In this document: piece by piece, positions 1-64,000 of the stretch
Numbering within the stretch: position 1 is the stretch's first letter
How the letters are laid out: each line of letters opens with the position of its first letter
Origin: Candidatus Aenigmatarchaeota archaeon
Lineage (GTDB): Archaea; Aenigmatarchaeota; Aenigmatarchaeia; GW2011-AR5
Assembly: GCA_016187335.1 (NCBI GenBank)
Contig: JACPJW010000001.1
Span: forward strand, 671,159-735,158
Length of the DNA stretch: 64,000 nt
Reading direction: 5' to 3'
Notes under the pieces: generated by a model
What the model was told of the DNA's origin: nothing
Seen by the model: only the letters and a program-made list of their open reading frames with translations
Database searches by the model: none
Made by a program: the position numbers and the translations under genes

Positions 1-1
1 A

Positions 2-340
2 TCATGGTGGATTGCGGTTTCCCCGGTGGTGCTGGTATTCCTCCTGACTGCGAACATGGTCCGAAGGCTCCCGATAGCAGTATCATTCTATGCGTTTCAT
101 GTCCTCCTGTCCGGCGCTTCAATCGCCGCGATGCTTGACTACACCGCGATATTCTTCGCGCTTGTCATGGCTGTGGAGCCTAAGACAACGCCGCTGTCGC
201 AGAAAGGCATGGTGGTATTCGGCGCGTGGATCGCCGTTCTTTCTGCTGTCGTCCACTACACAGGCTTGAGCATTGACCCGTTCATTATCGCGCTCCTTGT
301 CATGAACATTTTCAGGAGATACCTGAATACTATAAAGTAA
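2..340 (+). CDS. C-terminal part of a polytopic membrane protein (5' end runs off the window)
   Basis: Frame is open from base 2. Hydrophobic helices. The EPKTTPLSQKG motif weakly resembles the DPxTSP motif of RnfD/NqrB-type proteins. Confidence 0.35.
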   Translation, partial: SWWIAVSPVVLVFLLTANMVRRLPIAVSFYAFHVLLSGASIAAMLDYTAIFFALVMAVEPKTTPLSQKGMVVFGAWIAVLSAVVHYTGLSIDPFIIALLVMNIFRRYLNTIK

Positions 341-1060
341 TCAGAAAAGCTGGAAGCCTGCAATGGCCAGGACAGCAAGCAGAGACGGTATATGAATCAT
401 GTATATTGCCAGCGAGTTTCTTCCGAGGAAAGCAACAAAGGAAAGGAAGGGGTTTTTTGTCTCGCTTACCCTGAAATTCCTTTTCCCGTTTTTGTATAAT
501 GCCCCGCTGAAAGTTATGCCAATCAGAAAGAACCCGAACCACGGCAGCATCGGGAAATAATCAAGCGTTGCGAAGTTATGCGGCTGCAGCCCGAGCCACA
601 GCAGCCACGGGGAATCAAAGGAAAAGCTGCTTAGGTAAATGCCCGCAGCAATGAAGGCAAGACCCAAAAGGATGTTCCATTTTCCAAACCGAAGGAAGAA
701 GGGGGATATGACAACAGAAATTCCTATCAGATGCAGGATTCCGAACCAGACAGTCTGGCCCGGGACAAAAATCCATGTAACAAGGGTTATCGCCATTCCG
801 AGCAGGAAAATTTTCATGCCCCGCATCTCACCTCTATGATGAAAATTTTTCTTCTTTCTGCCATAGCTCACCGCCAGAGATATTCCAGCTATGGTTATGA
901 ACAATGTGCCGACGAAGCGCGGGAACCAGAACCAGAATATTTCTCCGGCAGAAAAATTATAAACGCCGAAATAGCGCAGCGCGAAGGCATAGTTGAATAT
1001 TATCATCAGGATTACGGCAAGGCCCCGAGCAAAATCAAGCTCCCGGAAGCGTTTTGGCAT
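341..1060 (-). CDS. DUF1624 / HGSNAT-like membrane acyltransferase family protein
   Basis: N-terminus MPKRFRELDFARGLAVILMIIFNY followed by multiple TM helices, typical of this family. Confidence 0.55.
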   Translation of the reverse strand: MPKRFRELDFARGLAVILMIIFNYAFALRYFGVYNFSAGEIFWFWFPRFVGTLFITIAGISLAVSYGRKKKNFHHRGEMRGMKIFLLGMAITLVTWIFVPGQTVWFGILHLIGISVVISPFFLRFGKWNILLGLAFIAAGIYLSSFSFDSPWLLWLGLQPHNFATLDYFPMLPWFGFFLIGITFSGALYKNGKRNFRVSETKNPFLSFVAFLGRNSLAIYMIHIPSLLAVLAIAGFQLF

Positions 1061-1093
1061 ATAATTAAATTTGCAAAGGAACGTTAAAAGCAG

Positions 1094-1852
1094 TTATTTC
1101 AGAGTGAATTTTATTCTTTCAAATTCGTCTATTTTTCTCTTTGCGGATTTTAGGTATCTGTATGTTTTCTGTATTCTGATGGCAACCTTGTCTGCATAGG
1201 CCTCTTCTTCATCTGAATCGTGGTGAAACCTTGCCAGCAGCGAAAGCGGCGAGAAAAATTTAAGCAGAGAAAAAGACAGTTTTAATACAGATGCCTTGCG
1301 TTTCAGATGCCCAAGTTCATGCAGTATTACAGCTTCTATCTCTTTTTTGTTAAGAAGGTCAATAAGCCCTGCAGAAAGGAATATCATTGATTTGAATGAT
1401 CTGAAAGAAAATGCGACGGGGTTCGCGTTGTCGATTACGTAAACCTTCGGCATTCTGATTTTCATCCTTGTAGAATGTTTCTCTACAAATCCGACTACGT
1501 GAAAATTCTCCACCTCGTATTTTCTGCTGAAGAACATGTAAAAGCCGGGTATAACTAAAAAACCTGCTACCGTGCTAATTAAAAGCGTTGTTGGAAGCGC
1601 CAGTGAAACTAAGTTCAAAAGGCTGTTTGTACATGCGCAAGTGAAACTGCACATAGTGGCATTTGTAGTCAAGACTACGAATGGGAAAAACAGGAAAATT
1701 AAATGGCCGTAAATAAGCCCGATTTTCGATTTTGTTGAAAGCTTGGATTTCTTCAGAACCAGCAGCGTAATTATGGCAAGCAAAAGGGAGCTTGCCATCA
1801 GCAGTAATTTGTCGGGGTCTATAGAAAACCCGGCATAGCACGCGTCCAACAT
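1094..1852 (-). CDS. BlaR1-like (M56/M48) membrane zinc metallopeptidase
   Basis: N-terminal TM helices, then a HELGH (HExxH) motif. Lies directly downstream of a BlaI-like repressor. Start placed at Met19 (1852), 1 nt after the upstream stop; the ORF track start is 1906. Confidence 0.6.
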   Translation of the reverse strand: MLDACYAGFSIDPDKLLLMASSLLLAIITLLVLKKSKLSTKSKIGLIYGHLIFLFFPFVVLTTNATMCSFTCACTNSLLNLVSLALPTTLLISTVAGFLVIPGFYMFFSRKYEVENFHVVGFVEKHSTRMKIRMPKVYVIDNANPVAFSFRSFKSMIFLSAGLIDLLNKKEIEAVILHELGHLKRKASVLKLSFSLLKFFSPLSLLARFHHDSDEEEAYADKVAIRIQKTYRYLKSAKRKIDEFERIKFTLK

Positions 1853-1853
1853 T

Positions 1854-2237
1854 CTACTTCCTCTTTGAAAACCTTTTATAAAAGTAATTGGCTGCGACAG
1901 TTCCAAAGTTGTTCATAAGCTTGTTTACAGTATGTTCAATAACTGACTCCTCGAATTCATGCTTTGTCTTTTTAGGATAATAAATATAATGTCCGCCACC
2001 ACGACCTTTCTCTATTGTTCTGGATACTATGCCTTTCTGGTGAAGCCTGTCAAGGGTTACCGCAACGCTTGTCAACGCAAAATTTCTGTTTCTTTTCAAT
2101 AGCCTGTGAAGTTCTGCGACACGGGCTTTGTCCATTTTCCACAGAAGGAGCAATATTTCTGTTTCCAGCGGGCTCAAAAGAGTTTTCACGCCCTTTCTGT
2201 CTAACCTTAATTTATTTACCTTCATCATAGAAACCAT
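1854..2237 (-). CDS. BlaI/MecI/CopY-family winged-helix transcriptional repressor
   Basis: LSPLETEILLLLW...ARVAELHRLL...TSVAVTLDRLHQKGIVSR is the penicillinase-repressor family signature. Paired with the BlaR1-like gene. Confidence 0.7.
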   Translation of the reverse strand: MVSMMKVNKLRLDRKGVKTLLSPLETEILLLLWKMDKARVAELHRLLKRNRNFALTSVAVTLDRLHQKGIVSRTIEKGRGGGHYIYYPKKTKHEFEESVIEHTVNKLMNNFGTVAANYFYKRFSKRK

Positions 2238-2399
2238 GTTTTTAATTTAATTTCAGGAACAGTATATTTTATGAATATGTATCCAGTTTCTTAAATACTT
2301 TACAAAATCTGTAAATCTTGCGAGAACCAAAAATATTTAAATAACCCCGAATAAGATATTTAAAGCTTTACATAACTTGTAAATGTATTCGGTGATTGC

Positions 2400-3773
2400 T
2401 TGAAGAAAAAACGCCCCAATACAAGCTATATGACTGACGAAGAAAAAGAAGCTTACGAGAAACTCCAAGAAAAGTTTGAGCTCGTGCCGAAGAAAGAGCA
2501 AAAGAAAAGAATTTCTAAAAAATCCACCCATGATTCTGAGAATGTTGTTTTGCATACAATAGGCATCGTAAAGCAGCCTCTTTACGCAAAAACTTTCGCC
2601 ACAAGCGCTATACTGTTTGGAATTCTGTACACATTTTTATACGGCCTATGGAGGATACCAGTTATAGATTTCGGATTTAACAGGTTCTCTGCTGTAGGGA
2701 TTTTAGATTATGCGTATCTGCTTATTATTACGGCCATCACGGGCTTGATGTTTGCTTTGTTCAAGTATGAAAGGGTTCAACACGTCAAATCAGGTTCCAA
2801 AGCTGGTTTGGGCGGCAGCGGATTGGCGGGTATTGTGTCGGCTATCTGCCCGGTCTGCCAAGGCATAACGATAACCGCATTGGGAGGAACAATAGCCACA
2901 TTGCCGCTTGCATTCCTTGTCCCTTACATAGGATTAATCCAACTTATGACAGTTTTGATTTTAGGTTTCGCGCTTTACCTAAAAGCTAACAGCGTATATA
3001 CGCAAACCTGCATAACGTGCAAAGTTAAGGTTGATAAAAAATTGCACACAGAAATTCCTTCTACGGGCACACCAAAAGCGAAAGAGCCCTTTTTGTACAG
3101 GAATAATATCGCTTTTGGCGCTTTGATTGTTTTGGTTTTGATGCTTGTTGCAAATAATTTTCTTATAACAACTGCTTACGCAAATGCCGGCGCATCTGCC
3201 GGCCTAAACGGCGACAGCGTATCTTTGAAAACGGGATTTGAATACGGCTCTAAAGTTACGCTAAAGCCAATGCCTTTGGCAACCGGCGAAAGCCCGCGAT
3301 TTCAGGGGTATAGAACAATAGTAAAGCCTTTGCCGACCATCAGCGAATTATCATTATCTCCGCCGACTGGTGACGTAGTTCAGGACCTTGTGAATAACGT
3401 TGTTCCAAGAGGGACACCATGGTACGGGCAAGAGGCGGGCGTAACATTTGACGACCCAATACAAGCGCAGCAGCTCTGGGCAAAAGGCAGGGCAATCCAG
3501 CTCGATGCTGCAGAGGAACAGCGATGGAGCAGGATAGTCAATTCATTCACATGCGACTACTGCTGTGGCTCTCCGCAGAATCCAACTATCATAACAAGGT
3601 GCGGTTGTGCGCACTCGGCAGCTGCGCAGGGCATGGCAAAATGGTTTGTAAAGAATTACGGAGACAAATACTCTGACGAAGAAATATACGGCGAAATGGC
3701 AAGATGGTATGCGTTGTGGTATCCCGGTCCTACAGTAAAGAGAATTGCAGAGGAGTTGCAGGCGGCAAATTAG
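2400..3773 (+). CDS. Polytopic membrane protein with an intramembrane CPVC motif and a C-terminal Cys-rich domain
   Basis: Lys/Glu-rich cytoplasmic N-terminus; TM helices containing SAICPVCQG; C-terminal FTCDYCCGSPQNPTIITRCGCAHS cluster. The start could instead be the ATG at 2430. Confidence 0.5.
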   Translation: MKKKRPNTSYMTDEEKEAYEKLQEKFELVPKKEQKKRISKKSTHDSENVVLHTIGIVKQPLYAKTFATSAILFGILYTFLYGLWRIPVIDFGFNRFSAVGILDYAYLLIITAITGLMFALFKYERVQHVKSGSKAGLGGSGLAGIVSAICPVCQGITITALGGTIATLPLAFLVPYIGLIQLMTVLILGFALYLKANSVYTQTCITCKVKVDKKLHTEIPSTGTPKAKEPFLYRNNIAFGALIVLVLMLVANNFLITTAYANAGASAGLNGDSVSLKTGFEYGSKVTLKPMPLATGESPRFQGYRTIVKPLPTISELSLSPPTGDVVQDLVNNVVPRGTPWYGQEAGVTFDDPIQAQQLWAKGRAIQLDAAEEQRWSRIVNSFTCDYCCGSPQNPTIITRCGCAHSAAAQGMAKWFVKNYGDKYSDEEIYGEMARWYALWYPGPTVKRIAEELQAAN

Positions 3774-3783
3774 GCATGATTTT

Positions 3784-4311
3784 ATGGCAAAAAGAAAGAA
3801 CAAAATCAGCGATAAAATGATTGGAATTATGATGGGTATAGCTTTCACGCTCAGCGCCATAGGGATAATCAATGCAGCATATGTTTTCTTTGCGCACAAA
3901 AATGAAGGAAATTCTATGATGGATTCAGGAGGTAGGATGCCTATGATGATGAGTTTCTCATATTCATCTCCTGATAATGCCGCCATACAAAGCCAGCAGC
4001 AAGAAGAACAAGAAGGCAAAAAGTTTTTGGATAACCTAAACAACAAAATAGTTGTCTGTCCACAACTCAAGAATGCAGATTTTGAGAAAATTGGTGAATA
4101 TTTTATGGGTCAATCCATTGGAGATACTTCGAGGCACATTGCCATGAATGAAATGATGAAATCAATGATGGGAGAACAGGGGGAAGAACAAATGCATATC
4201 GCAATGGGCAAGCGAATGAGTAATTGCGAACCTGACGCACCAATGCCTCAAAATATGATGGGCAGCGACATGATGTCTGGAAATATGATGCGCTCAATGA
4301 TGATGGGTTAA
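3784..4311 (+). CDS. Membrane-anchored Met/His-rich protein (Mets-motif-like, putative Cu(I) binding)
   Basis: Single TM helix (MIGIMMGIAFTLSAIGIINAAYVFF), then Met-rich segments (MMDSGGRMPMMMSF, MNEMMKSMMGEQGEEQMH, MPQNMMGSDMMSGNMMRSMMMG). Confidence 0.5.
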   Translation: MAKRKNKISDKMIGIMMGIAFTLSAIGIINAAYVFFAHKNEGNSMMDSGGRMPMMMSFSYSSPDNAAIQSQQQEEQEGKKFLDNLNNKIVVCPQLKNADFEKIGEYFMGQSIGDTSRHIAMNEMMKSMMGEQGEEQMHIAMGKRMSNCEPDAPMPQNMMGSDMMSGNMMRSMMMG

Positions 4312-4362
4312 TAGTGGTGATTCAATGGAAAATAAAAAGAAAAAGAAAGGAGGCTGTTGCTG

Positions 4363-4578
4363 ATGGAAAGAAAAGAGCTGCTGATGACGCTGATGATAGG
4401 CGTGCTTCTGCTCACGACAGCCATGCAGACAGTAGCTTTGGCAAGTTTGAGCAACGGACAGGTAGTGGTAAGAGGCAAAGCAGTTGCAAGCAGCCCGGCA
4501 CCAAGCTCAAGCGCGCCGTCGACAGGCGGTTCGGCATCTAGCTTAGCGAACTTGCCAAGCATGGTAGGCGGCTGCTAG
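4363..4578 (+). CDS. Small secreted peptide (71 aa) ending in GGC
   Basis: AAAGGAGG lies 9 nt upstream of the ATG at 4363. Signal-peptide-like LLMTLMIGVLLLTTAMQTVALA, Ser/Pro/Ala-rich body, C-terminus LPSMVGGC. Confidence 0.4.
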   Translation: MERKELLMTLMIGVLLLTTAMQTVALASLSNGQVVVRGKAVASSPAPSSSAPSTGGSASSLANLPSMVGGC

Positions 4579-4601
4579 CTGAAACGCATGGTTGATGACG
4601 A

Positions 4602-6005
4602 ATGGGCAACAAAACATTAGACATTATTTTATATATTTTTATAGCGTTAGCAGTTGTACTTTCTGTCGTAAATTTTTCGCTTATATCTGCCCGAAGCGAA
4701 AAAGTAAAGGAAGCTGTTCTGTTGGCTGAAAAAGAAAACAAGCCGGCTAAATTGGAATTGATAAAAATTATCTCTTCTTCTTGCCAGGATTGTTTCGATA
4801 TAAATCCTGTTATTGAAACCCTCAAGAAAGCGAACGTCAACGTCACTTCTGAAAAAACTATAGATTTTTCTTCGCAGGAAGCAAAGCAGCTTATAAGTCA
4901 GTACAACATAGAAAAGCTTCCTACTGTTGTAGTTCTGGGTGAAGTCAATAAATCTTCCGTAGTCAATTTATGGAACCAGAACTGGTACGTTGAAATGGCT
5001 GACGGCACGCAGGTTTTAGCTGTTTATTCTGCCGTGGCTCCACCTTATGTGGACGCAGCATCCGGTGATTTCAGGGGTCTTGTAGCCTTAACGCATATTT
5101 TAGACGAATCGTGTCCGGATTGCGCAGACCTTATGCAGGTAATAAGCTTCTTCAAGCAGCAGAATGTCAAGTTCTCAAGCGAGAAAACAATTGACTATAC
5201 TTCTCAAGAAGCCAAAGACCTAATAGCTAAGTTTGAGGTGCAGAAAGTTCCAGCTTTGATTATCTCTAAGGATATTCTAGATTACCCAGCTATATCTCAA
5301 GTATGGGATCAGCTAAATACCAGTGAGAAGCAAGGTTTCTATGCGCTGCACACAACCGTTCCGCCATATAGGGATTTGGCCACAAACAAAATTGAAGGGT
5401 TGGTAACTGTAATTTACCTTAATGACAGCACATGTGCAAGCTGCTACGATGTCCAGATTAACAGGCAGATTCTGGAAAGAAACTTTGGAGTGGTAATTGC
5501 AAACGAGACAACTGATGATATAAATTCTGAAAACGGCAGATCGTTAGTAAAGCAGTACAACATAACAAAGGTTCCTATAATGCTTGCTTCCCCTGATGCC
5601 AGCGTGTATGCAGCCTTTACTGAGATCTGGCAACAGGTTGGGAATGTCGCTAAAGACGGATGGTATGTAATGAGAAAGCCGGAAGTTTTGGGAACTTACA
5701 AGGATCTAGCCAAGGGAATTGTTGTGAATGAGGTAACTGTTTATGCAGGCGAATTTGAATTCCAGCCAAATGCTATCGAGGTCAAGAAAGGTGAAACTGT
5801 TCGGCTGACTTTCATAAACGCGGGGACAGTTGAGCATGACTTTGTTATAGACGAGCTAAATGTAAGAACAAAACGCTTGCAGCCGAGAACATTAGAGACT
5901 ATAGAATTTGTGGCGGACAAAAGCGGCGCGTTTTCATTCTACTGTTCCGTTGAAGGCCATAGGCAGCAGGGTATGGAAGGATCTATTACTATAAGCCAGG
6001 TGTGA
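4602..6005 (+). CDS. Membrane-anchored fusion of three thioredoxin-like CxxC modules and a C-terminal cupredoxin domain
   Basis: N-terminal TM helix. Three repeats each carry CxxC (CQDC, CPDC, CASC) and a downstream K(L/V)P cis-Pro motif. C-terminus VEHDF...FYCSVEGHRQQGMEGSITI gives the His, Cys-x4-His-x4-Met pattern of a type-1 copper site. Confidence 0.65.
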   Translation: MGNKTLDIILYIFIALAVVLSVVNFSLISARSEKVKEAVLLAEKENKPAKLELIKIISSSCQDCFDINPVIETLKKANVNVTSEKTIDFSSQEAKQLISQYNIEKLPTVVVLGEVNKSSVVNLWNQNWYVEMADGTQVLAVYSAVAPPYVDAASGDFRGLVALTHILDESCPDCADLMQVISFFKQQNVKFSSEKTIDYTSQEAKDLIAKFEVQKVPALIISKDILDYPAISQVWDQLNTSEKQGFYALHTTVPPYRDLATNKIEGLVTVIYLNDSTCASCYDVQINRQILERNFGVVIANETTDDINSENGRSLVKQYNITKVPIMLASPDASVYAAFTEIWQQVGNVAKDGWYVMRKPEVLGTYKDLAKGIVVNEVTVYAGEFEFQPNAIEVKKGETVRLTFINAGTVEHDFVIDELNVRTKRLQPRTLETIEFVADKSGAFSFYCSVEGHRQQGMEGSITISQV

Positions 6006-6009
6006 GCAA

Positions 6010-6492
6010 ATGGGGGTCGCAAAGCCAAAATCCAATGTAGTTCTAGGCGCAGTCGTAATAGCCGCTGTGTTTGTTGCAGGACTGATTTACGTTCAATTCA
6101 CAAAGCAGAATGAAGTAGCGGATAATTACCAAGTTGCACCACCCGAAGAAGTCGTTAGGCAATATTTTACGTCGTGGAACAATAGAGACTGGCCCAATAT
6201 GTACGCAACTTTGTCAGACGGATTCAAGAAAATTGATCCCAATGCTAAAGACTTAGCTGCATTCAGAAACTTTGCAAGCTCTCAAGGTATAGAAGGCGTT
6301 AACATAATAAGCATAAAAGAAGAGTCTAATGACGGAACTACAGCTAGCGTTGTATATTCTATTGAATTCACATTATCAAATGGAAGCAAGAGGCCGTTCA
6401 GCGATAGATTTACACTGAAATTCAGGCAAGGCGACATCATTCCCGGCTGGAAGCTTATTCACCCGTACGGCCCCAACATTGATACTTCGTAG
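6010..6492 (+). CDS. Membrane-anchored NTF2/SnoaL-like domain protein
   Basis: N-terminal TM helix; VVRQYFTSWNNRDWPNMYATLSDGF resembles the SnoaL/NTF2 fold signature. Confidence 0.4.
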   Translation: MGVAKPKSNVVLGAVVIAAVFVAGLIYVQFTKQNEVADNYQVAPPEEVVRQYFTSWNNRDWPNMYATLSDGFKKIDPNAKDLAAFRNFASSQGIEGVNIISIKEESNDGTTASVVYSIEFTLSNGSKRPFSDRFTLKFRQGDIIPGWKLIHPYGPNIDTS

Positions 6493-6574
6493 GCGATTGG
6501 ATGAAGAGCAAACTAGTAAAACATATCGGCATGATGACATCATTTTGTTGATAATTAACGCAAGAGGTAAAAAT

Positions 6575-7327
6575 ATGGACAATACAGAAAAATTTGCTTT
6601 TGGGTTTCTTGGAATAGCATCTATAATAGCGGTATTCGCAATGCTCTCTGCGTTTAATATCGTACAGCTCAATTCAAATCCAGCAACAGGAAATTCTGTC
6701 CAGAATTCAATGGGCCAGCGGTTAACAAGAATGAGCTTGTCGCCTTTCGATGTCCAGCTTGCGAAGCAGTTCATGGACAAGAACGGCGACGGCAAATGCG
6801 ATGTATGCGGCATGGATGTGCAGATATGCATAGACAGCGGGCAGATGCAGTGCAATATGGATTCCAAATCTACTATAGGTGTTCTAGGCTCGCAGCATAT
6901 TCATGCTGACTGGAAAATATATATAAACGGCAAAGAATTAGACGATAATTTTTTTGACTCTATAGCTATGAACATGTCAAATGAAAACAATGGCATATCG
7001 AGCAGTTTCATACATGTTGACAAAGGCGCGCCTTCACCGGAAAAAACAGGTAATGTATTGCATATGCATGCTACCGGAGTGCCATTATGGATATTCTTCA
7101 AAAGCGTGGGAATGGATTTCAATAAAGACTGCCTGTCGCTTTCAGATGGACAAAAATTCTGCAACGCTGGGGAAAATACTTTGAAATTCTATGTAAACGG
7201 AAAGCCTAACAGCGAATGGGAAAAATATGTTTTCAACGATCTGGACAAGATTCTGATTTCATATGGAGAAGAAACAGACCTGAGCCAGCAGCTGAATTCA
7301 ATAACGGATTTCGCAAAGAGTCATTGA
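6575..7327 (+). CDS. Membrane-anchored protein with a CxxCGM Cys cluster and a His-rich C-terminal domain (paralogue of 9454..10140)
   Basis: GAGGT lies 6 nt upstream of the ATG at 6575. TM helix; DKNGDGKCDVCGMDVQICIDSGQMQC; HIHADW...LHMHATG...KFYVNGK...NDLDKILISY aligns with the C-terminus of the 9454 gene product. Confidence 0.5.
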   Translation: MDNTEKFAFGFLGIASIIAVFAMLSAFNIVQLNSNPATGNSVQNSMGQRLTRMSLSPFDVQLAKQFMDKNGDGKCDVCGMDVQICIDSGQMQCNMDSKSTIGVLGSQHIHADWKIYINGKELDDNFFDSIAMNMSNENNGISSSFIHVDKGAPSPEKTGNVLHMHATGVPLWIFFKSVGMDFNKDCLSLSDGQKFCNAGENTLKFYVNGKPNSEWEKYVFNDLDKILISYGEETDLSQQLNSITDFAKSH

Positions 7328-7333
7328 TACTTT

Positions 7334-7792
7334 ATGAAAAGGAAAAATAGTAGCAAGGCGCATAAAGAAAAATTTCTCAGCATGTTTAGTGGGCTTTCAG
7401 GTAGCTTGAGCTTTCTGGGCGGATGGCAGGTTTGCCATAATTTATGCCTAGGTATTATAGCTCTGCTGTCAGTGGTGGGCATAGCAGTAGTTGGCATGCC
7501 GTTTTTGTTTTTAACGCAGTACGCTGTATATTTCTGGTCGCTAGCTGCATTGCTTCTTGTACCTACGCTTATATTGTACTGGAAAAACAGAAAATGCATC
7601 TCCGCGAATCTGATACTGTTTAACATAGGCATTGTAATCGCAAGCGTGCCTTTTGCGCAGCTGCAGGCTTATCAAGTAGCATTCTGGCTAGTTGGCGGCG
7701 TTTTAATTGCATCTTCTGTGTGGATGTTTGTAAAGCCGAAGTTTCAAAAGAACAATAAAAATTTAGCTTCTGGTGCTATTTCAGCGCCTTGA
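7334..7792 (+). CDS. Small integral membrane protein with a CxxxC motif
   Basis: About 4 TM helices; GGWQVCHNLCLG at the first helix; 6 nt downstream of the preceding gene. Confidence 0.4.
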   Translation: MKRKNSSKAHKEKFLSMFSGLSGSLSFLGGWQVCHNLCLGIIALLSVVGIAVVGMPFLFLTQYAVYFWSLAALLLVPTLILYWKNRKCISANLILFNIGIVIASVPFAQLQAYQVAFWLVGGVLIASSVWMFVKPKFQKNNKNLASGAISAP

Positions 7793-7910
7793 GCAGAAGT
7801 TTTCGCGCTTCTGGCGTCAATGACTTCCTGAGATTCTTCGTGCATATACAGACGCAGCAGTCGCATGCAGGACAGACACCGCCCGTGCAGCATGATTTTC
7901 TTCGTGTCAT
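7776..7910 (-). CDS. Unannotated 44-aa cysteine-rich peptide (8 Cys), metallothionein-like
   Basis: ATG at 7910 is preceded by AAAGGAGGT (GGAGG 8 nt upstream) and lies 27 nt downstream of the ccdA stop. Translation: MTRRKSCCTGGVCPACDCCVCICTKNLRKSLTPEARKLLLKALK. Below the 60-aa cutoff of the ORF track. Confidence 0.5.
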   Translation of the reverse strand: MTRRKSCCTGGVCPACDCCVCICTKNLRKSLTPEARKLLLKALK

Positions 7911-7937
7911 AGCATCAACCTCCTTTGAGCAAAAATA

Positions 7938-8780
7938 TTACGGGAAAAATAAGGCAACAAATTGCTTAGCGTAAAGCACTGTAATTATGATGAATAACCC
8001 AGCCAGCATGAGAACGATTGCGGATATTTTTAGTATCTTATGGCTCGACTCGCGCAGGAAATTTATCTTAGCGGTGCCGACAAGAAGAGAAACCGTCAGC
8101 ATCAAAATTCCCATTGTCAGCGAATAAATAACAAAAGCCAAAAGCGCAGCATTAAACCCGCTAGCCAACGCAAGGACAATCAATCCAGCAAGAATAGGGC
8201 CGGTGCAGCCTATATTTCCCAAGTTATAACCGAACCCGTAGAAGAAATAATTCTCTGAGCTCTTTTTTCCCGAAACAAATTTATGACTTATGCTTTTGAA
8301 CAGTTGCCCCTGTACTGAAATATGAAAGAATTGCAGTACGCCAAGGATGAACAAAATTCCGCCTACTATTGCCCTTATTGTCAGAGTAATACCCGAAAGC
8401 TGGCCGCTTTCTGCAACCGAAAAGGCAGACCCAATTCCCAGGCCAATGAAGGCAAGAATAACGCCCAGAATTATGTTGAATGAGACTAATCCTGCCGATG
8501 CCAAAACCCCGTTTCTAAAAATAGCACCCTTGTGTAAGTTCTTGCCCTTCCCGTATAGTGAGAGGTATGCTGGCAGCAAACCGAAAGAGCATGGGGAAAA
8601 GAATGTTGCCAGGCCTGCAAATACTGCAACAATCATCAGAGGCAGCACGCCCAAAGTAGCCATATTTTTTGCGAATTCAAGAAAGCCAAAATACCCTGCA
8701 ACCGTGATTGCTATCAATACTGCGAGGAATACTACATATAAGCCAGCTTGTCCCTTGGCATCTGAACCCATAAAAATCAC
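7938..8780 (-). CDS. ccdA: CcdA/DsbD-family transmembrane thiol-disulfide electron transporter
   Basis: FFSPCSFGLLPAYL and GNIGCTGPILAGL are the two conserved Cys-containing TM motifs of the DsbD_2/CcdA family. Confidence 0.75.
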   Translation of the reverse strand: MIFMGSDAKGQAGLYVVFLAVLIAITVAGYFGFLEFAKNMATLGVLPLMIVAVFAGLATFFSPCSFGLLPAYLSLYGKGKNLHKGAIFRNGVLASAGLVSFNIILGVILAFIGLGIGSAFSVAESGQLSGITLTIRAIVGGILFILGVLQFFHISVQGQLFKSISHKFVSGKKSSENYFFYGFGYNLGNIGCTGPILAGLIVLALASGFNAALLAFVIYSLTMGILMLTVSLLVGTAKINFLRESSHKILKISAIVLMLAGLFIIITVLYAKQFVALFFP

Positions 8781-8816
8781 GCTTTAATAGTTTCTTTTGT
8801 ATACTATTAGTGTTGT

Positions 8817-9209
8817 ATGAAATATAAGGCAGGCAGTTTCATGGCAGAAACCAGTTTACGCGCAGTAACTAATGGAAAAGAATGCAAAATGGTAGGCGGC
8901 GGCTATTGCCCAAAGCCCCTGGAAATCGCTGCTTCTTTCCTCAGTAGGAAGTGGACGCTAAGCATAATAGTAACGATAGGAAATTTCGGCTCGCTAAGGT
9001 TCAACGATTTGCTCAGGCGAATTGAAGGTATAACACAGAAAACATTGTCCGAAAGGCTGAAAGAGCTTGAGCGGCACAATATAATAATCCGTCGCGCTTT
9101 CAATGAAAAGCCTCCCCGTGTCGAATATTCGCTTACGCCAAACGGTCATAATGTTCGAAAAGCTGTTTTGCCGCTTCTGAAACTTGCTGAAAAAAAACAC
9201 TTTCATTAA
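8817..9209 (+). CDS. HxlR-family transcriptional regulator
   Basis: CP...LSRKWTLSIIVTIGNFGSLRFNDLLRRIEGITQKTLSERLKELERHNII...EYSLTPNG is the HxlR signature. Divergent from ccdA. Confidence 0.75.
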   Translation: MKYKAGSFMAETSLRAVTNGKECKMVGGGYCPKPLEIAASFLSRKWTLSIIVTIGNFGSLRFNDLLRRIEGITQKTLSERLKELERHNIIIRRAFNEKPPRVEYSLTPNGHNVRKAVLPLLKLAEKKHFH

Positions 9210-9453
9210 AAGAAACGCTTAAACATTACATATTTAAACATCCGATGCAATTTTATTCAATTCAAATTTTTGTAAAGGTTATGTGATAAAATGGCTGAAG
9301 ATTCAATAACCTTCAAGAAAAGCACGGTCCAGCTTATCGCTGTTCTCGTTGTCGGCTTGATTATAGGATAACCCAATACTGGGATGAGTCCGACATATGC
9401 GGCAACTGAGCTGTTTAAAAATTTTGGCATTAATCTAAGCAAAGAGACAAATT

Positions 9454-10140
9454 ATGGAAGAAAAAGAAGAAAAACACCAATGCAGTGAATGCGGAAAGGA
9501 GTTCAGCGCGGCGGAAGGTCTGGCGCAGCACATGCGCGACAAGCATTCGGCAATGACCAGCCATGAACTCAAGGAACAGCGCAAAAAAGAGAGGGAAGAT
9601 CAGCTGAAAAAAGAAAAGGATAAGTCGGAGCGCTCAAAGCTGACTAGAAAGATCCTGATTGTCGGCGGTGCTTTTCTTTTACTGTCAGGGCTGATTTACG
9701 CTTTTCTTGTCCTTAGCAAAGGCGGCGGCGAATCGCGCCTTGCCGACGAGGAATATATCCTGCGTACCAATCTGAGGACGCACAGCGGCGTAAGCATGCA
9801 CATACATCCCCATTTGATAATAATCGCAAACAACGAAAACGTGAATATACCGGCTGAGATAGGCATTGAAGGCGGCATAATGAGAGTTATACATACCCAT
9901 GACGCAACAGGAACAATTCATCTGGAATCGCCGGTTCCTAAGGACTTCACTTTAGGCCAATTCTTCTTCGTGTGGTCGCGAACCAGCGGCGAGCCGAAAG
10001 TATTCAATTCGTCTTGCATCCTCAGCTATTGCAATAACGGAACGAAGGCGGTGAAGATGTTCGTGAACGGCAAAGAAAGCGACGAATACGAGAATTACAT
10101 CATGCACGATCTGGACAGGATAGAGATAAGATACGAATAA
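9454..10140 (+). CDS. C2H2 zinc finger / TM helix / extracytoplasmic His-rich domain protein
   Basis: HQCSECGKEFSAAEGLAQHMRDKH fits C-x2-C-x12-H-x4-H. Lys/Glu-rich linker, TM helix (ILIVGGAFLLLSGLIYAFLVL), then HIHPHL...IHTHDATGTIH...MFVNGK...HDLDRIEIRY, paralogous to 6575..7327. Confidence 0.55.
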   Translation: MEEKEEKHQCSECGKEFSAAEGLAQHMRDKHSAMTSHELKEQRKKEREDQLKKEKDKSERSKLTRKILIVGGAFLLLSGLIYAFLVLSKGGGESRLADEEYILRTNLRTHSGVSMHIHPHLIIIANNENVNIPAEIGIEGGIMRVIHTHDATGTIHLESPVPKDFTLGQFFFVWSRTSGEPKVFNSSCILSYCNNGTKAVKMFVNGKESDEYENYIMHDLDRIEIRYE

Positions 10141-10178
10141 GCTTATAAATCTTAAAGCGATAAACAAAGTGATTTCAA

Positions 10179-10646
10179 ATGGGAGCAGACTTTGACAGAA
10201 TTGCTGTGCAACATCCTTGCCCAAGATGCAATAACGCGATGCCTGAGTATCAAACCGGTCAATTGGGCGGTAAGATGCGTGTATATAGACTGGGAGAAAG
10301 AATTTACGCTGTTAACCAATCAGATTTTCGCAGATTAGAAGATATACCTGATTTTGAATTTCATCTTTATGATGTATGTGGTTTATGTTTAATAACGATA
10401 GAAGGAGACGGTATTGTAAGAGGTAATAAATTATGGAGTATCATAGAGAAAGGATACAGGGATGAACGTGCATCGCCGATAATCGACTACGATCATCCTA
10501 TGGAAGTACCCGAACGTTACACAATAGAAACAGTTCTTATAGGAGAAAAACCGGCTAAAGTAAGAGTTCCCGTGGGTAAAAAAATTGTTTATCCACAGGA
10601 ACAGCCGTTTATTCCTAACGAAAGAGTTATCGCGACTCTTGAATGA
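10179..10646 (+). CDS. Hypothetical protein with CPRC...CGLC (possible zinc ribbon)
   Basis: ORF only; no family recognised. Confidence 0.3.
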   Translation: MGADFDRIAVQHPCPRCNNAMPEYQTGQLGGKMRVYRLGERIYAVNQSDFRRLEDIPDFEFHLYDVCGLCLITIEGDGIVRGNKLWSIIEKGYRDERASPIIDYDHPMEVPERYTIETVLIGEKPAKVRVPVGKKIVYPQEQPFIPNERVIATLE

Positions 10647-10670
10647 ACTTTTTCTTTACCCTTTTATACT

Positions 10671-11192
10671 TTGTTTTCCATTTTATTATCCATGCGTGGA
10701 TTGTATAAAGAGCAGCGCGTTGGCATTTTTGTCGATGTCCAGAACCTCTACTATTCTGCAAAGAACCTTTACCGTGCGAAGATAAACTATAACGGCATTT
10801 TGAAAGAAGCGATGAACGGCCGCACACTGATACGTGCGCTGGCTTACGTGATAAGGGCTGCCATTGAGGAGGAGAAAACCTTTTTCGATGCGCTGGAAAA
10901 GATAGGCTTTGAATTAAAGGCAAAGGATTTGCAGATATTCTACGGCGGAATGAAGAAAGGCGACTGGGACGTCGGCATAGCGATGGATGCCATAGAGCTT
11001 GCGCCAAAGCTTGACGTTATAGTCCTTGTTTCCGGCGACGGCGATTATTTGCCGCTTCTGGAGCACCTGAAGCGCTCGTCGGGCTGCAAGGTCGAGGTCA
11101 TGGCTTTCGGCCGCTCGGCAAGCAGCAAGCTCAAAGAGGCTGCAGACGAGTTCGTGGACCTGGACGCCGCGCCTGCGAAATATCTGAGATAG
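10671..11192 (+). CDS. NYN/LabA-like (DUF88) PIN-fold protein
   Basis: VGIFVDVQNLYYSAK...IVLVSGDGDYLPLLEHLK is typical of the LabA/NYN family. Confidence 0.65.
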   Translation: MFSILLSMRGLYKEQRVGIFVDVQNLYYSAKNLYRAKINYNGILKEAMNGRTLIRALAYVIRAAIEEEKTFFDALEKIGFELKAKDLQIFYGGMKKGDWDVGIAMDAIELAPKLDVIVLVSGDGDYLPLLEHLKRSSGCKVEVMAFGRSASSKLKEAADEFVDLDAAPAKYLR

Positions 11193-11349
11193 GAAAATCT
11201 AAAAGCAAGGGATTTTTCCTAGTTTGCATTAGATTAGTTTATGCGTTATAAAATATGCCTGAAGCAAAAAGGAAATTTCTGAAAACATTAAAAAAGCTTA
11301 AATTGCTTCTCTTCTTAATTAGAATTGCAAATTATTCTTTGGTGCAATT

Positions 11350-12363
11350 ATGCCAGAACACATTCACGCAGCCAGCAAAACAAAATGGGACGTTGTAATC
11401 ATCGGCGCAGGCTCTGCAGGTCTCACTGCAGCGGTTTATACCTGCAGGAAAAAGCTGTCCACGCTGATTTTAAGCGTTGACGTAGGCGGTCAGACAATCC
11501 TGACAAACCATATTGAGAATTATCCAGGCTTTTTCAAAGAGACACCCGGCTATCCGTCCGGGCCAAAACTTATGCAGATTTTTGAGGAGCAGGCAAAGCA
11601 TTTCGGCGCAGAGATAATAATGGGCAAGGTGACGAAGGTAGAGGTTGTGAATGAAAGCCCCACGCCGGAAAATCCTTACAAGTTTGTTCTGGAATTAAGC
11701 AACGGCGAGCGGTACGAAGCAAGGGTTGTTTTGCTGGCATACGGCAAGGTTCCCCGCGAGCTTGGCATCCCCGGCGAGAAAAAGTTCATAGGCCGCGGCG
11801 TCAGCACGTGCGCAACATGCGACGCTCCCTTATTTAGAAACAAAAACGTTGCTGTTATAGGCGGCGGCAACTCAGCTGTTGAGGCCGCTGAGCTTTTGAC
11901 AAAGTTCGCCAGCAAGGTTTACCTCGTCCATCGGAGGGACCAGTTCCGCGCTGACGAAATAACCATGGACAAGGTAAAGGCGTCGCCGAAAGTAGAACTT
12001 GTTTTAAACAGCATGCCTGCAGAAATCAAAGGCGACAAGTTTGTAAGCGGTCTGGTTGTCCAGAATGTCAATACTCAGGAAACAAGAGAACTTCCTGTTC
12101 ACGGTGTTTTCGTCGAGATCGGCTATATCGTGGTGACGGATTTTGTCAAAGATTATGTCGAGGTGAACAAGGCCAATGAAATTGTCGTTAATGAAAACTG
12201 CGAGACGAGGACGCCCGGTTTGTTCTCGGCAGGTGATTTAACAAACATACCGTTCAAGCAGACCATAACTTCCGCAGGCCAGGGCGCGATAGCCGGCTTG
12301 TCCGCCTACAACTACCTGATGCGCCTGCAGGGCAAGGCAGGCATTAAGGCTGATTGGGCTTGA
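11350..12363 (+). CDS. trxB: Thioredoxin-disulfide reductase
   Basis: FAD motif DVVIIGAGSAGLTAAVY, redox-active CATCDA, NAD(P)H motif VAVIGGGNSAVEEA-like. Confidence 0.85.
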   Translation: MPEHIHAASKTKWDVVIIGAGSAGLTAAVYTCRKKLSTLILSVDVGGQTILTNHIENYPGFFKETPGYPSGPKLMQIFEEQAKHFGAEIIMGKVTKVEVVNESPTPENPYKFVLELSNGERYEARVVLLAYGKVPRELGIPGEKKFIGRGVSTCATCDAPLFRNKNVAVIGGGNSAVEAAELLTKFASKVYLVHRRDQFRADEITMDKVKASPKVELVLNSMPAEIKGDKFVSGLVVQNVNTQETRELPVHGVFVEIGYIVVTDFVKDYVEVNKANEIVVNENCETRTPGLFSAGDLTNIPFKQTITSAGQGAIAGLSAYNYLMRLQGKAGIKADWA

Positions 12364-12390
12364 TTTAAAACTTGAAAACTATTTTTATCC

Positions 12391-12759
12391 ATGAAACTGG
12401 CACTGGAATTCCGTAAAAGAATTCCTTTTCTGAGGCTTATTCCAGATAAAGTATATTTTGACTTGAACTTTGACGAATTCTTTCTCCCGGATGATGAAAT
12501 CAATGAACTTCGGAAAAGCCTTGAATCAATGCTGAATCATTATGTCATGACTTACAAGACAAATGGATTTGACGATAAAATGCCCAAAGAAAAACACCTG
12601 TGCTTCAACCTGGAAATAGCAGAATTGAATGTCAGGCAGATGAAAATTTTAAGCGATTTTGAAAGTATTGCTAAAAGAAAAGGCGTCAGTTTTTGCGTCT
12701 ATCGAAAGCCGCTTAAACTGGTCCCACAAATTGACTTAAAAGCTTTCCCGCGTTATTAA
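12391..12759 (+). CDS. Hypothetical protein
   Basis: ORF only. Confidence 0.3.
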   Translation: MKLALEFRKRIPFLRLIPDKVYFDLNFDEFFLPDDEINELRKSLESMLNHYVMTYKTNGFDDKMPKEKHLCFNLEIAELNVRQMKILSDFESIAKRKGVSFCVYRKPLKLVPQIDLKAFPRY

Positions 12760-12788
12760 AGAAATATTATCAAAAGGATGGTGATATT

Positions 12789-13391
12789 ATGGCACATGTA
12801 TTGAAAGAACTTCCTTGGGACCCGAAGAAAGTCACGTGCGTTTCGCAGCAGGTCGTGCAGTGGCACCACGGCACGCATCACGCTGGTTACGTAAAAAAGC
12901 GCAATGAAATTGAGGAAAAGATAGATAAATTCGACAAAGCCGCTGCCAATGCAAATTATTCTGATTGGGGCGAGCTGAAGCGCAGAGAAACCTTTAACGC
13001 TTCCGGCATTATACTGCACGAGATATACTGGGAAAACATGGGCGGCGACGGCAAACACGACATGGACGCTGAAATTGTGAAGGCAATCATTCATTCTTTC
13101 GGTTCTTTCGAGAAGTGGAAAGAGGATTTCGTTGCCACGGCAAAAGCAAGCTTAGGCTGGGCAATATTGTGCTGGGACCCGTCTGACGGCAAGCTGCACA
13201 ACTTCCTGGTTGATTTCCACAACAACGGCGCTGTGTGGGGTTCCGTGCCGTTAATAGCCATAGACGTTTTTGAGCACGCATACTACCATGATTACGGGCC
13301 GGACAGGGCGAAATACATAGAAGCTTTCCTGAACAATCTGGACTGGGCAGCAATCAACGACAGGTTCAGGAAGAACGTGCCGAAACATTGA
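12789..13391 (+). CDS. sod: Fe/Mn superoxide dismutase
   Basis: HHGTHHAGYV and DVFEHAYYHDY metal-ligand motifs. Confidence 0.9.
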   Translation: MAHVLKELPWDPKKVTCVSQQVVQWHHGTHHAGYVKKRNEIEEKIDKFDKAAANANYSDWGELKRRETFNASGIILHEIYWENMGGDGKHDMDAEIVKAIIHSFGSFEKWKEDFVATAKASLGWAILCWDPSDGKLHNFLVDFHNNGAVWGSVPLIAIDVFEHAYYHDYGPDRAKYIEAFLNNLDWAAINDRFRKNVPKH

Positions 13392-13500
13392 AAAGAGAGG
13401 ACTGAATAATGAATTAAAGCGGAAAAGAAAAGGCGAATTTCATTTTTAAATCAACCTTTACGTTCTGCCTTAATAAAATTTATTTTTTGGTGGTCTTTTC

Positions 13501-13659
13501 ATGCCAACAAAAAAATCTTCAGCGAAGCAAAAATTATACAAATGTAAGCACTGCGGTTTTGGTTACAGAGAGAAAAAATGGCAGCGCGCCTGCGAAGCAT
13601 GGTGCTCGAAGCACAACAGCTGCAACATCATGATAACGAGGCACGTAGTGAAGAAGTGA
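13501..13659 (+). CDS. Small (52 aa) Cys/His-rich zinc-ribbon-like protein
   Basis: ATG is preceded by GGTGG 7 nt upstream. Translation: MPTKKSSAKQKLYKCKHCGFGYREKKWQRACEAWCSKHNSCNIMITRHVVKK. Below the ORF-track cutoff. Confidence 0.35.
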   Translation: MPTKKSSAKQKLYKCKHCGFGYREKKWQRACEAWCSKHNSCNIMITRHVVKK

Positions 13660-13661
13660 TT

Positions 13662-14090
13662 TCAGCCTTTCAGTATTCTGAGCACGCATATTCCCTGCGC
13701 CGTGCGGAAAAAAACCATTAGTTTGTGGTACTCCCCATCCTTGACATTCACATTCTCGGTTCTTTTTATGCTGGATTTCAGCGTATCAATTATCCTTTTT
13801 ATCCTCTCGGCATAAGGCTTTTCCTTGCGTTCGTAGTCGGAAGCGAATTTTCTTGCAAGCCTCAGGTTATACGCGCAATATTGCATTTTGCCGCTGCGGA
13901 AGTTTTCCGAAGCCCTTACAAGATATGTGTATATCCTGAGGTAAAAAATTATTTTCCTGTGCTCTTTTTGCTCAAAGCTTATGAAGTCTTCTAAATACAA
14001 CTCTATTTTTTTGAGATCCTGCAGTCGCAACAACCTGTCAAGCTTTATTTTTTCGAGTTCTTTTAGCCGGAAAAACTTTTCAACTTTCAT
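13662..14090 (-). CDS. Hypothetical protein
   Basis: ORF overlaps the upstream amidohydrolase stop by 4 nt, suggesting coupling. Confidence 0.3.
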   Translation of the reverse strand: MKVEKFFRLKELEKIKLDRLLRLQDLKKIELYLEDFISFEQKEHRKIIFYLRIYTYLVRASENFRSGKMQYCAYNLRLARKFASDYERKEKPYAERIKRIIDTLKSSIKRTENVNVKDGEYHKLMVFFRTAQGICVLRILKG

Positions 14091-14887
14091 TCAAACCACT
14101 TCTGCAGGTTTCCAGACAAAATATTTCCCAGATCGCGCATCGAAATGTTAAGGATACTTGCGACATGAATTATGGATTCCAGCGAATAGTCGCAGCTTAC
14201 ATAAGGAACGTCAGAACCATATACTATGCTTGTTTTGTCCGCTTTGTCTATGAGGTTGTAAAGGTCAAATACGCTTGTCGCCGACGTTTCGAAATAAACA
14301 TACCTTGATTTTGACATTTTTCTGATGACCCTGTCCATGTCGATAAAAGCTGAATGACCTAAAATAAGGCGGAGTCTCGGGAAATCTTTCACGACCATTT
14401 CCAGTTCGACCGATATTTCATTCAGCCCGTGACCTGTATGTATCAGCACTGGTAAGTCGTGCTTTTCTGCTTTGGCATATACTTTCATTGCTTCGTCGGA
14501 TGCAATGTCAAAATGCTGCGAGCGTGGATGCAGCTTTATGCCCATGAATCCCTGTGATGCACGCTTCTCAAACTCTTCTTTCCATTTTCTTTTTGGATTC
14601 AGGCGAAAGAATGGAATAAGCTTTCTCTTGTGGGATTTGTAAGCGTTGTATACAAAGTCGTTTGGCTTTGAAAAACTCTGGTCGTAGGGATCATTTAGTG
14701 GAAATATAACTGCCTTTTCTATTCTGCAGCTTTTGATATCCTTCATCAACTCATTTAATGAAAAAAGTGTTCCGTCCTTGTCTTTGCCTATGTGTGTATG
14801 AGCATCCCATACCTCGAACTGGTCGAAAACCCACTCTGCTACCTTGAAAGCTTTCTCGCCAACAAAGTATTTTGTCCATTTAGGCAT
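14087..14887 (-). CDS. Metal-dependent amidohydrolase (TIM-barrel, Amidohydro_2-like)
   Basis: WDAHTHIG near the N-terminus; later HTGH and GHS His motifs; GSDVPY near the C-terminus. Confidence 0.6.
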   Translation of the reverse strand: MPKWTKYFVGEKAFKVAEWVFDQFEVWDAHTHIGKDKDGTLFSLNELMKDIKSCRIEKAVIFPLNDPYDQSFSKPNDFVYNAYKSHKRKLIPFFRLNPKRKWKEEFEKRASQGFMGIKLHPRSQHFDIASDEAMKVYAKAEKHDLPVLIHTGHGLNEISVELEMVVKDFPRLRLILGHSAFIDMDRVIRKMSKSRYVYFETSATSVFDLYNLIDKADKTSIVYGSDVPYVSCDYSLESIIHVASILNISMRDLGNILSGNLQKWFE

Positions 14888-14936
14888 AATGACACAGAAA
14901 ACTATGAGATTTAAATCTTTTATACATTTTTATTCC

Positions 14937-15869
14937 ATGTTAAAGATAGGAATCGTTTTTGACAGGGTCAAATGGATTCAAAGACCTTTCGACAAGAGGT
15001 ACTCTTATTCTTACAGGATTCTGTCAAAGGTGGCAAGACAGCACGGCATTGAAGTCTATATAAGCGACCTGAAAAATTACAGGGCGAGAAAATTTGCAAA
15101 ATGCTGGTTTTGCGAAAAAAGTTGGAAAATACTCCGCAACAGGTATATTGACATGGTTTTTGACAAAATGAGCACTTCCGGCAGGAATGTCCTGAAAAGA
15201 ATGCGGGTGAGAATGATGAGGGAATTGCCTATTGTTAACCACCCCGAACTGAACGAAATTTCTGAGGACAAGTATCTTTCTTATACGATCTTCCGGGAAT
15301 ATTTCCCGAAAACATACCTTCTAAGCACAAGCGGCATAAGGAAGGCTCCGGCAGGACTTTATGTAATGAAACCTAGGCACGGCTCAAGAGGAGAATTTAT
15401 CAGAATAATGGAAAAGGAAAAGCTACAACCGAAGAAAGACTTTATTTTTCAGGAATTCATCGACACGTCAGGCGGCATTAAGGATGTCATAAACAAAGTT
15501 CACGACTTGAGGCTGGTCTCAATAAACGGAAAAATAATCAAGGCATACCTTAGAGTCCAAAAAAAAGGCATTATAAACAATATGGATACCGGAGAGTTTG
15601 AGATTCATATCGAAAAATCTAAAGTACCAGAAAGCGCAGTTAAAATATTCAGGATAGTTGACAGGAAACTTAGTAAGTACGATTTCAGGTTCTATACAAT
15701 AGATTTTTTGGTTGACAAAGATCAGAAACCTTGGATATGCGAGCTAAACACTCATCTGGGTCTGGGGATTGCAGGTAAAAAAACGAAAGAAATATATTTT
15801 AACATGTACAGAGAAATTCTGCTTGCTATGAAAAGGTATTATCTAAAACTCGGGTCCGGAAAAAACTAG
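14937..15869 (+). CDS. ATP-grasp ligase (YheC/YheD- or RimK-like), paralogue 1
   Basis: KPRHGSRGE..., FQEFIDTSGG...HDLRLVSINGKII, TIDFLVDKDQKPWICELN. Start moved to Met32 (14937) to match its paralogue. Confidence 0.6.
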   Translation: MLKIGIVFDRVKWIQRPFDKRYSYSYRILSKVARQHGIEVYISDLKNYRARKFAKCWFCEKSWKILRNRYIDMVFDKMSTSGRNVLKRMRVRMMRELPIVNHPELNEISEDKYLSYTIFREYFPKTYLLSTSGIRKAPAGLYVMKPRHGSRGEFIRIMEKEKLQPKKDFIFQEFIDTSGGIKDVINKVHDLRLVSINGKIIKAYLRVQKKGIINNMDTGEFEIHIEKSKVPESAVKIFRIVDRKLSKYDFRFYTIDFLVDKDQKPWICELNTHLGLGIAGKKTKEIYFNMYREILLAMKRYYLKLGSGKN

Positions 15870-15872
15870 ACT

Positions 15873-16805
15873 CTAGCCAATGCAGGATTTTACCGCCTTC
15901 ATGATGCACCTGCAGATTTTTTTATAGATTTTCTGTTGCCCGCCCACCTTTATTTTGTAATACAATCGAAATCCGGGATGCGAGTTGAGTTCGATTATCC
16001 AAGGCCTCTGTTTCTTGTCAATTAGAAAATCAATCGAATAAAGCCTAGGAACAAATTTATTGAATTTGCTGTCAACATAATTTGCTATTCTCATGACTTT
16101 TTTAGGGATTTTCCTTATTCTTACGAGTCTGCCGCCAAGCGAAATGTTGCTAATAAGACCCTTTCTAGGAACCCTGAGGTAAAAATCCAGAATTTTTCCG
16201 TTTAGAACCAGCAGCCTAAGGTCGTGAATTCCTTTGTACACGCCTTTTATTCCTGCGGATGTGTCTACAAATTCCTGCACTATATAGTCTTTCTTCAGTT
16301 TTCTTAGCCTGTACTTTTCCATTACCTTGACGCCCGCACCACCGGCACCGAATCTCGGCTTCACAACGGCAAGACGGTTTTTGATTTTTTTTAATCCTTT
16401 CAGGGAAATGGAAGTTTTCGGAACGTACCTTCTGAATAACTTGTGCGTGAGATATTTGTCGTTGCATAGATCCTCAATAAAAGGGTCGTTCATCATCAAT
16501 AACACTTTCTTAAATTTTTTTCTCAGGTTCCGCATGAAATCATGGTGCTTCCTGTTGAAGCTTAAAACCCTGTCAAAAACGAAATTGACAGGCACGCTTT
16601 TCTCTTTTCTTTTTTCAAGCAGGTTCCAGCACAGAAGAAATTTCCCTCTATTGTACCATTCTGGCTTCGCTACAACGACCTTTACACCAATTTTCTTTGC
16701 AACCTCAGAGAATTTCCTATAAGCTTTGAAGGTACTGCGATCATTGAAAGGCTTGTTCAGAAAAATGCCGTCAGTATCATTATACGTTATTCCCAGAGTT
16801 TTCAT
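15873..16805 (-). CDS. ATP-grasp ligase, paralogue 2
   Basis: KPRFGAGGAG..., VQEFVDTSAG...HDLRLLVLNGKIL, SIDFLIDKKQRPWIIELN. The ATG at 16805 lies 4 nt after the GCS2 stop. Confidence 0.6.
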   Translation of the reverse strand: MKTLGITYNDTDGIFLNKPFNDRSTFKAYRKFSEVAKKIGVKVVVAKPEWYNRGKFLLCWNLLEKRKEKSVPVNFVFDRVLSFNRKHHDFMRNLRKKFKKVLLMMNDPFIEDLCNDKYLTHKLFRRYVPKTSISLKGLKKIKNRLAVVKPRFGAGGAGVKVMEKYRLRKLKKDYIVQEFVDTSAGIKGVYKGIHDLRLLVLNGKILDFYLRVPRKGLISNISLGGRLVRIRKIPKKVMRIANYVDSKFNKFVPRLYSIDFLIDKKQRPWIIELNSHPGFRLYYKIKVGGQQKIYKKICRCIMKAVKSCIG

Positions 16806-16809
16806 GAAA

Positions 16810-18180
16810 TCACTCCGCAAGTCTTGATACAAGCTTTTTTGTATTCTCTATGTCCTTTTCAATGTTTCGCGATATTCTGAGCGCAATATCTGCTGCTGCT
16901 TTGTTTGGCAAAGATTCTTTATAACCTATTTTTCTTGCTTCAGAAATTATCTCATCCGACACGGTTTTTTTCTTCTGGACCATTTCTTTAAGCGGCTTAA
17001 GGAATTTTTTTCTGTCAGAAGGCAATATCTTGGAAGCCAGTTTCAGGAAGCGCGAACAGCAAAGCCTTAAATCAGGGCTTTCCATCCCGTAAAGCGCTGA
17101 ATCGCGCTGCAGCACGTTGTAAACGTAGCTGTAAGGCGGTATGAATATTCTGTCGCCTTCCATTTTGAACGGCTCGCGTATCGCAATGTCGCTGTCAACA
17201 ACATTCACATAATCTTCATGGATTGATTTCAAAATGAACTTCATTGTTACAGCCAGCGACGCCAGAACTTCAAACCTGTTCATGTCCATGCCGCGCATCT
17301 CAAAAGTGCCGTTAGGGTTTATCTTCACAGGCGACCAGTTAGTGTCAAGAACAGAACCGTAGAGGGCTAGTGTTTTGATGTTAATTCCCAGCTTCTTGAT
17401 AAGCAGCGACCATTCCCTGAATCTGTCATCTATCAAGTGCATTATGTCAAGAAGCGTGTGATGATAAGGCGGCAGCCCGCCGAAATCGTGGAAATCAGAG
17501 TACAAGCCGTCAACGCCAAAAATCCTGCTGCCTCTGTAAAACATCAGCCGCGAATCCTTGCCGTAAAGCCTTCCCTCATAATAAGGCGAAGACTGGGCGA
17601 ATGTCGTGAACACGGGATCCATCGCAACAAGCATGTTGTAGCTTCCGACCATTGTCTGGCTTATCCTGGATTTAATGAAAATTTTCAGATGCTTGCTGAT
17701 GTAATCAAACATGCCCCTCGGCAAGGTATAGTGGCAATGGAAGCCGATGCAACGGCCGGCAATCTTGAATCTTTCTTTTCCGAATATCTTCTCCTTTATT
17801 CCGTAGCCTCCTTTCTTTCTCATTGAAGGGCTGAATTTTCCCGGATATGTTCCGTAGAAGTAAGGCATGTAACCCATTTTTTCCATGGCGTCAAGAAGCT
17901 GCTGGGTTCTTTCAAGCATATCGTGCATTGTGCCAGTTATTGTCCGGGAAGGAAACGTATCGATTTCAATCATGTTATTGGCGCATTCTTTCTTCGCGTT
18001 GCCCGGAATTTTTTCTAGGATTTTGTCTGCAGAATGCGAAACATTGCCATCGCTGTCAATTATCATGAACTCTGCTTCAAGCCCTATCATATGATGTTTC
18101 AATGAGCGTTTCCGCATTCCCAAGATTTTTCTTAGGTCCTCGGCTATTTCTTCTGCTATGTTAGGATTTTTTTCTTTCAT
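16810..18180 (-). CDS. Glutamate-cysteine ligase family 2 (YbdK-like carboxylate-amine ligase)
   Basis: IGLEAEFMIID near the N-terminus and the overall size fit the GCS2 family. Confidence 0.6.
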   Translation of the reverse strand: MKEKNPNIAEEIAEDLRKILGMRKRSLKHHMIGLEAEFMIIDSDGNVSHSADKILEKIPGNAKKECANNMIEIDTFPSRTITGTMHDMLERTQQLLDAMEKMGYMPYFYGTYPGKFSPSMRKKGGYGIKEKIFGKERFKIAGRCIGFHCHYTLPRGMFDYISKHLKIFIKSRISQTMVGSYNMLVAMDPVFTTFAQSSPYYEGRLYGKDSRLMFYRGSRIFGVDGLYSDFHDFGGLPPYHHTLLDIMHLIDDRFREWSLLIKKLGINIKTLALYGSVLDTNWSPVKINPNGTFEMRGMDMNRFEVLASLAVTMKFILKSIHEDYVNVVDSDIAIREPFKMEGDRIFIPPYSYVYNVLQRDSALYGMESPDLRLCCSRFLKLASKILPSDRKKFLKPLKEMVQKKKTVSDEIISEARKIGYKESLPNKAAADIALRISRNIEKDIENTKKLVSRLAE

Positions 18181-18241
18181 TGATATTCCCGAATAGAATT
18201 AGATTTCATTTATTTTAAAGAGTTAAAAGAATAATTCAGCG

Positions 18242-19489
18242 TTAAGCAATCACGCCGTAGCCGATCAAATGCCATCTTCCGCCGACCTGGGCGGCTATGG
18301 CGACCTTGTCGCCTTTATCCGCGCACACGGGCAGTTTTAGTTTGAGCTGTACAGTTTTACCGCCTGCTGACGTGACTGCGCCCACGGTCTTCGCTATCGC
18401 AACTGTTATCAGCAGGGCATCGCCTGTCTTCGGCGGCGAAACCTTTTGCTGGCCTTCCACCCCGATGACGTAGCTGAAAAGTTCCACGTTCAGCTTTATT
18501 TCCTCGTGCACAGGCGGAAGTTTTTCGGGCAGGCCGATGATGTTTCCGACAATGCCGTCGCCCCTCGTTATCGCAGGATCCAGTTCTGTTTGAAGCGCTA
18601 CGAGGCCGCCGGGCTTCGCTTCCTGCAGCTGCTGGCCGGATTCCACAATCTCGGTTATCTTTGTCCTCATCGGAGTCCATTTTCCGCTCACCTGCACGCC
18701 GGGCCGGATCTCGATTTCCTGGTTCACGCGAAGCACACCTTCCGTAAGCGACCCGCCTGCGACGCCGCCTTCTAATTGCTCAATATCGGTTCCGGGCTTG
18801 TTCACATCAAAGCTGCGCGCGACGTAGAACCTGGGATCATCACCGAGATTTCTTTCCGGCGTGGGCATAAACTGCTCAATTGCGTCTATGAGCGCGTCTA
18901 TGTTTGCGTTGTTTATGGCGCTTACGGGAATCACGGGCGCGTTCTCGGCCACGGTGCCCTTGACGAATTTCTTTATTTCCTCATAGCTTTCGAGCGCCCG
19001 CTCCTCGCTGACAAGGTCAACCTTGTTCTGGACAATGATTATCTTTCTTATGCCCACAATGTCCAGGGCTTTCAGGTGCTCCGCTGTCTGCGGCTGCGGG
19101 CATTTTTCGTTGGCGGCTATTACAAGCAGCGCCCCGTCCATGAGCGCAGCGCCGCTCAGTACCGTTGCCATCAGTGTTTCGTGCCCCGGGGCATCGACAA
19201 AAGAAACAGCCCTTTTCGGCTCGGCGCTTTCAAAGCAGGAAGAGCATTTTGGAGCATTGCTGTACTTCATGCATTTATTGCAGTAATAGAAAACGGCGTC
19301 GGCGTAGCCCAGTCTTATAGTAATGCCGCGCTTGATTTCTTCGCTGTGGGTGTCGGTCCACTTTCCCGTTATCGCCTGGTTTAATGTGGTTTTTCCGTGG
19401 TCGACGTGGCCGACTATTCCTATGTTTACCTCGGGAATCAGGTCTTTCTTTTCTTTCATTTCAGTTTTTGTTTGTGCGAAATCAATCAC
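18242..19489 (-). CDS. eif2g: Translation initiation factor aIF2 gamma subunit
   Basis: GHVDHGKTTL G1 motif, Cys4 zinc knuckle (CNKCMKYSNAPKCSSC), DAPGHE, NKVD. Confidence 0.9.
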   Translation of the reverse strand: MIDFAQTKTEMKEKKDLIPEVNIGIVGHVDHGKTTLNQAITGKWTDTHSEEIKRGITIRLGYADAVFYYCNKCMKYSNAPKCSSCFESAEPKRAVSFVDAPGHETLMATVLSGAALMDGALLVIAANEKCPQPQTAEHLKALDIVGIRKIIIVQNKVDLVSEERALESYEEIKKFVKGTVAENAPVIPVSAINNANIDALIDAIEQFMPTPERNLGDDPRFYVARSFDVNKPGTDIEQLEGGVAGGSLTEGVLRVNQEIEIRPGVQVSGKWTPMRTKITEIVESGQQLQEAKPGGLVALQTELDPAITRGDGIVGNIIGLPEKLPPVHEEIKLNVELFSYVIGVEGQQKVSPPKTGDALLITVAIAKTVGAVTSAGGKTVQLKLKLPVCADKGDKVAIAAQVGGRWHLIGYGVIA

Positions 19490-19553
19490 CCTTTTTGATG
19501 CTCAGAAAGCAAAGCTTTCTGGCATTGCCAAAATCCTTTGGATTTTGCGCAAT

Positions 19554-19575
19554 GAAACTTTTTTGAAAGGTTTCC
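19554..19575. repeat. Member of the GAAACTTTT/AAAAGTTTC hairpin family
   Basis: GAAACTTTTTTGAAAGGTTTC lies between rps6e and eif2g. A second hairpin, CAGAAAGCAAGCTTTCTG-type, lies at 19503-19521. Confidence 0.5.
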
Positions 19576-19628
19576 AGGTCGGAAGCAATTGTTCGTCTTT
19601 GAATAGACGGATGAATTTTTCCATTTCC

Positions 19629-20042
19629 TTATTGCCCTGCAGGCGCTTCCGGTTTTTCTTCTTTCTTTTCTTTTGTTCCCAGAATTTCTCCCACAGGCTT
19701 GTCGCCGTGCTTGCTGACCTTGCAGTTTATCTGCGCGGTATCGGGGCTTATCGTGTTGCCGCGCAATAATTTCCTCTTGCGCACGCCTTCCTTTTCTGAA
19801 GCAAAAGCGAAGCCTTTCGTGATTATTATTTTCTTTCTTACGGCGCCTTCCACGTCTTTCTTCATCGGGAACCCCTCTTTGTCAGAGCCGCCTGTTATAT
19901 GCAGTTCGTAGCCCTGAAGGCCCAGGAATTCCGCGTCAAATGCGTCGCCTATTTTCTTCCCCATTACAGGGCAGTCCTTCTGGTCTTTCTCTACCTGCCA
20001 CGAGCGGTTTTTATCACTGACCACGAACTTGAAATTTGGCAT
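19629..20042 (-). CDS. rps6e: 30S ribosomal protein S6e
   Basis: FKFVVSD...GYELHITGGSDKEGFPM is the S6e signature. Confidence 0.85.
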   Translation of the reverse strand: MPNFKFVVSDKNRSWQVEKDQKDCPVMGKKIGDAFDAEFLGLQGYELHITGGSDKEGFPMKKDVEGAVRKKIIITKGFAFASEKEGVRKRKLLRGNTISPDTAQINCKVSKHGDKPVGEILGTKEKKEEKPEAPAGQ

Positions 20043-20227
20043 TTTAACACCTCAAAGTCGAACAGATTTTCAAAGCCGGAAAATCTGAAAGGGAAGAATT
20101 AAGACGGAGCAGAAAACTTCTAATTCCGGTTACTTTCCGCTTTAACTTATCCCAGTTTTTCCAGCCGGGTTTATCAACGAAAATAATTGATAGGAAAATT
20201 TAAAAAGACAAGTAATTGAATTGTTGT

Positions 20228-20893
20228 ATGAAAACCCCGGATTATGTCGGCAAAGACAGGGAAGAATTTTTGAAACGAATGCTTGGAACAGGGCCTTATT
20301 CAATAAATTTTTTAGTCTATGAGATAATTGTTCTCCCGCAGGTTTTTCTTCCAAGCACGCCTTCTGAATTGATGGCAAAATTTATACAAGTCAAGAAAGG
20401 AGACAGAATAATTGATGTAGGAACCGGTACAGGTATTTTAGCTTTGATTGCCGGGCTGCAAGGCGGAGCGGGTTATGCTACTGACATAAATCCCGATGCC
20501 GTAAAGAATGCCGGCATGAATCTGGATAAATACGGCATTTCTGGCATCCAGACCGCTGAAAGCGACTTGTTTTCAAATGTCCCAAAAGAAACGTTTGACT
20601 TGATAATTTTTAACAGACCGTTTTGGGACAGTTATGATGACAAAAGAATGCAGCATACAGTCGAATTGGGATTTTCAGATCCTACAGGAAAAGTGTTGCC
20701 TGAATTTTTGGACCAGTCAAAAGAACGCCTTAACACAAACGGGAAAATACTTGTCAGCGCAGCCGAGTGGGAAGATTTGCCGCAGGTAGAAAAAATGTTT
20801 CAAGAATTTGGTTATGCGTATACGATGCTTGGCAAGATGGCTAGTAAAAGAGACGAAAGAAGAGTTTACAGAGCTTATGAGTTGACTAGATAA
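20228..20893 (+). CDS. Class I SAM-dependent methyltransferase (HemK/Mtq2-like)
   Basis: Motif I DVGTGTGILAL; IIFNRPF sits in the position of the NPPY motif. Confidence 0.55.
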   Translation: MKTPDYVGKDREEFLKRMLGTGPYSINFLVYEIIVLPQVFLPSTPSELMAKFIQVKKGDRIIDVGTGTGILALIAGLQGGAGYATDINPDAVKNAGMNLDKYGISGIQTAESDLFSNVPKETFDLIIFNRPFWDSYDDKRMQHTVELGFSDPTGKVLPEFLDQSKERLNTNGKILVSAAEWEDLPQVEKMFQEFGYAYTMLGKMASKRDERRVYRAYELTR

Positions 20894-20904
20894 TTTGTTA
20901 TTTA

Positions 20905-20953
20905 ATATGTTCTTTTTCCGTAGACACTTTTTCTTGGAAGAAAAAGGGTCTAC
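20905..20953 (-). repeat. Intergenic copy of the tRNA-intron-like element
   Basis: Minus-strand TAGACCCTTTTTCTTCCAAGAAAAAGTGTCTACGGAAAAAGAACATAT aligns with intron segments at 46482-46532, 52198-52245 and 45635-45682. Confidence 0.6.
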
Positions 20954-21690
20954 ATTGACCCGCCTGAAACAACGAGCACCTGTCCCGTGACGTAGGAGTT
21001 GTCGTCTGAAGCAAAGAACAGGGCGGCCTTTGCGATGTCTTCTGGTTTTGCCAGTCTTTTGAGAGGAATATTTTCAGTGTATTTTTTTATGAGATCGGGC
21101 GATGCTGACCCCATCATGTCGGTGTCAACAGGTCCCGGAGCTATGGCGTTCACCGTGATGTTGTGCTCGGCAAGCTCGCGGCTCCAGATGCGCGTAAGCG
21201 CCGCTACGCCAGCCTTGCTGGCGGCGTATACGGCTGATGATGAACGGGTTGAGAAAGCCGCAACAGAGGAAATGTTTACAATCCTGCCGTATTTCCGCTT
21301 CATCATGTGGGGGACAACGGCCTTTGCGCAGTAAAAAACGCCCCTCAGATTTGTGTTTATCGTCTCGTCCCATGTTTTGTCGTCTGTGTTGAGCAAAGAG
21401 CCGCGCACAAGCACGCCGGCGTTGTTCACAAGAATGTCTATTCTTCCTAACTTTTCAATTACCGCAGCAATCGTCCTGCTTACTTCTTTCTTGCTTTTGA
21501 CGTCGCATTTTATTGCAATGCACTTCCTGCCCGACTTTTCTATTTCCCTTTTCACTTTTTCAGCAAGCTCTCTGTTCTTGTTGTAAGTTATCGCGACGTC
21601 AGAGCCTTCCTTCGCGAATTCCACGGCAATGGCTGCTCCGATGCCGCGGCTACCGCCTGTTACCAGCGCGACCCTGTTTTTCAGGCGCAT
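20950..21690 (-). CDS. Short-chain dehydrogenase/reductase (FabG-like)
   Basis: TGGSRGIG, NNAG, YAASKAG motifs. Start placed at Met31 (MRLKNRVALVTGG). Confidence 0.8.
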   Translation of the reverse strand: MRLKNRVALVTGGSRGIGAAIAVEFAKEGSDVAITYNKNRELAEKVKREIEKSGRKCIAIKCDVKSKKEVSRTIAAVIEKLGRIDILVNNAGVLVRGSLLNTDDKTWDETINTNLRGVFYCAKAVVPHMMKRKYGRIVNISSVAAFSTRSSSAVYAASKAGVAALTRIWSRELAEHNITVNAIAPGPVDTDMMGSASPDLIKKYTENIPLKRLAKPEDIAKAALFFASDDNSYVTGQVLVVSGGSM

Positions 21691-21730
21691 AGCTGTAACT
21701 TTGAAATAAAATTTATAAAAATGACTAGAA

Positions 21731-22279
21731 TCAGCGATATACCTCTTCAAGAAGGAAAACTTCAGGGCCCGGTATGACATCTTCGTGTGCTTTGAGCCAA
21801 ACTAACGGAAATCTTTCTCTTCCGGCATCCCGCTCCAAAAATTTTTCTTTCCATTCAGGGTTCAATGCAGTCTGGAGGCCAAGTCCCTGCCCCTGATAGC
21901 CGAAACGGGCAGCTTCCAGAGGATCGCCTTTAAGCGCATGAAGCAATTCGAGGAAATCAGGCTTTGGTATTTCTACCACGCGTCTGGAAGTTGGGTCATA
22001 TATTGAAACTATTCTAATTCCCGGATATGCCTCTAAACTTTTTCTGTCAGCAGCTAAAGCCATAGGGTCGATTCTTCTTAACTGCTCTAATGGCGTATTA
22101 GCCCCTTCTCCAAGGATTTCGCCACGTTCGTAAGCATCTCTTCTGGCGGCTGCAACAGCCTGTCTGAGACTTGCCTGAAAAATTTCGGGTTCTCTGGTTG
22201 GTTTCACTATACCCCTGTAGACATTTGAAGGCAGTCTTCCACGAAATTCATAAAGAGGTTGGCCAAACATAATATTCAC
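21731..22279 (-). CDS. Hypothetical protein
   Basis: ORF only. Confidence 0.3.
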   Translation of the reverse strand: MNIMFGQPLYEFRGRLPSNVYRGIVKPTREPEIFQASLRQAVAAARRDAYERGEILGEGANTPLEQLRRIDPMALAADRKSLEAYPGIRIVSIYDPTSRRVVEIPKPDFLELLHALKGDPLEAARFGYQGQGLGLQTALNPEWKEKFLERDAGRERFPLVWLKAHEDVIPGPEVFLLEEVYR

Positions 22280-22365
22280 TACTTATTAGTGATAATATAT
22301 TATTTAAGCTTTATGTTAGGAAAAAATATATTTTGCAGCATATAAATTAAACCTTTCAGCAGATT

Positions 22366-22812
22366 TCAGGCGAACCCCACGACAAACCCCATAAGCATAT
22401 AGGTCGTGACGAAATTGAGCGCAACGAACAGGATGTATCCCGGGCCGATGGAGCGGTAAGCCAGAAGAGCGATTGAAAAGGAAATGAGGTGGTAGAAAAT
22501 CATGGCAAAGACGGCCGCCGTAACGAGCGGAAGCCCGCTGAGCATTGCCGAAACAGCGCCCGCAGCGGCGTTCAGCGGCATGACGTAAGGCGCGTGCGCA
22601 GCCCACCTGATGTTTATCACGTAAAACGCCGCGGCGATCAAAGCGCCGTACAGCATTCCTGACTTCACGCCGTAGAAATATCCTGAAAGGACGGAGCAGA
22701 ACAGCAATGCATCAATGCCTGTGCGCAGCCGGCCGGCATACCTGAGGACAATCTTTGCCGCTATATTAAATGCAAGGGCGATAAGAAATATAATCAAGGC
22801 GGACGGCGGCAT
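22366..22812 (-). CDS. Small integral membrane protein
   Basis: About 5 hydrophobic helices. Start uncertain (the ORF track start at 22857 overlaps infB). Confidence 0.35.
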   Translation of the reverse strand: MPPSALIIFLIALAFNIAAKIVLRYAGRLRTGIDALLFCSVLSGYFYGVKSGMLYGALIAAAFYVINIRWAAHAPYVMPLNAAAGAVSAMLSGLPLVTAAVFAMIFYHLISFSIALLAYRSIGPGYILFVALNFVTTYMLMGFVVGFA

Positions 22813-22841
22813 TAAGAAGAATTGGGAAGAAAGGTTAAAAA

Positions 22842-24602
22842 CTAGAACAATCCCCACCGCGGGTCCTGCTTTTTCTTTATTCCCCCGATTTCTTCCAGGA
22901 CAGCCAGCTCGTTTTCAGGAAGCAGCTGCTCATGCTGTTTCAGCTTCTTGTATTCCTCGCTGCTGACTTCCGTGTACAAAACGTCGCTTTCATCTATGTG
23001 CCTGCCGACTGTCGGGCCGACAATGGAAACGGCAATCTTGTCGCTTATTTTTGCCTCTTCCACGTTCTGGCCCTGCGACTGTATCTGCTTGACCTCGCCG
23101 ACAACGCCGCGGCCTTCCTTGAACAGTTTGTAGCCCGGCTTCACAAGGCCTCCCAAGACCTCGCATCCCACTATGGCGGGGTTGCTCGCCCTGAATATAC
23201 AGCCCGGCAATATTTTTATTTTTCCCGCCCTTGTTATGCCCTCTATTTCTTTTTTCTTTATTTCCGCTTTCTCTTTCTCCACCCACGCTTCGTATTCTTC
23301 CTTGAGCCTGTATATGATGTCCGACTCTATGATTTTGATGCCCCTGTCCTTTGCGTAATTCCGCGCGTCGTCAGAAGTTGAAACGTTGAAGCCGACGACA
23401 ACCCTGTGAAAAATGTCTGCATTCGCTTCCGCGTCAATGATTTCGTATTTCGTTACCTGCCCGATCGTGGCTGAGCGTATCTGATAGCTGCTGAACAGGT
23501 TTATCAGCGCTTCCAGGCTGCCCACGGTGTCCGCCTTGAGAATCAGCCCGCCGTTTTCGCTCCTCAGCTCTATTTCCTCCTTTTCCTTTTCCATTTCATC
23601 CAGAAGCTTTTCCGCTTCCTCGAATGTTTTTGCCGTTTTTACCGGCGAGCCCGCTATCACCTTGTCAAGTCCCGGCGCGGATATGCGGACGCCCGCGGCA
23701 GCATTGACAGAATCGACATTGTGGAATTTTTTCTCCGTCCTTATGTCCCTGAGCGGATCGGGCAGCAGCAGGGAGCGTATCTTTGCGATCATCGGGAATT
23801 TCCCGCCGACAACAAGAAAATCGTTCCTGCTTGCGGAGCCGCTGTAGATTATCGCGTCAAGGACCGTCCCCAGGCCGACAACTTCCTTCACTTCTAGGAC
23901 CATCCCTTCGCTTTTGTCTTCAGCAGTTAATTGCTCCTTCAGGAACTGCTGTGAAAGCCCTATAAGCACAACCAAAAGCTCTGCGATGCCTTCGCCTGTC
24001 TTTGCGCTGAGCGGCACCGCTGCAACGGTGCTGCGAAAATCCGTCACGCGATCGAACCTGTCCGCGGAGAACCCGTGATTGGAAAGCTGCATTATGATTT
24101 TGTAAAAACTTTCTTCAAAGAGCTGTTTCACAAAGTCCGTCTGCTGCGGGTAGTTGTCAAGAAAGCATTGCTCATGCGCAGTCCATCCCTGAAGCCTGTC
24201 TATCTTGTTGACGGCGACGACAAAAGGCGTTTTTGTTTCCTTCAGGATGTCAATGCTTTCTTCCGTCTGGGGCATGATGCCCTCGACAATGTCTACGACA
24301 AGAACAGCTATGTCAGCTATCGTTCCGCCCCTTTTTCGCAATGTGGTGAAAGCCTCGTGGCCCGGCGTGTCAATGAACAGCAAGCCGGGAACGTTTACGT
24401 CGAAGCGGAACTTTTCAAGAAGCGAGCCGCATATGTTTTTTATGGAATCAGTAGGTATTTCCGTGGTGCCTATTGCCTGCGTTATGCCCCCGGCCTCCTT
24501 TGATGCTATCGCCGTCTGCCTTACTTTGTCTAACAAGCTTGTCTTTCCGTGGTCTACGTGACCCAGAACAGCAACGATGGGCTGGCGCAGCATGATTATC
24601 AA
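22842..24602 (-). CDS. infB: Translation initiation factor aIF5B (IF-2)
   Basis: GHVDHGKTSLLD, DTPGHEAF, NKID; about 590 aa, typical of aIF5B. Confidence 0.9.
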   Translation of the reverse strand: MIIMLRQPIVAVLGHVDHGKTSLLDKVRQTAIASKEAGGITQAIGTTEIPTDSIKNICGSLLEKFRFDVNVPGLLFIDTPGHEAFTTLRKRGGTIADIAVLVVDIVEGIMPQTEESIDILKETKTPFVVAVNKIDRLQGWTAHEQCFLDNYPQQTDFVKQLFEESFYKIIMQLSNHGFSADRFDRVTDFRSTVAAVPLSAKTGEGIAELLVVLIGLSQQFLKEQLTAEDKSEGMVLEVKEVVGLGTVLDAIIYSGSASRNDFLVVGGKFPMIAKIRSLLLPDPLRDIRTEKKFHNVDSVNAAAGVRISAPGLDKVIAGSPVKTAKTFEEAEKLLDEMEKEKEEIELRSENGGLILKADTVGSLEALINLFSSYQIRSATIGQVTKYEIIDAEANADIFHRVVVGFNVSTSDDARNYAKDRGIKIIESDIIYRLKEEYEAWVEKEKAEIKKKEIEGITRAGKIKILPGCIFRASNPAIVGCEVLGGLVKPGYKLFKEGRGVVGEVKQIQSQGQNVEEAKISDKIAVSIVGPTVGRHIDESDVLYTEVSSEEYKKLKQHEQLLPENELAVLEEIGGIKKKQDPRWGLF

Positions 24603-24659
24603 CCCTGAATCGGAAATGCAGTCCTTCCAATATGCAGGACGGACTTTTCCTTTCCATTT

Positions 24660-25451
24660 TTGTCAAATTCATATCCTGCTTTTTCATTAGCGTTCAAGCT
24701 TAAAAAAGATAAGAAAAGAATTTATTTCGTGGCAAGCGTTTACAGGGTAGAGGCAGAAATAGATAAAAATATCAAGACAAAGGAAGACATGATAAAATTT
24801 TTTAAGAAAATACTTCAATTAAAGGAATTTGTTGAAGAATCTAATTTTGAATGTTTCGAAGATGATGATACCATTTCTGTTGATGGTAGTATAGTATTAA
24901 GTAAGAACAAATTCGGCTCTCTATATAAATCGGCTTCTGAGATTAAATGGGGTCATAATGCTGAATTTTATCAAGATTCGGCAAAAAAATACAGAATGAA
25001 TTTTTCTGTAACTAAATGGAAAGAGTGGGGAGTAATCAGAATAGTTTTGGAGGATATATCGTCTGAATTTTATCACAAACACTCGTTCAGAACAGTATTC
25101 TTTGGGAAAATGATTATCGGATGGTACTCGAACAGAGAGAAAAGATTTTTATTTAAAATTCCATATTATTATTTAGTTCTTAATTTACCGCAGCCGAGTT
25201 TTTTGAAAAATACGAAAGAAATAAGATTGCCTTTCATATCGATAAATTTTGATATTTTTGACAGAATAAACAAATATGTAGAAGAAAATAATAGAGTATT
25301 CGTAGAGTTTATTAAAAAATTTGTAGAACTCTACAATGTGGATACATGTGTAGGAAAAGACTACAGCACCGTATCTATGGAGGGTGCTATAATTTTTGAT
25401 TACTCCAAAAAGAACGGGTTCGTAGTTCACGATCATACGCTACTATTTTAA
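24660..25451 (+). CDS. AT-rich orphan protein
   Basis: Long ORF in a markedly AT-rich segment; no family recognised. Confidence 0.35.
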   Translation: MSNSYPAFSLAFKLKKDKKRIYFVASVYRVEAEIDKNIKTKEDMIKFFKKILQLKEFVEESNFECFEDDDTISVDGSIVLSKNKFGSLYKSASEIKWGHNAEFYQDSAKKYRMNFSVTKWKEWGVIRIVLEDISSEFYHKHSFRTVFFGKMIIGWYSNREKRFLFKIPYYYLVLNLPQPSFLKNTKEIRLPFISINFDIFDRINKYVEENNRVFVEFIKKFVELYNVDTCVGKDYSTVSMEGAIIFDYSKKNGFVVHDHTLLF

Positions 25452-25501
25452 ATTAGAATTATACTTCATACATAAAAATGAACAGTAACGGATTCGATTC
25501 C

Positions 25502-26017
25502 TCAAACGGAAACTTCCCCGATTTCCCAGGGGAATACTATCCAGTCTTCAGCTTCTAACGCATAGTAGTCCGGAACGAATGCTGAATGCGGCTTCATCAG
25601 CAGTGACGCGGTTTTTATGCTCCATTCGCCGTGGCCGAGCAGGTCCGGCAGGGCTTTCAGCACTTCCCTGAACGTCGTTCCCGTGTCTGCGATGTCATCG
25701 ACAAGGAGAATGTTGAGGTCCGTGTGCCTCGGGACAAAGCCCGACAGCACCTTCTCCACGAGGCATTCCTTCCTTTTGTTGCCGTTTTTCTCGTAATAGT
25801 GTGCAGAAATAACGCCCATCACCTTCACGCCGAGCATTTCCTTAAGCAGCTTTCCCGGCACGAGCCCGCCGCTCGCTATGGAAATTACAACGTCGGGCCT
25901 GAAATCCTTCTTTATCGTTCTCGCCAGGTTCTCGGACATTTCGTGGACTTCATTCCATGAAACCATCCGCTCTCCAATCTTAGACGGCGCAACTGCCCTG
26001 AGGATTTCTTCATTCAT
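25502..26017 (-). CDS. Purine phosphoribosyltransferase (type I PRTase)
   Basis: PRPP-binding motif ILLVDDIADTGTT. Confidence 0.7.
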   Translation of the reverse strand: MNEEILRAVAPSKIGERMVSWNEVHEMSENLARTIKKDFRPDVVISIASGGLVPGKLLKEMLGVKVMGVISAHYYEKNGNKRKECLVEKVLSGFVPRHTDLNILLVDDIADTGTTFREVLKALPDLLGHGEWSIKTASLLMKPHSAFVPDYYALEAEDWIVFPWEIGEVSV

Positions 26018-26330
26018 TTTTCACACCAGATTCTTATGCAGGCAGCAGAAAGTTTGTAATACTTCTTCATATATGCTCCCTTCTTTAAATATCTTATCAT
26101 ACTTTTTCATACGAAAAATTTTCAAGTAACAATGGAAAGGTAGTTACACTAAAACCAAAAAACAGCGGCATACTTTACTTTCACCGAACTTTAATCTTTA
26201 ATAATTGTCTGTACTAATAATTCTTGAGTGAATATTATGAAAAAAGGCGGAAATAGAAAGATTCCCAGACCAAAGCCGTTTGGCGGCATGAATCCGACAG
26301 AATTCTTTAGGAAAATAAGGGATGAAAAGT

Positions 26331-27320
26331 CTAGGAAGCGAACGTGGTAAATGCTTCCTTGCTGTCTATTATTCTGGGCATCTTGAAATTATTCTCATGA
26401 TTAATATTTTCTAATATTTTTTTTGTTTCTGAATTATTCATAGTTCTTCTGTTATTAGTAACAATATAATCAAGCCGATTTACGACAGCAGCTGCAATTA
26501 TTTCGCAGTCTTCAATAGTGATTTTTATTTTTGCATTTATACATGCCTTGAAATAAGATTCTGCAAGAATTTTGACATTTTGATTTATCTCCAAGGCATT
26601 GTTTATGGCAGAATTGTAAAGCTTCAAAGTTTCCATCCTTGTAGGTTTGTGGGGGTTCTTTTCAAGCTCTTTCTTAATTGTACCAAATCCTAAAATTAAC
26701 AGACGCCCATCATTTTTTTCATTTATAAGTTTTGATACCAAATCCCCGACAGATTTGTCTTCTACCGCCCATCCATAAATATTAGTATCAAAAAGAATTT
26801 TTGTTGGTATAATTTCAGAAAACCACAGTTTTATTTCCGTTTCGGCTTCCTCTTTGTTGCCCGATGCGTGTATCAGATTGTACACAGGCCTTCTTTCCTT
26901 GTTCGCCTGCAGGATGTTGTCATTGCCTAAATCGCCGCGTATCGTGCCCTTTTCAGCTGCCGAAGGATCCGTGTAGCCCGTGATTTCCCTTGCCTTCTTT
27001 ATTGCGTTCTCGCCTTCCAGAATCATGGCAACAACGGGCCCTGAAGTCATGTATTTGCGCATGCCCGTTACGATAAACATGCCGTAGCCGTGGGGGTCCT
27101 TGCTTGCGAAAGGATCCCCGGCTTTCTTTCCTTTTTCAGCCAGCGAGAGCAGGTATTCTTCTTTTTCCGGGTAATGTTTTTTTATCAGCGATTCAGAAAC
27201 GCCCAGCATCTTCATTGCGGCAATGCGCAGCCCGCCTTTTTCATACCTGCTGATTATTTCGCCTATAAGATTCCTTTCAACGCCGTCCGGCTTTATCACG
27301 ATGAGGGTTTGCTCTTTCAT
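26331..27320 (-). CDS. ndk: Nucleoside diphosphate kinase fused to a C-terminal PIN domain
   Basis: N-terminal half has TLIVIKPDGV...NLIHASG (NDK). C-terminal half has ILFDTNIY...EDCEIIAAAVV...YIVTNN (PIN acidic residues). The C-terminal half is visibly more AT-rich. Confidence 0.7.
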   Translation of the reverse strand: MKEQTLIVIKPDGVERNLIGEIISRYEKGGLRIAAMKMLGVSESLIKKHYPEKEEYLLSLAEKGKKAGDPFASKDPHGYGMFIVTGMRKYMTSGPVVAMILEGENAIKKAREITGYTDPSAAEKGTIRGDLGNDNILQANKERRPVYNLIHASGNKEEAETEIKLWFSEIIPTKILFDTNIYGWAVEDKSVGDLVSKLINEKNDGRLLILGFGTIKKELEKNPHKPTRMETLKLYNSAINNALEINQNVKILAESYFKACINAKIKITIEDCEIIAAAVVNRLDYIVTNNRRTMNNSETKKILENINHENNFKMPRIIDSKEAFTTFAS

Positions 27321-27333
27321 GATTAAAAACTCC

Positions 27334-27723
27334 TTACCATTTTTCTGTTTTTAGTTCTTTAATTTTTGAAAAATGCTTTGTGTTTCTCGTCACAAGGCTG
27401 CAGCCGTTTGATATTGCTATGGATGCTATGAAAATATCCCTCAAATCAAGCTGGGTGCCTTTTTGGGAAAGTTCCTTATGGATGTCACTAGCCTTTTCGG
27501 ATGCTTTTTCATCAAACGGAAGCATTAACAATTTTGCCAGTATCTTTCTGGATTCTTCCAGATTCGCCTCTTTTTTTGATTTTTTTGCCCCGAAGAGTAT
27601 TTCATACGCATTAATCGAGGTTGTAAATGCCTTGCCTTCTTCATCAATTGATTTGGATTTTTCCAAGGCTTGTTCGTTCCCTCTTAAAATTGCCACGAGA
27701 AAATCAGAGTCAAGGCATTTCAT
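27334..27723 (-). CDS. vapC: PIN-domain toxin VapC
   Basis: CLDSDFLV...DIFIASIAISNGCSLVTRNTKHF. Overlaps the upstream antitoxin by 4 nt. Confidence 0.75.
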   Translation of the reverse strand: MKCLDSDFLVAILRGNEQALEKSKSIDEEGKAFTTSINAYEILFGAKKSKKEANLEESRKILAKLLMLPFDEKASEKASDIHKELSQKGTQLDLRDIFIASIAISNGCSLVTRNTKHFSKIKELKTEKW

Positions 27724-27941
27724 TTTTTACCAAACCCTTTCCATGCCCTTTTCAGTTCCTTGTCTATTTTTTTCCATTCGCTTTCAGTCATATCCCACTT
27801 GCCGAAAGAATCGGCTAACCTCCCCCTTCTGGCGGTAAGTTTCAGAATGGTCTTGCTGAAGCTCTCTCCCTTTCTCTTCTCCCTTGCCAAGGCCTCGTAA
27901 GCCTCGTCAAGAATTGTTATTGTCTTGGTCCCCATATCCAT
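27720..27941 (-). CDS. vapB: VapB-like antitoxin
   Basis: 73 aa; TKTITILDEAYEALAREKRKGESFSKTILKL. The 4-nt overlap with vapC is the typical type II TA arrangement. Confidence 0.6.
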   Translation of the reverse strand: MDMGTKTITILDEAYEALAREKRKGESFSKTILKLTARRGRLADSFGKWDMTESEWKKIDKELKRAWKGFGKK

Positions 27942-27982
27942 TTATGTGTATGTGTATGTTTAAATATTTATCTCAGAAATAA

Positions 27983-28327
27983 TCAGTCCGTCAGTTCAAT
28001 CTCAATGTTCACGTCGCGCGGTATCCTTATCCTCGTTATCTGCCGCAGCACGCGGTCGTTGGCGCCGACGTCGAGGACCCTTTTGTGGATTCGCATTTCC
28101 CATGTTTCCCAGTTGCCCCCGCCGCCTCCGCGGTGCATGCCGTCTCCGCACGGGGTGCGCATGACAGGCACGCGCAGCTTTTTGGTCGGCAGCGGTATCG
28201 GCCCGCTGACAGCAGTTCCCAGCTTCTCGGCTATGTCCTTGATTTCCTTGGACAAATCGTCAAGCTGCTTCGGGTCCTTCCCTGTCAGTTTTATCCGCGC
28301 CGTGTTCATAATAACCAAAACATACAT
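27983..28327 (-). CDS. rps10: 30S ribosomal protein S10
   Basis: ARIKLTG...LSKEIKDIAEKLG...GPIPLPTK...RIHKRVLD. Start may be the ATG at 28309. Confidence 0.9.
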   Translation of the reverse strand: MYVLVIMNTARIKLTGKDPKQLDDLSKEIKDIAEKLGTAVSGPIPLPTKKLRVPVMRTPCGDGMHRGGGGGNWETWEMRIHKRVLDVGANDRVLRQITRIRIPRDVNIEIELTD

Positions 28328-28360
28328 CAGAAGATAAATATTAAAGCATTTTCGGATTCG

Positions 28361-28762
28361 CTAGCCGAGGAACTCCGACGTCAGGATAAACAGAACAGAA
28401 GAATCATTGTACAGCATATATTTGTCCGCCGCTGCATCGCCGAATTTTTCATTAACGTAATAAAACCAGTAGTGCGTTGAGTTCTGCTCAAAGCCGTTGA
28501 TTGATGTTACAAGCTTCCCTAGACCGGCGAATTCTTTGTATTCGACGGCAAAGGAGCTGTTCAGCGCGTCAAACACCGTGGAGCCGTTGTTAATCGTTGC
28601 TATCCCTGTTGCGTTTGACGAGCCGGAATTCACCGTAAGATTTATTTTTATTCTTTCCGAACTTTCTTCTCTTGTAGAAGAAAGGAACGAACTTATCAGC
28701 AGGCTCGCTACCGCTACCAGCAGCAGGCCTGAGGCCAAGAATTTCTTTTTCAACCAAGACAC
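28361..28762 (-). CDS. Secreted DUF4430 (transcobalamin-like) domain protein
   Basis: Signal peptide KKKFLASGLLLVAVASLL; TVFDALNSSF...LVTSINGFEQNSTHYWFYYVN. GGAGG lies upstream of alternative GTG/TTG starts. Confidence 0.6.
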   Translation of the reverse strand: MSWLKKKFLASGLLLVAVASLLISSFLSSTREESSERIKINLTVNSGSSNATGIATINNGSTVFDALNSSFAVEYKEFAGLGKLVTSINGFEQNSTHYWFYYVNEKFGDAAADKYMLYNDSSVLFILTSEFLG

Positions 28763-29342
28763 CTCCTTTCGCTTTCTTTATCTGTTCGCCGAATTCGTAG
28801 AAAGCAATCACGAACCCGACGCTGCTTATAATGTGAACCAGCGAAAAAGGCAGGCTTGTCAGCATGTAAAGGGCTGTGAAAGCAATGCTGAAGGACATCA
28901 GAAATCCTAAGCTTGCTGTCACTATGATTTCATATGCAGCAATGCCGAGAAAAGTCGCGATAACAGCGCTGGTCCTTGATCTTGAAAAGAAGCCGAAAAT
29001 GCCGCCGACGAATCCTGCTGCGCCAGCGCCTGCTGCCTGGAACAAAGTCCACGGACCCTGCCCTCCCCATACCAGAAAATTTGACGCGTAAAAACCCGAA
29101 GCGCCTGAAACAGCTCCGGCAACAGGGCCGAAAAAGAATCCGACAAGGATTGCAAGCGGAGTAAGCGGCTCGACGCTGGGTATGAACTGGAACGCTGCGC
29201 GGCCGAGGACACCTATGCCTGTAAGTATTGTGATAAGAAGTGCTATCCTGATGGTCGAGTATTGAAATTTTTGGAGTGTTAAAAGAACTTGTATTTGTTT
29301 TGGCTTTTTAATCGTTTTATAAAGCTGCCTTGTTTTCGGCAT
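28590..29342 (-). CDS. Integral membrane protein, ECF-transporter S-component-like
   Basis: FQFIPSVEPLTPLAILVGFFFGP and Gly-rich TM helices. The ORF runs 170 nt into the DUF4430 gene in another frame. Confidence 0.4.
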   Translation of the reverse strand: MPKTRQLYKTIKKPKQIQVLLTLQKFQYSTIRIALLITILTGIGVLGRAAFQFIPSVEPLTPLAILVGFFFGPVAGAVSGASGFYASNFLVWGGQGPWTLFQAAGAGAAGFVGGIFGFFSRSRTSAVIATFLGIAAYEIIVTASLGFLMSFSIAFTALYMLTSLPFSLVHIISSVGFVIAFYEFGEQIKKAKGGVLVEKEILGLRPAAGSGSEPADKFVPFFYKRRKFGKNKNKSYGEFRLVKRNRDSND

Positions 29343-29425
29343 CTGGTTATCTAACTAAACCAAATTTTAAAGCTATTGCTAAGACCCGAAATATATTTTG
29401 ATAAAAGGAAAAGAAGAAAAGTCCA

Positions 29426-30691
29426 TTAATGCACAACGTCAATGCAAATTCCAGCTGCAACCGTCTGCCCCATGTCGCGGATTGCAAAGCGCGCCATCTG
29501 GGGAATGTCTGACTGTTTTTCAATGATCAGCGGCTTTGAAGGCTTTATCTTCACCACGGCCGCGTCGCCTGTTTTTATGTAGTCAGGGTTTTCCTGCGCT
29601 ACAGCGCCTGTTTTCGGGTCGAGCTTCTTTGTTATTTCCGTGATCGTGCACGCAACCTGCGCCGTGTGCACGTGGAACACCGGAGTATATCCTTTGCTGA
29701 TGACAGAAGGATGATTCAGAACGATTATCTGCGCCGTGAATTCCTTGACAGGCTTTGCTGCATTGTTCGGGTGGCACACAACGTCGCCCCTCTTGATGTC
29801 CGTTTTCGACGCGCCGCGTATGTTGAAGCCGATGTTGTCGCCCGGGAGGGCTTCCTGGACCTGCTCGTGGTGCATCTCTATTGATTTCACTTCCGCTGAT
29901 GTCCCGGAAGGAACGAAAACTATCTTGTCGTTTATCTTGATGACGCCTGTTTCAACCCTGCCGACAGGCACGGTTCCTACTCCTGTTATTGAATAAACGT
30001 CCTGCACAGGCAGCCTTAGCGGCTTGTCCGTTGGCTGTGCCGGCGGGCTGAATTTGTCCAAAGCTTCAATAAGTGTCGGCCCCTTGTACCACGCCGTCTT
30101 TTCGCTTTTCTTCGCAACATTGTCGCCTATATAGCCTGAAGTCGGCACGAAAACTATTTCATCCGTCTTGAATCCTATGCCCTTCAGCAGCTTGATGACG
30201 TTTTCCTTTGTTTCGCTGAATTTATTCTCTTCGTAATTCACGGCGTCCATCTTGTTTATGGCAACAACAACCTGGTTCACGCCCAGCACCTTCGCAAGAT
30301 AAGCGTGCTCCTTCGTCTGCTCCTGCACGCCCTCCTTCGCGGAGCATACTAATATAGCGCCGTCGGCCTGTGACGTGCCTGTAATCATGTTCTTTACAAA
30401 ATCGCGGTGCCCCGGAGCGTCTATGATTGTGAAGTAATATTTTGGCGTGTCAAATCTCTGGTGCATGATGTCTATGGTCACGCCTCGCTCCCTTTCTTCC
30501 TTCAGCCTGTCCATGATGAACGCGAACTCGAACGTTTCCTTTTTCAGCTCCTTGGCGAGGTCTTTCAGCTTGCGCAATGCATCGTCCCTGATTGCTCCTG
30601 TATCGTAAAGCAGTCTGCCTACTAGTGTTGACTTCCCGTGGTCTACGTGACCTATAGTTACCAGGTTTATGTGCGGTTTCTTTTCAGCCAT
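29426..30691 (-). CDS. tuf: Translation elongation factor aEF-1 alpha
   Basis: [27 protein letters not shown]. Confidence 0.95.
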
Positions 30692-30859
30692 TTCATGACC
30701 TCCGATTGAAACATTAACTGTGGTGAAATCTTTTTATTGCTTTTGTCACAGCCAAAGAATACTATTCCAAACGTTTTTAAAGCTTATATTTTTAATATTG
30801 ATTCAGAATACTAAAATTCAGAATTACGTGTCCGAAAGATTCGGCAAAGCGAGATAAAA

Positions 30860-33040
30860 TCAAAACCCCGGCATCTCCTTCGGCATGCCTTTTCTTTCCC
30901 TTATCTTTGTGATAACCTGCGTTTTCATCTCTTCCGGCAGTTTTTCAAAAGTTACGTCAATGAGCGAGTAAAAGCCCTTGCCGCCCGTCGCGCTTTTGAG
31001 CTGCGCCTCGAAGCCGAACATCTCGGCTACGGGCATTTTCGCTGTTACGACAGCAACGCCCTGCTCGATCTGCGTGTCCAGAATCTGCCCGCGGCGGTTC
31101 TGCACCTGGTTCATGGCATTTCCCATCAGCTCCTCGGGGACGTCTATGCGTATCGTCTGTATCGGCTCGAGCAGGGTGGGCTTCGCCTTGAATATCGCTT
31201 CCTTCAGCGCGTCGCTTATTGCCGGCAGCACCTGCGCGGGGCCGCGGTGTATGGCGTCCTCATGCAGCTTCGCGTCAACTATTTTTACTTTCAGTCCCGA
31301 GCAGGGCTCGCCCGCGAGGGGACCTGAATCCATGACGTTCTGGAAGCCTTCTATGACGAGTTCTATGGTCTCGTTCAGGTATTGGATGCCTTTTGTCGCG
31401 TCAATGAACAGGCATTTGTTGTGTATGTCGTAAATGCTCTTCGCCTCGTCCCTGCCCATGCCGGCGTCAACAAGCTGCTGCACGACCGTCTTGATATTCT
31501 TGCGGACGTTTTCTTCTATGACGTTGCCGGAAACAAGGGCATTATAAACTCCTTGCTCCATTGGTTCCACGGTCATGTAAAACCTGTTGTGCTTGTTCGA
31601 CGACTTGCCTTCCACCTCCGGCGAATACCCGCGCACGGTTTCGCGGTAAATGACTATCGGCGTCGACGTTTTCACTTCTATGCCCTTGTCTTTCAGCGGA
31701 CGCTCCACTTTCGCGTCAATATGAAGCTCGCCAAGGCCGGAAACCAGGTATTCTCCTGTTTCCTCGTTTATTTTGACAACCAGCGTAGGGTCTTCCCTGC
31801 TTATCTGCTTGAGGAACATTATCAGCTTCGGCAGGTCGGAAGGATCCGCCACGTCAATGCTTTTCGTGACAACTGGCTCAAAAATATGCTTTATCGCCTC
31901 AAACGGCTCTATTTCCCGTTCAGCGTCGCACACGGTTTCGCCGCTGAATGCATCGGTGAGCCCGACAACGCCCACGACGTTCCCCGCGCTGACTTCTTCC
32001 ATCTGCACGCGCTGCGGTCCCTTGTAAATGCTCACCTGCTGCACCCTGCGCGTCATGTGCTGCGCAACAAGGCGGACTTCCATGCCGCGCTTCAGCGTGC
32101 CCGAAAAAATCCTGCCTGCCGCGACAATGCCTGCGTGCGGGTCAGGGACGACTTTTGTGATTATCATCGCCAGCGGCCCGTTCGGATCCATGGCGAGCAT
32201 GCTTTTGCCTGCTTCGCTTTCCACGTCGCCGTGCCATATCTTAGGTATCCTGTATTTCTGCGCATCCTCGGGATTCGGCAGGTGCCTGGTGACCATGTTC
32301 AGCACGATGCGGTGAAGCGGCGCTTTTTCGGACAGTTCTTCATCCCTGCCCTGGGAAGACAGCTCGATTATGTCCTTGAACGTTATCTTGTGCTCCTTCA
32401 TGTACGGAACAGAAATAGCCCATTTCCTGTAAGCCGCGCCGAAAGCAACGCTGCCGTCGTCGACCTTGACAAGAAACTTTTCGGCATAAGCCTTCTCAGA
32501 ATATTTCTGTATGAGCCTGTTCACCTGCGCGATAATATTAAGAAATCTTTGCTGCATCTGTTCCGGCGACAGCTGCAGTTCCTTGATGAGCCTGTCCACC
32601 TTGTTTATGAAAAGAACCGGCTTCACCCTTTCGTGCAGCGCCTGCCTTACAACGGTCTCGGTCTGCGGCATCACTGCTTCCACGGCGTCCACGACGATAA
32701 TCGCGCCGTCTATGGCTCTCATCGCCCTTGTTACGTCGCCGCCGAAATCTACGTGGCCGGGAGTGTCTATAAGATTTATCAGATACTCGTTGCCCTCCAC
32801 CTCGTGGATCATGCTGACGTTTGCGGCAAAAATTGTTATGCCCCTTTCCTGCTCCTGCTTGTCGAAGTCAGTGAACAGCTGCTGCCCTGCCAGTTCCTCG
32901 GATATCATGCCAGCGCCCGCAACGAGGTTGTCCGTCAGCGTCGTTTTCCCGTGGTCAATGTGGGCTGCGATCGCTATGTTCCTGATCTGCTCGGGCTTGT
33001 GCATCAGTTCCTGCACGCGCTCATTCAGGTCTCGTGCCAT
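30860..33040 (-). CDS. fusA: Translation elongation factor aEF-2
   Basis: AHIDHGKTTL, DTPGHVDF, NKVDR. Start placed at MARDLNERV (33040), with GGAGG 8 nt upstream. Confidence 0.95.
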   Translation of the reverse strand: MARDLNERVQELMHKPEQIRNIAIAAHIDHGKTTLTDNLVAGAGMISEELAGQQLFTDFDKQEQERGITIFAANVSMIHEVEGNEYLINLIDTPGHVDFGGDVTRAMRAIDGAIIVVDAVEAVMPQTETVVRQALHERVKPVLFINKVDRLIKELQLSPEQMQQRFLNIIAQVNRLIQKYSEKAYAEKFLVKVDDGSVAFGAAYRKWAISVPYMKEHKITFKDIIELSSQGRDEELSEKAPLHRIVLNMVTRHLPNPEDAQKYRIPKIWHGDVESEAGKSMLAMDPNGPLAMIITKVVPDPHAGIVAAGRIFSGTLKRGMEVRLVAQHMTRRVQQVSIYKGPQRVQMEEVSAGNVVGVVGLTDAFSGETVCDAEREIEPFEAIKHIFEPVVTKSIDVADPSDLPKLIMFLKQISREDPTLVVKINEETGEYLVSGLGELHIDAKVERPLKDKGIEVKTSTPIVIYRETVRGYSPEVEGKSSNKHNRFYMTVEPMEQGVYNALVSGNVIEENVRKNIKTVVQQLVDAGMGRDEAKSIYDIHNKCLFIDATKGIQYLNETIELVIEGFQNVMDSGPLAGEPCSGLKVKIVDAKLHEDAIHRGPAQVLPAISDALKEAIFKAKPTLLEPIQTIRIDVPEELMGNAMNQVQNRRGQILDTQIEQGVAVVTAKMPVAEMFGFEAQLKSATGGKGFYSLIDVTFEKLPEEMKTQVITKIRERKGMPKEMPGF

Positions 33041-33151
33041 TTTTTGTCCTCCGTTTCTTTTTGTTTTATTGTTGTAACTGATTGTATTTAAAAAATTGAG
33101 AAGCATGCAGAATGCAGCTTCAGAAAAATGACAGGAGCATCGGTTTCCTCA

Positions 33152-33940
33152 TCATCTCGCCCCTGCGGCTTCCCTTTCTATTCTTTCCTTCTCGCGCAGC
33201 GCCGTTGAATCCTGCGAGCCGTGATACGCCGCAAGAATTTCTTCGGCCAACGCCTGCTCAATTCCGCGCTTGCTGTGGAAGGATTTCCTGTAGGTTCCCT
33301 GCGCGAAATACCGCAGCGTCTTGTCAACGCGCCTCTGCGGCGCCGTGATAACCGATTCCCTTGCCATTATGCTTCCCAGCTGGTAAGAAATTATTTCCTC
33401 GCGGACCGCCGCGTTTTCTATGGCGCGGACGAGAACTTCCACGGGATTCTTGTTTTCCTTTTTCTCGATGATTTCCAGGGCCTTTTCCACGGCTTTCAGG
33501 CAGTTCATGAGCCCGCCGGCCAGAGGGCCCGAAGTCAGGCGGTGCCTTTTTCCGGTGTGCCCCGGGACCATCATGTGCAGGGCAAGCCTTTCAGCAACGT
33601 GCATCTTTGATTTGTGGAATCTTCCGCGATGGATTCCGGCGCTTCTTGGAAGCAGTCTGGGCTCAAGGTTTATGTAAGGCCTCAGGCTCAGGTCATTTAC
33701 AATAACGTTGCTGTCCCATCTTCCGAAGAGCTTCAAGTCGAATTTTGTCTTTTCCCTTTTCTTTATCTCCACGCGCCTTGGTCTTCTGTCAAAACTTTTT
33801 CTGAATTCTCTGCGTTCGCCGAACTTGCGGCCTGACTGCCTTTCAACGGCCGCGCCTCTCTGGTCTTTTCCTCTCATTCCTTCATTTCTGCCGCGCATGT
33901 TTTCATTTCTCATGATATCACATTTTTTAAAAAACATCAA
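33152..33940 (-). CDS. rps7: 30S ribosomal protein S7 with an Arg/Gly/Lys-rich N-terminal extension
   Basis: The S7 core starts at LKLFGRWD. It is preceded by about 55-70 aa (MRGRNEGMRGKDQRG...RRPRRVEIKKREK). Several candidate Met starts. Confidence 0.85.
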   Translation of the reverse strand: MMFFKKCDIMRNENMRGRNEGMRGKDQRGAAVERQSGRKFGERREFRKSFDRRPRRVEIKKREKTKFDLKLFGRWDSNVIVNDLSLRPYINLEPRLLPRSAGIHRGRFHKSKMHVAERLALHMMVPGHTGKRHRLTSGPLAGGLMNCLKAVEKALEIIEKKENKNPVEVLVRAIENAAVREEIISYQLGSIMARESVITAPQRRVDKTLRYFAQGTYRKSFHSKRGIEQALAEEILAAYHGSQDSTALREKERIEREAAGAR

Positions 33941-34008
33941 AGCTGGGATGGAAAAGGCATATCGAAGTTGTGCCTTTCCTTTCCCTTTTATTTATCTTCA
34001 TCACACCT

Positions 34009-34434
34009 TTATCTCGTCGCCTTCTGCTTCTTGCCTGTCCTTATCTGCTCAAGGGAAATATCGTTGACTTTTATGACCCTGTACTTGATGCCTGATTGGG
34101 AACCTACAGCTCCGCCCTGCGAGCCGCCCATCCCCTCGATGACGACCTGGTCGTGCTCCGAGATGAAGTTTATCGCCCCTGTTCTCGGAACGAAGGCCGT
34201 GACCTGCTTGCCGTTTTTAATCAAGCGGACGCGGACGCACTTGATCAGGCCCGAGGACGGCTGCTTCTGCTCCACGACGCGCTTTTCCAAGACAATCCCT
34301 TTTGCCTGCGGCGCGCCCTCAAGAGGGTCAAACTTTTTCTTTATGTTCAGCATGCGCGTCCTGTATTTGATGTCGCGCCACCTGAACGCTTTCCTGTCCT
34401 TCGTCAGCTTCCTTGCACTGAATTCTCCGGGCAT
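34009..34434 (-). CDS. rps12: 30S ribosomal protein S12
   Basis: [15 protein letters not shown]...[20 protein letters not shown]. Confidence 0.95.
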
Positions 34435-34493
34435 GATAATCAGCTTAGATAATTATAACAAAGTATTAAATAGTTTGCTGGTTTTGGACTTCT

Positions 34494-35270
34494 ATGAAAT
34501 CACCAGAACCACAGGAAGTATCATTAAGGGAACAGTTAGGGAAAGTGGGACTCGATAGCGCGGCCAGAGACGGGGCGTTTCAACTAGTTAAAATATATGA
34601 ATCTTCTCCTCCTGTCCCTGTAATTTCAATTCAGACGACAAGGGTTTTTGGAGACATAGAGCCTTATACTTCTAGCTCTAGGCATTTAGTTTTTCCTTAT
34701 GGGAATGCTGTCCTAAAAAGCGAAGATGAAAATTGGAAATGCATAAGACAGCAAACTAAAACGCGACCCGAAACTTTAAACGAGTTTCACTTCGCTATTG
34801 GATATTCCAATAGGGGATTGCCTGTTGTCAGGCCAATATGCGTAATTCATGCTGTTGAAGAGGACGACTTTTTGCTTGTCGAACCGAAAGGATTTGATTT
34901 GAGGCTTGGGATGGAATATAATTTGTTGTCTAATTTGCCCGCGACCGAAGAAGAAGCCCGGGAAACACTAAGAGCCTTGGGCAGATTTTTTGTTGCCTTG
35001 AAACGGGCTGATAGAGCTTACCAGCCGAATGTTCTTTATTATGAACGATTCCCTTTCGAACATTTGATTCGTTTTGGTGAAAACGGAAGTTATCAGGTAC
35101 TTGTTACGGATAATCCTGCGTTTGTTCAGGAAGATATTGATGCGCCCGGAGGATATTTATCTGATGTTATAGCGCTATTTGAAGGGTACAAGAATAAAGA
35201 AGTATCGGAATTTGCTCTGCGGGCGCTAAGAGAGGGTCTTGAGCCGGAAATAATTATCACTTCACCCTGA
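34494..35270 (+). CDS. Orphan protein on the opposite strand between rps12 and nusA
   Basis: 258-aa ORF with lower GC than its neighbours; no family recognised. Confidence 0.4.
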   Translation: MKSPEPQEVSLREQLGKVGLDSAARDGAFQLVKIYESSPPVPVISIQTTRVFGDIEPYTSSSRHLVFPYGNAVLKSEDENWKCIRQQTKTRPETLNEFHFAIGYSNRGLPVVRPICVIHAVEEDDFLLVEPKGFDLRLGMEYNLLSNLPATEEEARETLRALGRFFVALKRADRAYQPNVLYYERFPFEHLIRFGENGSYQVLVTDNPAFVQEDIDAPGGYLSDVIALFEGYKNKEVSEFALRALREGLEPEIIITSP

Positions 35271-35661
35271 AGTGCTGGACCTCGAAAAACCTTTCCAGGA
35301 GCATTTTTATGATGCGGATGTTCTTGCCGCTCCTGCCGATGACGCGCGCGCGGTCCTGCGGCTTTATTTTCACGACGACTTCCTTGTCGTCTATATTCAC
35401 TTCCTGCGCCTCGGGAACAAGGTTGCGGATGAACCGCTCAAGGTCGTCGGAATATTCAAAGACCTTTATGTTTTTCTTGAAGACGCGCTCGGCATTGCGG
35501 ATGGTCGAGCCGCCCTTGCCCACTGCAAGCCCGTACTGCCCCTCGCCGACGACAAAATAAAGCTCGTCGTCTTCGTCGATGCAGTCAATGACGGAGCATC
35601 TAGTCAGGTTGTTGAAAAGGTTTATGCATTGTATCGTGTTCGTGTCAAGCGTCACTTTCAT
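35257..35661 (-). CDS. nusA: Archaeal NusA-like KH-domain transcription factor
   Basis: Two KH-like GxxG motifs (VGKGGSTI, IGRSGKNI); conserved position after rpl30e. Confidence 0.8.
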   Translation of the reverse strand: MKVTLDTNTIQCINLFNNLTRCSVIDCIDEDDELYFVVGEGQYGLAVGKGGSTIRNAERVFKKNIKVFEYSDDLERFIRNLVPEAQEVNIDDKEVVVKIKPQDRARVIGRSGKNIRIIKMLLERFFEVQHFRVK

Positions 35662-35756
35662 TTTAAAAAACCCCAGATTGATCGAAGCAAAGCAGAATTA
35701 ATCATTTTGTTTTCTTTATTCATCTTGCATCTCCGCTGAAACAAGTTTCTTCCCTC

Positions 35757-36014
35757 TTAGCTGAAAGCCGCGACGGAAACGGGAAACGGCTTCCCCAGTT
35801 TCGTGCCCAGGTCCTTGCTGTCGCCTTCAAAAATTTCAACAATAACCTTGCCCGAATCGTTCACCTTGTCAACAAGCGTTTTTGGGCAGTTTGAAGCGGC
35901 TATTACCTTTTTCGCCTTTCCCGCTTTTATACTTTTCACTACCTCGCGTATGCCTATGACGGCTTTGCCCGGAGGCAGCTTTGATGTTGTCGGAATATTT
36001 TGCATGGTCATCAT
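35757..36014 (-). CDS. rpl30e: 50S ribosomal protein L30e
   Basis: L7Ae/L30e-like KAVIGIREVVKSIKAGKAKKVIAASNCP; conserved position after rpoA2. Confidence 0.75.
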   Translation of the reverse strand: MMTMQNIPTTSKLPPGKAVIGIREVVKSIKAGKAKKVIAASNCPKTLVDKVNDSGKVIVEIFEGDSKDLGTKLGKPFPVSVAAFS

Positions 36015-36075
36015 CTTTATTGAATGCTTAATATTTTTCTTTCCGCAGGCGCTTTCTTTTCCAAAAAGAAAGGGC

Positions 36076-38553
36076 CTATTTTTTCTTCTTCATCTTTGAC
36101 AAATCCATCGTGAGCTCGACCATGCCCGTGCCGATGGGTGCCAGCTGCCCTACCAGCACGTTCTCGATTATCCCGTCCATGGTGTCCTTCTCGCCGTAGA
36201 ACGACGCGTTTATCAGGTGCCTTTTTGTTTCCTCAAAGTTCGCCCGCGCCAGGACGGACGCCTTTTTGCCGGATACGCCGTATCGCCCGATGTCCCTGAC
36301 CTCCCCGGTGAATGTCATGATGTCAGCAAGAAGCATCAGATGCCTTACATCAACCTCAAGGCCCTGCTCGTCTAAGGTTTCCTTGGCTTCCTGCAAAATA
36401 ACATTTCTCGTGGCTTCTATGCCGAGTATCTCGAAAATCTGGTGCACGTCGTTCGTCCTTGTCCTTTTTGCGTCAACTTCGTTTATCTGCAGGACCTTTT
36501 TCAGGTTAGTCCCTGCGGTCTGTATGACCCAGTCGTCGCCCTCGCGCACCACGACGACATTCTCTATCCCCTTGATGCCGTCAATGTGCATCTTCAGGAC
36601 CTTGTTTTTTATTTTTCTGAGGTTCTTGACGTCGCTTTCCTTCGGCTTTATGTAGACATTCCCGCCCCTGAAGGAAATGGCCGCCTCTTTGACGTATTTG
36701 GAGACCATTGATTTGAGCTGCTCTTTGTGCTTTTCGCCCTCAAGCTCCAGCTCAATCTGCATGTCAATAAGGTCTATGGAATCGGAAAGTATCACATCTT
36801 GCACTTTTACGGATTTCATCCTGTTCGCAATTTCCTTTGCCTTTTCCTTGCTGTTGTATTCTTCTTTCAGGTAAATGATCATGTTCTTCTCAAAAGTCTT
36901 GCGGGCGTCAAAAATCTCTATGAGCCTCGGCAGGCCCTGCGTGACCTTGCTCAGCCTGTCTGACTGCGAAGCCAGCGTATAGGAACGCATTGTGTTGTGT
37001 GTAATAATGCCTTCAAATGTCGTGAATGTTTCCGTGCCTTCAACCGTCAGATCGTAGACATATCCAGAAGAAGGCAAAACTTCTGTTATTTCAGTTATCT
37101 CATCCCAAACGACATCAGATGCATGCATCTTTCTGAGTATCGAAAGCTCTTCAGTCACATCAATGTGATTTTTCTTTGCAATCTCGTTGAATAATACAAT
37201 ATATCTAAGTAGGGCTTCTTTTCCAATTTTCTGCCTTTTTGTGAAGCTGTTTACATACCTGCTTGGATAACTCAGTTTCTTCGCAAGCTTTGGAAGCAGA
37301 TCGTCGAAGCCGCCTACAAGCTCGACAAAATCTTGCTTGATGGGTTTGCTAGCACACAGTACTCCAAGATTCTCGGCCTTTTTGGCGGAACTAAACCCGA
37401 TTTTTTGCCGGAATACAGATGCGTATTTTGCGGGTATTGTTAGTGTATATTGCTTGCCTCTTCCTTTGTAAGAGAATATGCCAAATCTCGCTAAGAGTAG
37501 TGAGATGCCGTCTATAAGCTCTTTTGAATTTGAAGAAGCCCTTATTACGCCTCTCTCGACAGATACATTCCCATCGCCGTCGAAATAAGCCTGCAAAAGC
37601 GCCGATACGAATTTCTCATCAGCACTGTACGCAAAATCAGGGACTCTCTTGTTCCTTGATCCACTACCGCATGTTTTTGCAAGTAGGGCGGAAAGAATAG
37701 CGGAATTTACATGAATATCATGGCCGTTTGCAAATCCTCTTGTGTTGTCATATTCATTATAGGTCAGGCCGAATGAAGAGGCAAATTGTCTTATTCTCCC
37801 GAGGAAAATTTCATTTGTGCTTGATATGCATACAAAATTCGGAGTGCAGTTTCCTTCGGAGAGATAAGCGCCGAAAATATATCCCGTAACCTCATTCAGC
37901 GGAAAGATTTCCGGCAAAGGCTTTTTGGCACGTGAAAAATGGGTTTCTGCAATCGATTTTAGGTTAATAGAATCTATGCAGTTTTCAGGAAGCAGCTTGA
38001 TTACCGGTATTCTCTCGCCTTTTCTCAGGTCTTTTCCGGAAACAGCAACTATCTTGTTATGCTTTCTTATAACAAATGAATGAGAATCTGTGGCTATTAT
38101 CTCGCGCCCTGACAGTGTTCTTATTCTCAGCAGCCTTTCCGGTGATTTGTGTCTGCTGCATGCAAGAACCTTTTTCCATTCGATTTTCTCCCCCTGATTT
38201 ATGCTGGGAACGTATATTTCCATGCCCGAAAGATCGCATATATCCCAGCCATTCTCGTTCATAGAACCCAGATTTTCTATTGATTCATCGGTAAAGCGGC
38301 TAATTTCAGAAATGGCAACCCGGTCTTTATGCTTGATAATTATTTTTTCCTTGGCGTCAATGCTCATCTGCGTCGCCGGTTCGCTGATTGATTGCGCTGC
38401 AACGACGCCTATTGCCTCGCCGGGTTCGTAAAGGTATTTCACGATAAGATGATTTAATTTTTCCAGCAGTTCTTCTTTTTTCTTCCCTTCAATCCCGTGC
38501 TTCCTGCAGTATTCCTCGAATTTCAGCAACACTTCCTTTGAAAGATAAGCCAT
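36076..38553 (-). CDS. rpoA2: DNA-directed RNA polymerase subunit A'' interrupted by an intein
   Basis: The exteins give AAQSISEPATQM | TMRSYTLAS... plus the conserved C-terminal A'' sequence. 825 aa compared with about 370-390 aa expected. Confidence 0.9.
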   Translation of the reverse strand: MAYLSKEVLLKFEEYCRKHGIEGKKKEELLEKLNHLIVKYLYEPGEAIGVVAAQSISEPATQMSIDAKEKIIIKHKDRVAISEISRFTDESIENLGSMNENGWDICDLSGMEIYVPSINQGEKIEWKKVLACSRHKSPERLLRIRTLSGREIIATDSHSFVIRKHNKIVAVSGKDLRKGERIPVIKLLPENCIDSINLKSIAETHFSRAKKPLPEIFPLNEVTGYIFGAYLSEGNCTPNFVCISSTNEIFLGRIRQFASSFGLTYNEYDNTRGFANGHDIHVNSAILSALLAKTCGSGSRNKRVPDFAYSADEKFVSALLQAYFDGDGNVSVERGVIRASSNSKELIDGISLLLARFGIFSYKGRGKQYTLTIPAKYASVFRQKIGFSSAKKAENLGVLCASKPIKQDFVELVGGFDDLLPKLAKKLSYPSRYVNSFTKRQKIGKEALLRYIVLFNEIAKKNHIDVTEELSILRKMHASDVVWDEITEITEVLPSSGYVYDLTVEGTETFTTFEGIITHNTMRSYTLASQSDRLSKVTQGLPRLIEIFDARKTFEKNMIIYLKEEYNSKEKAKEIANRMKSVKVQDVILSDSIDLIDMQIELELEGEKHKEQLKSMVSKYVKEAAISFRGGNVYIKPKESDVKNLRKIKNKVLKMHIDGIKGIENVVVVREGDDWVIQTAGTNLKKVLQINEVDAKRTRTNDVHQIFEILGIEATRNVILQEAKETLDEQGLEVDVRHLMLLADIMTFTGEVRDIGRYGVSGKKASVLARANFEETKRHLINASFYGEKDTMDGIIENVLVGQLAPIGTGMVELTMDLSKMKKKK
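36994..38364 (-). mobile_element. Intein (457 aa) with a LAGLIDADG homing-endonuclease domain inside RpoA''
   Basis: Ser1 (SIDAKEK), block B TDSH, LAGLIDADG motifs GYIFGAYLSEGN and LLQAYFDGDGNV, C-terminal VYDLTVE...GIITHN followed by Thr+1. Confidence 0.8.
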
Positions 38554-38598
38554 TTTTAATCACCATCATCAGGGCTGAACTTTATTTTTAACATTGTT

Positions 38599-41079
38599 TT
38601 ATTTCACGCCGTGGAAAAGCTTTTCAATGTCAACCTTGCCCGCGTCGCTTTTGGCGGGGTCAACCATGTCCTCGCCCGCGACAAACTGTATGATAAAGTT
38701 CTTGCTGTCGCGCACGGTGCCGTCGTATTCCACTCTCAGGTCCTGCAGCGCGTTGACCAGGCGGCGCTCCATGTACCCGGAGTGCCTTGTGTGCAGCGAC
38801 TTGTCCATCAGGTTCTCCCTGCTGTTCATGGCGTCAAAGAAAAACTCCACGGGGTCAAGACCTTTCTTATAGCCGCTCGAAACGAAGCCGTGGGATTTCG
38901 CGCCAAGGTCGCCTCTTTCAAACAGCGACAATGTCCTTCCCACGAAGCCCCTGTGTATCCTCTCGCCTTCCAGGGCCTCCTGCCCGACAAACGCGCACAT
39001 CTGCGTAAGGTTGACAAAGGAGCCTCTCGCGCCTGTTATAGCCATTATGACCGCTGTCGTCAGAGGCAGGTCTTTCTTGACGGTTTCTGACGCGCTGTTT
39101 GACGCGAGGCCGCCTAATTGCAGTATTTTGTTTTCCAGGGTCATCTCCGGCGTCAGTCCCCCTGTCTTTTCAAGGCGGCCTGCTTTGTAGTCCCTGACCA
39201 GCCTCGAAATGCTTTCGTTGTACTCATCAATTACTTTTTCAATATTGTTTTTCGCGCGCGTTGAAATGTCTATGTCGCCGACGGATATGCTGAATCCTTT
39301 CCTTGTGATGACTTCCAGGGCGAGCTTGGAAACCCTGTCGATGAATTCCCTCGCTGCGGAGTGGCCGTATATCCTTTCTATTATGTCGATGAGCTTTGCT
39401 TTTTTCTCTCCCAGCGCGTCGTCATCAATGACGCCCCTGAGAAGCCGCCCGTTCTTTATCACGACAGCTTCACCTGTGGACGACTTGAATTCAATGCTCA
39501 GGTCTTTCGGCAATAAGTAAGAAAAAATCTCCTTTCCCGTGTAGGTATCCTTGACCTCAGGGAGCTCCATCCCTATAGACATCAGCAGCTCCGCGGCTTC
39601 TTTTCGGCTGAGCTTTGTCTCGTCCCTTGTAAGCAGATAAGAGCCGGTTATGTGGTCGTGCTTGCACGCAACTATGGGCAGCCCGTATCGCGGCGAGCGG
39701 ATGTGGTTTTCCACGGCCATCAGCATCTCCGCTTCCGTCTGCGCTTCCTCTGTCTGCGGAACGTGCAGGTTCATTTCGTCGCCGTCAAAGTCCGCGTTGT
39801 ATGGTATCGTCACCGCGAGGTTCAGCCTGAAAGTCCTGTAAGGCATGATGCGCGCGCGGTGGCCCATCATGCTCATGCGATGCAGCGACGGCTGCCTGTT
39901 CATGACCGTTATGTCGTTGTCCTGCAGATGGCGCTCCACGACGTAGCCGGTATCAATCTCTTCCGCTACGTCTTTTTTGTTTTCCTCTGTTATTTTTTTT
40001 CTTATCCCGTCCGGCCTCACGACATAATTCGCGCCCGGATGCACGCCCGGCCCGTTAAGTATGTATTTCTTGACGGCATCAAGGCTGTTTTTCGTCACCT
40101 TCACGGGAACGGTAAGCTCTTTCGCGATTTCCATGGGTATTCCCACTTCGCTTATTGAAATATTGGGGTCCGGCGTGACAACGGTTCTCGCGGAAAAATT
40201 AACACGCTTTCCGGAAAGGTTTCCGCGGAACCTCCCCTCTTTTTTGCTCAGCCTCTGCATCAGCGTTTTCAGCGCCCTGCCTGACCTGTGGCGCGCCGGC
40301 GGCAGCGTTGAAATCTCGTTGCTCATGAACGTTGAGATGTGGTATTGCAGTAATTCCCAGATGTCGGCGATGATAAAATCAGGCGCGCCGATTTCCAGAT
40401 TTTTCTTCAGTCTTTCGTTTATCCTTACGACGTCAACCAGCTTGTGCGTCAAGTCATCTTCCGAGCGTTCGCCTGTTTCCAGGGTGATTGAAGGGCGCAC
40501 GGTCACGGGAGGCACGGGCAGTATGGTAAGGACAAACCATTCAGGCCTTCCGCCTTTCACCCTGAGCAGCTGTAAATCTTCATCAGTGATTTTTTCCAGC
40601 CGCTGCCTTATTTCCTCGGGATTCATCTCTGTGCTGCCTTCGTTGAATGTGGTCGGCTTCTGGAACGTCAGCTCCCTTTGCTTTTCGCCGCAGTGTATGC
40701 ACATCTTCGGCTTCTTCTTGTACAGTTCGTTGAGCGGGTTGCCCATCTTCTTCAGGTCTTCCAGCTTCGCCAGCGGACGCGAGCATTTCCTGCATATCGA
40801 GCGCAGCACCATAAAAATCTTTTTTCCGTACAGCGGGTGTATTGCCGGCTTCGTCAACTCAAGGTAGCCGAAATGCCCCAGGCATTGCCCTATGGAGCCG
40901 CCGCACGTCCTGCACCGCAGGCCGGGGTCGACAACGCCGAGGTGCAGGTCAGTCAGCCCGCCGTCTATCGGGTAGCCGTCAGGATCGTAAAGCTCCGCGT
41001 GCTCAATCTTCACCGCCGACATTTCCTTAATCATGCGCGGCGACAGGAATCCGAACTCGATTGCTTTTACTTTTGCCAT
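38599..41079 (-). CDS. rpoA1: DNA-directed RNA polymerase subunit A'
   Basis: Zinc motif CRTCGG...CLGHFG; catalytic YNADFDGDEMN. Confidence 0.95.
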   Translation of the reverse strand: MAKVKAIEFGFLSPRMIKEMSAVKIEHAELYDPDGYPIDGGLTDLHLGVVDPGLRCRTCGGSIGQCLGHFGYLELTKPAIHPLYGKKIFMVLRSICRKCSRPLAKLEDLKKMGNPLNELYKKKPKMCIHCGEKQRELTFQKPTTFNEGSTEMNPEEIRQRLEKITDEDLQLLRVKGGRPEWFVLTILPVPPVTVRPSITLETGERSEDDLTHKLVDVVRINERLKKNLEIGAPDFIIADIWELLQYHISTFMSNEISTLPPARHRSGRALKTLMQRLSKKEGRFRGNLSGKRVNFSARTVVTPDPNISISEVGIPMEIAKELTVPVKVTKNSLDAVKKYILNGPGVHPGANYVVRPDGIRKKITEENKKDVAEEIDTGYVVERHLQDNDITVMNRQPSLHRMSMMGHRARIMPYRTFRLNLAVTIPYNADFDGDEMNLHVPQTEEAQTEAEMLMAVENHIRSPRYGLPIVACKHDHITGSYLLTRDETKLSRKEAAELLMSIGMELPEVKDTYTGKEIFSYLLPKDLSIEFKSSTGEAVVIKNGRLLRGVIDDDALGEKKAKLIDIIERIYGHSAAREFIDRVSKLALEVITRKGFSISVGDIDISTRAKNNIEKVIDEYNESISRLVRDYKAGRLEKTGGLTPEMTLENKILQLGGLASNSASETVKKDLPLTTAVIMAITGARGSFVNLTQMCAFVGQEALEGERIHRGFVGRTLSLFERGDLGAKSHGFVSSGYKKGLDPVEFFFDAMNSRENLMDKSLHTRHSGYMERRLVNALQDLRVEYDGTVRDSKNFIIQFVAGEDMVDPAKSDAGKVDIEKLFHGVK

Positions 41080-41080
41080 G

Positions 41081-41404
41081 TCAATCCCTCATCTTAATGC
41101 CGGTTTCTTTTCCAAGAAATCTTCTCTCTTCTGCTGTCAGATCCATTCTTGTCATTCCTGTTCTTTCCACCAGTCTTTCTATTTCTGCTTCGGCGTATTC
41201 CAAAAGAGGCCCGGTAGCAATTACAGCAAGCTGTTCTTTGTCTCTTTGAATCAGGGACACGCTGTACCTTTCTGCAATCAGCTGCGCAAAATATCTTCCC
41301 GCGTCAGGGTGTTCCACCAGTCTGATACCTGCTATTCCCTGGGCAAATCTCCTGACTCCTTCCGGAATTTCTTCATTCCAATGATAAATGTCAGCATTGA
41401 ACAT
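41081..41404 (-). CDS. 107-aa orphan protein inserted between rpoB and rpoA1
   Basis: Its ATG lies 2 nt after the rpoB stop, with GGAGG inside the last rpoB codons. Its TGA lies 1 nt before the rpoA1 ATG, and its last codons (ATGAGGGAT) supply the rpoA1 SD. Confidence 0.55.
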   Translation of the reverse strand: MFNADIYHWNEEIPEGVRRFAQGIAGIRLVEHPDAGRYFAQLIAERYSVSLIQRDKEQLAVIATGPLLEYAEAEIERLVERTGMTRMDLTAEERRFLGKETGIKMRD

Positions 41405-41406
41405 GC

Positions 41407-44400
41407 TTATTCCTCCGCGATTATCTTCGGGTATATTCCCAGGGACTTCAGCTCGTCCAGCATCAGTTTGAACGCGTAGCTGATGTCAATGTCAATGATT
41501 TTTGATTTCTTGCATACGCCGCAGTATTTTTTGCCCTTGACGCGGTCTTCCACGGCGATCAGGCCGCAGCGCTCGCATACGGGCACGCTGTATTTGTCGC
41601 TGCTGAAGCGCTCTTTGAGCAGGAGGGCGCTGCCATGAGCGATTAAGCAGTCCTTTTCCATTTCCCCCAGGCGCAAGCCGCCCTGCTTCGCCCTTCCGGC
41701 AGTAGGCTGCTTGGTCAGCAGCGTTACAGGCCCGCGGGCTCTGGACTGTATCTTGTTCGCAACCATATGATGCAGCTTCTGGTAATAGCACGGCCCTACA
41801 AGTATGCGCGCCTCGAGCACGCGCCCTGTCACGCCGTCGTACATTATTTCCTTGCCGTCGTCGCGGAACCCGAGCTTTTCCAGTGTCTGTCTCAGGCTTT
41901 CTTCCGTGACGTCGTTGAAGGCGGAGCCGTCCACGGGCATGCCTGATAATGCCGAGACTTTCGAGGCGATGATTTCAAGCATCTGGCCTATTGTCATCCT
42001 GCTCGGTATCGCGTGCGGGTTGACTATTATGTCAGGCGTGATGCCGCCCGTTGTGAATGGCATGTTTTCTTCAGGCACGATCAGGGATATGACTCCTTTC
42101 TGGCCGTGGCGCGACGCGAACTTGTCGCCAAGTTCCGGCACCCTTTCGCTTCTGACGTTCACTTTCACTAGTTTGTTTCCTGCCGACGTTTCCGAGAGGA
42201 ATACGCCGTCAACAATGCCGTCCTCGCCGTGCCTTATCGTTTCCGATGTTTCCCTGCGGTTCTCTGTCTCGGCCATAAAGCTTTCCACGGGCCCGATGAA
42301 GCGGAGCGGCGACACCTTGCCGACAAGAACATCTCCGGAAATGACAGAAATTTCCCTGTTCACTATCCCGTCCTTGTCGAGGTTTGCGTAAGCTTCCTCG
42401 GTGCGGTAGCCGTTGACGGCCTTGTCCGGTATTTTTATCTCGTCCTTTTCAATGCCCCAGTATTTCTTTTCTTCCGTTGAGTACGCCCTGAAGAAGAACG
42501 AGCGGCCGAAGCCCCTGTCGAGCGAAGCCTTGTTGAATACCAGGCCGTCCTCCATGTTGTACCCCTTGTAGCTCATGATGGCAAGGACGATGTTCTGGCC
42601 CTGCGGGTGCTCTTCCAGTCCGATTTCTTTGCCGACGACCGTGTTCACCAAAGGCATCTGCGTGTAAACAAGGACGTCCGCCTTCGTTTCTGTTCTTATT
42701 GAAAAGTTTGTCGTGTAAATGCCCAGCGCCTGGCCGGACATCTTCGCGCCGAAGTTGACGCGGTCCCCCCTGTTCCTCGTAGGGAACGGGACAAGCGATG
42801 CCGACAAGCCTAAAATCACGCCCGGGTGCACTTCCAGGTGCGTGTGGTCTTTTGACAGGTTATCCGCAGTCAGCGCAACAAGCATGCTGTCTTCTTCCTG
42901 GGCGTCTAGATATTCCACGATGCCTTCCTTCAGCAGCTCGCCCCACGCCATCTCGCCATTTACCAGCTTTTCCAGGTGCTTTTCAGTCAGCCTTGCTTTC
43001 CCGTTTTCAACAATAATCATCGGCCTTTGCAGCCTTCCTGAATCCGTGTTCACGAAAACCTCCTGGAAATCCTCCTCAACGGCAACATTGATGTAGCGGC
43101 TTATCGCGCCGTTTCTTCTCTTCTGCTTTATTTTTTCTGCGAATTCCCTGGGCTTGTCCGTCGTGCCTATGATATTCCCGTTAAGGAAAATAGTGTACCC
43201 GCCGCTCTCCTTTGACGCCGTTTGCGCGATGAGCTCGTTGTCCTTTCGCGGCGCTGTATCGGAGATGACGGCAAAGGTGGCTAAATACTTGCGGAGGCCT
43301 ATGTTGACGCCTTCGGGAGTTTCCTCGGCGCACAGCCTTCCCCAGTGCGTTGCGTGCAATGCCCTCGCTTCAAAGTGCTCCTGTGAGGACGACAAAGGCG
43401 ATATGACGTTTCTCAGGTGGGCTATTGTTCTCACGTAATTTGTCCTTTCCAGCCGCTGGCAGACGCCCGTCCTGCCGCCGATCCACTGGCCCGTCGCCAT
43501 GTGCGAAATAATCCTTTTTGTCAGGTAATCCGACTCCACTATGGATTTTATTGAAGGCAGCTTTCCGCGCTTCACCAGTTTCTGGTAAGAATAAACTATC
43601 CTTGAAACCAGGCCGTACTTGCCGAGGAGGATTGAGCGGAAAAGTATTTCCATGAAATCCCCGACGAGGCGCAGGCGCTTGTTTGAATAATGGTCAATGT
43701 CCTGCTCCTTCGCTTTTTTCAGGCCCAGGCGCAAAAGCTTTCGGACAACCTTGCAGAGGTAAACTGCCTTTTCTTTTCTTGCCTTCTTGTCCTGGCCGAT
43801 GTGGGGAAGCAGGTATTTGTCCAGGATGTCGTTCACGCGCTTGTCGCGGTATTCCTGCTGAGGTATCTTCAGCTTCTTCCCTAAATGGTCCTTCGCTTCC
43901 TCGACGCTCTTGACGTCGTATTCATACAGGTTGAAGTAAATTTCCTGGACCTCGTCCTTTTCACCGGTTATGGCCTCGATTATCTCTTTGTCCGTCTCCA
44001 TTCCCAGAGCGCGAAGGAGCACTACTACAGGCAGTTTTTTCAGGTTGGCAAAGGAAATTGTTATGATGCCCCCTTTCCTTTCCAGGAGATGCCTCTGGAC
44101 GAAGCCGGACGACTCGCTGTTGATGCGGGCGGTTTCGTTCTCCCCCTTTGTCTCGATGACGGGCCTGTTCGACAGGACTTCTTCCACCATCACGATTACG
44201 CGCTCGGTTCCGTTGATAATGAAATAGCCGCCCGGGTCGTTAGGGTCTTCGCCCTCTTCAGCCAGCTGCTCTTCGGTGAGCCCTTCAAGCCAGCACAGCT
44301 TTGATTTCAGCATTATGGGCAGATCCCCGAGTTTTACTTCCTGCGGCTCCTGCTCAACGCCGTTTATTATAGGTATTATTTCAACATGTATCGGCGCGGA

Positions 44401-44676
44401 ATAAGTAAGGTCCCTGATGCGCGCCTCCAGCGGCGTTATCCTCCTTACGGCGCCGTCCGCTTCCTTCAGGACAGGCTTGGGTATTTTCACCTTCCCGAGC
44501 TTTATCTTGAATTCCGCAAGCTCCGGCGTTTCCAGCTCGATTTCCCCTATCTCGTCAATTATCTTCTGTATCCTGAAGTCGATGAACTCGTTGAAAGACT
44601 CGACCTGATGGTTGACAAAGCCCACTGATTTTTTGTAAGAAGAAAGCAGCGTTCCGTACGTTTTCATCTTGTCCAT
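41407..44676 (-). CDS. rpoB: DNA-directed RNA polymerase subunit B (unsplit)
   Basis: 1089 aa; GDKFASRHGQKG, C-terminal zinc ribbon CERCG...CGVC. Confidence 0.95.
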   Translation of the reverse strand: MDKMKTYGTLLSSYKKSVGFVNHQVESFNEFIDFRIQKIIDEIGEIELETPELAEFKIKLGKVKIPKPVLKEADGAVRRITPLEARIRDLTYSAPIHVEIIPIINGVEQEPQEVKLGDLPIMLKSKLCWLEGLTEEQLAEEGEDPNDPGGYFIINGTERVIVMVEEVLSNRPVIETKGENETARINSESSGFVQRHLLERKGGIITISFANLKKLPVVVLLRALGMETDKEIIEAITGEKDEVQEIYFNLYEYDVKSVEEAKDHLGKKLKIPQQEYRDKRVNDILDKYLLPHIGQDKKARKEKAVYLCKVVRKLLRLGLKKAKEQDIDHYSNKRLRLVGDFMEILFRSILLGKYGLVSRIVYSYQKLVKRGKLPSIKSIVESDYLTKRIISHMATGQWIGGRTGVCQRLERTNYVRTIAHLRNVISPLSSSQEHFEARALHATHWGRLCAEETPEGVNIGLRKYLATFAVISDTAPRKDNELIAQTASKESGGYTIFLNGNIIGTTDKPREFAEKIKQKRRNGAISRYINVAVEEDFQEVFVNTDSGRLQRPMIIVENGKARLTEKHLEKLVNGEMAWGELLKEGIVEYLDAQEEDSMLVALTADNLSKDHTHLEVHPGVILGLSASLVPFPTRNRGDRVNFGAKMSGQALGIYTTNFSIRTETKADVLVYTQMPLVNTVVGKEIGLEEHPQGQNIVLAIMSYKGYNMEDGLVFNKASLDRGFGRSFFFRAYSTEEKKYWGIEKDEIKIPDKAVNGYRTEEAYANLDKDGIVNREISVISGDVLVGKVSPLRFIGPVESFMAETENRRETSETIRHGEDGIVDGVFLSETSAGNKLVKVNVRSERVPELGDKFASRHGQKGVISLIVPEENMPFTTGGITPDIIVNPHAIPSRMTIGQMLEIIASKVSALSGMPVDGSAFNDVTEESLRQTLEKLGFRDDGKEIMYDGVTGRVLEARILVGPCYYQKLHHMVANKIQSRARGPVTLLTKQPTAGRAKQGGLRLGEMEKDCLIAHGSALLLKERFSSDKYSVPVCERCGLIAVEDRVKGKKYCGVCKKSKIIDIDISYAFKLMLDELKSLGIYPKIIAEE

Positions 44677-44718
44677 GGTTCACACCTTTTTCGTCAAAGC
44701 AGGAATGGAAATCCCGCT

Positions 44719-44979
44719 TCAAATGACAACCCTGTAGTAAAAATATTCTAATGCGACCGGGGATTTCCTGGTTATGCGCAGCACGTCGCCTTTTTTGGCG
44801 CCAAGCAGCTTCACTACCGGGTCTTCCTCGCGTATTTTCGGCAGCTGCCCCGAAGAAACATTCAGCCTTTCCAGCAGCTCCGCTTTCTCCTCGCCGCTCA
44901 TGATTTCGTGCTTAGGCACTAGGTCGCTCTGGAATATGTCTATCTTCTCTTCCTGCACTGCCTTTTCTTTTTCTGCCAC
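44719..44979 (-). CDS. rpoH: DNA-directed RNA polymerase subunit H
   Basis: LVPKHEIMSGEEKAELLERL...LPKI...DPV is the RpoH/Rpb5 C-terminal signature. GTG start with AGGTGA upstream. Confidence 0.85.
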   Translation of the reverse strand: MAEKEKAVQEEKIDIFQSDLVPKHEIMSGEEKAELLERLNVSSGQLPKIREEDPVVKLLGAKKGDVLRITRKSPVALEYFYYRVVI

Positions 44980-45158
44980 AAAATCACCTAAGAGGAGAAG
45001 AAACCTACGGTTTCCCTGCGGAGAACTTGAAAAGTTCTCCGAGGTCTCGAAAAGCTTTCGCTTTTCGCAGATCTCCCTCTACCCTCATTTCCCTTATTAT
45101 TTTTAAGACCTCTGAGAAGGTCTTCCGTTTTGGTGAAACTTTTCTGAAAAGTTTCTAG
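44980..45158 (-). promoter_or_regulatory. Structured hairpin-rich spacer between tRNA-Lys and rpoH (putative leader of the RNAP operon)
   Basis: Four perfect 7-9 bp hairpins at 45020-45040, 45048-45067, 45105-45124 and 45135-45155. Shares exact 10-12-mers (AGGAGAAGAAAC, CCTCATTTCC on the plus strand) with the tRNA-Lys anticodon-loop intron. Confidence 0.45.
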
Positions 45159-45500
45159 TGGGCCCGACGGGAAATTCGAAGCACGTTGCCACGACATGCT
45201 TATTCGAACCCGCGACAGGCGGCTATCTTTCAAGGAGAAGAAACGGAACAGCTTGAAGCACTTCGTGCTTCGGTTTCCTTCCTCTCCTTTGAACCTCATT
45301 TCCTCATATTACCGAACGAATTCGGCTTCGGATCTTTTATCTTTTTGATCAAACTTTTTTCCAAAAAGTTTGCATGATAAAAGGCCGCTACTCTACCAGG
45401 TTTCTCGCAACCCCAGTCTTCCTGTAATATCTTCGCATGTTCTTTGGGACATGCAAAGACCTTTCTTACAAGAAAGGGATTTGCACTGAGCTACAGGCCC
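45159..45500 (-). tRNA. tRNA-Lys(TTT) with three introns (342-nt gene)
   Basis: Exons 45500-45485, 45398-45378, 45224-45202 and 45171-45159 join to a 73-nt cloverleaf. Acceptor GGGCCTG/CGGGCCC, D stem GCTC/GAGT, anticodon stem GCGGC/GCCGC, loop CTTTTAA, T arm GCGGG-TTCGAAT-CCCGT, A73. Introns are about 86 nt (D loop), 153 nt (37/38) and 30 nt (T loop). Confidence 0.75.
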
Positions 45501-45501
45501 G

Positions 45502-45721
45502 CGCCTTGGCCGGGATATTCGGAACTTTCCCTTTTCCTCGAAGAACGTTAGTTCTTCGGGATCTTGGAGAACTTTCGTTCTCCACAGATGATTGAACTTT
45601 TTGGAAAAGTTCATTCGAACCCGGGTCGTAGCCGTTCTATGATTTTTCCGTTGACGCTTTTGCTCGCCAGCGGAAAAGGGTCATGACAGGGCTACATGCT
45701 AGACCGCTACACCACCAAGGC
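45502..45721 (-). tRNA. tRNA-Asp(GTC) with two introns
   Basis: Exons 45721-45684, 45634-45613 and 45514-45502 join to 73 nt. Acceptor GCCTTGG/CCAAGGC, TGGTGTAG D region, anticodon stem TAGCC/GGCTA, loop CTGTCAC, T arm CCGGG-TTCGAAT-CCCGG, G73. Introns are 49 nt (37/38) and 98 nt (T loop). Confidence 0.8.
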
Positions 45722-45722
45722 A

Positions 45723-45992
45723 TTATCTCCACATTAGGTAGCTTTTCATGTCATCCGTTGGTACAGTAACAACAAAATCACAAGGCTTGCCAGCTATTCG
45801 CATCACATCGCCCTGCGCATCATTAATCCTTCCCAGGGTTTTTTCGTCAAGCTCATCCACAATAGCGTATACAATCAAATGTCCGTCCGATTCCTGCACC
45901 GAAGCATGCATGACCGTGTAAACATCTTTTAAGGCATCCCTGAAGGTATCGAAAATCCTTTCTGTTGGAACGTCTTGGATATTCACAGGCAT
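45723..45992 (-). CDS. Hypothetical 89-aa protein
   Basis: AGGTGA lies 8 nt upstream of the ATG. The stop codon ends 1 nt before the tRNA-Asp 5' end. Confidence 0.4.
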   Translation of the reverse strand: MPVNIQDVPTERIFDTFRDALKDVYTVMHASVQESDGHLIVYAIVDELDEKTLGRINDAQGDVMRIAGKPCDFVVTVPTDDMKSYLMWR

Positions 45993-46328
45993 ATGAGTTC
46001 ACCTAAAGACTATCAGAAAGTCTCTCCTCTAAGTTTTGAAAACCGTTGTAGAGAAATAAGTCTTATAACCATTCAAACCCTGCCGCGCGCCATCAATGAC
46101 AAATATAAGGTCAGCAACGTCCTGGCGTTCACAGCTTTCGCCATTACTTGCCATATCGCTGGAGAGCTTAACTTCCAGGTTCGGAATGGATCTGGGTGTG
46201 CCCTCTCCGCCTTGGTCGCCAACCACATTACTATTCAAGGATAAAGGATTTAAAGACTTTAAAAACCGTCAGGACGAAACAGGATTTTTCTGGGTAAAAG
46301 CCGAAACCCGCCTTCCGTTTTTCTTCAA

Positions 46329-46338
46329 TTTTAAATAT
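46329..46338 (+). promoter_or_regulatory. TATA-box-like element upstream of tRNA-Tyr
   Basis: TTTTAAATAT lies 33-42 nt upstream of the mature 5' end, similar spacing to the element upstream of tRNA-Thr. Confidence 0.35.
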
Positions 46339-46370
46339 GTCCTTCGGCGTATTCTCTATTGCAATTTAAT

Positions 46371-46561
46371 CCCGCGATAGCTCAACGGTAGAGCGCCCGG
46401 CTGTAGCTTAGCACTGCAGAACAAAGCTGTGTTATGATTCAGCAGCCGCTCACTAGAAACCGGGAGGTTGCCGGTTCGAAAGACCCTTTTCTTTTGGAAA
46501 GAAAAGCGTCTACGGAAAAGAAAATATTAAGGAAAGGGGTCCGAAACTCCGGCTCGCGGGA
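46371..46561 (+). tRNA. tRNA-Tyr(GTA) with two introns
   Basis: Exons 46371-46406, 46459-46480 and 46548-46561. C1-G72 pair (archaeal Tyr identity), D stem GCTC/GAGC, anticodon stem CCCGG/CCGGG, loop CTGTAGA, T arm GCCGG-TTCGAAT-CCGGC, A73. Introns are 52 nt (37/38) and 67 nt (T loop). Followed by a T-run. Confidence 0.8.
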
Positions 46562-46564
46562 TTT

Positions 46565-47401
46565 TTAAATTTTTATGAGAAGTTTTTTTCTACTACCGAC
46601 TTCTACCCTTTCTCCGAACTTGTCCATGTTAGTTGCCAAAGTTATGCGCCTGTGCGGAAATGCGTGAGAAAAATAATCATATGCAGTTCTTATAGTTCTG
46701 CCCTCACAAACGTCCTCGTCAAAAATTAAGATTCTTCTTCCGTCCGTCTGTTCCTGCAAATAACCCAATTCATGCTTAAGAATCCGAGGTCGTCTATCCC
46801 GTAATTTATCCATAGATAGACGAACAACATAAAACGAACTGGCTGGAGCTCCAGCGTCACAGTAACGCAAAAATACATCCATTCCAGGAGCCGTGCCGCC
46901 GTGCGCCATTGTTATAAAAAGAACATCACGGTTCTTGAAATAATCCATCATTTTTTCTGCTGTCGCTCTGGATCTTTCAGGCTTCATAGCGCTCCAGGTA
47001 GTCGTATCTTCCTGCTGTTTAACTTTTCTTTCCAAAAGCTGCGGACATTGGGATTCAATTTTTGAGCGGAAATCGTGTAGATGTTGAACACTCTGGGAAT
47101 CTGATCCATAGACCGCCAATCCAAGATCGATTGCATTTCTAACGAGATCCACATTTCCTCTCAAAGGGTATGATATCTTGAAATCCAATACAGCTCTTAT
47201 AACCCTAGGGGCGTGAAGAGCAATTATAACCAGATCCTTGGTATCTGGACGACTGTAACTACAAAGAGCTTCGAGTTCGCCTAAGACTTCGCGCAAATTA
47301 CCGGAATACGATTGAAGATGTAGAAATTCTCTGAACGTTTGGGGCATTGTACCGGGCGGGCATTCGCCGGCAATTTTATCGAATAAGGAATGGTAGGGCA
47401 T
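46565..47401 (-). CDS. Hypothetical protein with a PRTase-like C-terminal half
   Basis: GRRILIFDEDVCEGRTI resembles the PRPP-binding loop of type I phosphoribosyltransferases. The N-terminal half is not recognised. Confidence 0.4.
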   Translation of the reverse strand: MPYHSLFDKIAGECPPGTMPQTFREFLHLQSYSGNLREVLGELEALCSYSRPDTKDLVIIALHAPRVIRAVLDFKISYPLRGNVDLVRNAIDLGLAVYGSDSQSVQHLHDFRSKIESQCPQLLERKVKQQEDTTTWSAMKPERSRATAEKMMDYFKNRDVLFITMAHGGTAPGMDVFLRYCDAGAPASSFYVVRLSMDKLRDRRPRILKHELGYLQEQTDGRRILIFDEDVCEGRTIRTAYDYFSHAFPHRRITLATNMDKFGERVEVGSRKKLLIKI

Positions 47402-47487
47402 TTAGTTTTAGAATATAATAAAAACTTTAAATTATTGTAATCTGCGAGGGATTTTAAGTACAATTTCTGACTGAAAATAAGAAATCG

Positions 47488-48933
47488 TTATGAACTATTC
47501 CCCTTTCCCATCAGCTTCTTGATATGCCCGTGAATCTTTTGGTGCAGCTGCTTTTCCTCGCCCTGCATTTCCAGCCCGACAGCCGGCGTGTTGGAAAAGT
47601 TCTCCGTTTCCTTGTTGTTGGCGGCAAATACAACGCTCGCCTGCGGCAGGTTTATTGTCCCGCTCAGCTCGACTACGGGGATTATCTTGTACGTCAGAAC
47701 CCTCTCCTCGTTCGGCCGCAAGTTGCTTACGGCCCATTTCAGCTCGATGCCCGATTCGCTTTTTTTGCGCAAAGGCTTCGGTCCTTCCGTGTCTTTCATC
47801 TGGAATATTGTGGGGACGAAATCGTAAACTTCGGCGCTGTCCACAGATTTTCCTGAATAATTCTTCACCTCAACGCCTACGGTGAATTCCTCGCCCTCGC
47901 GGATGTGCTTTTTCTGCAGTATGTACTTTGAAACGCGCAGCGTCCTGAACCTTGTCAGGTACAGCCATAATAGTCCGAAAATTACGATCAGCGTATAGAA
48001 GAGCGGACTGTAGTCAAGGGAGTACTTTATGCTTGCCAGCCCTCCCGGAGCCACCGGAGGCAGGGTCCATACGTAGGTGTCGCCTTCAGTCCTTTCTGGA
48101 GGATCGCCCTTGAAGAAGTTTGAATCGAACTTGGTTATCTTTTCCGTCAGCAGCAGCGGCTCTGAAACATCATTTCCAACGTTCTTGAAAAGGAACACCT
48201 TCTCTTTTTTCAGCAGGTTTATATTTGTCGTTGTCATGTCCTTGAGCACAGCTTTCCTTGCGACGACGAATTTTTCCGTCGTGTCGCTCAAAACCGCTTC
48301 AAGCTGCGTTACCTTTATGCTGATGCTGTAGTCGCCCGGCGGCGCGTTTTCCTTCAGCTGGAATGATTTTTCCAGCGTCTTCACGTCCTCGGGCTCAAGA
48401 TTAAGCACGTCAGAGCTTTCGTATATCTTCCCTTCCGGCGAATATGCTGATGTTTTCACGTTGATGTTCTGGACCTTCACGTCGCCGATGTTCCGGAGCG
48501 AGAACCTGACGCTGACAGTCCCGGAAGGGATCAGGTCTCCTGTCAGAAAAACGCCTTCTGTCTCGATGCCTTCGCTTTTGTACACAAAGGCGTACAAATC
48601 CGCCCTTTTCCTTTCCTTCGTGCCCCGCGATTCAACGTCGAACGATATTTTGTGCAGCCCCTGGGGCACAGAAGATGACGGGGAAAAGAATACCGTGAAA
48701 TTCTCGCTGCCGCCTCTGCCTACGGAAACGATGGTCTTGTCCGTGGTGACCCACGTCTTCGCGTCAGCGGGGCTTACCAGGAAGGAATCGTCGGAATCGC
48801 TGCTTATCTTCACATGCGTCTGCCTCATGCCGCTTACAGGGACCCTTATGGTGTCCTGCGTGTACTCAAGGGTGTATGCAAAAGCGGCGCCGGCAAAAAG
48901 GAGCATGACGAATAATGCAAGAAGCCTTTTCAT
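47488..48933 (-). CDS. Cell-surface protein with Ig-like (CARDB/DUF11-like) repeats and an internal TM helix
   Basis: Signal peptide MKRLLALFVMLLFAGAAFA (start moved to 48933); beta-rich repeats; TM helix LFYTLIVIFGLLWLYL. Confidence 0.4.
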   Translation of the reverse strand: MKRLLALFVMLLFAGAAFAYTLEYTQDTIRVPVSGMRQTHVKISSDSDDSFLVSPADAKTWVTTDKTIVSVGRGGSENFTVFFSPSSSVPQGLHKISFDVESRGTKERKRADLYAFVYKSEGIETEGVFLTGDLIPSGTVSVRFSLRNIGDVKVQNINVKTSAYSPEGKIYESSDVLNLEPEDVKTLEKSFQLKENAPPGDYSISIKVTQLEAVLSDTTEKFVVARKAVLKDMTTTNINLLKKEKVFLFKNVGNDVSEPLLLTEKITKFDSNFFKGDPPERTEGDTYVWTLPPVAPGGLASIKYSLDYSPLFYTLIVIFGLLWLYLTRFRTLRVSKYILQKKHIREGEEFTVGVEVKNYSGKSVDSAEVYDFVPTIFQMKDTEGPKPLRKKSESGIELKWAVSNLRPNEERVLTYKIIPVVELSGTINLPQASVVFAANNKETENFSNTPAVGLEMQGEEKQLHQKIHGHIKKLMGKGNSS

Positions 48934-49056
48934 GAATAACATATTCCAGAAGCCCGTATATAAATGTTGCAACAGCGTGATTCAGGCGTAATTTTACGAA
49001 TGAAAAATTATTCCGCGGTCCGGTACTTATAAAGTTTTGAATTATTTCTCCTGATA

Positions 49057-49536
49057 ATGAGACGCGTAATTTCAGTTGCTTTGATTGCAGGAGCTTCCAT
49101 GGCCCTCACATTTACCTCTTTGGCTGCTTCACAACTGTCTTATCGGTCAAAAACCTTCGCCGCGGCAGCGCACGACGGTGCAAAAGATGCAAAGACTTAC
49201 ATTGAAGTCGGTCTTGATGAGCTGATAAGAAACCTGGGAAAATATCGCGACCAGCGTGTTTCAACGGTAGGATATGTCGGTAGTTTCGGAAAAGGAGTGA
49301 CTGGCCGATACTACCATATGTATCCGCGTGAGGTCGGAGAATTTTATTTTGGTACTGATGGTCTGGTCATTCTGGAAGACCCAGCGACCTCGAATATAGG
49401 AGAACTTATTAAAAAATCCGGCGGCTCAAGAAAATTCAAAGTCAAAGGCGTAGTCAAGGCTGATGAAGACGGCGGGGTAAGCTATTTTCTGAACCTGCAT
49501 AAGGCCGAGGTTATCCGGAAAAAGCGCCGACCTTAG
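49057..49536 (+). CDS. Hypothetical secreted protein
   Basis: Signal-like N-terminus; no family recognised. Confidence 0.3.
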   Translation: MRRVISVALIAGASMALTFTSLAASQLSYRSKTFAAAAHDGAKDAKTYIEVGLDELIRNLGKYRDQRVSTVGYVGSFGKGVTGRYYHMYPREVGEFYFGTDGLVILEDPATSNIGELIKKSGGSRKFKVKGVVKADEDGGVSYFLNLHKAEVIRKKRRP

Positions 49537-50198
49537 AACAAAAACCTCACCATCGCCGCGAAGATGAGCATGCTGCCTAGGTCGGCGACAGCAGTTGTCA
49601 GGGGTATCAGGAAGTTGTTCGGGTCTTCTTTCTTCCTGTAGATGTAGAATCCCGCTGTAACCGAAATGACAAATATAACCGTCACGAGAATTAGGGTGCA
49701 TATCAGCGAAACAAAAAGTATCTTTACCAGAAGCGCATAGCTCACGGCAAATCCCTTCAAATAAGATACTGCCGACGACATGGCAGATATGTAAACAGCC
49801 GAGAGCGTACCTATCTTCAGGACGTCGCTGAAAAGGTCGCGCATGTTGTCGGATTTCCACCATTTATTTGTTATCTGGCCCAGGTAAAGCGCAGTGGTGA
49901 AGCGCGACGATATTATTGCGCCGTAGTTGCCTATCATGCCGTTCATTGCCGGGAGCATTATCAGCAGCGGCATTAATGTAACAAGGCTGGATTGAATTGA
50001 TTCCAGATGTATGCCGCCTATTGTGCTTATGATGGCCGTTAAAAGTATTATTTTCAGGCTCTCCTTTACAATAACGACATGCACGTCCTTCCCCGGGCCG
50101 TATTCCTTCATGTAGAACATCGTGCGGTGATGCAGCCCGTGCTTCCTGTGCAGCCTCTTTATGTGACTCGTTACGGGCTTTGATTTGCGGAATTTCAT
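49533..50198 (-). CDS. MgtE/SLC41-like divalent cation transporter TM-domain protein
   Basis: PLTTAVADLGSM motif; overlaps the upstream paralogue by 4 nt. Confidence 0.55.
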   Translation of the reverse strand: MKFRKSKPVTSHIKRLHRKHGLHHRTMFYMKEYGPGKDVHVVIVKESLKIILLTAIISTIGGIHLESIQSSLVTLMPLLIMLPAMNGMIGNYGAIISSRFTTALYLGQITNKWWKSDNMRDLFSDVLKIGTLSAVYISAMSSAVSYLKGFAVSYALLVKILFVSLICTLILVTVIFVISVTAGFYIYRKKEDPNNFLIPLTTAVADLGSMLIFAAMVRFLF

Positions 50199-50755
50199 AA
50201 GATCACTATTGCAATCAGAATGCTGGCAACGCTCGCGATGTCTCCTATGGTTGTTATGTAAGGCCCCATTATGTTGTTCGGGTCATGCCCGTGCCTGAAA
50301 AGCCAGAAATTAGCCATGATGGTAAGCGGGATTTCAATAATGTTCGAAAGCAGGCCAGCGACAATGGCTACATAGATTATCTTTGCGTTGGTGATTCCAA
50401 AGAAATAATAGGAGAAAGCGAAAGAAACCAGCCCAAGCACGAGGCTGACAACAAAGGCAAGGATGACAGCGGCAATAACGTTCTCGCGCAGAAATCGGTT
50501 GTTTCTTGCCTGCGGTTTTGTAATCTTCAGGAACAATCCCGAGCTGAGCCGCGCGGACATGCTTCCAGAAATGGAGCCGCGCATCTCAAGAAATCCAGGA
50601 AGCAGTATGAAAAGGCCGGGAACGAGCATTATCTGGTTTGTAGCGGAAGCAAGCATGGTTCCGGCAACGATGCCGCCTGTCAGCGAGACAAGTTCTCCGT
50701 AGAAAATCTCGCGGAAGTCCTTGTGCATGAGCGGCCTGCCCGCACTTTTTTGCAT
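50195..50755 (-). CDS. MgtE/SLC41-like divalent cation transporter TM-domain protein
   Basis: GPYITTIGDIASV motif; 5 TM helices. Confidence 0.55.
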   Translation of the reverse strand: MQKSAGRPLMHKDFREIFYGELVSLTGGIVAGTMLASATNQIMLVPGLFILLPGFLEMRGSISGSMSARLSSGLFLKITKPQARNNRFLRENVIAAVILAFVVSLVLGLVSFAFSYYFFGITNAKIIYVAIVAGLLSNIIEIPLTIMANFWLFRHGHDPNNIMGPYITTIGDIASVASILIAIVIL

Positions 50756-50799
50756 AAAATATTATTGGTAAAAAGCGGGATATAAAGAAATTTAATCCT

Positions 50800-51276
50800 T
50801 TGTACTTTACTATATGCATGACTCAAAGTTTTACGGAATTAGAAAACACAATGGCAGTATCGGAAATACTTCAAAACCAGCCTATAGATTTTCTCGAACA
50901 GTTCGGAGAAGAACTGAGAAAAAACGGCGAATATTCAATAGTTGGATTAGGGTTGCCTTATGCGTCAAGATTGATAGATGGTTCTATCGAATACCTATGC
51001 CCAGTAGTTACTAAAGGAAAAACTCTTGGTGAATATTCAATAAAGCCTTCAGACCCATCTGACCCTTTGTCAGAATTGCTCGGGAAAAGAGAGGGCATTT
51101 ATTATATTGGCAAACATCCTATCGCCGCTCGGAACGACGTTGAAGAGGTATTTTTATCGTATCATAGAGACTTAGACGATTCATCTAATTCCAGACGCGG
51201 AGACAAATGGCACGAAATAATTTTCCCGAATATTATTGATGACAAGGCTCATGTGCAGACAAAGACTACTTCTTGA
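50800..51276 (+). CDS. Hypothetical protein
   Basis: ORF only. Confidence 0.3.
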   Translation: MYFTICMTQSFTELENTMAVSEILQNQPIDFLEQFGEELRKNGEYSIVGLGLPYASRLIDGSIEYLCPVVTKGKTLGEYSIKPSDPSDPLSELLGKREGIYYIGKHPIAARNDVEEVFLSYHRDLDDSSNSRRGDKWHEIIFPNIIDDKAHVQTKTTS

Positions 51277-51724
51277 TATCCGCAATAGTGGCATTCACCG
51301 CTTTCCTTATTGCGTGCGGCGATATTTTTATCAGATGCTGCTCGGAGCCGCCGCCGGCATAGCATAAGTCCATTTTCATGACGTCGCTGTCTATTATCGT
51401 TTTCAGCCCGGTGCCCACAGGCGGCACGGCACCGGCTTTGTAGCCTGTCAGCTTCAAAACTTCCTCGGGCGACGCAGTGTTTATTGTTTCGCCGGTGATT
51501 TTTTCTATTTTCTCGTGGGAAACCTTGCTGCCGCCCTTTACGATGCCTATCACGCCGGAACCGCTCCTGGAAATGAAAACAACGCTCTTGACAATGCGGT
51601 CTATGTCGATGCCCATCACGCCGGCAGCCATGCGCGCGGTTTTCGTTTCGCCGGGCATCTCCATGATTTCAGCGGGAATCTTGTTTTTTGCCAGAAAATC
51701 CTGCAGGTCAAGGTGGTCTTTCAT
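51266..51724 (-). CDS. YbaK/EbsC-type aminoacyl-tRNA deacylase
   Basis: KSVVFISRSG...TGYKAGAVPPVG is typical of the YbaK/ProX editing domain. Confidence 0.7.
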   Translation of the reverse strand: MKDHLDLQDFLAKNKIPAEIMEMPGETKTARMAAGVMGIDIDRIVKSVVFISRSGSGVIGIVKGGSKVSHEKIEKITGETINTASPEEVLKLTGYKAGAVPPVGTGLKTIIDSDVMKMDLCYAGGGSEQHLIKISPHAIRKAVNATIADIKK

Positions 51725-51801
51725 ATATAATAAGTAAACCCAGCATATGTTTTAATCCTTGGAGAACGCAGTCAAAAATTAAATTAAAAAATAAAAAATC
51801 T

Positions 51802-52023
51802 TCATCTTTTTCTTCGTCTTTTTGCTCCGCCAGCCGCTTTCTTAGGCTTCATCATCCATCCTAGCCATGCTCCTGCAACCAGCAGCACAACGCCCAGAAC
51901 CTGGTGAACAGAATGCTCAAGTCCCAGACCGAGGCCGTAAGACACGTGCATTGCGTGCGGAGCCAGCGCGTAGAACAGCCCTAAAAGTACCAGTACAACC
52001 CCGATAACTTTTTGTCCTTCCAC
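51802..52023 (-). CDS. Small two-TM membrane protein with a basic tail
   Basis: GTG start with GGAGGTG upstream; two hydrophobic helices; KKAAGGAKRRRKR tail. Confidence 0.35.
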   Translation of the reverse strand: MEGQKVIGVVLVLLGLFYALAPHAMHVSYGLGLGLEHSVHQVLGVVLLVAGAWLGWMMKPKKAAGGAKRRRKR

Positions 52024-52039
52024 TTATGGCACCTCCATT

Positions 52040-52062
52040 GCAACTTTTTAGAAAAAAGTTGC
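52040..52062. repeat. Member of the hairpin family
   Basis: GCAACTTTTTAGAAAAAAGTTGC, with a degenerate copy ATCAGACTTTTCAGAAAA at 52070-52088. Confidence 0.5.
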
Positions 52063-52135
52063 ATCAAAAAATCAGACTTTTCAGAAAACAGCTTCCTGTT
52101 GCTGAAAAGTTCCTGAATTTATTTGTTTTTGGGGG

Positions 52136-52143
52136 TTTATAAA
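52136..52143 (+). promoter_or_regulatory. TATA-box-like element upstream of tRNA-Thr
   Basis: TTTATAAA lies 37-44 nt upstream of the mature 5' end. Confidence 0.3.
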
Positions 52144-52179
52144 GAAAAATAAGAATCTTTCTCAAGATTATTACCTTAC

Positions 52180-52382
52180 GCCACGCTAGCTCAGTAAGCC
52201 CTTTTCTTGGAAAGAAAAGCGCTTGCGGAAAAAGAACATATTAGGAAAAGGGCTGGAGAATGGTAGAGCGTTAGTGAAATGACACCGCTAAACCTTGGTA
52301 AGGAACTTTTCAAAAAAGTTCCATCAAAACGGAAAAACCAACAAAGAGGTAAAGGCCCCGAGTTCGATCCTCGGGCGTGGCT
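52180..52382 (+). tRNA. tRNA-Thr(GGT) with three introns
   Basis: Exons 52180-52195, 52261-52273, 52293-52300 and 52347-52382 join to 73 nt. Acceptor GCCACGC/GCGTGGC, D stem GCTC/GAGC, anticodon stem TTACC/GGTAA (forms only after removing a 19-nt insert), loop TTGGTAA, T arm CCGAG-TTCGATC-CTCGG, U73. Introns are 65 nt (D loop), 19 nt (about 29/30) and 46 nt (37/38). Confidence 0.7.
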
Positions 52383-52387
52383 TTTTA

Positions 52388-52512
52388 TACAAGGAGAATA
52401 CCACTGTTTTCAAACAGTGGTATTATAATGGTATTCTCCTGTATAACATAATCCACAAATAACATATGTGGTATTTCTCCGAAATACCACCGACTTTAGT
52501 CGGTGGATTATG
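52388..52512. repeat. Cluster of nested, partly mutually exclusive perfect inverted repeats sharing a GGTAT/ATACC core
   Basis: Pairs: 52392-52403/52429-52440 (12 bp), 52398-52409/52412-52423 (12 bp), 52447-52456/52503-52512 (10 bp), 52468-52477/52481-52490 (10 bp), 52487-52495/52498-52506 (9 bp). Confidence 0.6.
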
Positions 52513-52540
52513 TTTATAAAACCCGACCGAATCATTAATT

Positions 52541-53062
52541 ATGAGAGTCAGTCTGTACATGGCAATGTCGGCCAATGGGATTATTGCAAGAGAAAACTAC
52601 GACGAGGATTTTCTTTCTCACAGGAACTGGGAAGTCTTTTGCAAACTTGCTGAAAACATAGGATGCTTCATAATTGGCAGGAAAACCTACGAAGTCGTAA
52701 AGAAATGGAAGGACTACAATTTTGACAGCGTAAAAGCGAAGAAGATTGTGGTTTCGAAAAATATGAATTTTGAATTAGACAGCGGCTATACCCCTGCAAA
52801 ATCACCGAAGGATGCAATCAGCAAGGCTTCTGCAATGGGCTTCAAAAAAGTTCTTCTTACGGGAGGAAGCGGAATTAACAGTGCTTTCATGAAAGACGGT
52901 TTGGTTGATGAGATTTTACTGAACATAGAGCCGGTAGTTTTAGGCAAAGGCATAAGGCTTTTTGCAGAAGATAATTTTGATTCTAGACTGAAATTAATTA
53001 ACACGAGAAAATTGCCAAAAGATATAATCCAGCTTCATTACAAGGTAAAAAAATCTAAGTGA
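52541..53062 (+). CDS. Dihydrofolate reductase-like protein (RibD C-terminal domain family)
   Basis: MRVSLYMAMSANGIIA...FIIGRKTYE...LLTGGSGINSAF...L.IEPVVLGKG. Confidence 0.7.
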   Translation: MRVSLYMAMSANGIIARENYDEDFLSHRNWEVFCKLAENIGCFIIGRKTYEVVKKWKDYNFDSVKAKKIVVSKNMNFELDSGYTPAKSPKDAISKASAMGFKKVLLTGGSGINSAFMKDGLVDEILLNIEPVVLGKGIRLFAEDNFDSRLKLINTRKLPKDIIQLHYKVKKSK

Positions 53063-53085
53063 AACAAAAAATAAAAACAAAAAAC

Positions 53086-53367
53086 TTATCTCATCTCTGA
53101 AATTCCTTCATAAATCAGGAACACGACTGCCAGCAAAGCTGAAACTGCCCCGAGCATCTCCAGCAGGTTCTTCAGGCCGTTGTAGACCCCGGAAAATTCC
53201 CCGAAAGGCGGTGTGAGGGCGAACACAGCTGATGCTGCCAGCAAAACTCCGGCACCCGCCAGGAACTTGAAGGCGCGCTCGCGCTTCTGCTTGTACTTGG
53301 CCCATTCTGCAAGGCCTGTTATGAGAAGCAGTGCGACTCCGAGTCCGACGGTTCCTTCAAAAACCAT
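53086..53367 (-). CDS. Small membrane protein
   Basis: Three hydrophobic helices. Confidence 0.3.
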   Translation of the reverse strand: MVFEGTVGLGVALLLITGLAEWAKYKQKRERAFKFLAGAGVLLAASAVFALTPPFGEFSGVYNGLKNLLEMLGAVSALLAVVFLIYEGISEMR

Positions 53368-53481
53368 CTTCTCACCTTATGATATTTCCTTTTTCCTGAC
53401 TAAAAAGCTTCCTTGCATTGCAGAAGCATTACAAAAGAATTACGGCTGCAGCAAGAAGCCAGACTTGCATTCATGTCTTGA

Positions 53482-53844
53482 TTATTTTTTCAGTTTCCTG
53501 TACATTTCTTCCACGTTCCTGCGGCAAACATAGTCATGGTGGCGGAATCCGCCGCCCATTGATTTCGGTATGTGCATCAGTTCGTGTATTATGGTTTTTG
53601 CCTTCTCTTCTTCACTGAGCCTGTCAAATTTTTCTGAGATAACCTCGATGACATAATGCGCTTTCACGCCCAGTGCTTTTTGCAGCACGCGCGACAGGGC
53701 GTGGCAGCGCGCCAGCGTATGCCTGCTTTTGGAGCCTGTGCTGCGCATGAAGACAACGCGTGAGAAGTCATGCCTGAAGCTGAGCGCTGCTGATATTTCC
53801 TTTGCTTTTCTCTCCAGCTCGGGGTCGGGAAAATATTTTATCAT
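53482..53844 (-). CDS. Putative zinc metallopeptidase (SprT/DUF45-like, HExxH)
   Basis: IIHELMHIPKSMGGGFRHHD. Start moved to the ATG at 53844, because the upstream 60 nt of the tracked ORF consist of the hairpin repeat. Confidence 0.5.
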   Translation of the reverse strand: MIKYFPDPELERKAKEISAALSFRHDFSRVVFMRSTGSKSRHTLARCHALSRVLQKALGVKAHYVIEVISEKFDRLSEEEKAKTIIHELMHIPKSMGGGFRHHDYVCRRNVEEMYRKLKK

Positions 53845-53880
53845 GGCACCACTTTCTATCAACACTAGCCTCTTTTGTTT

Positions 53881-53923
53881 TTGATCAAACTTTCTTTTGA
53901 TCAAACTTTTCAGAAAAGTTTGA
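53881..53923. repeat. Tandem TTGATCAAACTTT units ending in a perfect hairpin of the family
   Basis: TTGATCAAACTTTCTTTTGATCAAACTTTTCAGAAAAGTTTGA. Confidence 0.55.
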
Positions 53924-53947
53924 AAGTTTCTTGGAGCAGCAAAGTTT

Positions 53948-54631
53948 CTATCTTATCCTCGTCCCTGCAAAATCCTTCCCTTCAAGGCAGTTTTCCAGGT
54001 TCTTCATCTTCTTTCCGTTAATAATGACCACTTCCATCCCGAGCTTTTCCGCTTTTCTTGCCGCGTTAGGGTCCAGGGGCGCGTTCATGCCGGGTTCCCA
54101 CCATTTTGGCAGCAGATTCCTGAATTCATTCCATGTCAGATTCTTCATCGGCTTTGCGCCCCTGAATTTTCTCGGGTCTTTGTCGTAAACGTAATCCACG
54201 TCTGTCATGTTGACGAGTTTCTTTATGCCAAGATTTTCAGCAAGCAGCACGGCATCGGAATCCGTGCTGAAGCCCGGCTTCCATCCCGCGGCTATAAGGA
54301 TTTTCTCTTTGAAAATTATCTTTTCCTTGGGGTTCTTCACTATCTTGGGATGCGCATGGCCGCGGAATACTGTCCTGAGAAGATGTGCGTTCAGCCTCGT
54401 GCTGTGGATGCCGAGCCAGTCCAGGTCTTCTTTTGCCGTGTCAACGGCTGATTTTGATGCTTCCTGGTATTTCCTCGCGGTTCTTCCGCCGCCGCACATG
54501 ATGGCAAACCGCCTGCCTTTCCTTGTCTGCTTCAGAATCAGGCTCCTGAAATTTTTCAAAAAGCCGGTGTCAATTTCATCCGGTACGATTAATGAGCCGC
54601 CGACGGAAACAATTATAAGGTTATTATCCAT
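53948..54631 (-). CDS. pyrH: UMP kinase (archaeal type)
   Basis: Amino-acid-kinase fold motifs IIVSVGGSLI, MCGGGRTAR; about 225 aa. Confidence 0.8.
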   Translation of the reverse strand: MDNNLIIVSVGGSLIVPDEIDTGFLKNFRSLILKQTRKGRRFAIMCGGGRTARKYQEASKSAVDTAKEDLDWLGIHSTRLNAHLLRTVFRGHAHPKIVKNPKEKIIFKEKILIAAGWKPGFSTDSDAVLLAENLGIKKLVNMTDVDYVYDKDPRKFRGAKPMKNLTWNEFRNLLPKWWEPGMNAPLDPNAARKAEKLGMEVVIINGKKMKNLENCLEGKDFAGTRIR

Positions 54632-54670
54632 GTGAATCTGATGCCTGCGATGTTTAATAAAATTATCTGA

Positions 54671-54982
54671 TTAATCAGGCTTCCCGGCCTTTGATTCTTT
54701 CTTAGCTTCTGCGCGCAGCTTCGGAACGCTGATCTTAAAAGAACATTTTTCGCACTTCACAAAGAAAGGGCGCTTCCATTCCGTTTCTGAATAGCCATAG
54801 AAGCCGCATTCCGGGCATACGTATTCTGCTCTTGCTTTGCCGTCGCTCTTTGGCACCAGCACCCTTATCTTGCCTGTCGGCTCTTTCCTGCTGTTTTTTG
54901 CCGTCCTGTTCGTATGATACAGGCAGTCCTTGGGCAGGATATTGTTCTTTGCGATGTATTCCTCTATTTTCTTGAGTTCCAT
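54671..54982 (-). CDS. Zinc-ribbon protein
   Basis: CPECG...CEKCS four-Cys ribbon; family not recognised. Confidence 0.35.
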   Translation of the reverse strand: MELKKIEEYIAKNNILPKDCLYHTNRTAKNSRKEPTGKIRVLVPKSDGKARAEYVCPECGFYGYSETEWKRPFFVKCEKCSFKISVPKLRAEAKKESKAGKPD

Positions 54983-55070
54983 TAAGAATCACCCCAAAGC
55001 GGGAAAAGCCAGATTGATTTATCTTGAACTTATGTTATATTTATACATTTTGCAAAACGGAATTTTTTTT

Positions 55071-55892
55071 CTACAGCTTCACCGATGCCGCGAAGAAAGC
55101 CAGAAGCGCTATGTTCATTGCAACCTTGCATATCTTCGCGCTGTACCTTGCGGGAGCCACGGTAGCAGCGATAAAGGCGATGTCGGCAATTACAACGAAG
55201 AACAGGTAGACTTGGTTGAACAGCCCGAGCAGATAAGGAACGAAGCTGAACAGCACCGCGAGAACGATAAAAGCGCTTGCTATCATTTTTGCCTTCAGAA
55301 CGCCGTACTTGATGGGCAATGTATTTGCGCCGTACTTGTGGTCGCCCAGGACGTCCTCAATGCTCTTGTAGATTTCCCTGCCCATGTTCGCGAGGAACGC
55401 CAGGAAAGCAAGGAGCAACGGGATGAAATAGCTGCCTACGGCAAGCCCGCCGTAGACAAAGCTCAGGCCCACGAGCGCGCTGACCGCTATGTTTCCGGCA
55501 AGAACCATTTTCTTCAGCTTCATTGCGTATGCAAAAAGCATGGCGGAGACGAAAACAGCCGTGGCAAAAGCGTAAAGATTAATGAAATACGACATTGAGA
55601 TGCCGAGCAGGAAAAGAACGATGGAATATGTCTTTGCCGTTTTTGGTGCTATTTTCCCGGAAGGCAGGGGCCTCTCCGGCTTGTTTATCTTGTCAATCTC
55701 AATATCATAATAATCATTGATAACCATGCCCGCACCCGATATCAGGAAAGCGGAAATCATAGCAAGGATTACAGCATTGCCGGGCACAAGCGCGGCTCCC
55801 GCGACTATGGAGCCTATCCACACGGCCACCGAGGTCATAAGGCCGTTGAGCGGCCGGAGAATCTGCATGTAAGGAAGCATTATTAACTTCAC
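55071..55892 (-). CDS. UbiA-family prenyltransferase, probable digeranylgeranylglyceryl phosphate synthase
   Basis: NDYYDIEIDKINKPERPLPSG Asp-rich motif; about 9 TM helices. Confidence 0.8.
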   Translation of the reverse strand: MKLIMLPYMQILRPLNGLMTSVAVWIGSIVAGAALVPGNAVILAMISAFLISGAGMVINDYYDIEIDKINKPERPLPSGKIAPKTAKTYSIVLFLLGISMSYFINLYAFATAVFVSAMLFAYAMKLKKMVLAGNIAVSALVGLSFVYGGLAVGSYFIPLLLAFLAFLANMGREIYKSIEDVLGDHKYGANTLPIKYGVLKAKMIASAFIVLAVLFSFVPYLLGLFNQVYLFFVVIADIAFIAATVAPARYSAKICKVAMNIALLAFFAASVKL

Positions 55893-55931
55893 GCAGCGGA
55901 TTTTTTAAAGGTTGTATGTTTATCCATACTG

Positions 55932-56387
55932 ATGAAAAAAACCGTTGTCGTATGCTCAGGCAATATGAACAGGAGCCCGGCAGTGGAAGCTTACGTGAAA
56001 CATTTCGCACGGGAGAAAGGAATAAATATAGAAATACGGTCAGCAGGAATAGAAGACCCGAATGACGGGCTTGCTTTTTATGGAATGCCTTCTACGAGGA
56101 GTCGCGCAGGGAAATATCTTCTGGAAAGAGGAATATCAGAAATAGAAGAGCACGTGTCGAGGTTTCTTACGCCTGAAATGGTTGAATGGGCGGACATTTT
56201 GCTTGCAGTTGATAGAAATACAGAAGCGAGAATTTTGTCAGTTTATCCACAAGCAAGGCCAAAAGTTACGAGAATAAGCCAGTGTTTGAAAGGAAAATAT
56301 CCGGATATGGGTGAAAGGTTGGAATATTGGAAAGAACATATAGAACCCATGTCAAGAGAGTTGTTTGAACTGTTAGCCGGTAATTGA
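55932..56387 (+). CDS. Low-molecular-weight protein-tyrosine phosphatase / ArsC-like
   Basis: P-loop VVCSGNMNRSP (C-x5-R-S). Confidence 0.75.
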   Translation: MKKTVVVCSGNMNRSPAVEAYVKHFAREKGINIEIRSAGIEDPNDGLAFYGMPSTRSRAGKYLLERGISEIEEHVSRFLTPEMVEWADILLAVDRNTEARILSVYPQARPKVTRISQCLKGKYPDMGERLEYWKEHIEPMSRELFELLAGN

Positions 56388-56388
56388 A

Positions 56389-56574
56389 TCACGCCTTCGC
56401 TCCTCTTCTTTCCTTCGCCTTCAGCCGCAGGTTCTTGGAGCCGCATTTCCGGCATTTGGCTTTCTTCCTCTTGACCTTGTCCAGTGTCGTGCGCAGCTTC
56501 GCGTTGCAGCGCATGCACACGTAAACGTTCTCGTAAAGCCTTTTTGCCACGATTTCTGGTAACTTTTTTGCCAT
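56389..56574 (-). CDS. rpl40e: 50S ribosomal protein L40e
   Basis: VCMRCNAK...KCRKCGSKNLRLKK zinc ribbon; 61 aa, basic. Confidence 0.85.
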   Translation of the reverse strand: MAKKLPEIVAKRLYENVYVCMRCNAKLRTTLDKVKRKKAKCRKCGSKNLRLKAKERRGAKA

Positions 56575-56583
56575 GATGAAGAC

Positions 56584-56772
56584 CTAATTTTCAGAATATA
56601 CTGAGCGTTGAACATAATACAACCCAGAAGAATGTTGGTCGCTGATAATAAGTTCCCCCATCATTCTGAGTTTGTATCTGCCTACAATAAAAGGTTCTTC
56701 TACTTTAACGGGAATTTGGAAGGGCTTTTTAGAGGGTTTGGAATTCAGTATTGCAGTTTCAAAAACGTTCAT
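56584..56772 (-). CDS. Hypothetical 62-aa protein
   Basis: ORF only, packed between htpX and rpl40e. Confidence 0.3.
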   Translation of the reverse strand: MNVFETAILNSKPSKKPFQIPVKVEEPFIVGRYKLRMMGELIISDQHSSGLYYVQRSVYSEN

Positions 56773-56774
56773 CC

Positions 56775-57599
56775 TTAAGCCATTTCCTTCAGTCTTTTTA
56801 TCCTTAATTCAACGGGCGGGTGCGTGCTGAACAGCGAAGCGACGCCGCCTGCTGAGAACGGGTTTATTATGAACATGTGCGCTGTCGCCTCGTTCCCGCC
56901 GCGCATCGGCTTCTCTTCCGCGGCTTTCGATATCTTGCCCAGGGCGGCTGCCAGTGATAATGGGTTTGATATCGCTCCTCCGGTTCTGTCCGCGGCGTAT
57001 TCCCTGCTGCGCGAAATTGCCATCTGTATGAGCATCGCTGCAAGCGGCGCAACGATGAAAAGGAGCAGGTAGCTGAAAATATTCCTGTTTTCCCTGTCGC
57101 CGAAAAAGAACAAATGCCCTATCCACGTGATTGCGCCCGCCATTGTAGCCGCCATGGCCTGCGTGAGCGTGTCCCTGTTTTTGATGTGGGCTATTTCGTG
57201 CGCAATCACTCCTTCTATCTCGTCGTCGTCCAGTTTCTCAACGAGCCCTTTGGTCACGGCAACGACGCCCTTGCTTGGCGAGCGTCCTGTTGCAAAGGCA
57301 TTAGGCGTTTCCGTATCAAGGTAGTAAAGGCGCGGCTTCGGTACGCCTGCTTTTTCGGCAAGCCGCTCCGTCATCCTCTCTATGTTCCTGTGTTTTTTCG
57401 TGTCCAGCGGCTTTGCCTTGTATATCCACAGCACAAAGCGGTCGGAATACCAGTAAGCGAGGAAATTCATGATTCCTGCGAAAGCCAGGCCAAAAAGCAT
57501 CCCGCCCGTCCCGCCGAAATAGTAGCCTATAGCCAGGAATAGAGCGGTCAGGAAAGCCATCAGCGTGAATGTTTTAAGCCATGACATAAAAATCATCAA
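56775..57599 (-). CDS. htpX: HtpX-family M48 membrane zinc protease
   Basis: HEIAHIKNRD and a downstream EYAAD Glu ligand; TM topology fits HtpX. Confidence 0.85.
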   Translation of the reverse strand: MMIFMSWLKTFTLMAFLTALFLAIGYYFGGTGGMLFGLAFAGIMNFLAYWYSDRFVLWIYKAKPLDTKKHRNIERMTERLAEKAGVPKPRLYYLDTETPNAFATGRSPSKGVVAVTKGLVEKLDDDEIEGVIAHEIAHIKNRDTLTQAMAATMAGAITWIGHLFFFGDRENRNIFSYLLLFIVAPLAAMLIQMAISRSREYAADRTGGAISNPLSLAAALGKISKAAEEKPMRGGNEATAHMFIINPFSAGGVASLFSTHPPVELRIKRLKEMA

Positions 57600-57604
57600 C
57601 GATC

Positions 57605-57633
57605 CTTTTGATCAGACTTTTGGGAAAGGTTTG
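57605..57633. repeat. Degenerate member of the hairpin family
   Basis: CTTTTGATCAGACTTTTGGGAAAGGTTTG shares the TTTTGATCA(A/G)ACTTTT flank with copies at 45343-45371 and 53896-53923. Confidence 0.45.
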
Positions 57634-57664
57634 TCACCGAGGCAAAAACGGAACGAAATGTTCA

Positions 57665-58255
57665 TTATCTTTTGGGTTTAGCCAGTCTGTTCCGCCTTGA
57701 TAAATTTCTTGTCAAAATCTTGCCGTACTTTTCCGTCCATGATATTTTTCCGGCACGATACTTCTTACCATAATGATTATTTAAGATTTTTAAAATGACG
57801 CCGGCTGTTTTTTCCGCACCTGCTGAAGACGTGTCTATTTCGTAGACGTTTTCGTTTTTCTGCAGGGCTTCTATTGTTGTTCCGTCAAGCATCTCCGCCT
57901 CAATGTTTTCCCTTATTTTGGCAGCAGGCCACCCCCTTTTTTTCAGCCTTTTCTCAAGGGCGTCGGGGTTTGCGCGCAGGACAAAAACGGAACCGGACTT
58001 TATCAGGTGAGCAAGGTGGCTTTCAACGATGTTTATCTTGTCCCCGCTGATGTTTTTCTTCACGGCCTTCTCAAGGTCCTTTTCGTCTATCACCTTCGTT
58101 CTTCTTTTTTTGTCGTAGCCGTAGCCGAGCTGTTTTTTCCTCAGAAGCAGCGGGACAGTTATCAGGTTCGCATCAAGCCTTTTTGCCAGTATTTTCGCTA
58201 CTTCGGTCTTGCCCGTTCCCGGCGTTCCTGATATCGCTATGATTGCTGGTTTCAT
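57665..58255 (-). CDS. Putative adenylate kinase (AK6/Fap7-like P-loop NTPase)
   Basis: IIAISGTPGTGKTEVAK Walker A; about 190 aa. Confidence 0.65.
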   Translation of the reverse strand: MKPAIIAISGTPGTGKTEVAKILAKRLDANLITVPLLLRKKQLGYGYDKKRRTKVIDEKDLEKAVKKNISGDKINIVESHLAHLIKSGSVFVLRANPDALEKRLKKRGWPAAKIRENIEAEMLDGTTIEALQKNENVYEIDTSSAGAEKTAGVILKILNNHYGKKYRAGKISWTEKYGKILTRNLSRRNRLAKPKR

Positions 58256-58334
58256 GGATTAGATTCTGTACCAAGGCTTTAAACAAGCAGAAAAGAAATC
58301 CAACCGCTTTAAAAAATTAACCGGGATAGTTTGT

Positions 58335-59297
58335 TTGGTTGTCATGCTCGAGGAAATATGGACGGAAAAATACAGGCCCAGGCTGCTGAAAGACGTTGTG
58401 GGGCAGGAAGAAATAACCAAAAGGCTTGAGTCTTTCGTAAAAAACCGCACGCTGCCGCACTGCCTTTTCGCGGGCCCTGCCGGCGTGGGAAAAACAACGT
58501 GCGCCCTGGCGATAGCCCATGAATTATTCGGCCAGAACTGGAGAAGCAATTTCCTTGAGCTCAACGCGTCGGATGAAAGGGGCATAGACACCGTGCGCGT
58601 GAAGATAAAGGACTTCGCGCGGACAATGCCTCTGGCCGGAATGTTCAAGATAGTGTATCTGGACGAGGCAGACTCGCTGACAAAGGACGCGCAGCATGCC
58701 CTGCGCAGGACCATGGAGAACTATTCAGCGGCATGCAGGTTCATCCTGGCTTGCAACTATTCCTCGCGAATCATACTGCCGATACAGTCCCGCACTGCTG
58801 TGTTCCGGTTCTCGCCACTGAGGCAGGAGGATATCGCCGGCTTTCTAAAAGGAATCGCCTCAGCCGAAGGCCTTGCCGTAGACGAAGCGGCTTACCGTTC
58901 CATGGTTTATTTATCGGAAGGCGATATGCGCCGCGCCGTGAACATCCTGCAGACAGCTGCGACAATGGACGGCAGCATCACCGAAGAAGTTGTCTATGCC
59001 GTGACGAACAGGGCGGACCCGAAGGAAGTTCTGACGATGCTTGAAAAATCCCTGGCCGGGGATTTCAAGGCCTCAAGAAACCAGCTGCTGAAACTGCTTT
59101 ATGAAAGGGGGCTTGCAGGCGAGGACATTATAAAAGAGATATACTCGCAGACGTTCTCGCTGAACATTGAGGATGAAAAGAAGCTGGCAATCATAGAAAA
59201 GATAGGCGAATATGAGTTCCGCCTGACGGAAGGCAGCAACCCGCAAATCCAGCTGGAAGCCCTGCTTGCGCAGATAACGCTCGTGGGGAAGAAATAA
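58335..59297 (+). CDS. rfcS: Replication factor C small subunit
   Basis: WTEKYRPRLLKDVVGQEE, GPAGVGKTT, DEADSLT, SRC-box-like ILACN...IQSR. Confidence 0.9.
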   Translation: MVVMLEEIWTEKYRPRLLKDVVGQEEITKRLESFVKNRTLPHCLFAGPAGVGKTTCALAIAHELFGQNWRSNFLELNASDERGIDTVRVKIKDFARTMPLAGMFKIVYLDEADSLTKDAQHALRRTMENYSAACRFILACNYSSRIILPIQSRTAVFRFSPLRQEDIAGFLKGIASAEGLAVDEAAYRSMVYLSEGDMRRAVNILQTAATMDGSITEEVVYAVTNRADPKEVLTMLEKSLAGDFKASRNQLLKLLYERGLAGEDIIKEIYSQTFSLNIEDEKKLAIIEKIGEYEFRLTEGSNPQIQLEALLAQITLVGKK

Positions 59298-59495
59298 CTA
59301 ATGCGTGTATATTCCTGTCGGATAAACTCTGGATGCCCAATAGGAAAGATATTCCTTGTCTTTTTCGGAAAATGTAAAAGTTTTGAATAGTCTCTCTAGT
59401 TCTTTGCGGACTTCTTGACGCGTTCCCGAAAGGTATGTCTCAAAAGGCCTTTTTTGCCGGCGATTGAAAAGCTGCATGAAGTTTGTCATTCTCAT
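59298..59495 (-). CDS. Hypothetical 65-aa protein
   Basis: Start overlaps the stop of the upstream repeat protein by 4 nt. Confidence 0.3.
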   Translation of the reverse strand: MRMTNFMQLFNRRQKRPFETYLSGTRQEVRKELERLFKTFTFSEKDKEYLSYWASRVYPTGIYTH

Positions 59496-60946
59496 CCCGT
59501 CGGCATCTCCTCTTCATGTGACCGCTCCTGAACCACAGTCACAGGCTGCTTTCTTCGTATTTCGTTGAGCGCGGCTTTTATCGTTTCCAGGTGCTCCCTG
59601 ATGTCGTCAAGCCTTTTCACGCTGCTTTCCATCAGGGACATGTTCTCCTCAACAGACTGGAGCATGCTGCCGTGCCTGTCCAGTATGTCGTCGTAGCTTT
59701 TCACGTGGTTCTCGAAGACAAGCATGTTCTGCTCCATCACCTTCAGGATATTGTACAATTTCTCCAGCGATTCGTCAACGCCTCTGGCGCGGTTTTCAAG
59801 CGCAAGGACGGTTTTTTCCGCGGATTTCATGCCGGCCTTCATTGAAGGCAGTTCGCCGGATATTTCATTGAGCTTTCTGGAAAGCTTCTGCTGCTCCTCG
59901 GCTATTCTTGGATAGCTTGCTTCAATAGTCTCAATATTTCCCACTGATGACGATAATTGGCTCAAAGAAGATTTCATTTCTTCAATGTCATTCTGCATCC
60001 TTGCAGTGATGTTGTCGTTCGCCTTTGCGTAGTCCTCAAGAAGCGCTGCATTCCGCTCAGCGGCTTTTAATGAAGCTTCCAGCGACCTTGCGGATTCTGA
60101 GAATTCCGAGACTTCTCTGGACACCTTGTCAAGCCTTTCCTCGCTTATCCTGGCGTAATTGTTCAGCAGCGTTATGTTCTGCTCCGCTGCTTTTATGGCA
60201 GCCTCGCTTGATCTTGCCATTGATTCCACGTCGCTGATCCTGCCGCTGATTTTCGTCATCTTTTCGTCGTTTGCCTTGACAAAGTTTTCCGCAATAATCA
60301 TGCCCTGCTCCGCGCCTTTCAGGGACGCTTTAAGGGACTGCAAAGACTCGGACAGGTCATCAGCGCTTTTTTCCAGGAACGTTATTTTCTGGTCGCTGTT
60401 TTTTATGAAGTTCTCCGCAAGAATGAAGCTCTGCTCAAAGGACTTCTGGCGGGCTTCAAATGACTTCAGTTCGTTTTCCAGGTTGTCTGTTTTTTCCAGG
60501 GTCTTGGACATCTTCTCGTCGTTTGATCTCACAAAATTTTCAGTTAAGATGATGCCCTGCTCCGCTGCTCTTTGCGACGCGGTCAGCGACTTGAGGGAAG
60601 AATCTATGCTGCTCACGTGATTTGTCAGGCTGTCCAGCTTCTTGTCATGCTCCTTCGCAAAATTGTCCAGAAGCAGCAGGTTCTGCTCCGCCGCCTTTAT
60701 TTTCTGGAACACATACCTTATATCCAGGGTGCCTCTGCTCATTATCCGCTGCTCTATCTGGTGAGGAAGCAATTCTCCCTCCAGCCTTGCGTACAGCCCG
60801 GTCCTCATGGCTTCGGCGGCAGTCCTGTTCACAGTGGTCTGGCTGACGCGGTTCGCTTCCGCTATGAGCTTCACCGGCTCGCCGCGGACGTGAGCCCTTA
60901 CAATGGCTTCCTTCTGTATTTCAGTAAGAGCGCGACCTTTTGCCAT
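59492..60946 (-). CDS. HTH-domain protein with about 8 tandem 42-aa coiled-coil repeats
   Basis: N-terminal LIAEANRVSQTTVNRTAAEAM (HTH-like), then repeats of the form AAEQ-hhhh-ENF-x-K-x-NDEK...L-x-A-x-LK. Confidence 0.5.
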   Translation of the reverse strand: MAKGRALTEIQKEAIVRAHVRGEPVKLIAEANRVSQTTVNRTAAEAMRTGLYARLEGELLPHQIEQRIMSRGTLDIRYVFQKIKAAEQNLLLLDNFAKEHDKKLDSLTNHVSSIDSSLKSLTASQRAAEQGIILTENFVRSNDEKMSKTLEKTDNLENELKSFEARQKSFEQSFILAENFIKNSDQKITFLEKSADDLSESLQSLKASLKGAEQGMIIAENFVKANDEKMTKISGRISDVESMARSSEAAIKAAEQNITLLNNYARISEERLDKVSREVSEFSESARSLEASLKAAERNAALLEDYAKANDNITARMQNDIEEMKSSLSQLSSSVGNIETIEASYPRIAEEQQKLSRKLNEISGELPSMKAGMKSAEKTVLALENRARGVDESLEKLYNILKVMEQNMLVFENHVKSYDDILDRHGSMLQSVEENMSLMESSVKRLDDIREHLETIKAALNEIRRKQPVTVVQERSHEEEMPTG

Positions 60947-61080
60947 GTTTATCTAATTTTCATTAAGCCAGAAATAATTTATAGCCAGTCAGCCCGGGCA
61001 TCGCAGAACGGAACAATCACAGGGGAATTACAGCAATCAAGCATCATAGGGATTTAAGGATTAACATTATTTCTTTAGTT

Positions 61081-61449
61081 ATGGCGCAAGCGCAACCTGC
61101 ACCAGAGTATGATTGGGAATACTGGGAAAAAATAGGGATTGGTACTTATCAACAGCTAAAAGATCATAATGTAGCCGTAGGTTTCAGACCGAAAAAAATA
61201 GAACAGAAAGAAAGATCGTTAGGCAGTGATATCTTGCAGCACTATCCTAAAGATGGACAGGCAAGATTTTATGCACAATACAGATTCTTAGTGGGGGTTG
61301 AGAAAGCTGTTGATCCGGAGGATTCTAGAACTCTAGAATATGTTGCCTGGAGGTTTGGAGAACTAGTGCCTAATATACCGCAAACACAATTTCCTCTAGT
61401 TGAACCTCATCATCACAAATTTACCCGATCTCCACAACCTTCTCCCTAG
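61081..61449 (+). CDS. Hypothetical protein
   Basis: ORF only. Confidence 0.3.
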   Translation: MAQAQPAPEYDWEYWEKIGIGTYQQLKDHNVAVGFRPKKIEQKERSLGSDILQHYPKDGQARFYAQYRFLVGVEKAVDPEDSRTLEYVAWRFGELVPNIPQTQFPLVEPHHHKFTRSPQPSP

Positions 61450-61639
61450 ACTTGTGGCCGCTTAAAATGCTCACGGAACTTTTCTTCACGCCGAAATGCT
61501 CTGCTATCGCTTCTACTAGCGCTTTGTTTGCCCTGCCTTCCGTTGCCGGAGCCTTGACGTAAACCCTGTATATTCCTGCTTCTTCCAGAACAGCGTTTTT
61601 CTTTGCGTTGGGAATTACCTTTACGTTTATGGTTTTCAT
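61421..61639 (-). CDS. DUF167 (YggU-like) protein
   Basis: INVKVIPNAKKN...VYVKAPATEGRANKALVEAIAEHFGVKKSSVSILSGHKSREK is the DUF167 signature. Confidence 0.65.
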   Translation of the reverse strand: MKTINVKVIPNAKKNAVLEEAGIYRVYVKAPATEGRANKALVEAIAEHFGVKKSSVSILSGHKSREKVVEIG

Positions 61640-61650
61640 GAAATAACCTT

Positions 61651-62092
61651 AAGATGCCGAAGGCGGGAATAAGTAATCTGTTCAATGCCGGAATTGAGCC
61701 TCGGATGACCGGCAGAGATGCTCAAGCCACCGGAGGGTTCCGGAAATTTTCTTACATGTGGTGGCCGAGCAGTTACCTGCGAGTGGTTAAGACCTTCGAG
61801 TGCCTGGAACTAGCCCAGCGATTCGGAGCGTTCCGGAAATTTCCCTCGATGTCAAGGAGAGCTTCTCACCGAACAGGTACTCTTCGTCCCCTGACGAGCC
61901 AGTGTGCGCGGTGCAGGCCTGATGCTCGGGGTTTTGAGAGAACTGTCTGACCACAAGCGGTCTGCCAGGGCTGGAAAGAACCGCTTACCATTCGAGATAA
62001 CTTGTTATCAAGCGCTGTGCGGCGTCCTGCGACCCCAGCGCGCGCCATGCCCGAACTCGGAGCGTTTGTTCGTTTTATACTAGTGGCATCTT
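61651..62092 (+). ncRNA. Large structured RNA, possibly RNase P RNA (strand and identity tentative)
   Basis: About 440 nt, GC-rich, no credible ORF. Terminal 8-bp helix AAGATGCC/GGCATCTT, many internal WC helices, and G-U pairs only when read on the plus strand. GGGAAUAAGU (61665-61674) resembles CR-I and AAAGAACCGCUUAC (61975-61988) resembles CR-V; UAAGU/GCUUA could form P4. Confidence 0.4.
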
Positions 62093-62671
62093 GCAATGTG
62101 TTTTCTCTGTTTCCAGGATTAAATGCATAACAGCCTCTTTTTGTTGGGCTGCGTCCACTACTATGGGGAGAATGCAAAGGGACTCGAAGACCCGAGTTAG
62201 CTGAGCGCGCACTTGCGCGTAAAACGCAATGGCGGCTTTCCAATCGGATGGTTTGCTGAAAATGGATGTTCTTCTAAGCGCGATATCAGGTACAATCTCC
62301 AGGAGGTACACAAGCGGCGCAAATTCAAGAACGTGGTCATAGATCTGTTTTTGATACTTGGCGGCTACCTCGATGTTGCGCACTCCGGCGTAGGCGAGAT
62401 TTCCGACGTGCCACGTTTCCACGAAGAATGGGCGTTGCTGCATGCGAAGCAGTATTTTGTCCCGTGCTAGCTCTCTCGACAAGACGACCTCGTCGAAGTG
62501 CGGGCCAAATGCCCAAGGCGGCTCGCACACACCAGAGCTGCGCTCGACATCCCCAGCGACTTCGGGGAAGAAAGCAAACCCCTTCCGTTCGAGGCAAAGG
62601 CCGGCAGTGGTCTTGCCGGAACCGTGGATGCCGACAAGCACGTGTGCCTTACTCGCCGCGACCACATGCAT
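62075..62671 (-). CDS. P-loop NTPase / nucleoside(-tide) kinase-like protein
   Basis: Walker A VGIHGSGKTT; about 198 aa. Confidence 0.5.
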   Translation of the reverse strand: MHVVAASKAHVLVGIHGSGKTTAGLCLERKGFAFFPEVAGDVERSSGVCEPPWAFGPHFDEVVLSRELARDKILLRMQQRPFFVETWHVGNLAYAGVRNIEVAAKYQKQIYDHVLEFAPLVYLLEIVPDIALRRTSIFSKPSDWKAAIAFYAQVRAQLTRVFESLCILPIVVDAAQQKEAVMHLILETEKTHCKMPLV

Positions 62672-62761
62672 TCCTGCTCGTTACGGGTTCACTTCTTCGC
62701 TTTGATGCCTGGTTCATGTGGCACGTCGCGGATTCATCAGTGAGCCCCCAGAGCCCATAGA

Positions 62762-63361
62762 TCATTTCGCGTGGTGCGCTGTTGACATGTCGCCGACGGC
62801 AGAGTAGACTCGGCCGGCCTTCACCAGATCTCGGTACGGAATGTTGATCTGAGGGCACTCGTGGATTCCCAGGAGGTGTGCGATTTCGTCATTCTTGCGC
62901 GTGCCATCAGTCGGTGAATACGCGAAGGTTTCTATCTCCACGAACCAACCCAGAGGCTCGACCATATCGAGAGCTACGATGCTGTCTAGGTCAGCCCTGA
63001 AAACCAAACGATGCTTCTTGACCGCAACGTATTCGACGAAGTCTAACTGCCTGAGCATCAGGCGGATCTTATCGCTCTGACCGGTTATGTCCACGTTAAT
63101 TTCCTGTTTCCAATACTGGCCACGCTCGCGCATTGCTCTTGAGGTGGGGGGCTTCCACGTGACTTGCTCAAACGTAGGCGTAATGCGAACCCTGAGACAT
63201 TCCTCCGTCTTGATGAAGTCGTTGTGCTTTGATGTATAGTATATGTCTTCCTGGTCCTCCCGCTCAGTTTGTTTCCATCCCAATTCAGCGAGTTTTGCCA
63301 TTAACGAACTGGCATCTGCTCCAACGTACAACTTCATCTCAATTTCTTTTCTGTTTGCCAT
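62762..63361 (-). CDS. CYTH-domain protein (triphosphate tunnel metalloenzyme / class IV adenylyl cyclase-like)
   Basis: N-terminal EIEMK (ExExK) motif and alternating beta-strand charged residues. Confidence 0.65.
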   Translation of the reverse strand: MANRKEIEMKLYVGADASSLMAKLAELGWKQTEREDQEDIYYTSKHNDFIKTEECLRVRITPTFEQVTWKPPTSRAMRERGQYWKQEINVDITGQSDKIRLMLRQLDFVEYVAVKKHRLVFRADLDSIVALDMVEPLGWFVEIETFAYSPTDGTRKNDEIAHLLGIHECPQINIPYRDLVKAGRVYSAVGDMSTAHHAK

Positions 63362-63374
63362 TGATTACCATCTC

Positions 63375-64000
63375 CTAAGACTGTGGTTGGTTGGGATTCG
63401 GGGGCTCTTGATAGGCTGCGTTGCGGAATACCGCAAACTGGTATATCCCGCGGATTGTGTTCATTTCAAACAGGTTCGCTTTCTCCGTGGTGCCAGTTAG
63501 TGCAGCGAACTCATTCCGGCTTAGGAAGTGCCGACCGGCGTCGCGTAGGAACTTCAGGTAGTAGCGGTGCCGCACTCTCCCCCACGTGCTTTCGAACTGT
63601 GGGTCCATAATTTCGATAATGCACGATATCTTGCCGACTCGGATCACTTCATTAATCAGGGTCTTGACGGCGCGCACGTTCTCCATGTGATGTAGTACAT
63701 TCTTGCAGAGCACAAAGTCGAAGTGGTTGTCACCAAATGGGAGGCGTCGCGCGTCATGATTAGTAAACAGGATGAATGAGCTGATATTGCGGAACGTAGG
63801 GCTACTAAATCGTTCGCTCATGAGCTTGATCTGGCTCCACGACACATCGTTTCCGACCACTAGCCGCACACCGGGTAGCTGTGTAAACCTGAGAACGGCG
63901 GTATTCTCGCCGCACGCTACGTCAAGTATCGTGTCATGCTTGCACGCCTGCGTGATTTCGAGGATCTTGGCTTCTAGATCCTGGATCGAGTGCTGGAAGT
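63375..64000 (-). CDS. Class I SAM-dependent methyltransferase (5' end beyond the window)
   Basis: The frame stays open to base 64000. Motif I ILDVACGEN; VLCKNVLHHMEN. Confidence 0.65.
   Translation of the reverse strand, partial: FQHSIQDLEAKILEITQACKHDTILDVACGENTAVLRFTQLPGVRLVVGNDVSWSQIKLMSERFSSPTFRNISSFILFTNHDARRLPFGDNHFDFVLCKNVLHHMENVRAVKTLINEVIRVGKISCIIEIMDPQFESTWGRVRHRYYLKFLRDAGRHFLSRNEFAALTGTTEKANLFEMNTIRGIYQFAVFRNAAYQEPPNPNQPQS

Follow-up and report, generated by a model that had tools for sequence, protein, structure and literature searches.

Does a run of genes for membrane-anchored and secreted proteins rich in Cys, Met and His, lying around a ccdA-like gene in an aenigmatarchaeal genome, form a single system, and what does that system handle? 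An earlier note on this DNA had proposed coupled copper handling and disulfide reduction at the cell envelope. The cluster was examined in a window of 64,000 nucleotides, which is the whole stretch of DNA that was analysed, and in related genomes. Every gene that had been listed was found in place, and starts were then checked against homologues (Table 1).

Table 1. Positions of the cluster, its regulators and its neighbours in the window.
Feature	Position	Strand	Evidence or content
BlaR1-like membrane Zn-protease (M56/M48)	1094..1906	-	Pfam Peptidase_M56 2.5e-11, Peptidase_M48 1.3e-10
BlaI/MecI/CopY-family winged-helix repressor	1854..2237	-	Pfam Penicillinase_R 6e-15
Operator-like palindrome 1, TTACAAAATCTGTAA	2300..2314	.	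TTACA-N5-TGTAA match
Operator-like palindrome 2, TTACATAACTTGTAA	2368..2382	.	TTACA-N5-TGTAA match
Protein A (447 aa)	2430-3773	+	4-TM core, fifth TM, extracytoplasmic 5-Cys/1-His domain (A_C)
Protein B, membrane-anchored, Met-rich	3784-4311	+	25 Met in 145 extracytoplasmic residues (17%)
Peptide C (71 aa)	4363-4578	+	Signal or anchor segment, Ser/Pro/Ala linker, C-terminal LPxMVGGC
Protein D	4602-6005	+	Pfam Cupredoxin_1 3.7e-12, Thioredoxin_3 1.1e-7; NCBIfam matches
Protein E, anchored	6010-6492	+	Sub-threshold SnoaL_2, SnoaL_3, MecA_N matches (Pfam)
Protein F	6575-7327	+	Anchor, 4-Cys CDxCGM...C...C module, His/Met-rich domain
Protein G, small polytopic membrane protein	7334-7792	+	Intramembrane C-H-x-x-C (CHNLC in TM1)
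H, cytoplasmic 44-aa peptide	7776-7910	-	8 Cys
I, divergent DsbD/CcdA-family transmembrane thiol:disulfide conduit	7938-8780	-	hhalign to DsbD_TM-carrying family
J, HxlR-family regulator	8817-9209	+	Pfam HxlR 7.1e-23; divergent to H
Protein K	9454-10140	+	Cytoplasmic C2H2 finger, one TM, extracytoplasmic His-rich domain
trxB, thioredoxin reductase	11350-12363	+	Pyr_redox_2 2.4e-47
sod	12789-13391		

Genes A to G (2430-7792) form a same-strand operon with intergenic gaps of 4-82 nt, and all of its products are membrane-anchored or polytopic. The seven genes described earlier were confirmed together with their metal and thiol motifs. These Cys, His and Met motifs, which run through hundreds of homologues, are not chance occurrences: among 20-22 diverse homologues they were invariant in A, D and F, and in C, G, H and I they were conserved. 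The gene order was repeated in dozens of species. From the N-terminal signal-anchor topology, both the CxxC modules and the cupredoxin are predicted to lie on the extracytoplasmic side. No significant match to families A, F/K and G was found in Pfam, NCBIfam or PDB, and by sequence comparison most of the operon's proteins belong to undescribed families. As A, F and G have no detectable kinship with a characterised metal or redox family, their roles as given below are guesses from motifs. Synteny, metal and redox motifs, topology and family matches all came out in the direction that the earlier note had predicted.

In protein D, the N-terminal anchor is followed by three thioredoxin folds, with the active-site motifs CQDC, CPDC and CASC, and by a cupredoxin of the type-1 copper class, the fusion that had been described. 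All three CxxC pairs, and likewise the positions of the cis-Pro residues, were invariant or nearly so among 22 homologues, and the cupredoxin aligned with the T1Cu domain of PDB 2dv6 (4.3e-15), with conserved His, Cys, His and Met ligands. Judged by these residues, all three thioredoxin active sites of D are intact and its type-1 copper site is complete. The cupredoxin shares its fold and His-Cys-His-Met ligand set with that domain, the N-terminal part of Hyphomicrobium NiR, and with plastocyanin and CopI, but differs from these blue-copper proteins in being fused to thioredoxin domains. The match to the CopI model was partial (1.9e-11, 44 bits, far below the cutoff of 280 bits), and the His/Met-rich CopI region was absent. 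Two of the homologous cupredoxin fusions, P0037 and P0039, no longer have the Cys and His copper ligands.

Protein A combines an intramembrane CP(V/A)C motif (CPVC here, in a TM helix) and a cytoplasmic-loop Cys with a C-terminal region reading CDYCCG...CGCAH; C140, P141, C143, C194, C375, C378, C379, C391, C393 and H395 were invariant in 22 homologues. Its N-terminal core has a homologue in relatives, a membrane protein of 150 aa that is encoded on its own (hhalign 6.6e-48). AlphaFold modelled A_C with pLDDT of 85-97, and searches of the PDB by fold and by profile returned no match to this domain. The TM CPVC region was modelled with pLDDT below 40, which counts against the reading that we favour. 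Protein F carries CDVCGM and His clusters, and an invariant C-terminal His closes its His/Met-rich domain. It has more than 575 homologues at 56-86% identity, without a Pfam domain; among the diverse homologues compared, C77, C80, C87, C95, H110, H112, D114, H149, H165, M166, H167 and H252 are invariant. Its AlphaFold model (pLDDT 69) gave only weak structural matches, to beta-grasp folds. The His-rich domain of K is paralogous to the C-terminal domain of F (profile match 100% probability, 2.7e-45, about 140 aa), as had been proposed, and its zf-C2H2 match (1.1e-4) fell below the Pfam cutoff. Protein G adjoins F in 64/80 loci, and its family is small, with 125 clusters at 50% identity in a set of 1.84 billion proteins. 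Suggested affiliations with YHS/TRASH, PCYCGC and MerT-like families were not confirmed by profile tests; for A and G, MerT homology was unsupported (NCBIfam E 0.022, hhalign probability 1-8.5%).

Met-rich protein B, whose C-terminal end is MMGSDMMSGNMMRSMMMG, was present in just 9/80 loci and had no match in a Pfam search. Peptide C, ending in MVGGC, occurred in 30/80 loci with its C-terminal LPxMVGGC motif at least 95% conserved. Protein E, present in 45/80 loci, is probably NTF2/SnoaL-like, as first suggested; the matches are all below threshold, those of its homologues to SnoaL_3 or MecA_N are also weak, and no Cys, His or Met is conserved among these homologues.

Beyond the operon, I matched a family carrying Pfam DsbD_TM (hhalign 100% probability, 7.7e-56) and both of its TM cysteines are conserved, which bears out the earlier naming of this gene as ccdA; the window protein itself had no Pfam match at E<=0.1. 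A DsbD-family gene occurred in 27/80 loci. Here, I lies on the strand opposite to A-G and has no palindrome, which counts against the reading favoured below. The Cys pattern of H, a candidate metallothionein-like peptide, was kept in 12-13 homologues, each adjoining an HxlR gene, and the H-J pair was found in 11 loci. Both trxB and sod lie downstream as reported. However, sod was not conserved with the cluster and does not belong to it, and trxB, a plausible peripheral source of reductant, adjoined it in only 6/80 loci.

Divergent to A, here and in relatives at 27-76% identity, lies a BlaI-like repressor, accompanied by a BlaR1-like membrane protease; the pair adjoins the cluster in 29-31 of the 80 loci. 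These regulators define the unit; the earlier note had passed over both them and their operators. The likely start of the protease is the ATG at 1852 (252 aa). Its HExxH motif and one outward-facing Cys (C92) were at least 95% conserved in 29 homologues. Two operator-like palindromes sit in the promoter region common to the BlaI/BlaR1 pair and A-G, the second flanked on one side by a TATA-like, A/T-rich stretch and on the other by the start of A. They are the only matches to TTACA-N5-TGTAA in the window, where 0.03 were expected. In 84 related loci (1.13 Mb) there were 42 matches versus 3.15 expected, an approximately 13-fold enrichment, and 35 of the 42 lay no more than 200 nt upstream of a cluster gene (BlaI, A, F, G, K or B). 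TACA/TGTA dyads serve as operators for BlaI, MecI and CopY, and proteolysis controls BlaI (PMC7253601). The arrangement resembles BlaR1/BlaI (MecR1/MecI) and CopY in having a Penicillinase_R repressor beside an M56 membrane protease and two promoter dyads of this type (PMC7253601). It differs in that the protease (252-270 aa) lacks the penicillin-binding sensor domain, the repressor, having no Cys, lacks the CxC copper site of CopY, the half-sites are spaced by N5 rather than N2, and what is controlled is a set of archaeal genes for redox and metal functions of the envelope.

Synteny, which the earlier note had proposed to check, was kept in many relatives. Gene set, gene order and palindrome recur across DPANN lineages: A, C, the triple-thioredoxin (3xTrx) protein, E, F, G, K, DsbD/CcdA and BlaI/BlaR1 are syntenic across Aenigmat-, Woese-, Pace-, Iain- and Nanoarchaeia, and the cluster was found in some CPR bacteria too. 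Among 31 loci of at least 15 kb, G was present in 28, A_C in 25, 3xTrx in 24, E in 19, BlaI in 18 and DsbD in 13. The co-occurrence figures here and above are conditional on F or D, through which the loci were retrieved. G is fused to F in P0381, P0435, P0450 and CPR contigs, and to an HMA domain in P0378 (HMA 5e-15); in one relative an HMA+DsbD+cupredoxin-like fusion adjoins the cluster (L090:10291-12033).

It is this context that suggests a copper role. Cupredoxin, multicopper oxidase (MCO), CopA or HMA genes occurred in 18/31 loci of at least 15 kb, with CopA in 9/31; MCO genes lie within the cluster in L001, L005, L013, L041 and L045, and PadR genes neighbour it in relatives, with CopA. 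The window itself holds no CopA, MCO or HMA gene and no separate cuproenzyme gene. The proposed coupling of copper to thiol chemistry is backed by the T1Cu site of D, by these neighbours and by the HMA+DsbD+cupredoxin fusion. Against a copper role count the lack of CopA, MCO and HMA genes in the window, the lost ligands of P0037 and P0039, and the 3xTrx proteins of most homologous clusters, which have no cupredoxin.

Known systems offer partial parallels. ScsABCD consists of a DsbD-like membrane reductant conduit with membrane-anchored or periplasmic thioredoxin-fold proteins, and the cluster likewise has a DsbD-like conduit and an anchored thioredoxin-fold protein. Scs of Salmonella, Proteus and Caulobacter provides envelope copper tolerance, coupling copper stress to thiol-disulfide exchange (PMC11634996). 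In contrast, no homologues of ScsA, ScsB, ScsC or ScsD were identified in the cluster, which has a triple thioredoxin with or without cupredoxin, the unannotated partner families A, F, G and K, and BlaI/BlaR1 control in an archaeal host in place of CpxR. In the TlpA-Sco-PCuAC, CcdA/DsbD and S. pneumoniae CcdA-Etrx-MsrAB2 pathways, cytoplasmic thioredoxin feeds CcdA/DsbD and then an anchored extracytoplasmic thioredoxin, which serves copper-site assembly or oxidative-damage repair. The cluster would share a conduit feeding an anchored outer thioredoxin, but has no Sco, PCuAC or Msr domain, and D joins three thioredoxin domains and a blue-copper domain in a single chain. The TM-helix Cys pairs of A (CPVC) and G (CHNLC), together with the cytoplasmic-loop Cys and, in one relative, an HMA fusion, recall the thiophilic-metal relay of MerT/MerP and the CPx motif known from P1B ATPases; a soft-metal relay across the membrane is a plausible analogy.

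Other readings were weighed against this evidence. A general extracytoplasmic system for oxidative folding or disulfide isomerisation would fit the likeness of D to thiol oxidoreductases such as archaeal PDO and PedC-like proteins. It would also fit the triad of 3xTrx, A_C and an F-like protein, which nearly every lineage has, in most cases with no cupredoxin, and the build of A, in which four TM helices and a linker TM, with a CxxC inside the membrane, are joined to an outer domain rich in Cys. In such a DPANN Dsb analogue A or a cupredoxin/MCO would be the electron sink, and copper proteins would be cofactors, not substrate; to our knowledge, DPANN archaea are expected to lack DsbB/VKOR and quinones. 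We consider this unlikely, however: the stress-type BlaI/BlaR1 switch does not look constitutive, the DsbD/CcdA partners indicate a reductive branch, and it would be left unexplained why HMA is fused to G and to DsbD, why Met and His are invariant in F and why CopA/PadR genes lie nearby.

We are similarly doubtful of a machinery for maturing extracytoplasmic cuproproteins (the CuA-like cupredoxins and MCOs of DPANN), by analogy with TlpA-Sco-PCuAC, with thioredoxin domains reducing Cu-ligand cysteines and F, G and A delivering copper. CuA assembly does pair a reductive thioredoxin with Cu-binding proteins, and in many loci separate CuA-like cupredoxin and MCO genes lie inside or beside the cluster. 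CuA-type 'nosZ-like' proteins are common across DPANN (PMC10936187). However, the window lacks the separate cuproenzyme gene, the exporter CopA with PadR, a detoxification context, adjoins the cluster equally often, and repressor-and-protease control and Met-rich B look like a stress response.

A defence system directed at a different thiophilic metal (Hg, Ag, Cd, Zn), at envelope oxidants other than metals or at reactive sulfur, with copper genes nearby only because metal and redox genes cluster, seems quite improbable. HMA domains are not specific to copper, a MerT/HMA gene lies in the L001 cluster, Zip and GDT1 transporters lie near it in L089, AhpC/Redoxin adjoins a paralogous A_C+3xTrx pair, and trxB and sod are close by in the window. 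Yet the metal-specific sites readable from sequence are all copper sites (T1Cu in D, CuA-like motifs, MCO), no MerA or ars genes were seen, and MerT homology of A and G is unsupported. That unrelated membrane proteins lie together by chance is barely credible: several families lack annotation and B, H and J occur in a minority of loci, but order conserved across orders and phyla, gene fusions and a common palindrome upstream of several cluster genes effectively refute it.

In the copper and thiol reading that we favour, the membrane protease would sense envelope stress, perhaps via its conserved outward-facing Cys, and inactivate the Cys-free repressor, as BlaR1 does with BlaI, de-repressing A-G. 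Reducing equivalents are predicted to pass from TrxB through cytoplasmic thioredoxin and I to the three thioredoxin domains of D on the outer face, and A may carry them too, by way of its CPxC in the membrane and its Cys cluster outside. D would maintain the ligand cysteines of A_C, F and peptide C in the reduced state and repair wrong disulfides formed by copper catalysis. Outside the cell, copper would be bound or buffered by the D cupredoxin, Met-rich B, F (Cys4 with His/Met) and K, and Cu(I) or electrons might cross the membrane via the intramembrane Cys motifs of G and A. The H/HxlR pair would extend the system into the cytoplasm, sensing thiols there and supplying a Cys-rich peptide as buffer.

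The earlier interpretation is partly supported: the copper role is inferred from context, the suggested YHS/TRASH, PCYCGC and MerT-like affiliations were not confirmed, sod and, in most loci, trxB do not accompany the cluster, and the regulators had been passed over. The balance tips modestly towards the whole region (1094-10140) being one regulated unit, an inducible cell-envelope system for thiol redox and a metal, most likely copper, that is conserved in DPANN archaea; the operon's proteins would most likely be engaged in copper handling and in maintaining surface thiols in reduced form.

The seven same-strand genes A-G and the genes just downstream (H-K) were delimited from an ORF list refined with homologue alignments, the named homologues being from Aenigmatarchaeota and other DPANN MAGs. 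Intergenic spacing within A-G was 4-82 nt, and all of the motifs quoted in the earlier note, which had proposed a coupled copper and disulfide system at the cell envelope, were present. The remainder of the window was core archaeal chromosome, with RNA polymerase B, A' and A'', EF-2, EF-1alpha, aIF2-gamma and aIF5B. Within the RNA polymerase A'' gene (Rpb1 domain 5; 36076-38553, minus strand) there is an intein, which has a homing-endonuclease domain of the LAGLIDADG type (Intein_splicing 2.9e-20, LAGLIDADG_3 1.9e-18). A 5S rRNA gene was present at 46109-46223 (minus strand, 62.5 bits), with no match to other rRNA and no tRNA gene in the window.

Coordinates of the cluster genes and their regulators (A-G from the ORF list refined with homologue alignments)
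Gene	Position	Strand or placement	Remark
M56/M48 membrane protease	1094-1906	beside repressor, divergent to A	
Penicillinase_R repressor	1854-2237	divergent to A, directly upstream	BlaI/MecI/CopY family
A	2430-3773	same-strand run A-G	
B	3784-4311	same-strand run A-G	
C	4363-4578	same-strand run A-G	
D	4602-6005	same-strand run A-G	
E	6010-6492	same-strand run A-G	
F	6575-7327	same-strand run A-G	
G	7334-7792	same-strand run A-G	
H	7776-7910	minus, downstream of A-G	
I	7938-8780	minus, downstream of A-G	
J	8817-9209	plus	Pfam HxlR, 7.1e-23
K	9454-10140	downstream of A-G	

Topology was assessed from a crude analysis of hydropathy and charge and from the N-termini of the homologues, which are strongly basic. 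B, C, D, E and F were predicted to have a single N-terminal signal-anchor with most of the chain outside, and A to have five TM helices with its Cys-rich domain (A_C) outside. G and I appeared polytopic, K appeared to combine a cytoplasmic C2H2 finger, one TM and one outside domain, and H and J were predicted to be cytoplasmic. The CxxC and cupredoxin modules of D and the A_C domain are thus placed outside the membrane, as the envelope reading had supposed.

Protein D had been described as a fusion of three CxxC thioredoxin-like modules to a cupredoxin, and both parts were borne out. The CxxC pairs C61/C64, C171/C174 and C278/C281 were invariant in 22 sequences, and the cis-Pro positions P107, P217 and P325 invariant or nearly so. 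D matches several thioredoxin models, of which Pfam Thioredoxin_3 spans two stretches; the third domain was assigned from the internal repeat and conservation. The cupredoxin was recognised by Pfam Cupredoxin_1 (3.7e-12) and Copper-bind (7e-7), both over cutoff, and by comparison with the type-1 copper domain of Hyphomicrobium nitrite reductase (PDB 2dv6, 4.3e-15). Its full type-1 ligand set (His...Cys-xn-His-xm-Met), EHD...YCSVEGHRQQGM, pairs residue for residue with QHD...YCSIAGHRQAGM of 2dv6, and was kept in 10 of 12 cupredoxin-fused D homologues, being gone in P0037 and P0039.

Protein I, previously named ccdA, had no Pfam match at E<=0.1, and its match to the DsbD portion of NCBIfam TsoB (1.7e-4) was far under cutoff. 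Profile-profile comparison with a family that includes a member carrying Pfam DsbD_TM gave 100% probability (hhalign, 7.7e-56), and both TM Cys are conserved, in SPC at 62-64 and GCTGP at 191-195 (15 and 31 homologues). I thus appears to belong to the DsbD/CcdA family, to which it is assignable by profile-profile comparison only. The three thioredoxin sites and this DsbD-family conduit form the thiol-disulfide side of the unit, and might alternatively belong to a Dsb-like oxidative folding system. We consider this unlikely.

On the soft-metal side are the type-1 copper site of D, protein B with its many Met, the domain of F that bears Cys4/His/Met, and the CPxC and CHxxC motifs within the membrane. 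Neither Pfam nor NCBIfam, nor sequence and profile searches of the PDB, gave anything significant for A, B, C, F, G, H or the outer domain of K; the sequence and profile searches with A and F had a single exception, in which the DKNGDG segment of F matched an EF-hand loop without significance. Homologues of A (50-83% identity) nonetheless share invariant C140/P141/C143, C194, C375/C378/C379, C391/C393 and H395, and those of F (56-86% identity, across phyla) share four Cys, six His and four Met that are likewise invariant, the very last residue included. Relatives have a standalone CxxC membrane protein of 150 aa that is a homologue of the membrane core of A (hhalign 6.6e-48). F and K have an outer 140-aa domain in common (2.7e-45), in agreement with the description of K as a His-rich paralogue.

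Structure prediction gave a confident model for A_C (pLDDT 85-97), a poor one for the TM CPVC region of A, and a moderate one for F (pLDDT 69). Foldseek returned no PDB fold match at E<=1e-3 for either protein; its matches for A were driven by generic helical membrane bundles, and the F model weakly resembled the beta-grasp of the transcobalamin beta domain/DUF4430 and Urm1/SAMP. Structural comparison, one of the checks proposed earlier, thus yielded a well-modelled domain without a known relative. The suggested YHS/TRASH and PCYCGC profiles did not hold for F, A or K, which had no such Pfam match at E<=0.1, nor at E<=10 for sub-sequences; the CDxCGM motif of F resembles merely the start of YHS. 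A MerT origin of A and G was likewise rejected: the NCBIfam MerTP match was weak (E 0.022, 14 bits against a cutoff of 180), and hhalign probability against the MerT/HMA protein of the related locus L001 was 1-8.5% for the membrane core of A, the 150-aa protein and G. MerT was kept as a possible analogy and dropped as membership. Protein E, a candidate NTF2/SnoaL-like protein, matched SnoaL_2 (1.2e-3), SnoaL_3 (5.6e-3) and MecA_N (4.4e-3), all under cutoff, and its homologues had weak SnoaL_3 or MecA_N matches.

In the literature on DPANN in connection with copper, thioredoxin, cupredoxin, DsbD or BlaR1, we found no description of the cluster, in keeping with the statement in the earlier note that no operon of this composition was described. 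CuA-type 'nosZ-like' cupredoxins have been reported in DPANN (PMC10936187). Among the functionally closest systems is Scs, the copper-sensitivity suppressor system, in which DsbD-like and Trx-fold proteins confer copper tolerance (PMC11634996); this likeness is functional and drawn from the literature, with no family match. The same applies to the CcdA-Etrx-Msr surface thioredoxin system and to CuA assembly, in its reductive branch through CcdA/TlpA/Sco/PCuAC. No Scs, Sco, PCuAC or Msr component was identified in the cluster, and D matched generic Trx/PDO models only (Pfam, NCBIfam). A role in cuproprotein maturation is an improbable reading to our mind.

Gene order was examined in relatives. 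Loci of D homologues at 76%, 71%, 49% and 40% identity share the layout BlaR1-BlaI / A-(B)-C-D-E...F-G, some with inserts (multicopper oxidase (MCO), MerT/HMA protein, CuA-like cupredoxin, DUF302, or a PadR-TRASH-CopA locus). An F-profile scan of one genome per GTDB species recovered 80 loci, from Aenigmat-, Woese-, Pace-, Iain- and Nanoarchaeia and a few Patescibacteria, so that the synteny looked for in related archaeal MAGs was readily found. By tblastn of the window proteins, these loci contained G (64/80), A_C (54), the triple-thioredoxin protein (51), E (45), an A-type membrane core (39), BlaI (31), C (30), the DsbD family (27), cupredoxin (16), CopA (14), PadR (13), MCO (7) and TrxB (6), counts that are lower bounds, since every locus was retrieved through F and a good number of the contigs break off early. 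Superoxide dismutase was near the cluster in none of the 80 and was rejected as a system member; of the trxB and sod genes noted beside the cluster, only trxB therefore recurs, and in few loci. Of the 31 loci that were 15 kb or longer, 28 had G, 25 had A_C, 24 had the triple-thioredoxin protein, 18 had BlaI and 18 had at least one copper marker.

Several further observations were made in these loci. The genome of L001 has a second, paralogous mini-cluster (L001:166-2460) with an A_C-like protein (162 aa), an AhpC/Redoxin gene and a triple-thioredoxin protein of 388 aa that has no cupredoxin; the modules thus seem to have been duplicated and to have specialised differently. Another module, about 50 aa long and with four Cys and several Met (…CSGCMSPDGMNHFC…), occurs in 19 loci and is missing from the window (for example L034:13276-13440, L040:12695-12859 and L017:8790-8936); a small gene encodes it, either following DsbD or lying between E and F, and L005 has it as a fusion with a CuA-like cupredoxin. 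Pfam returned nothing for this module, H, B, the outer domain of K or an extra G-fused domain (P0364-type). Short contigs with typical DPANN clusters labelled Saccharibacteria, Methanosarcinales or Gammaproteobacteria (L007, L023, L028, L035, L060 and others) are likely mis-binned and not real occurrences.

CopA, MCO, MerT/HMA and DUF302 genes adjoin the cluster in relatives. In a 1 Mb genome, a single-copy gene would be expected no more than 10 kb away from a randomly chosen gene in about 2% of cases; copA was found in 9 of the 31 longer loci (15 kb and over). Two things make copper the best-supported metal: no sites specific to any other metal are legible in the sequence, and genes for CopA, MCO and cupredoxin cluster with the unit. 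It is the probable metal only, since most relatives have no cupredoxin fusion, two fusions have lost the ligands, and tblastn of relatives' CopA, MCO, MerT/HMA and DUF302 found nothing in the window. Defence against other thiophilic metals or oxidants is in our estimation somewhat less probable still than the folding or maturation readings.

The G family is small, an exhaustive HMMER search of 1.84 billion proteins giving 125 clusters at 50% identity, and its fusions tie it to other parts of the system. G is fused to F in P0381, P0435 and P0450, and P0378 carries an N-terminal HMA domain on G (HMA 5e-15), which ties G to F and to a cytoplasmic metallochaperone-type domain; other members have a different outer domain with a GHH motif. 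In L090, the gene right after G (L090:10291-12033) joins an HMA domain (MxCxxC), DsbD_TM and two cupredoxin-like domains, in which C...CSMG motifs replace the type-1 ligands, in one 580-aa chain, and past it lie genes for a CopZ-like HMA protein, PadR and CopA. This fusion ties a DsbD-type thiol conduit to metal-binding domains. G+F fusion genes were also found on contigs of Uhrbacteria and other Patescibacteria (L081:9578-10612, L080:9518-10576, L085:9140-10468), whose neighbouring genes (Fmt, AddA-type helicase, GatA, ClpB) mark them as bacterial. DPANN archaea and CPR bacteria therefore have the module in common, presumably through transfer.

The earlier note had overlooked a BlaI/BlaR1-like pair upstream of A. 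The repressor has no Cys, and thus no C-terminal CxC-x4-CxC CopY/CopR copper site, and so cannot sense copper in the manner of CopY. The adjoining protease (Peptidase_M56 2.5e-11) has an HExxH motif (HELGH) and one outward-facing Cys, each at least 95% conserved in homologues. Unlike BlaR1, it stops after the protease domain (252-270 aa), with no transpeptidase or beta-lactamase match to a penicillin-binding (class D beta-lactamase-like) sensor. The 190 bp between repressor and A contain two copies of TTACA-N5-TGTAA (2300-2314 and 2368-2382), the only two in the 64 kb window (0.03 expected). In 84 related loci (1.13 Mb), 42 copies were seen against 3.15 expected, 35 of them upstream of homologues of BlaI, A, F, G, K or B, at a distance of up to 200 nt. 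The canonical cop/bla box of CopY/BlaI, TACA-N2-TGTA, was rejected: no TACANNTGTA occurs in the promoter region, where the same half-sites appear twice at N5, a spacing that differs from the BlaR1/BlaI operators. BlaI, MecI and CopY bind TACA/TGTA dyads, often as two operators, and BlaI is inactivated through proteolysis (PMC7253601); on these grounds we infer that A-G is a BlaI-type regulon de-repressed by the membrane protease.

One of two canonical cop-box matches in the window (TACAAATGTA, 13537-13546) lies inside a 52-aa Cys-rich ORF (13501-13659) and is probably due to chance (at least two matches in 2 of 100 shuffles). A scan for sigma-70 promoters and terminators was uninformative, the host being an archaeon. 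A second M48 peptidase (56775-57599, minus strand, 1.2e-37), weakly similar to the BlaR1-like protease (31% over 71 aa), has no BlaI adjoining it. H is a real conserved gene for a 44-aa, 8-Cys peptide and always pairs with the HxlR regulator J (11-12 loci), at times away from the main cluster; the pair resembles a module of its own for thiol sensing, the product of which would be metallothionein-like. A few kb past trxB and sod lie an ATP-grasp ligase (14844-15869, plus strand) and a GCS2-type glutamate-cysteine ligase homologue (16810-18180, minus strand), which could take part in low-molecular-weight thiol synthesis and would fit a local redox-defence neighbourhood.

These results establish the cluster as a conserved, co-regulated envelope unit joining thiol-disulfide chemistry with conserved soft-metal ligands, and that its genes are unrelated neighbours is in effect excluded. 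Of the coupled system first proposed, the type-1 copper site and the thioredoxin sites stand, with copper as its probable metal. We rate the cluster as a probable envelope thiol redox and copper system drawn largely from undescribed families. In the most economical mechanism, stress would be sensed by the protease, the repressor lost and A-G expressed. Reductant would pass from TrxB and thioredoxin to I (possibly A as well) and then to D, which would maintain surface proteins and Cys ligands in the reduced state; copper would be bound by the cupredoxin and by B, C, F and K, and G and A would pass Cu(I) or electrons across the membrane. More tentatively, and with somewhat less than an even chance of being right, this may be an undescribed envelope machinery of DPANN and some CPR, built mainly of the A core, A_C, F/K and G families, in which a transmembrane thiol relay is coupled to Cu(I) handling under a sensor-less BlaR1/BlaI-type switch.

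The cluster is among the best-conserved envelope gene sets of DPANN/CPR, and four of its families are without a name, Pfam model or structural relative despite strong conservation; those of A_C, F and G are candidates for new metal-binding folds. If our reading is right, a BlaR1/BlaI proteolytic switch serves metal or redox stress, with a predicted operator and regulon open to direct in vitro test; were the wider machinery true, no earlier pathway of this type would be dedicated to metal or thiol stress, and none would be known from Archaea. Ultra-small and for the most part uncultured, DPANN archaea and CPR bacteria live attached to other cells, and the envelope is therefore their main interface with the world. 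On our reading, the system would explain how such organisms, which are expected to lack DsbB/VKOR, quinones and the classical cus/pco systems, shield their surface thiols from copper.

Follow-up and report, generated by a model that had tools for sequence, protein, structure and literature searches.

How archaea that have no outer membrane, no quinones and neither DsbB nor VKOR control the redox state of their surface cysteines and cope with copper is little known, and the clearest case is offered by the episymbionts among the DPANN, which are tiny symbiotic archaea. To our knowledge, DPANN archaea have no quinones and no respiratory chains. The locus studied here, part of a 64,000-nucleotide stretch of an aenigmatarchaeal contig (hereafter, the window), raises the question of whether a single surface protein, encoded at 4602..6005 (+), could move electrons between thiols and copper. 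The original prediction, made from the letters of the window, described this protein as a transmembrane anchor followed by three CxxC thioredoxin-like modules and a cupredoxin, an architecture that it did not recognize as described. All of these domain assignments hold, and our literature searches likewise yielded no description of the architecture; no thioredoxin–cupredoxin fusion of this kind was found in the searchable literature.

Domain architecture of the anchored protein

The open reading frame starts with ATG, is preceded by a Shine-Dalgarno-like GGTTGATGA lying 4-12 nt upstream, and encodes 467 amino acids. We rejected an ORF-calling or assembly artefact, as the protein recurs across many independent assemblies, where its homologs are annotated as “cupredoxin domain-containing protein” or “hypothetical” and nothing more. 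The sole hydrophobic segment (KD 2.64) forms an N-terminal signal-anchor helix at aa ~5-29 (4614..4688, +), with no second segment to compete with this expected anchor, and the AF2 model of the full-length protein (pLDDT 92.1) has a continuous helix spanning aa 3-46. In 118 homologs, the anchor is flanked by a net charge of +2.2 N-terminally and +0.5 C-terminally. Given the single N-terminal anchor, this positive-inside bias and the fact that the operon partners are all anchored, the protein is predicted to be oriented N-in/C-out, with its domains extracytoplasmic. Outside the CxxC motifs, C448 is the only cysteine, and histidines occur at positions 165, 250, 412 and 453.

Pfam thioredoxin-type models match module 1 (aa 45-159; 4734..5078, +) and module 2 (aa 160-266; 5079..5399, +) directly, through Thioredoxin_3/Thioredoxin at aa 47-115 and Thioredoxin_2 at aa 163-221, respectively, while module 3 (aa 267-372; 5400..5717, +) is linked to them by hhalign and by the AF2 model with Foldseek. 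BLASTP of the protein against itself returned no internal repeats, and profile-profile comparison was needed to reveal the modules of ~107-115 aa. The homology among three CxxC modules that had been proposed is borne out by hhalign E-values of 4e-34 (modules 1 and 2), 2e-25 (1 and 3) and 3e-36 (2 and 3), with probabilities of 99.7-99.9 % at pairwise identities of ~26-34 %.

When conservation was scored in 38 homologs, all six cysteines of the CQDC (aa 61-64; 4782-4793), CPDC (aa 171-174; 5112-5123) and CASC (aa 278-281; 5433-5444) motifs were invariant. In each module, the proline of the anticipated K(L/V)P motif follows the CxxC by 43-45 residues: K-L-cisPro at aa 105-107 (4914-4922), and K-V-cisPro at aa 215-217 (5244-5252) and aa 323-325 (5568-5576), all on the forward strand. 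P217 and P325 are invariant, and P107 is at least 90 % conserved. The dipeptides inside the CxxC motifs differ widely among the 38 aligned homologs, which is unusual for a tuned redox catalyst and weighs against the mechanism considered below.

Foldseek with the full-length model gave cupredoxin matches only, and a separate AlphaFold model of aa 45-372 (pLDDT 95.3, pTM 0.84) was used for the thioredoxin region. Its matches include the PDI family, the archaeal protein disulfide oxidoreductase PDO 1a8l (prob 1.00), a thioredoxin fragment of QSOX1 and AhpF-NTD. Pfam, the AF2 order of secondary structure and Foldseek agree on the thioredoxin/glutaredoxin beta-alpha-beta-alpha-beta-beta(-alpha) fold, with the CxxC at the N-terminus of helix 1 and a proline loop ~44 residues on, whose cis conformation is itself predicted. 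The concern that the repeats might not be thioredoxin-fold is contradicted by Pfam, hhalign, and AF2 with Foldseek alike; by profile and by model, the modules are members of the thioredoxin-fold CxxC superfamily, with putative reversible dithiol/disulfide activity.

The best structural matches to the array, P. furiosus PDO (sequence E 2e-3) and PDI, share its tandem thioredoxin-fold units, CxxC at the helix N-terminus and cis-Pro loops. However, PDO has two units, is cytoplasmic and spans ~226 aa, whereas the present protein has three units and a membrane anchor, and its score against the archaeal PDO family (TIGR02187) is 31.6 bits in NCBIfam, against a cutoff of 185. PDI, in turn, is a soluble ER protein that also contains non-catalytic b domains; neither protein has a metal domain, and global superposition is poor (TM <0.25), so the arrangement between modules differs.

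The C-terminal domain, aa 373-467 (5718..6002, +), exceeds the Pfam cutoffs of both Cupredoxin_1 (PF13473; 46.6 bits, cutoff 27, E 4e-12) and Copper-bind (PF00127; 30 bits, cutoff 21.2), and aligns with the tethered type-1 copper (T1 Cu) domain of nitrite reductase 2dv6 at E 3.5e-13. The putative ligands H412 (5835-5837), C448 (5943-5945), H453 (5958-5960) and M458 (5973-5975) are identical residues in that alignment, in register with known type-1 sites; the H412 segment and the entire C448-x4-H453-x4-M458 loop match 2dv6 residue for residue. A structure model had been suggested as a check on the copper site, and the full-length model superposes on Cu-bound 4hcf with a TM of 0.92 and an rmsd of 1.2 A, in keeping with the Greek-key beta-sandwich also called by Pfam. 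The H...C-x4-H-x4-M signature first noticed in the sequence is, as judged from alignment and model, not a chance pattern, and the domain is a type-1 cupredoxin with a complete predicted ligand set. These ligands are retained in 15 of 17 fused homologs and in 11 of 12 fused representatives, and two fused lineages (P0037 and P0039) have lost three of the four (Cys, His and Met) while keeping the domain. The cupredoxin joins module 3 without a linker (pLDDT >=93 over aa 360-390 in AF2). The protein holds no cofactor to gate two-electron thiol chemistry into one-electron copper chemistry, an observation that counts against the mechanism below.

Among solved structures, the nearest sequence relatives of this domain are cupredoxins tethered within three-domain nitrite reductases (PMC13324648), as in 2dv6, where they serve as covalently attached electron-transfer modules; their ligand loop is identical, as is that of 4hcf. 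In the nitrite reductases the partner is a T1/T2 copper enzyme, whereas here it is a thiol-disulfide array. QSOX offers another comparison, as its PDI-like CxxC domains are fused to a module through which their electrons leave for a terminal acceptor. The Erv/ALR FAD domain of QSOX, however, handles two electrons and reduces O2 directly, while the present protein has no Erv/ALR domain in Pfam, ends in a one-electron T1 Cu domain and comes with a CcdA reductant supply.

A conserved operon across DPANN archaea

The three-module protein belongs to a large, uncharacterised family (3xTrx) with 618 cluster representatives at E<=1e-30, found in DPANN archaea only. A cupredoxin is present in ~8 % of the family (12 of the 150 top representatives). 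Because ~92 % of the family is without a cupredoxin, thiol-to-copper transfer would be an accessory rather than a core function, and this absence, together with the ligand losses described above, implies that copper redox chemistry is dispensable. Among the fusions there are at least three junction or Cu-site types, apparently independent of one another: a direct junction, a Q-rich linker, and a CuA-type domain with two ligand cysteines (P0273). Fused and unfused forms interleave in the tree; one locus (L003) has the same operon with the cupredoxin domain absent, and stand-alone cupredoxin genes adjoin unfused members in others (L021, L022, L026, L033, L005 and L006). In addition, one protein (P0358) combines DsbD_TM (CcdA), two thioredoxin modules and a T1 cupredoxin in a single chain; it occurs in two independent assemblies, where its gene again follows those for BlaI/BlaR, the Cys-rich protein and the VGGC peptide.

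Gene neighborhoods were compared in 34 related loci, gathered with closer sequences than those of the broad alignment. The operon around the 3xTrx gene is conserved across Aenigmat-, Woese-, Pace- and Nanoarchaeota, and it is probably an uncharacterised, inducible and envelope-directed stress operon of DPANN.

A BlaI/MecI/CopY-family (Penicillinase_R) repressor is encoded at 1854..2237 (-; Pfam E 6e-15), and such a gene lies upstream of the operon, divergent from it, in 18 of the 34 loci. Beside it, a BlaR1-like M56/M48 membrane zinc protease (1094..1906, -), called from Pfam and its conserved position, has no penicillin-binding sensor domain, and its HExxH is invariant in 18 loci. A CSFTCAC cluster in this protease was considered as a redox or metal sensor and rejected, as the cluster is not conserved. 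The divergent promoter (2299..2383) contains two palindromic boxes, TTTACA-N5-TGTAAA, at 2299-2315 and 2367-2383. These are the only two matches in the 64 kb, where 0.24 are expected and none of 100 shuffles reaches two; the same box occurs in BlaI-proximal intergenic regions of at least nine loci, which makes these boxes candidate repressor operators. A redox-type, HxlR-family regulator (RrpA/RrpB-like in NCBIfam) is encoded at 8817..9209 (+; Pfam E 7e-23).

The first operon gene (2400..3773, +), present fused or split in 32 of 34 loci, encodes a 4-TM domain, whose CPVC lies within the membrane and whose CITC faces the cytoplasm, followed by a fifth TM and an extracytoplasmic Cys-rich domain (CC-G...C-x-C-x-H) that contains invariant residues. 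The 4-TM part is weakly MerT-like (NCBIfam MerTP, E 0.022), while a homology search with the Cys-rich domain returned 297 “hypothetical” homologs, all from DPANN; they carry no Pfam domain, and neither fusions nor names among them were informative. Next comes an anchored Met-rich protein (3784..4311, +), with homologs in 13 of 34 loci, that ends in ...MMGSDMMSGNMMRSMMMG and has a Cu(I)-type Met motif; its composition suggests a copper-binding role. The gene immediately before 3xTrx, found in this position in 31 of 34 loci, encodes a small tethered peptide (4363..4578, +) made up of a TM helix, a Ser/Pro-rich linker and an invariant C-terminus, ...SLANLPSMVGGC-stop. A total of 41 ORFs terminate in MVGGC, the tail in the window being ...LPSMVGGC, and no report of the MVGGC/QVGGC tail was found in the searchable literature.

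Downstream of the 3xTrx gene lies a highly conserved, anchored NTF2/SnoaL-like protein (6010..6492, +; weak Pfam SnoaL matches) with many invariant residues, present in 29 of 34 loci. It is followed by an anchored His-rich domain protein (6575..7327, +; 24 of 34 loci) with a conserved CxxC and HxH...H (C107/C110/H140/H142/H179), whose paralog at 9454-10140 contains a cytoplasmic C2H2 zinc finger (zf-C2H2), and by a small polytopic membrane protein (7334..7792, +; 18 of 34 loci) with C-H-x-x-C and a further cysteine (C34/H35/C38/C88 conserved). PDB sequence searches with the Cys-rich and His-rich proteins gave no match, and Pfam and NCBIfam searches with the window partners and 10 divergent partner homologs gave none above cutoff, with weak MerT and CcmH hints only; among the partner homologs, a MerT-like TM-CxxC match reached E 0.04. 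A mercury-resistance operon was set aside, as no MerA-sized flavoprotein occurs among the Pfam-annotated genes of the loci; the pyridine-nucleotide disulfide oxidoreductases seen there are of the ~330-aa thioredoxin reductase (TrxR) type only.

A possible source of electrons is encoded nearby. The protein at 7938..8780 (-) is polytopic, with two conserved cysteines in P-C and C-x-G-P motifs (SPC... and GCTGP), as in CcdA/DsbD_TM-type transmembrane thiol-disulfide electron transporters. It aligns with a Pfam-called DsbD_TM protein (L006) by BLASTP at E 8e-15, with both cysteines aligned, and with the DsbD_TM part of P0358 at E 4e-11; Pfam itself gave no match, so we regard it as a divergent member. 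CcdA lies within 10 kb in only 11 of the 34 loci, a lower bound given that many contigs are short, and this frequency speaks against the mechanism below. A low-Mr thioredoxin reductase-like flavoprotein with a CATC motif (11350..12363, +; Pfam Pyr_redox_2, E 2e-47), found in 7 of 34 loci, is a candidate cytoplasmic electron source. In a paralogous operon (L001), a Cys-rich protein and a 3xTrx protein are accompanied by a TM-anchored AhpC/redoxin and CcdA. With CcdA, TrxR and peroxiredoxin as neighbors, the label of disulfide-reductase array given to the modules is reasonable, and the direction of electron flow is inferred.

Copper genes also occur near the operon, including CopA in 8 loci and a multicopper oxidase (MCO) in 2 (downstream in L001 and L018), and further neighbors across the loci comprise a CupA-like cupredoxin, TRASH, HMA and CutA1, with a MerT/HMA gene in L001. 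Neither an MCO nor CopA is encoded in the 64-kb window, so that a reduced cupredoxin has no evident acceptor here, a point against the mechanism below. Neither DsbB nor VKOR turned up in any of the loci.

Possible electron flow and competing explanations

We give roughly even chances to a reading in which the 3xTrx protein is a surface thiol oxidoreductase, fed by CcdA, whose dithiols can pass electrons to a T1 Cu centre. It would be the central enzyme of an inducible envelope operon, repressed by the BlaI-like protein and freed by the BlaR1-like protease, with three CxxC modules arranged in PDI/PDO style and the cupredoxin rigidly fused to the last. Cytoplasmic NADPH, thioredoxin reductase and thioredoxin would reduce the CcdA-type transporter, which would in turn reduce the CxxC modules outside the membrane. 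The modules would then reduce or reshuffle disulfides of the Cys-rich anchored protein, the tethered ...MVGGC peptide and other surface proteins, countering thiol damage by copper or oxidants, as the ScsB/ScsC, DsbD/DsbC and TlpA pathways do. In variants that bear a cupredoxin, the dithiols could hand single electrons to the T1 Cu centre, from which Cu(II), a multicopper oxidase with O2, another cupredoxin or a similar external acceptor could take them up; the thiol relay would thereby be tied to copper handling.

Couples of the thioredoxin family lie at ~-270 to -120 mV and T1 Cu at ~+200 to +700 mV, so such a transfer would be downhill, and we consider it plausible. Indirect support comes from the repeated fusions, the adjoining stand-alone cupredoxins and the composite polypeptide P0358, whose CcdA-Trx-Trx-cupredoxin order supports an electron path from the cytoplasm through CcdA and the CxxC modules to copper. 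The copper genes near the operon, the Met-rich protein of the window, the paralogous operon with its AhpC/redoxin and the candidate operators also speak for the reading as a whole.

This proposal has counterparts among bacterial pathways. Trx-fold isomerases with three catalytic domains contribute to copper resistance, receive electrons from a DsbD-like protein and bind Cu(I) (PMC8900818, PMC5524982, PMC10907172, PMC3322552). In the ScsB/ScsC(/ScsD), DsbD-DsbC and TlpA systems, as proposed here, a DsbD/CcdA-type membrane protein supplies electrons from the cytoplasm to Trx-fold CxxC proteins on the outside, and the ScsB/ScsC-type pathways share the link to copper stress. Moreover, PmScsC and CcScsC are Cu(I)-binding assemblies of three catalytic domains, reminiscent of 3xTrx, and ScsB also feeds envelope peroxiredoxins, which recalls the paralogous operon. 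The resemblance to ScsC/DsbA is nonetheless functional only: there is no sequence-level membership and no DsbA-type Pfam match (Thioredoxin_4 appears as a faint precomputed match in some homologs only), and the ~110-aa modules are short and Grx/PDO-like, with no DsbA-like helical insert. The catalytic units are covalently tandem here, whereas trimeric ScsC, with its N-terminal trimerisation helix, is a non-covalent assembly; the hosts are single-membrane archaea with a fused cupredoxin; regulation is of the BlaI/BlaR type and not by CpxR/CueR; and the partners differ too, being uncharacterised proteins such as the one with the Cys-rich domain and the ...MVGGC peptide.

Rather unlikely, in our view, is a wider thiol-based trans-envelope electron and metal system in DPANN, joining CcdA, a triple-Trx hub, thiol peptides and copper chemistry. 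Here the hub would service a novel 4-Cys/1-His domain and the ...LPSMVGGC peptides, whose free C-terminal cysteine would be a thiol cofactor on a tether or a carrier of Cu(I); cupredoxin variants would turn two-electron thiol into one-electron copper chemistry, and reducing equivalents might be exported to Cu(II), to O2 through a multicopper oxidase, or even to redox proteins of the host.

The operon could alternatively serve metal handling, which we rate as a minor possibility. The CxxC pairs, MVGGC tails, Cys-rich domain and MerT-like TM-CxxC proteins would then capture, buffer and move a thiophilic metal, Cu(I) or possibly Hg or Cd, across or along the membrane; 3xTrx would be a metallochaperone or sponge at the surface, and the cupredoxin would add a copper site. 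The Met-, His- and Cys-rich partners, the CopA, CupA-like, TRASH, HMA and CutA1 neighbors and the variable CxxC dipeptides all fit this idea, as does the binding of Cu(I) by ScsC and ScsB through CxxC (PMC8900818, PMC10907172); the repeated weak MerT-like matches also fit, although their similarity is far below family cutoffs. Against it, the CcdA, TrxR and peroxiredoxin neighbors and the CcdA-Trx-cupredoxin fusion point to electron rather than metal transfer, the cis-Pro loop typical of redox-active thioredoxin folds is conserved in all three modules, and a T1 site binds copper too tightly for a relay. The metal-handling and redox readings are not mutually exclusive.

We attach a similarly low probability to mere co-localisation, in which the cupredoxin is independent of 3xTrx chemistry and no catalytic electron flow passes through it. 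It might be a CopI-like copper-tolerance or electron-carrier domain that 3xTrx simply tethers to the membrane, or a client kept ready for metallation by the thioredoxin modules, which would hold its Cys ligand in the reduced state. TlpA does this for the Cu-site cysteines of CoxB, a cupredoxin (PMC7558416), and the ligand cysteine pair of the CuA-type P0273 would need such reduction. The interleaving of fused and unfused forms, the operon that has no cupredoxin domain and the loss of copper ligands in two lineages are also consistent with independence. CopI (NF051440) is the top NCBIfam match of the domain (E 1.9e-11) and is likewise a plastocyanin-like extracytoplasmic protein encoded with copper-tolerance genes; however, the score of 44.1 bits is far under the cutoff of 280, the best stretch covers profile positions 42-86 of 180, and CopI is stand-alone and soluble and has further His/Met-rich Cu sites, which the present domain lacks. 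The repeated, apparently independent fusions and the linker-less, high-confidence junction argue instead for functional coupling, and the domain order of P0358 mirrors an electron path.

Least likely of all is QSOX-like oxidative folding, in which 3xTrx would introduce disulfides into exported proteins and be re-oxidised by its own cupredoxin, with electrons passing to O2 or a multicopper oxidase, in place of DsbB/VKOR and quinone where respiratory chains are absent: the likeness to PDI and the QSOX1 fragment, the downhill potentials, a module-2 CP-x-C like that of oxidising DsbA/Grx types, the absence of DsbB/VKOR from the loci and the MCO downstream in two of them would suit it, but an oxidase would be short-circuited by the CcdA-type reductant conduit that the operon encodes and that is even fused to a Trx-cupredoxin unit, neither a cupredoxin nor another evident oxidant accompanies most family members, and groundwater, from which many of these DPANN were sampled, may hold little O2.

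Implications for surface redox biology

Returning to the surface thiol oxidoreductase, the locus provides a concrete, testable candidate system for thiol and copper redox chemistry at the archaeal surface, in which a triple-thioredoxin protein has repeatedly been linked by gene fusion to a CcdA conduit at one end and cupredoxins at the other. The operon also holds at least four conserved, unannotated protein families, including a tethered peptide with an invariant C-terminal Cys motif that may be of interest beyond the thiol-copper question. If thiol-to-copper transfer does take place, it would represent a new coupling of two-electron and one-electron chemistry at the cell surface, and it would suggest what the “orphan” cupredoxins described from DPANN genomes (PMC10936187) might do.

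Thioredoxin-fold modules and the cupredoxin domain

The window protein (3xTrx protein) is encoded by an ATG-initiated ORF of 467 aa at 4602-6005 (+), with an SD-like GGTTGATGA immediately 5' of the start. Gaps of 23 nt to the upstream gene and 4 nt to the downstream gene place it within a tightly packed operon. Its one hydrophobic segment (aa ~5-29) is predicted to be an N-in/C-out signal anchor on the basis of flanking charge, which over 118 homologs is +2.2 before the segment and +0.5 after it.

The CxxC motifs (CQDC 61, CPDC 171, CASC 278) and the K-L/V-P motifs (105, 215, 323) lie where the original prediction placed them, and C448 is the sole Cys outside the three CxxC motifs. BLASTP self-comparison of the protein detected no internal repeats; profile-profile comparison of modules M1, M2 and M3, with profiles from 35 homologs, gave probabilities of 99.7-99.9 % and E-values of 2e-25 to 3e-36, so the predicted triplication is genuine. 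The six CxxC cysteines are invariant in a 38-sequence alignment, where the three K-L/V-P prolines are invariant or at least 90 % conserved. Pfam calls thioredoxin-type domains for modules 1 and 2, and AlphaFold confidently modelled the full-length protein with pLDDT 92.1 and pTM 0.73, and aa 45-372, the thioredoxin region, with pLDDT 95.3 and pTM 0.84. Structure matches of this Trx-only model include PDI, ERp57, ERdj5, the QSOX1 Trx fragment, the AhpF N-terminal domain and the archaeal PDO 1a8l (prob 1.00). Sequence and predicted structure both assign the repeats to the thioredoxin fold, and low global TM-scores against multi-thioredoxin proteins indicate that, as modelled, their mutual arrangement is new.

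The C-terminal type-1 copper (T1) ligand pattern was likewise borne out. Residues 377-464 match Pfam Cupredoxin_1 and Copper-bind, each over the gathering cutoff, and the modelled domain superposes on Cu-bound 4hcf with a TM of 0.92 and an rmsd of 1.2 A. Among solved structures, the closest to it in sequence are T1Cu domains tethered in three-domain nitrite reductases (2dv6, E 3.5e-13; 6tfd), where H412 and the loop C448-x4-H453-x4-M458 align to identical residues. Judged from sequence and predicted structure, the Cu site is formed, and the protein classifies as a thioredoxin-fold superfamily member with a bona fide cupredoxin domain. By membership tests it does not belong to PDO, CopI, ScsC/DsbA or QSOX.

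Family distribution, fusions and a composite protein

A word-indexed search returned 133 homologs, every one from DPANN MAGs and most of them ~380 aa long without a cupredoxin. When 1.84 billion cluster representatives were searched exhaustively with HMMER, 618 matched at E<=1e-30; family membership was examined for the best 150 of these, all of which belong, and the same 150 include 12 fusions of the thioredoxin array to a cupredoxin and four members with four CxxC modules. Four-module versions in the family include P0047, P0054 and P0272.

In a neighbour-joining tree of the thioredoxin region, built without support values, fused and unfused forms are intermixed in one Aenigmatarchaeota-like clade with fused forms at its base, and the fused homolog P0057 is placed far from it. 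In the window protein, the first cupredoxin strand follows module 3 directly; P0057 and P0243 carry a Q-rich linker before a cupredoxin 33 % identical to the window's; and P0273 joins a 3xTrx array to a CuA-type (COX2-like) cupredoxin with the loop C-x3-C-x3-H-x2-M (Pfam COX2, E 1e-10). These differing junctions and Cu-site types suggest at least three independent fusions. Within the family the cupredoxin domain is dispensable, since its Cys, His and Met copper ligands are lost in two lineages (P0037, P0039) and the 3xTrx gene is unfused in locus L003, whose operon is the same as the window's.

A single 693-aa polypeptide, P0358 (locus L036, 8001-10082), combines a DsbD_TM domain (Pfam E 2e-9, both catalytic Cys present), two thioredoxin modules (CDSC, CEQC), a Q/N linker and a T1 cupredoxin. 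It is found on two independent assemblies, after the same BlaI, BlaR, Cys-rich and ...QVGGC peptide genes. As Rosetta-stone evidence, this composite suggests that CcdA, thioredoxin modules and cupredoxin act together in that order. Stand-alone cupredoxins (T1, CuA-like, CupA-like) adjoin unfused 3xTrx genes. A cupredoxin that is merely co-localised, or a client, seems an unlikely explanation to us when set against the recurrent fusions and P0358.

The conserved operon and its partner proteins

The comparison covered the window and 33 other non-redundant loci, drawn from Aenigmat-, Woese- and other DPANN archaea. The 34 show strong conservation of gene order: the BlaI/BlaR1-like pair, the 4-TM and Cys-rich unit, in some loci a Met-rich protein, the small anchored peptide, 3xTrx, the NTF2-like, His-rich and C-H-x-x-C proteins, and CcdA. 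As many contigs are short, each gene may occur in more loci than counted here. At least 18 loci have, in divergent orientation, genes for a BlaI-like repressor and a BlaR1-like M56/M48 protease. Two perfect TTTACA-N5-TGTAAA palindromes (2299-2315 and 2367-2383) occupy the divergent promoter that separates the BlaI-like gene from the operon. The 64-kb window has no others (0.24 expected), and at least nine further loci carry the box in the corresponding intergenic region. With TACA/TGTA half-sites that resemble BlaI/MecI/CopY operators, the palindromes are a candidate operator combining BlaI/CopY-like half-sites with an N5 spacer.

At least 32 loci encode a 4-TM protein with intramembrane and cytoplasmic CxxC motifs, either joined in one chain to an anchored Cys-rich domain or encoded beside it. 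In the window this extracytoplasmic domain (3072-3770, +) is the C-terminal half of ORF 2400-3773 (+) and bears the invariant pattern CC-G...C-x-C-x-H...G...E...W...P. Its 297 homologs are all DPANN 'hypothetical' proteins. At 58-83 % identity it is better conserved than the 3xTrx protein, and it has neither a Pfam domain nor a PDB relative. It looks like an undescribed family of metal or redox domains. Small polytopic membrane proteins in which a TM helix holds a CxxC, one type having the second, cytoplasmic CxxC, are encoded at 2400-3050 (+) in the window and at L001 5982-6638, L001 10500-10952, L006 11833-12237 and L008 6207-6710. They gave recurrent weak MerT-like matches (E 0.02-0.04) and could act as a second thiol relay across the membrane or transport a thiophilic metal.

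Directly upstream of the 3xTrx gene in at least 31 of the 34 loci lies a small anchored peptide ending ...LPSMVGGC (4363-4578, +), in which a TM helix is followed by a Ser/Pro/Gly-rich linker and the invariant end ...S-L-x-N-L-P-S-M-V-G-G-C-stop; counterparts include L001 7763-7978, L003 7762-7980, L005 6532-6744, L006 7746-7964 and L036 7645-7941. Across loci, 41 ORFs end in MVGGC, some being Cys-rich domain proteins of 224-276 aa, and a literature search for MVGGC/QVGGC-type C-terminal tails found no description. The peptide may provide a tethered thiol or bind Cu(I), or it may serve as a recognition tag. The anchored protein of 3784-4311 (+), with homologs in at least 13 loci, has Met-rich stretches (MPMMMS..., MNEMMKSMMG, MMGSDMMSGNMMRSMMMG) reminiscent, in sequence, of Cu(I)-binding Met motifs.

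The His-rich anchored paralogs at 6575-7327 (+) and 9454-10140 (+), found in at least 24 loci, have in common an extracytoplasmic domain that Pfam does not match and in which CxxC and HxH...H are conserved. The second paralog begins with a cytoplasmic zinc finger of the C2H2 type and so might be a transmembrane signalling protein. Two further products are uncharacterised operon members: an NTF2/SnoaL-like anchored protein (6010-6492, +; at least 29 loci, over which dozens of residues are invariant) and a membrane protein with a conserved C-H-x-x-C and one further Cys (7334-7792, +; at least 18 loci).

A CcdA-type transporter (7938-8780, -) is present in at least 11 loci, and the window candidate aligns, both catalytic Cys included, with a protein that Pfam calls as DsbD_TM (E 8e-15). 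TrxR-like (thioredoxin reductase; 11350-12363) and Fe/Mn SOD (12789-13391) genes lie near the operon. In locus L001, a paralogous operon runs Cys-rich protein, 3xTrx, TM-anchored AhpC/redoxin, CcdA. Copper genes are recurrent neighbours: within 10 kb, CopA is encoded in at least 8 of the 34 loci and a multicopper oxidase (MCO) in at least 2, with MerT/HMA, TRASH, PadR and CutA1 genes near some. Such neighbours would suit a system for metal capture and transport, which, beside the gene context and homology pointing to CcdA-fed reduction, we consider improbable.

A few kb from the operon, a GCS2-type glutamate-cysteine ligase-like gene (16810-18180, -) adjoins ATP-grasp genes (14844-15869, +; 15873-16832, -) and an amidohydrolase; this group (14844-18180) could form a low-molecular-weight thiol pathway. 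Elsewhere, an intein bearing a LAGLIDADG endonuclease domain sits in the gene for RNA polymerase A'' (Rpb1 domain 5; 36076-38553, -), and L003 also has an intein in a Cdc48-like AAA ATPase. At 329 aa, the nucleoside diphosphate kinase ORF (26331-27320, -) is roughly double the normal size, and its Pfam NDK match falls in two stretches, which suggests an insertion or extension.

A proposed electron route

In the best-supported reading, CcdA would be reduced by cytoplasmic NADPH, TrxR and Trx (step 1) and would reduce the extracytoplasmic CxxC modules (step 2), which would reduce or isomerise surface-thiol disulfides (step 3), candidate targets being the invariant Cys-rich and ...MVGGC partners and the peroxiredoxin of the paralogous operon. 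In cupredoxin-bearing variants, dithiol electrons would also flow downhill to the T1 Cu and then onward to an acceptor (step 4). Gene context and homology point to steps 1-3. Step 4 draws on the recurrent fusion and on thermodynamics, thiol-to-T1-Cu electron transfer being downhill. It also draws on analogy with the tethered cupredoxins of nitrite reductases (PMC13324648), and step 3 has parallels in copper-linked ScsB/ScsC, DsbD/DsbC and TlpA pathways (PMC10907172, PMC8900818, PMC5524982, PMC3322552, PMC7558416).

The electron transfer between thiols and Cu originally proposed is partly supported: the recurrent fusions and P0358 favour it, whereas the ligand loss in two lineages does not. That loss also counts against the four-step reading, as do the variable CxxC dipeptides among homologs, the lack of MCO and CopA genes in the window and the lack of an evident two-electron to one-electron gating cofactor in the window protein. 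A QSOX-like oxidative-folding catalyst, which the QSOX1 fragment among the structure matches might recall, is very doubtful beside the CcdA context.

The architecture had not been recognised as a described one, and our literature search for the 3xTrx family, a Trx-cupredoxin fusion or the operon likewise found no describing paper; a 2024 study noted that orphan ('nosZ-like') cupredoxins, whose role is unknown, are widespread in DPANN (PMC10936187). In its working, the window protein would most resemble a DsbD-fed envelope reductase/isomerase; new relative to such systems are its catalytic array in tandem triplicate, its fusion to a cupredoxin, its occurrence in archaea and its partner proteins.

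Follow-up and report, generated by a model that had tools for sequence, protein, structure and literature searches.

A conserved polycysteine microprotein gene of DPANN archaea, adjacent to HxlR- or ArsR-type regulators and to a distantly MerT-like membrane protein

Introduction

Directly behind a ccdA-like gene of an Aenigmatarchaeota archaeon lies a reading frame of only 44 codons that encodes eight cysteines in a stretch of 17 residues. The question is whether so short a frame is a gene and, if it is, what its product would do. The frame lies in a 64,000-nt stretch of DNA (contig JACPJW010000001.1, positions 671,159 to 735,158), which was analysed as a whole and is called the window here. 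A preliminary description, based on the letters of the window, had taken the product for a metallothionein-like or Cu(I)-thiolate peptide, or possibly a redox peptide or RiPP precursor, coupled to ccdA. DPANN cells have minimal genomes and are mostly not culturable. How they respond to copper, other soft metals and oxidants can be approached through a conserved effector of 44 aa whose promoter/operator is clear.

The polycysteine gene

The gene and its immediate surroundings are laid out as follows.

7776..7910, minus strand: gene of the 44-aa polycysteine microprotein (ATG 7910..7908, TAG 7778..7776)
7919..7923, minus strand (CCTCC on the plus strand): Shine-Dalgarno-like GGAGG, 8 nt 5' of the ATG
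7938..8780, minus strand: gene of a divergent CcdA/DsbD-like membrane protein, with PC..P and GC.GP motifs in TM segments
7334..7792, plus strand: convergent gene of a 152-aa membrane protein with a CHNLC motif, a conserved cluster member

The translation, MTRRKSCCTGGVCPACDCCVCICTKNLRKSLTPEARKLLLKALK, consists of a basic N-terminus, an eight-cysteine core (residues 7-23) and two short helices. The cysteines are spaced CC-x4-C-x2-C-x-CC-x-C-x-C, which gives the motifs CC, CxxC, CxCC and CxC, and they make up 18% of the peptide overall and 47% of the core; F, W, Y and H are all absent. The frame with its eight cysteines in 17 residues, the GGAGG 8 nt before the ATG, and the gap of 27 nt between the stop of the ccdA-like gene (7938) and the ATG were all reproduced as first described. 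The minus-strand location of the frame had been omitted from that description. At its 3' end, the gene shares 17 nt with the stop region of the convergent membrane-protein gene. The AlphaFold2 model has helices at residues 25-30 and 33-43 and a mean pLDDT of 67, and the cysteine core, modeled without metals, is of medium confidence (pLDDT about 52-69).

The cysteine density exceeds chance. Among the six-frame ORFs of the window that reach 30 aa, 615 in all, this peptide alone has eight cysteines within 17 residues (the runner-up has five), and the maximum in 50 Markov-1 random windows was six. No second copy was found in the window by tblastn. The exact product is not on record in a collection of 153 billion gene positions, in which a neighbouring 467-aa gene of the window is present; this absence is consistent with the gene being unannotated, as had been proposed.

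Comparisons with described families gave no relatives. The peptide matched no family in Pfam (E<=1) or in NCBIfam, and a Foldseek search of the model against the PDB returned no matches. A search of PDB sequences likewise yielded no relative, apart from a spurious match of the C-terminal helix to the H. pylori CagY repeat (KECEKLLTPEARKLLEE), which arises from summing weak repeat matches and is coincidental.

The dense cysteines, together with the anaerobic groundwater inferred for related hosts, might suggest an iron-sulfur mini-protein, acting as a small cluster carrier or sensor. The spacing argues otherwise, as the ferredoxin-type CxxCxxCxxxCP arrangement is absent and vicinal CC and CxC are atypical for Fe-S ligation; there is also no Fer4-type Pfam match, and Fe-S assembly genes were not seen nearby. 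We regard this assignment as very improbable.

Conservation across DPANN archaea

Homologues were collected by an exact-pattern scan, and intact copies were found in 38 species-representative DPANN genomes and in metagenome contigs. The reading frame is intact in 44 of 46 related loci, which belong to Woese-, Aenigmat-, Nano- and Iainarchaeal lineages, and the peptides are 60-80% identical among several DPANN phyla. One MAG carries two paralogues (loci L013 and L033). All counts of neighbouring genes given below are based on 40 non-redundant loci.

The substitutions are codon-aware. For 35 distinct 129-nt sequences, pN is 0.195 versus a pS of 0.83, and the entropies at codon positions 1, 2 and 3 are 0.60, 0.46 and 1.37, respectively. 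All eight cysteines are invariant (35/35) with TGC and TGT mixed, the invariant Leu positions are encoded by five to six different codons, and the non-Cys residues of the C-terminal helices are nearly invariant. The start, the SD motif and the length are kept across homologues; an SD-like motif, often GGAGGTGAT, precedes the start in 38 of the 40 loci. Judged from these alignments, the 44-codon frame is a real, strongly conserved and codon-constrained gene, and the peptide founds a previously undescribed family spread over DPANN archaea. The comparison of homologues and of synonymous and nonsynonymous change that the preliminary description had suggested thus came out in favor of the gene. ORF-length cutoffs can conceal conserved functional genes, as in this case.

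The frame is very short and is missing from the gene calls of this genome, and so it could in principle be non-functional: a chance ORF, an untranslated part of the ccdA transcript (its 3' UTR), or a leader peptide, rich in Cys, whose only effect is to regulate the gene downstream. We consider this scarcely conceivable, given the codon-aware substitutions, the invariant residues with their many synonymous codons, and the conserved start, SD and length. In addition, no RNA family was found by an Rfam scan of 6500..9500, and most loci carry the peptide gene without an upstream ccdA; both the 3' UTR and the leader peptide are rejected.

An overlapping antisense ORF (7789..7974, plus strand) is also open in all homologues. 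Its wobble positions coincide with those of the sense frame, its pN/pS is the higher of the two (0.39, versus 0.24 for the sense frame), and for these reasons it is regarded as an artefact of sense-strand constraint.

The same conservation bears on the RiPP-precursor option (sactipeptide, ranthipeptide or lanthipeptide type), for which the small size and Cys-rich composition of the peptide speak. The cores of RiPPs vary, whereas here conservation over phylum-level lineages is nearly complete along the full length, putative core included; moreover, the cysteine block is N-terminal and a leader is absent. The conserved neighbours include no radical-SAM, YcaO, LanB/C/M or protease/exporter genes, so this option is contradicted by the loci and seems to us extremely unlikely. 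Window genes of the ATP-grasp type (14.8-16.8 kb) were weighed as candidates for modifying the peptide and set aside; they lie 7-9 kb from the peptide gene.

Regulators and the operator-like block

Three features lie upstream of the ccdA-peptide unit.

8841..9209, plus strand: gene of an HxlR-family (DUF24) regulator, divergent from the ccdA-peptide unit (PF01638, 80.7 bits versus a cutoff of 20.8)
8783..8809, minus strand: promoter/operator-like block TAATAGTATACAAAAGAAACTATTAAA; the inverted repeat ATAGT-N11-ACTAT within it spans 8787..8807
about 8821..8828: TATA-like CTTATATT, just upstream of the operator-like block

The regulator probably starts at ATG 8841 rather than at 8817, as suggested by conservation of the start, and its N-terminal cysteine pair, C-x7-C-P, is kept in about 28 orthologues. 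An HxlR-type regulator is divergent from and adjacent to the peptide gene in 24 of the 40 loci. In five others of the set, an ArsR/SmtB metalloregulator lies upstream on the same strand as the peptide gene; this protein has CKYLCGC at its C-terminus and passes the NCBIfam HTH_metalloreg model (70 bits versus a cutoff of 55). Altogether, a transcription factor adjoins the peptide gene in 29/40 loci.

The operator-like block occurs once in the window (0 expected). It recurs in 16 other loci at 54-59 nt 5' of the first cysteine (CC) codon, which is about 40 nt before the ATG. The distance is about 910 nt in the window and in L016, where ccdA intervenes, and ccdA in the window looks to have been inserted between the HxlR operator/promoter block and the peptide gene. 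Scans of the ccdA-peptide interval for bacterial-type promoters and terminators, which are unsuited to archaea, gave nothing above background.

HxlR-family regulators are known mainly as electrophile or oxidant sensors, not as metal sensors. In the mechanism that we propose, the peptide gene would be the primary target of the adjacent thiol- or metal-sensing repressor. Usually this would be the divergent HxlR-type protein, with the conserved inverted repeat as its site of action; a second lineage would use the upstream ArsR/SmtB metalloregulator instead. If the regulators are indeed repressors of this kind, the peptide would therefore be made under thiol-reactive stress, that is, in response to a soft metal, an oxidant or an electrophile.

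The proximity to regulators could alternatively mean that the peptide is itself a regulatory metallochaperone or co-regulator, which passes an ion or an oxidation state to HxlR or ArsR and docks through its helix hairpin. CopZ, which serves CopY, and MerH, which serves an archaeal MerR, are analogues. The frequent adjacency to a transcription factor, the nearly invariant non-Cys residues of the helices, the pairing of one effector type with two unrelated regulator families, and the two paralogues in one MAG are all in keeping with this proposal. However, two unrelated repressor folds speak against one specific docking interface, and the regulator would lie next to the peptide gene just as well if the peptide were simply its target. 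We therefore hold a co-regulatory role to be improbable.

ccdA and the surrounding cluster

The ccdA-like gene of the window has its probable true start at ATG 8771. Its product has no Pfam match at E<=1, and NCBIfam gave only a weak match to the DsbD part of TsoB; nevertheless, across 227 aa it shares 30% identity with a DsbD_2 (PF13386) protein of L002, and it resembles a homologue in L005 that carries PF02683 (blastp E<=1e-4). A CcdA/DsbD gene occurs within 14 of the 40 loci and lies directly upstream of the peptide gene in three. The link between ccdA and the peptide is lineage-specific. Thus, of the expectation that a conserved small ORF would be found beside ccdA in relatives, the small ORF held up and its position beside ccdA did not, and the coupling to ccdA that had been described is not a property of the family.

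These counts weigh on the idea that the peptide is a cytosolic disulfide-relay partner of CcdA and/or of the membrane CxxC protein described below, a minimal thioredoxin substitute reduced by thioredoxin reductase (TrxR). In the window, the two genes form one unit, CcdA/DsbD recurs among the loci, and TrxR is adjacent in loci of the L005 type. But the direct adjacency of ccdA is rare and looks like a secondary insertion, the peptide lacks a thioredoxin fold and a CxxC active-site context, and eight cysteines far exceed what a relay needs; such a role is, in our estimate, a poor prospect.

The following genes are also found in the window.

3745..4311, plus strand: Met-rich protein
4357..4578, plus strand: small TM protein ending in LPSMVGGC
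4602..6005, plus strand: triple thioredoxin-cupredoxin fusion
11350..12363, plus strand: thioredoxin-reductase-like flavoprotein
12789..13391, plus strand: Fe/Mn superoxide dismutase (SOD)
13501..13659, plus strand: DUF7128-like zinc-ribbon protein

The genes at 3745..6005 point to copper and extracytoplasmic thiol chemistry. Homologues of the convergent 152-aa membrane protein are found in L005, L008-L011, L016, L021 and L029. Redox genes (TrxR, SOD, thioredoxins) recur near the peptide gene; TrxR is directly upstream of it in L005, L006 and L044, and in the flank of 10 of the 40 loci. Copper genes are present in a minority: CopA was found in 7/40 loci, and L042 is a copper island that comprises HMA proteins, a Met-rich protein, a cupredoxin, ArsR, the peptide, the membrane CxxC protein and a CPC-type P1B ATPase. 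HMA and DUF7128 proteins are both present in L004.

The putative membrane partner

In 18 of the 40 loci, the peptide gene is followed directly, on the same strand, by a gene for a 4-TM protein with CxxC motifs (TM_CxxC). The window copy of this module is part of a larger protein.

2400..3773, plus strand: 457-aa membrane protein, whose N-terminal part (about nt 2625..3050) is the TM_CxxC module

The module spans residues ~76-217 of the 457-aa protein and aligns with the TM_CxxC family, while the C-terminal extracytoplasmic domain carries CDYCCG...RCGCAHS. The protein is 36% identical to p371, which is likewise a membrane protein and combines a His-rich loop with a Cys-rich ectodomain. p371 comes after the peptide in L001 and L002; in four loci beyond the 18 with a downstream TM_CxxC gene, the peptide gene ends 1 nt before p371.

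Within the TM_CxxC family, a G and the C-x-x-C of TM3 are invariant, the P of CPxC is nearly so, and most members have a C-terminal CxxC, including the window copy (CITC). With the topology read by eye from the charge distribution, this is a MerT/MerE/MerF-type architecture, in which one cysteine pair lies inside a TM helix and a second pair is cytosolic. MerT, MerE and MerTP are the NCBIfam families that TM_CxxC proteins match most often (best E 1.7e-4), although every match is sub-threshold; seven such matches were obtained among 21 members (four MerT_RC607, two MerE, one MerTP). In hhalign, the family aligned to verified MerT with the cysteine pairs superposed (score 28.8, probability 42.8%), as compared with scores of 11.3 +/- 2.0 (maximum 15.6) for 100 column shuffles. 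The similarity to MerT/MerE thus appears weak but consistent, and lies below curated thresholds. In a database of 5.8 billion proteins, all matches to TM_CxxC were 'hypothetical protein' entries, none with Pfam domains. One TM_CxxC member, not the peptide, gave a sub-threshold match to 'RiPP_CPAC'.

The module that recurs consists of a regulator, the peptide, the MerT-like membrane protein and a zinc-ribbon protein.

Proposed function of the peptide

The best explanation, which we consider about equally balanced between right and wrong, is that the peptide is a cytosolic metal-thiolate protein, metallothionein- or chaperone-like, that is induced by thiol or soft-metal stress. Its eight invariant cysteines would bind soft metal ions as a metal-thiolate cluster, for which Cu(I) is the best guess and Zn, Cd or Hg are also possible. 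The conserved C-terminal helix hairpin would offer a surface for self-association, membrane docking or a protein partner. The partner would be the MerT-like 4-TM protein, with its membrane CPxC pair and cytosolic C-terminal CxxC pair, and in the cytosol the peptide would accept, store or chaperone the ion that this protein handles. In the window, the HxlR-controlled promoter would also drive the ccdA inserted upstream, and this co-control would link the response to an export of reducing power that serves the thioredoxin-cupredoxin proteins nearby.

By sequence, the peptide has the operational features of a metallothionein: it is smaller than 10 kDa, rich in CC, CxC and CxxC, and free of aromatics and His. 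The metallothionein proposal of the preliminary description therefore agrees with the composition and with the metal and thiol genes nearby, but the peptide falls into no described family. Its remark that archaeal metallothioneins are essentially undescribed is borne out by our literature searches, which found no paper on one; searches on archaeal metallothionein, HxlR with DPANN, DUF7128 and GDCCVxC turned up nothing relevant.

Several observations weigh against a metal-thiolate protein, among them the medium confidence of the modeled core, the absence of family and Foldseek matches, the sub-threshold resemblance of the membrane protein to MerT, and the fact that HxlR-family regulators are known mainly as sensors of other stresses than metals. 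Conserved non-Cys residues and a helix hairpin are unusual for metallothioneins, and may indicate a narrower function, such as that of a switch or relay that binds a partner. Copper genes occur in only a minority of loci, and no MerA-like reductase was seen in any; without such an enzyme, import brings no evident benefit. TrxR, SOD, thioredoxins and CcdA nearby would suit a purely redox role equally well. The peptide would then be a thiol buffer or switch (a pool of thiols that is sacrificed or reversibly oxidized, or a switch that releases Zn, with any bound metal incidental), induced through the HxlR thiol sensor and scavenging oxidants or electrophiles in hosts without low-molecular-weight thiol synthesis. 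The commonest neighbour, an HxlR-type regulator with N-terminal Cys, fits this explanation, as do the position of TrxR in the loci listed above, the SOD and TrxR of the window, and the CcdA and thioredoxin-like proteins of the cluster. It leaves the ArsR/SmtB operons, the MerT-like partner and the copper islands unexplained, however, and in a reducing cytosol a cluster of eight thiolates would take up Zn or Cu regardless. We consider a purely redox role unlikely, though worth keeping in mind.

If the peptide is a metal-thiolate protein, as we favor, Archaea would gain their first documented metallothionein-like family. A broader and rather doubtful extension is that the genes form a DPANN module against soft metals and thiol stress that works by uptake and sequestration. 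The MerT-like protein would pass an ion, Cu(I), Hg(II) or Cd(II), on to the peptide, which would be the main cytosolic thiol/metal buffer in place of low-molecular-weight thiols that such reduced genomes would be unable to produce, as well as a signal relay to HxlR or ArsR. Such a module would represent the first metallothionein-type system in Archaea, and a new target class for HxlR-family regulators.

Comparison with known systems

In its tiny size, dense CC/CxC/CxxC motifs and lack of aromatics, the peptide resembles MymT of M. tuberculosis and the Cu-metallothioneins of Neurospora and yeast. MymT was likewise the product of a small, non-annotated ORF, and binds up to six Cu(I) (PMC7558416). 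The placement of the gene beside a metal- or thiol-sensing repressor recalls SmtB-SmtA of Synechococcus. The smtB-smtA genes are also a divergent pair. The peptide differs from metallothioneins in that it has no similarity to the Pfam metallothionein families and adds a conserved two-helix C-terminal half; its loci differ in that the usual regulator is HxlR-type, a membrane CxxC protein is coupled, and the hosts are DPANN archaea.

A second likeness is to the small partners of MerT in mer operons, namely MerP, the GDCCVxC (seleno)proteins and archaeal MerH, where a gene for a small Cys protein lies beside a MerT-type protein and a metal-responsive regulator. On Salinibacter pSR60, for example, a MerT-family gene is directly followed by that of a 72-aa GDCCVxC protein. 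The local DCCV motif is common to these proteins and the peptide, but homology to the GDCCVxC domain was rejected (hhalign probability 0.9%, no NCBIfam match), and the context alone is analogous. The peptide has neither the HMA fold and signal peptide of MerP nor the TRASH domain of MerH, MerA is absent from its loci, and its membrane partner is only distantly MerT-like.

The proposed role, in which Cu(I) is handed to a partner, is similar to that of Cox17- and CopZ-type chaperones. The Cu(I)-binding motif of Cox17 is KPCCxC, which the K-P-C-C-x... of the peptide recalls, as a lead only. The peptide lacks the twin Cx9C of Cox17 and the HMA βαββαβ fold of CopZ, its cysteine pattern is unrelated, and there is no family match.

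Finally, the HxlR/DUF24 regulons of Bacillus (YodB, CatR, HypR) are arranged alike: the regulator gene is divergent, its product has a 'CP' cysteine near the N-terminus, and a short inverted-repeat operator lies in the shared intergenic region. These regulators control detoxification effectors. Their established targets are enzymes (azoreductase, nitroreductase, dioxygenase), whereas here the regulator adjoins the gene of a polycysteine microprotein, in an archaeal host.

A conserved microprotein gene

The frame, ribosome-binding-site spacing, intergenic gap and cysteine count claimed for the peptide in the preliminary description are all borne out in the sequence:

7776..7910, minus strand: 44-aa peptide ORF (ATG at 7910, TAG stop at 7778..7776)
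7919..7923, minus strand: GGAGG (CCTCC on the plus strand), 8 nt 5' of the peptide ATG
7938..8780, minus strand: co-oriented ORF (ccdA), which stops 27 nt 5' of the peptide ATG

The product, MTRRKSCCTGGVCPACDCCVCICTKNLRKSLTPEARKLLLKALK, holds all eight cysteines in residues 7-23, and is alone among the 615 six-frame window ORFs of at least 30 aa in reaching eight cysteines per 17 residues (the runner-up has five; Markov-1 random windows, n = 50, have six or fewer). The 3' end of the gene overlaps by 17 nt with the end of a convergent gene for a 152-aa membrane protein. Its exact product is absent from the gene-position collection, where one neighbouring window gene is present, which is consistent with the description of the peptide as unannotated.

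A single-sequence search with the peptide returned two close relatives, an exhaustive representative search two clusters (63% identity), and a profile search 21 proteins of 40-77 aa each, all unnamed or “hypothetical”. Scanning one genome per GTDB species by pattern and tblastn gave 38 loci, every one in DPANN-type archaeal MAGs or SAGs (Woesearchaeota, Aenigmatarchaeota, Nanoarchaeota and Iainarchaeum), some of them in records labelled generically “uncultured archaeon” or “uncultured Methanosarcinales”. Of 46 related loci, 44 keep the frame whole, mostly at exactly 44 codons; the exceptions are L041, apparently frameshifted within a poly-A run, and L035, which lacks a match to the motif. The family consensus is M-A-[KR]-[RK]-K-P-C-C-x-G-G-V-C-P-x-C-D-C-C-I-C-I-C-T-K-[DE]-L-[KR]-K-x-L-[TS]-P-E-A-[RK]-K-L-L-x-x-A-L-x, and of 40 non-redundant loci 38 have a Shine-Dalgarno (SD)-like motif, frequently GGAGGTGAT, ahead of the start.

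Across 35 distinct 129-nt gene sequences, pS is 0.83 and pN 0.195 in the sense frame, with entropies of 0.60, 0.46 and 1.37 at codon positions 1, 2 and 3. The pN/pS ratio exceeds 1 in 3/5 other frames (both shifted forward frames and two reverse frames); it is 0.39 in the open antisense frame, which has wobble positions in common with the sense frame. Each of the eight Cys columns is invariant (35/35) with both TGC and TGT in use, as are I22, L27, L31, A35, L39 and L43, the Leu positions using five to six different codons. Conserved homologues and codon-aware substitution, the two checks proposed at the outset, are thus both found: the gene is real and under purifying selection, and its product is a genuine, previously undescribed and widely conserved DPANN microprotein. 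An Rfam scan found no family overlapping the region, and the chance that it is non-coding sequence or a leader peptide is negligible.

Regulators and the position of ccdA

The ORFs of the 40 non-redundant loci were compared with the cluster proteins of the window.

Table. Genes linked to the peptide gene (loci out of 40)
HxlR-family regulator, anywhere in the examined flank: 28
HxlR directly adjacent and divergent: 24
ArsR/SmtB metalloregulator directly upstream, same strand: 5
TM_CxxC (~155-aa, four-TM membrane protein) directly downstream, same strand: 18
p371 (~370-aa membrane protein) directly downstream, same strand: 4
DUF7128 zinc-ribbon protein in flank: 16
CcdA/DsbD in flank: 14
CcdA/DsbD as adjacent upstream gene: 3

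The original framing around ccdA does not survive the last of these counts, and “coupled to ccdA” should be replaced by “HxlR/ArsR-controlled, MerT-like-partnered”. That the peptide relays disulfides for CcdA or TM_CxxC is improbable.

All HxlR orthologues retain an N-terminal C-x7-C-P pair; in Bacillus YodB and HypR, redox sensing falls to the “CP” cysteine. In the ArsR loci the regulator stops only 1 to ~15 nt before the peptide ATG, and the peptide-linked ArsR, with the C-terminus CKYLCGC, reaches 70 bits on NCBIfam HTH_metalloreg, whose cutoff is 55. One MAG (CAZBGH01) carries two paralogues, a 44-aa peptide with HxlR and a 38-aa peptide with ArsR (L013 and L033), and therefore has one effector type wired to two sensors.

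A near-identical block, TA(A/T)TAGTATACAAAAGAAACTATTAAA, lies 54-59 nt 5' of the first Cys (CC) codon in 16 loci, ~40 nt 5' of the peptide ATG and just past the HxlR start on the opposite strand, and includes the inverted repeat ATAGT-N11-ACTAT. A second set of HxlR loci (e.g., L022, L024 and L025), read by eye, has another inverted repeat in that place, TTACTTT-N7-AAAGTAA. In the window and in one related locus (L016), the ATAGT-N11-ACTAT block is ~910 nt 5' of the CC codon:

8783..8809: operator-like block between HxlR and ccdA, single copy in the window (0 expected by chance)

In the window lineage, therefore, ccdA has come to lie secondarily between the conserved HxlR-linked promoter/operator and the peptide, which retains its own SD. 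Judged from conservation, HxlR probably starts at ATG 8841 (MAETSLR...) rather than at the mechanical ORF start 8817, and ccdA likely at ATG 8771 (GTGAT just before) rather than at 8780, which would leave the two genes a common 69-nt control region.

Membrane partners

TM_CxxC proteins align across four predicted TM segments; in TM3 one Gly and both Cys of C-P-x-C are invariant and the Pro nearly so, and most members have a C-terminal CxxC. Pfam has no domain for this family, and database searching gave “hypothetical” names only. In NCBIfam scans of each member, the three families with the best E-values were MerT_RC607 (four members; 2e-4), MerE (two; 5e-3) and MerTP (one; 1.7e-4), all below curated cutoffs; no other family matched as many members as MerT_RC607. 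Using a MerT reference checked against annotated plasmid genes, hhalign paired TM3-TM4 and the tail with MerT TM1-TM2 and the cytosolic loop, Cys pairs matched (probability 42.8%, score 28.8, versus 11.3 ± 2.0, maximum 15.6, for 100 column shuffles and 14.5 for the reversed sequence). This is suggestive, not proof, of a distant MerT-like module.

The window has no free-standing TM_CxxC gene; a fused form is present, and p371 elsewhere starts 1 nt past the peptide stop:

2400..3773: 457-aa protein, residues ~76-217 aligning with TM_CxxC (including CPVC, then CITC), the remainder homologous to p371 (a membrane protein with a His-rich loop and Cys-rich ectodomain)
4357..4578, plus strand: protein with the tail ...[DN]-L-P-S-M-V-G-G-C-stop

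This tail recurs within the cluster (L001 1564..1761, L010, L011, L016, L021, L035 and L042) on 65-90-aa proteins with an N-terminal membrane anchor and a Ser/Pro/Ala-rich linker, and also ends the 370-aa p371 (L001 177..1289). It could be an extracytoplasmic terminal-Cys metal/thiol site or a processing signal.

Metal and redox neighbours

The locus L042 is a clear copper island, comprising an HMA protein, Met-rich protein, HMA-TM protein, cupredoxin, ArsR, peptide, TM_CxxC and TRASH/PadR regulators, together with a P1B ATPase with CPC, YN and MxxSS motifs. Another, L004, has cupredoxin, HxlR, peptide, TM_CxxC, DUF7128 and an HMA protein; CopA occurs in 7/40 flanks, and in L005, L006 and L044 the gene just 5' of the peptide is TrxR. 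The window cluster holds TrxR, an Fe/Mn SOD and the first three entries below; the last two entries are further window genes:

1094..2237, minus strand: BlaI/MecI/CopY-type repressor (127 aa) overlapping a BlaR1/M56-M48 metalloprotease-like membrane protein (270 aa)
3745..4311, plus strand: Met-rich protein (its runs include NMMGSDMMSGNMMRSMMMG)
4602..6005, plus strand: 467-aa membrane-anchored protein with three thioredoxin-like CxxC domains and a C-terminal cupredoxin
6479..7327 and 9454..10140, plus strand: paralogues with an uncharacterised domain and HxH...H.H motifs (HIHADWKIYINGK...; HIHPHLIIIANN...)
14844..16832: two convergent ATP-grasp (RimK/YheCD-like) genes, 7-9 kb from the peptide

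The metal and redox genes around the peptide therefore point to soft-metal and thiol-redox homeostasis, copper being the metal most often named.

Several of these genes have features of their own. The repressor-protease pair, which adjoins the cluster in L008 and L010 as well, may serve copper in the manner of CopY, but lacks the C-terminal CxC motifs. The Met-rich runs are reminiscent of periplasmic Cu(I)-binding Met motifs, and a homologue lies within the L042 island (5542..6045). The 467-aa protein is likely an extracytoplasmic client of a CcdA-type reductant exporter; an apparent cupredoxin-less version occurs in L001 and L032, the L001 copy (386 aa) ending shortly past the third thioredoxin-like domain. 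The HxH...H.H paralogues, one with an N-terminal C2H2 zinc finger, match no Pfam family and are found in 13-14/40 loci. The ATP-grasp genes are probably unrelated to the peptide.

Peptide structure and proposed function

The peptide has no relative in Pfam, NCBIfam or the PDB. AlphaFold2 (20 homologues) predicts helices at 25-30 and 33-43 (pLDDT 73-82), with medium confidence in the Cys region, and Foldseek gave no match to this structure. By inspection it has no signal peptide or TM segment, and basic residues flank the Cys block on both sides, so it is most likely cytosolic, perhaps membrane-proximal. In a comparison of residues 25-43 with H. pylori CagY (PDB 6odi/6x6j), the helix TKELKKxLTPEARKLL comes close to the repeated KECEKLLTPEARKLLEE unit; the summed repeat matches reach E ~1e-8, but a single unit only ~8 bits, and we judged the likeness coincidental.

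The CC/CxC/CxxC motifs are those of metallothioneins, and there are no aromatic residues or His; an Fe-S mini-protein is very improbable for this cysteine block, and the RiPP precursor raised in the preliminary description scarcely credible. A helix hairpin as strongly conserved as this one is unusual for a metallothionein and suggests a defined interaction, either self-association around a shared cluster or docking to the MerT-like cytosolic Cys pair or the regulator. A metallochaperone directed to the regulator, as the last of these would allow, is distinctly unlikely.

Our preferred explanation, held at about even strength, is that the peptide is cytosolic, forms metal-thiolate clusters in the manner of a metallothionein or chaperone and is induced by stress; the HxlR or ArsR repressor next to it would control it, and it would work together with the MerT-like membrane protein. 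The sequences establish that the gene is coding, its conservation and distribution, its links to regulator and membrane partner, the operator-like block and the secondary place of ccdA; we infer metal binding, the metal's identity, the direction of its transfer and HxlR repression. That the peptide serves purely as a thiol buffer or redox switch, which the redox neighbours would also suit, is unlikely. The metallothionein idea first proposed stands as the best-supported function by composition and neighbours; it is unproven, and no described metallothionein family matches.

Comparison with known systems

Homology to any described metallothionein family was rejected, as was, by comparison, homology to the GDCCVxC domain. 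The literature covered, which is incomplete, held no archaeal metallothionein and no account of this peptide family or of DUF7128. On Salinibacter ruber plasmid pSR60 (L045), a MerT-family/HMA fusion gene (1513..2289) has an in-frame TGA, possibly encoding selenocysteine, just 5' of an “ACC” motif, and is followed by a gene for a 72-aa GDCCVxC-domain (seleno)protein; this adjoining pair is an independent instance of a MerT-type gene with one for a small Cys-rich protein behind it. In its logic, the peptide locus resembles smtB-smtA and the MymT-type copper metallothioneins (PMC7558416), and also those mer operons where a small Cys protein comes after MerT.
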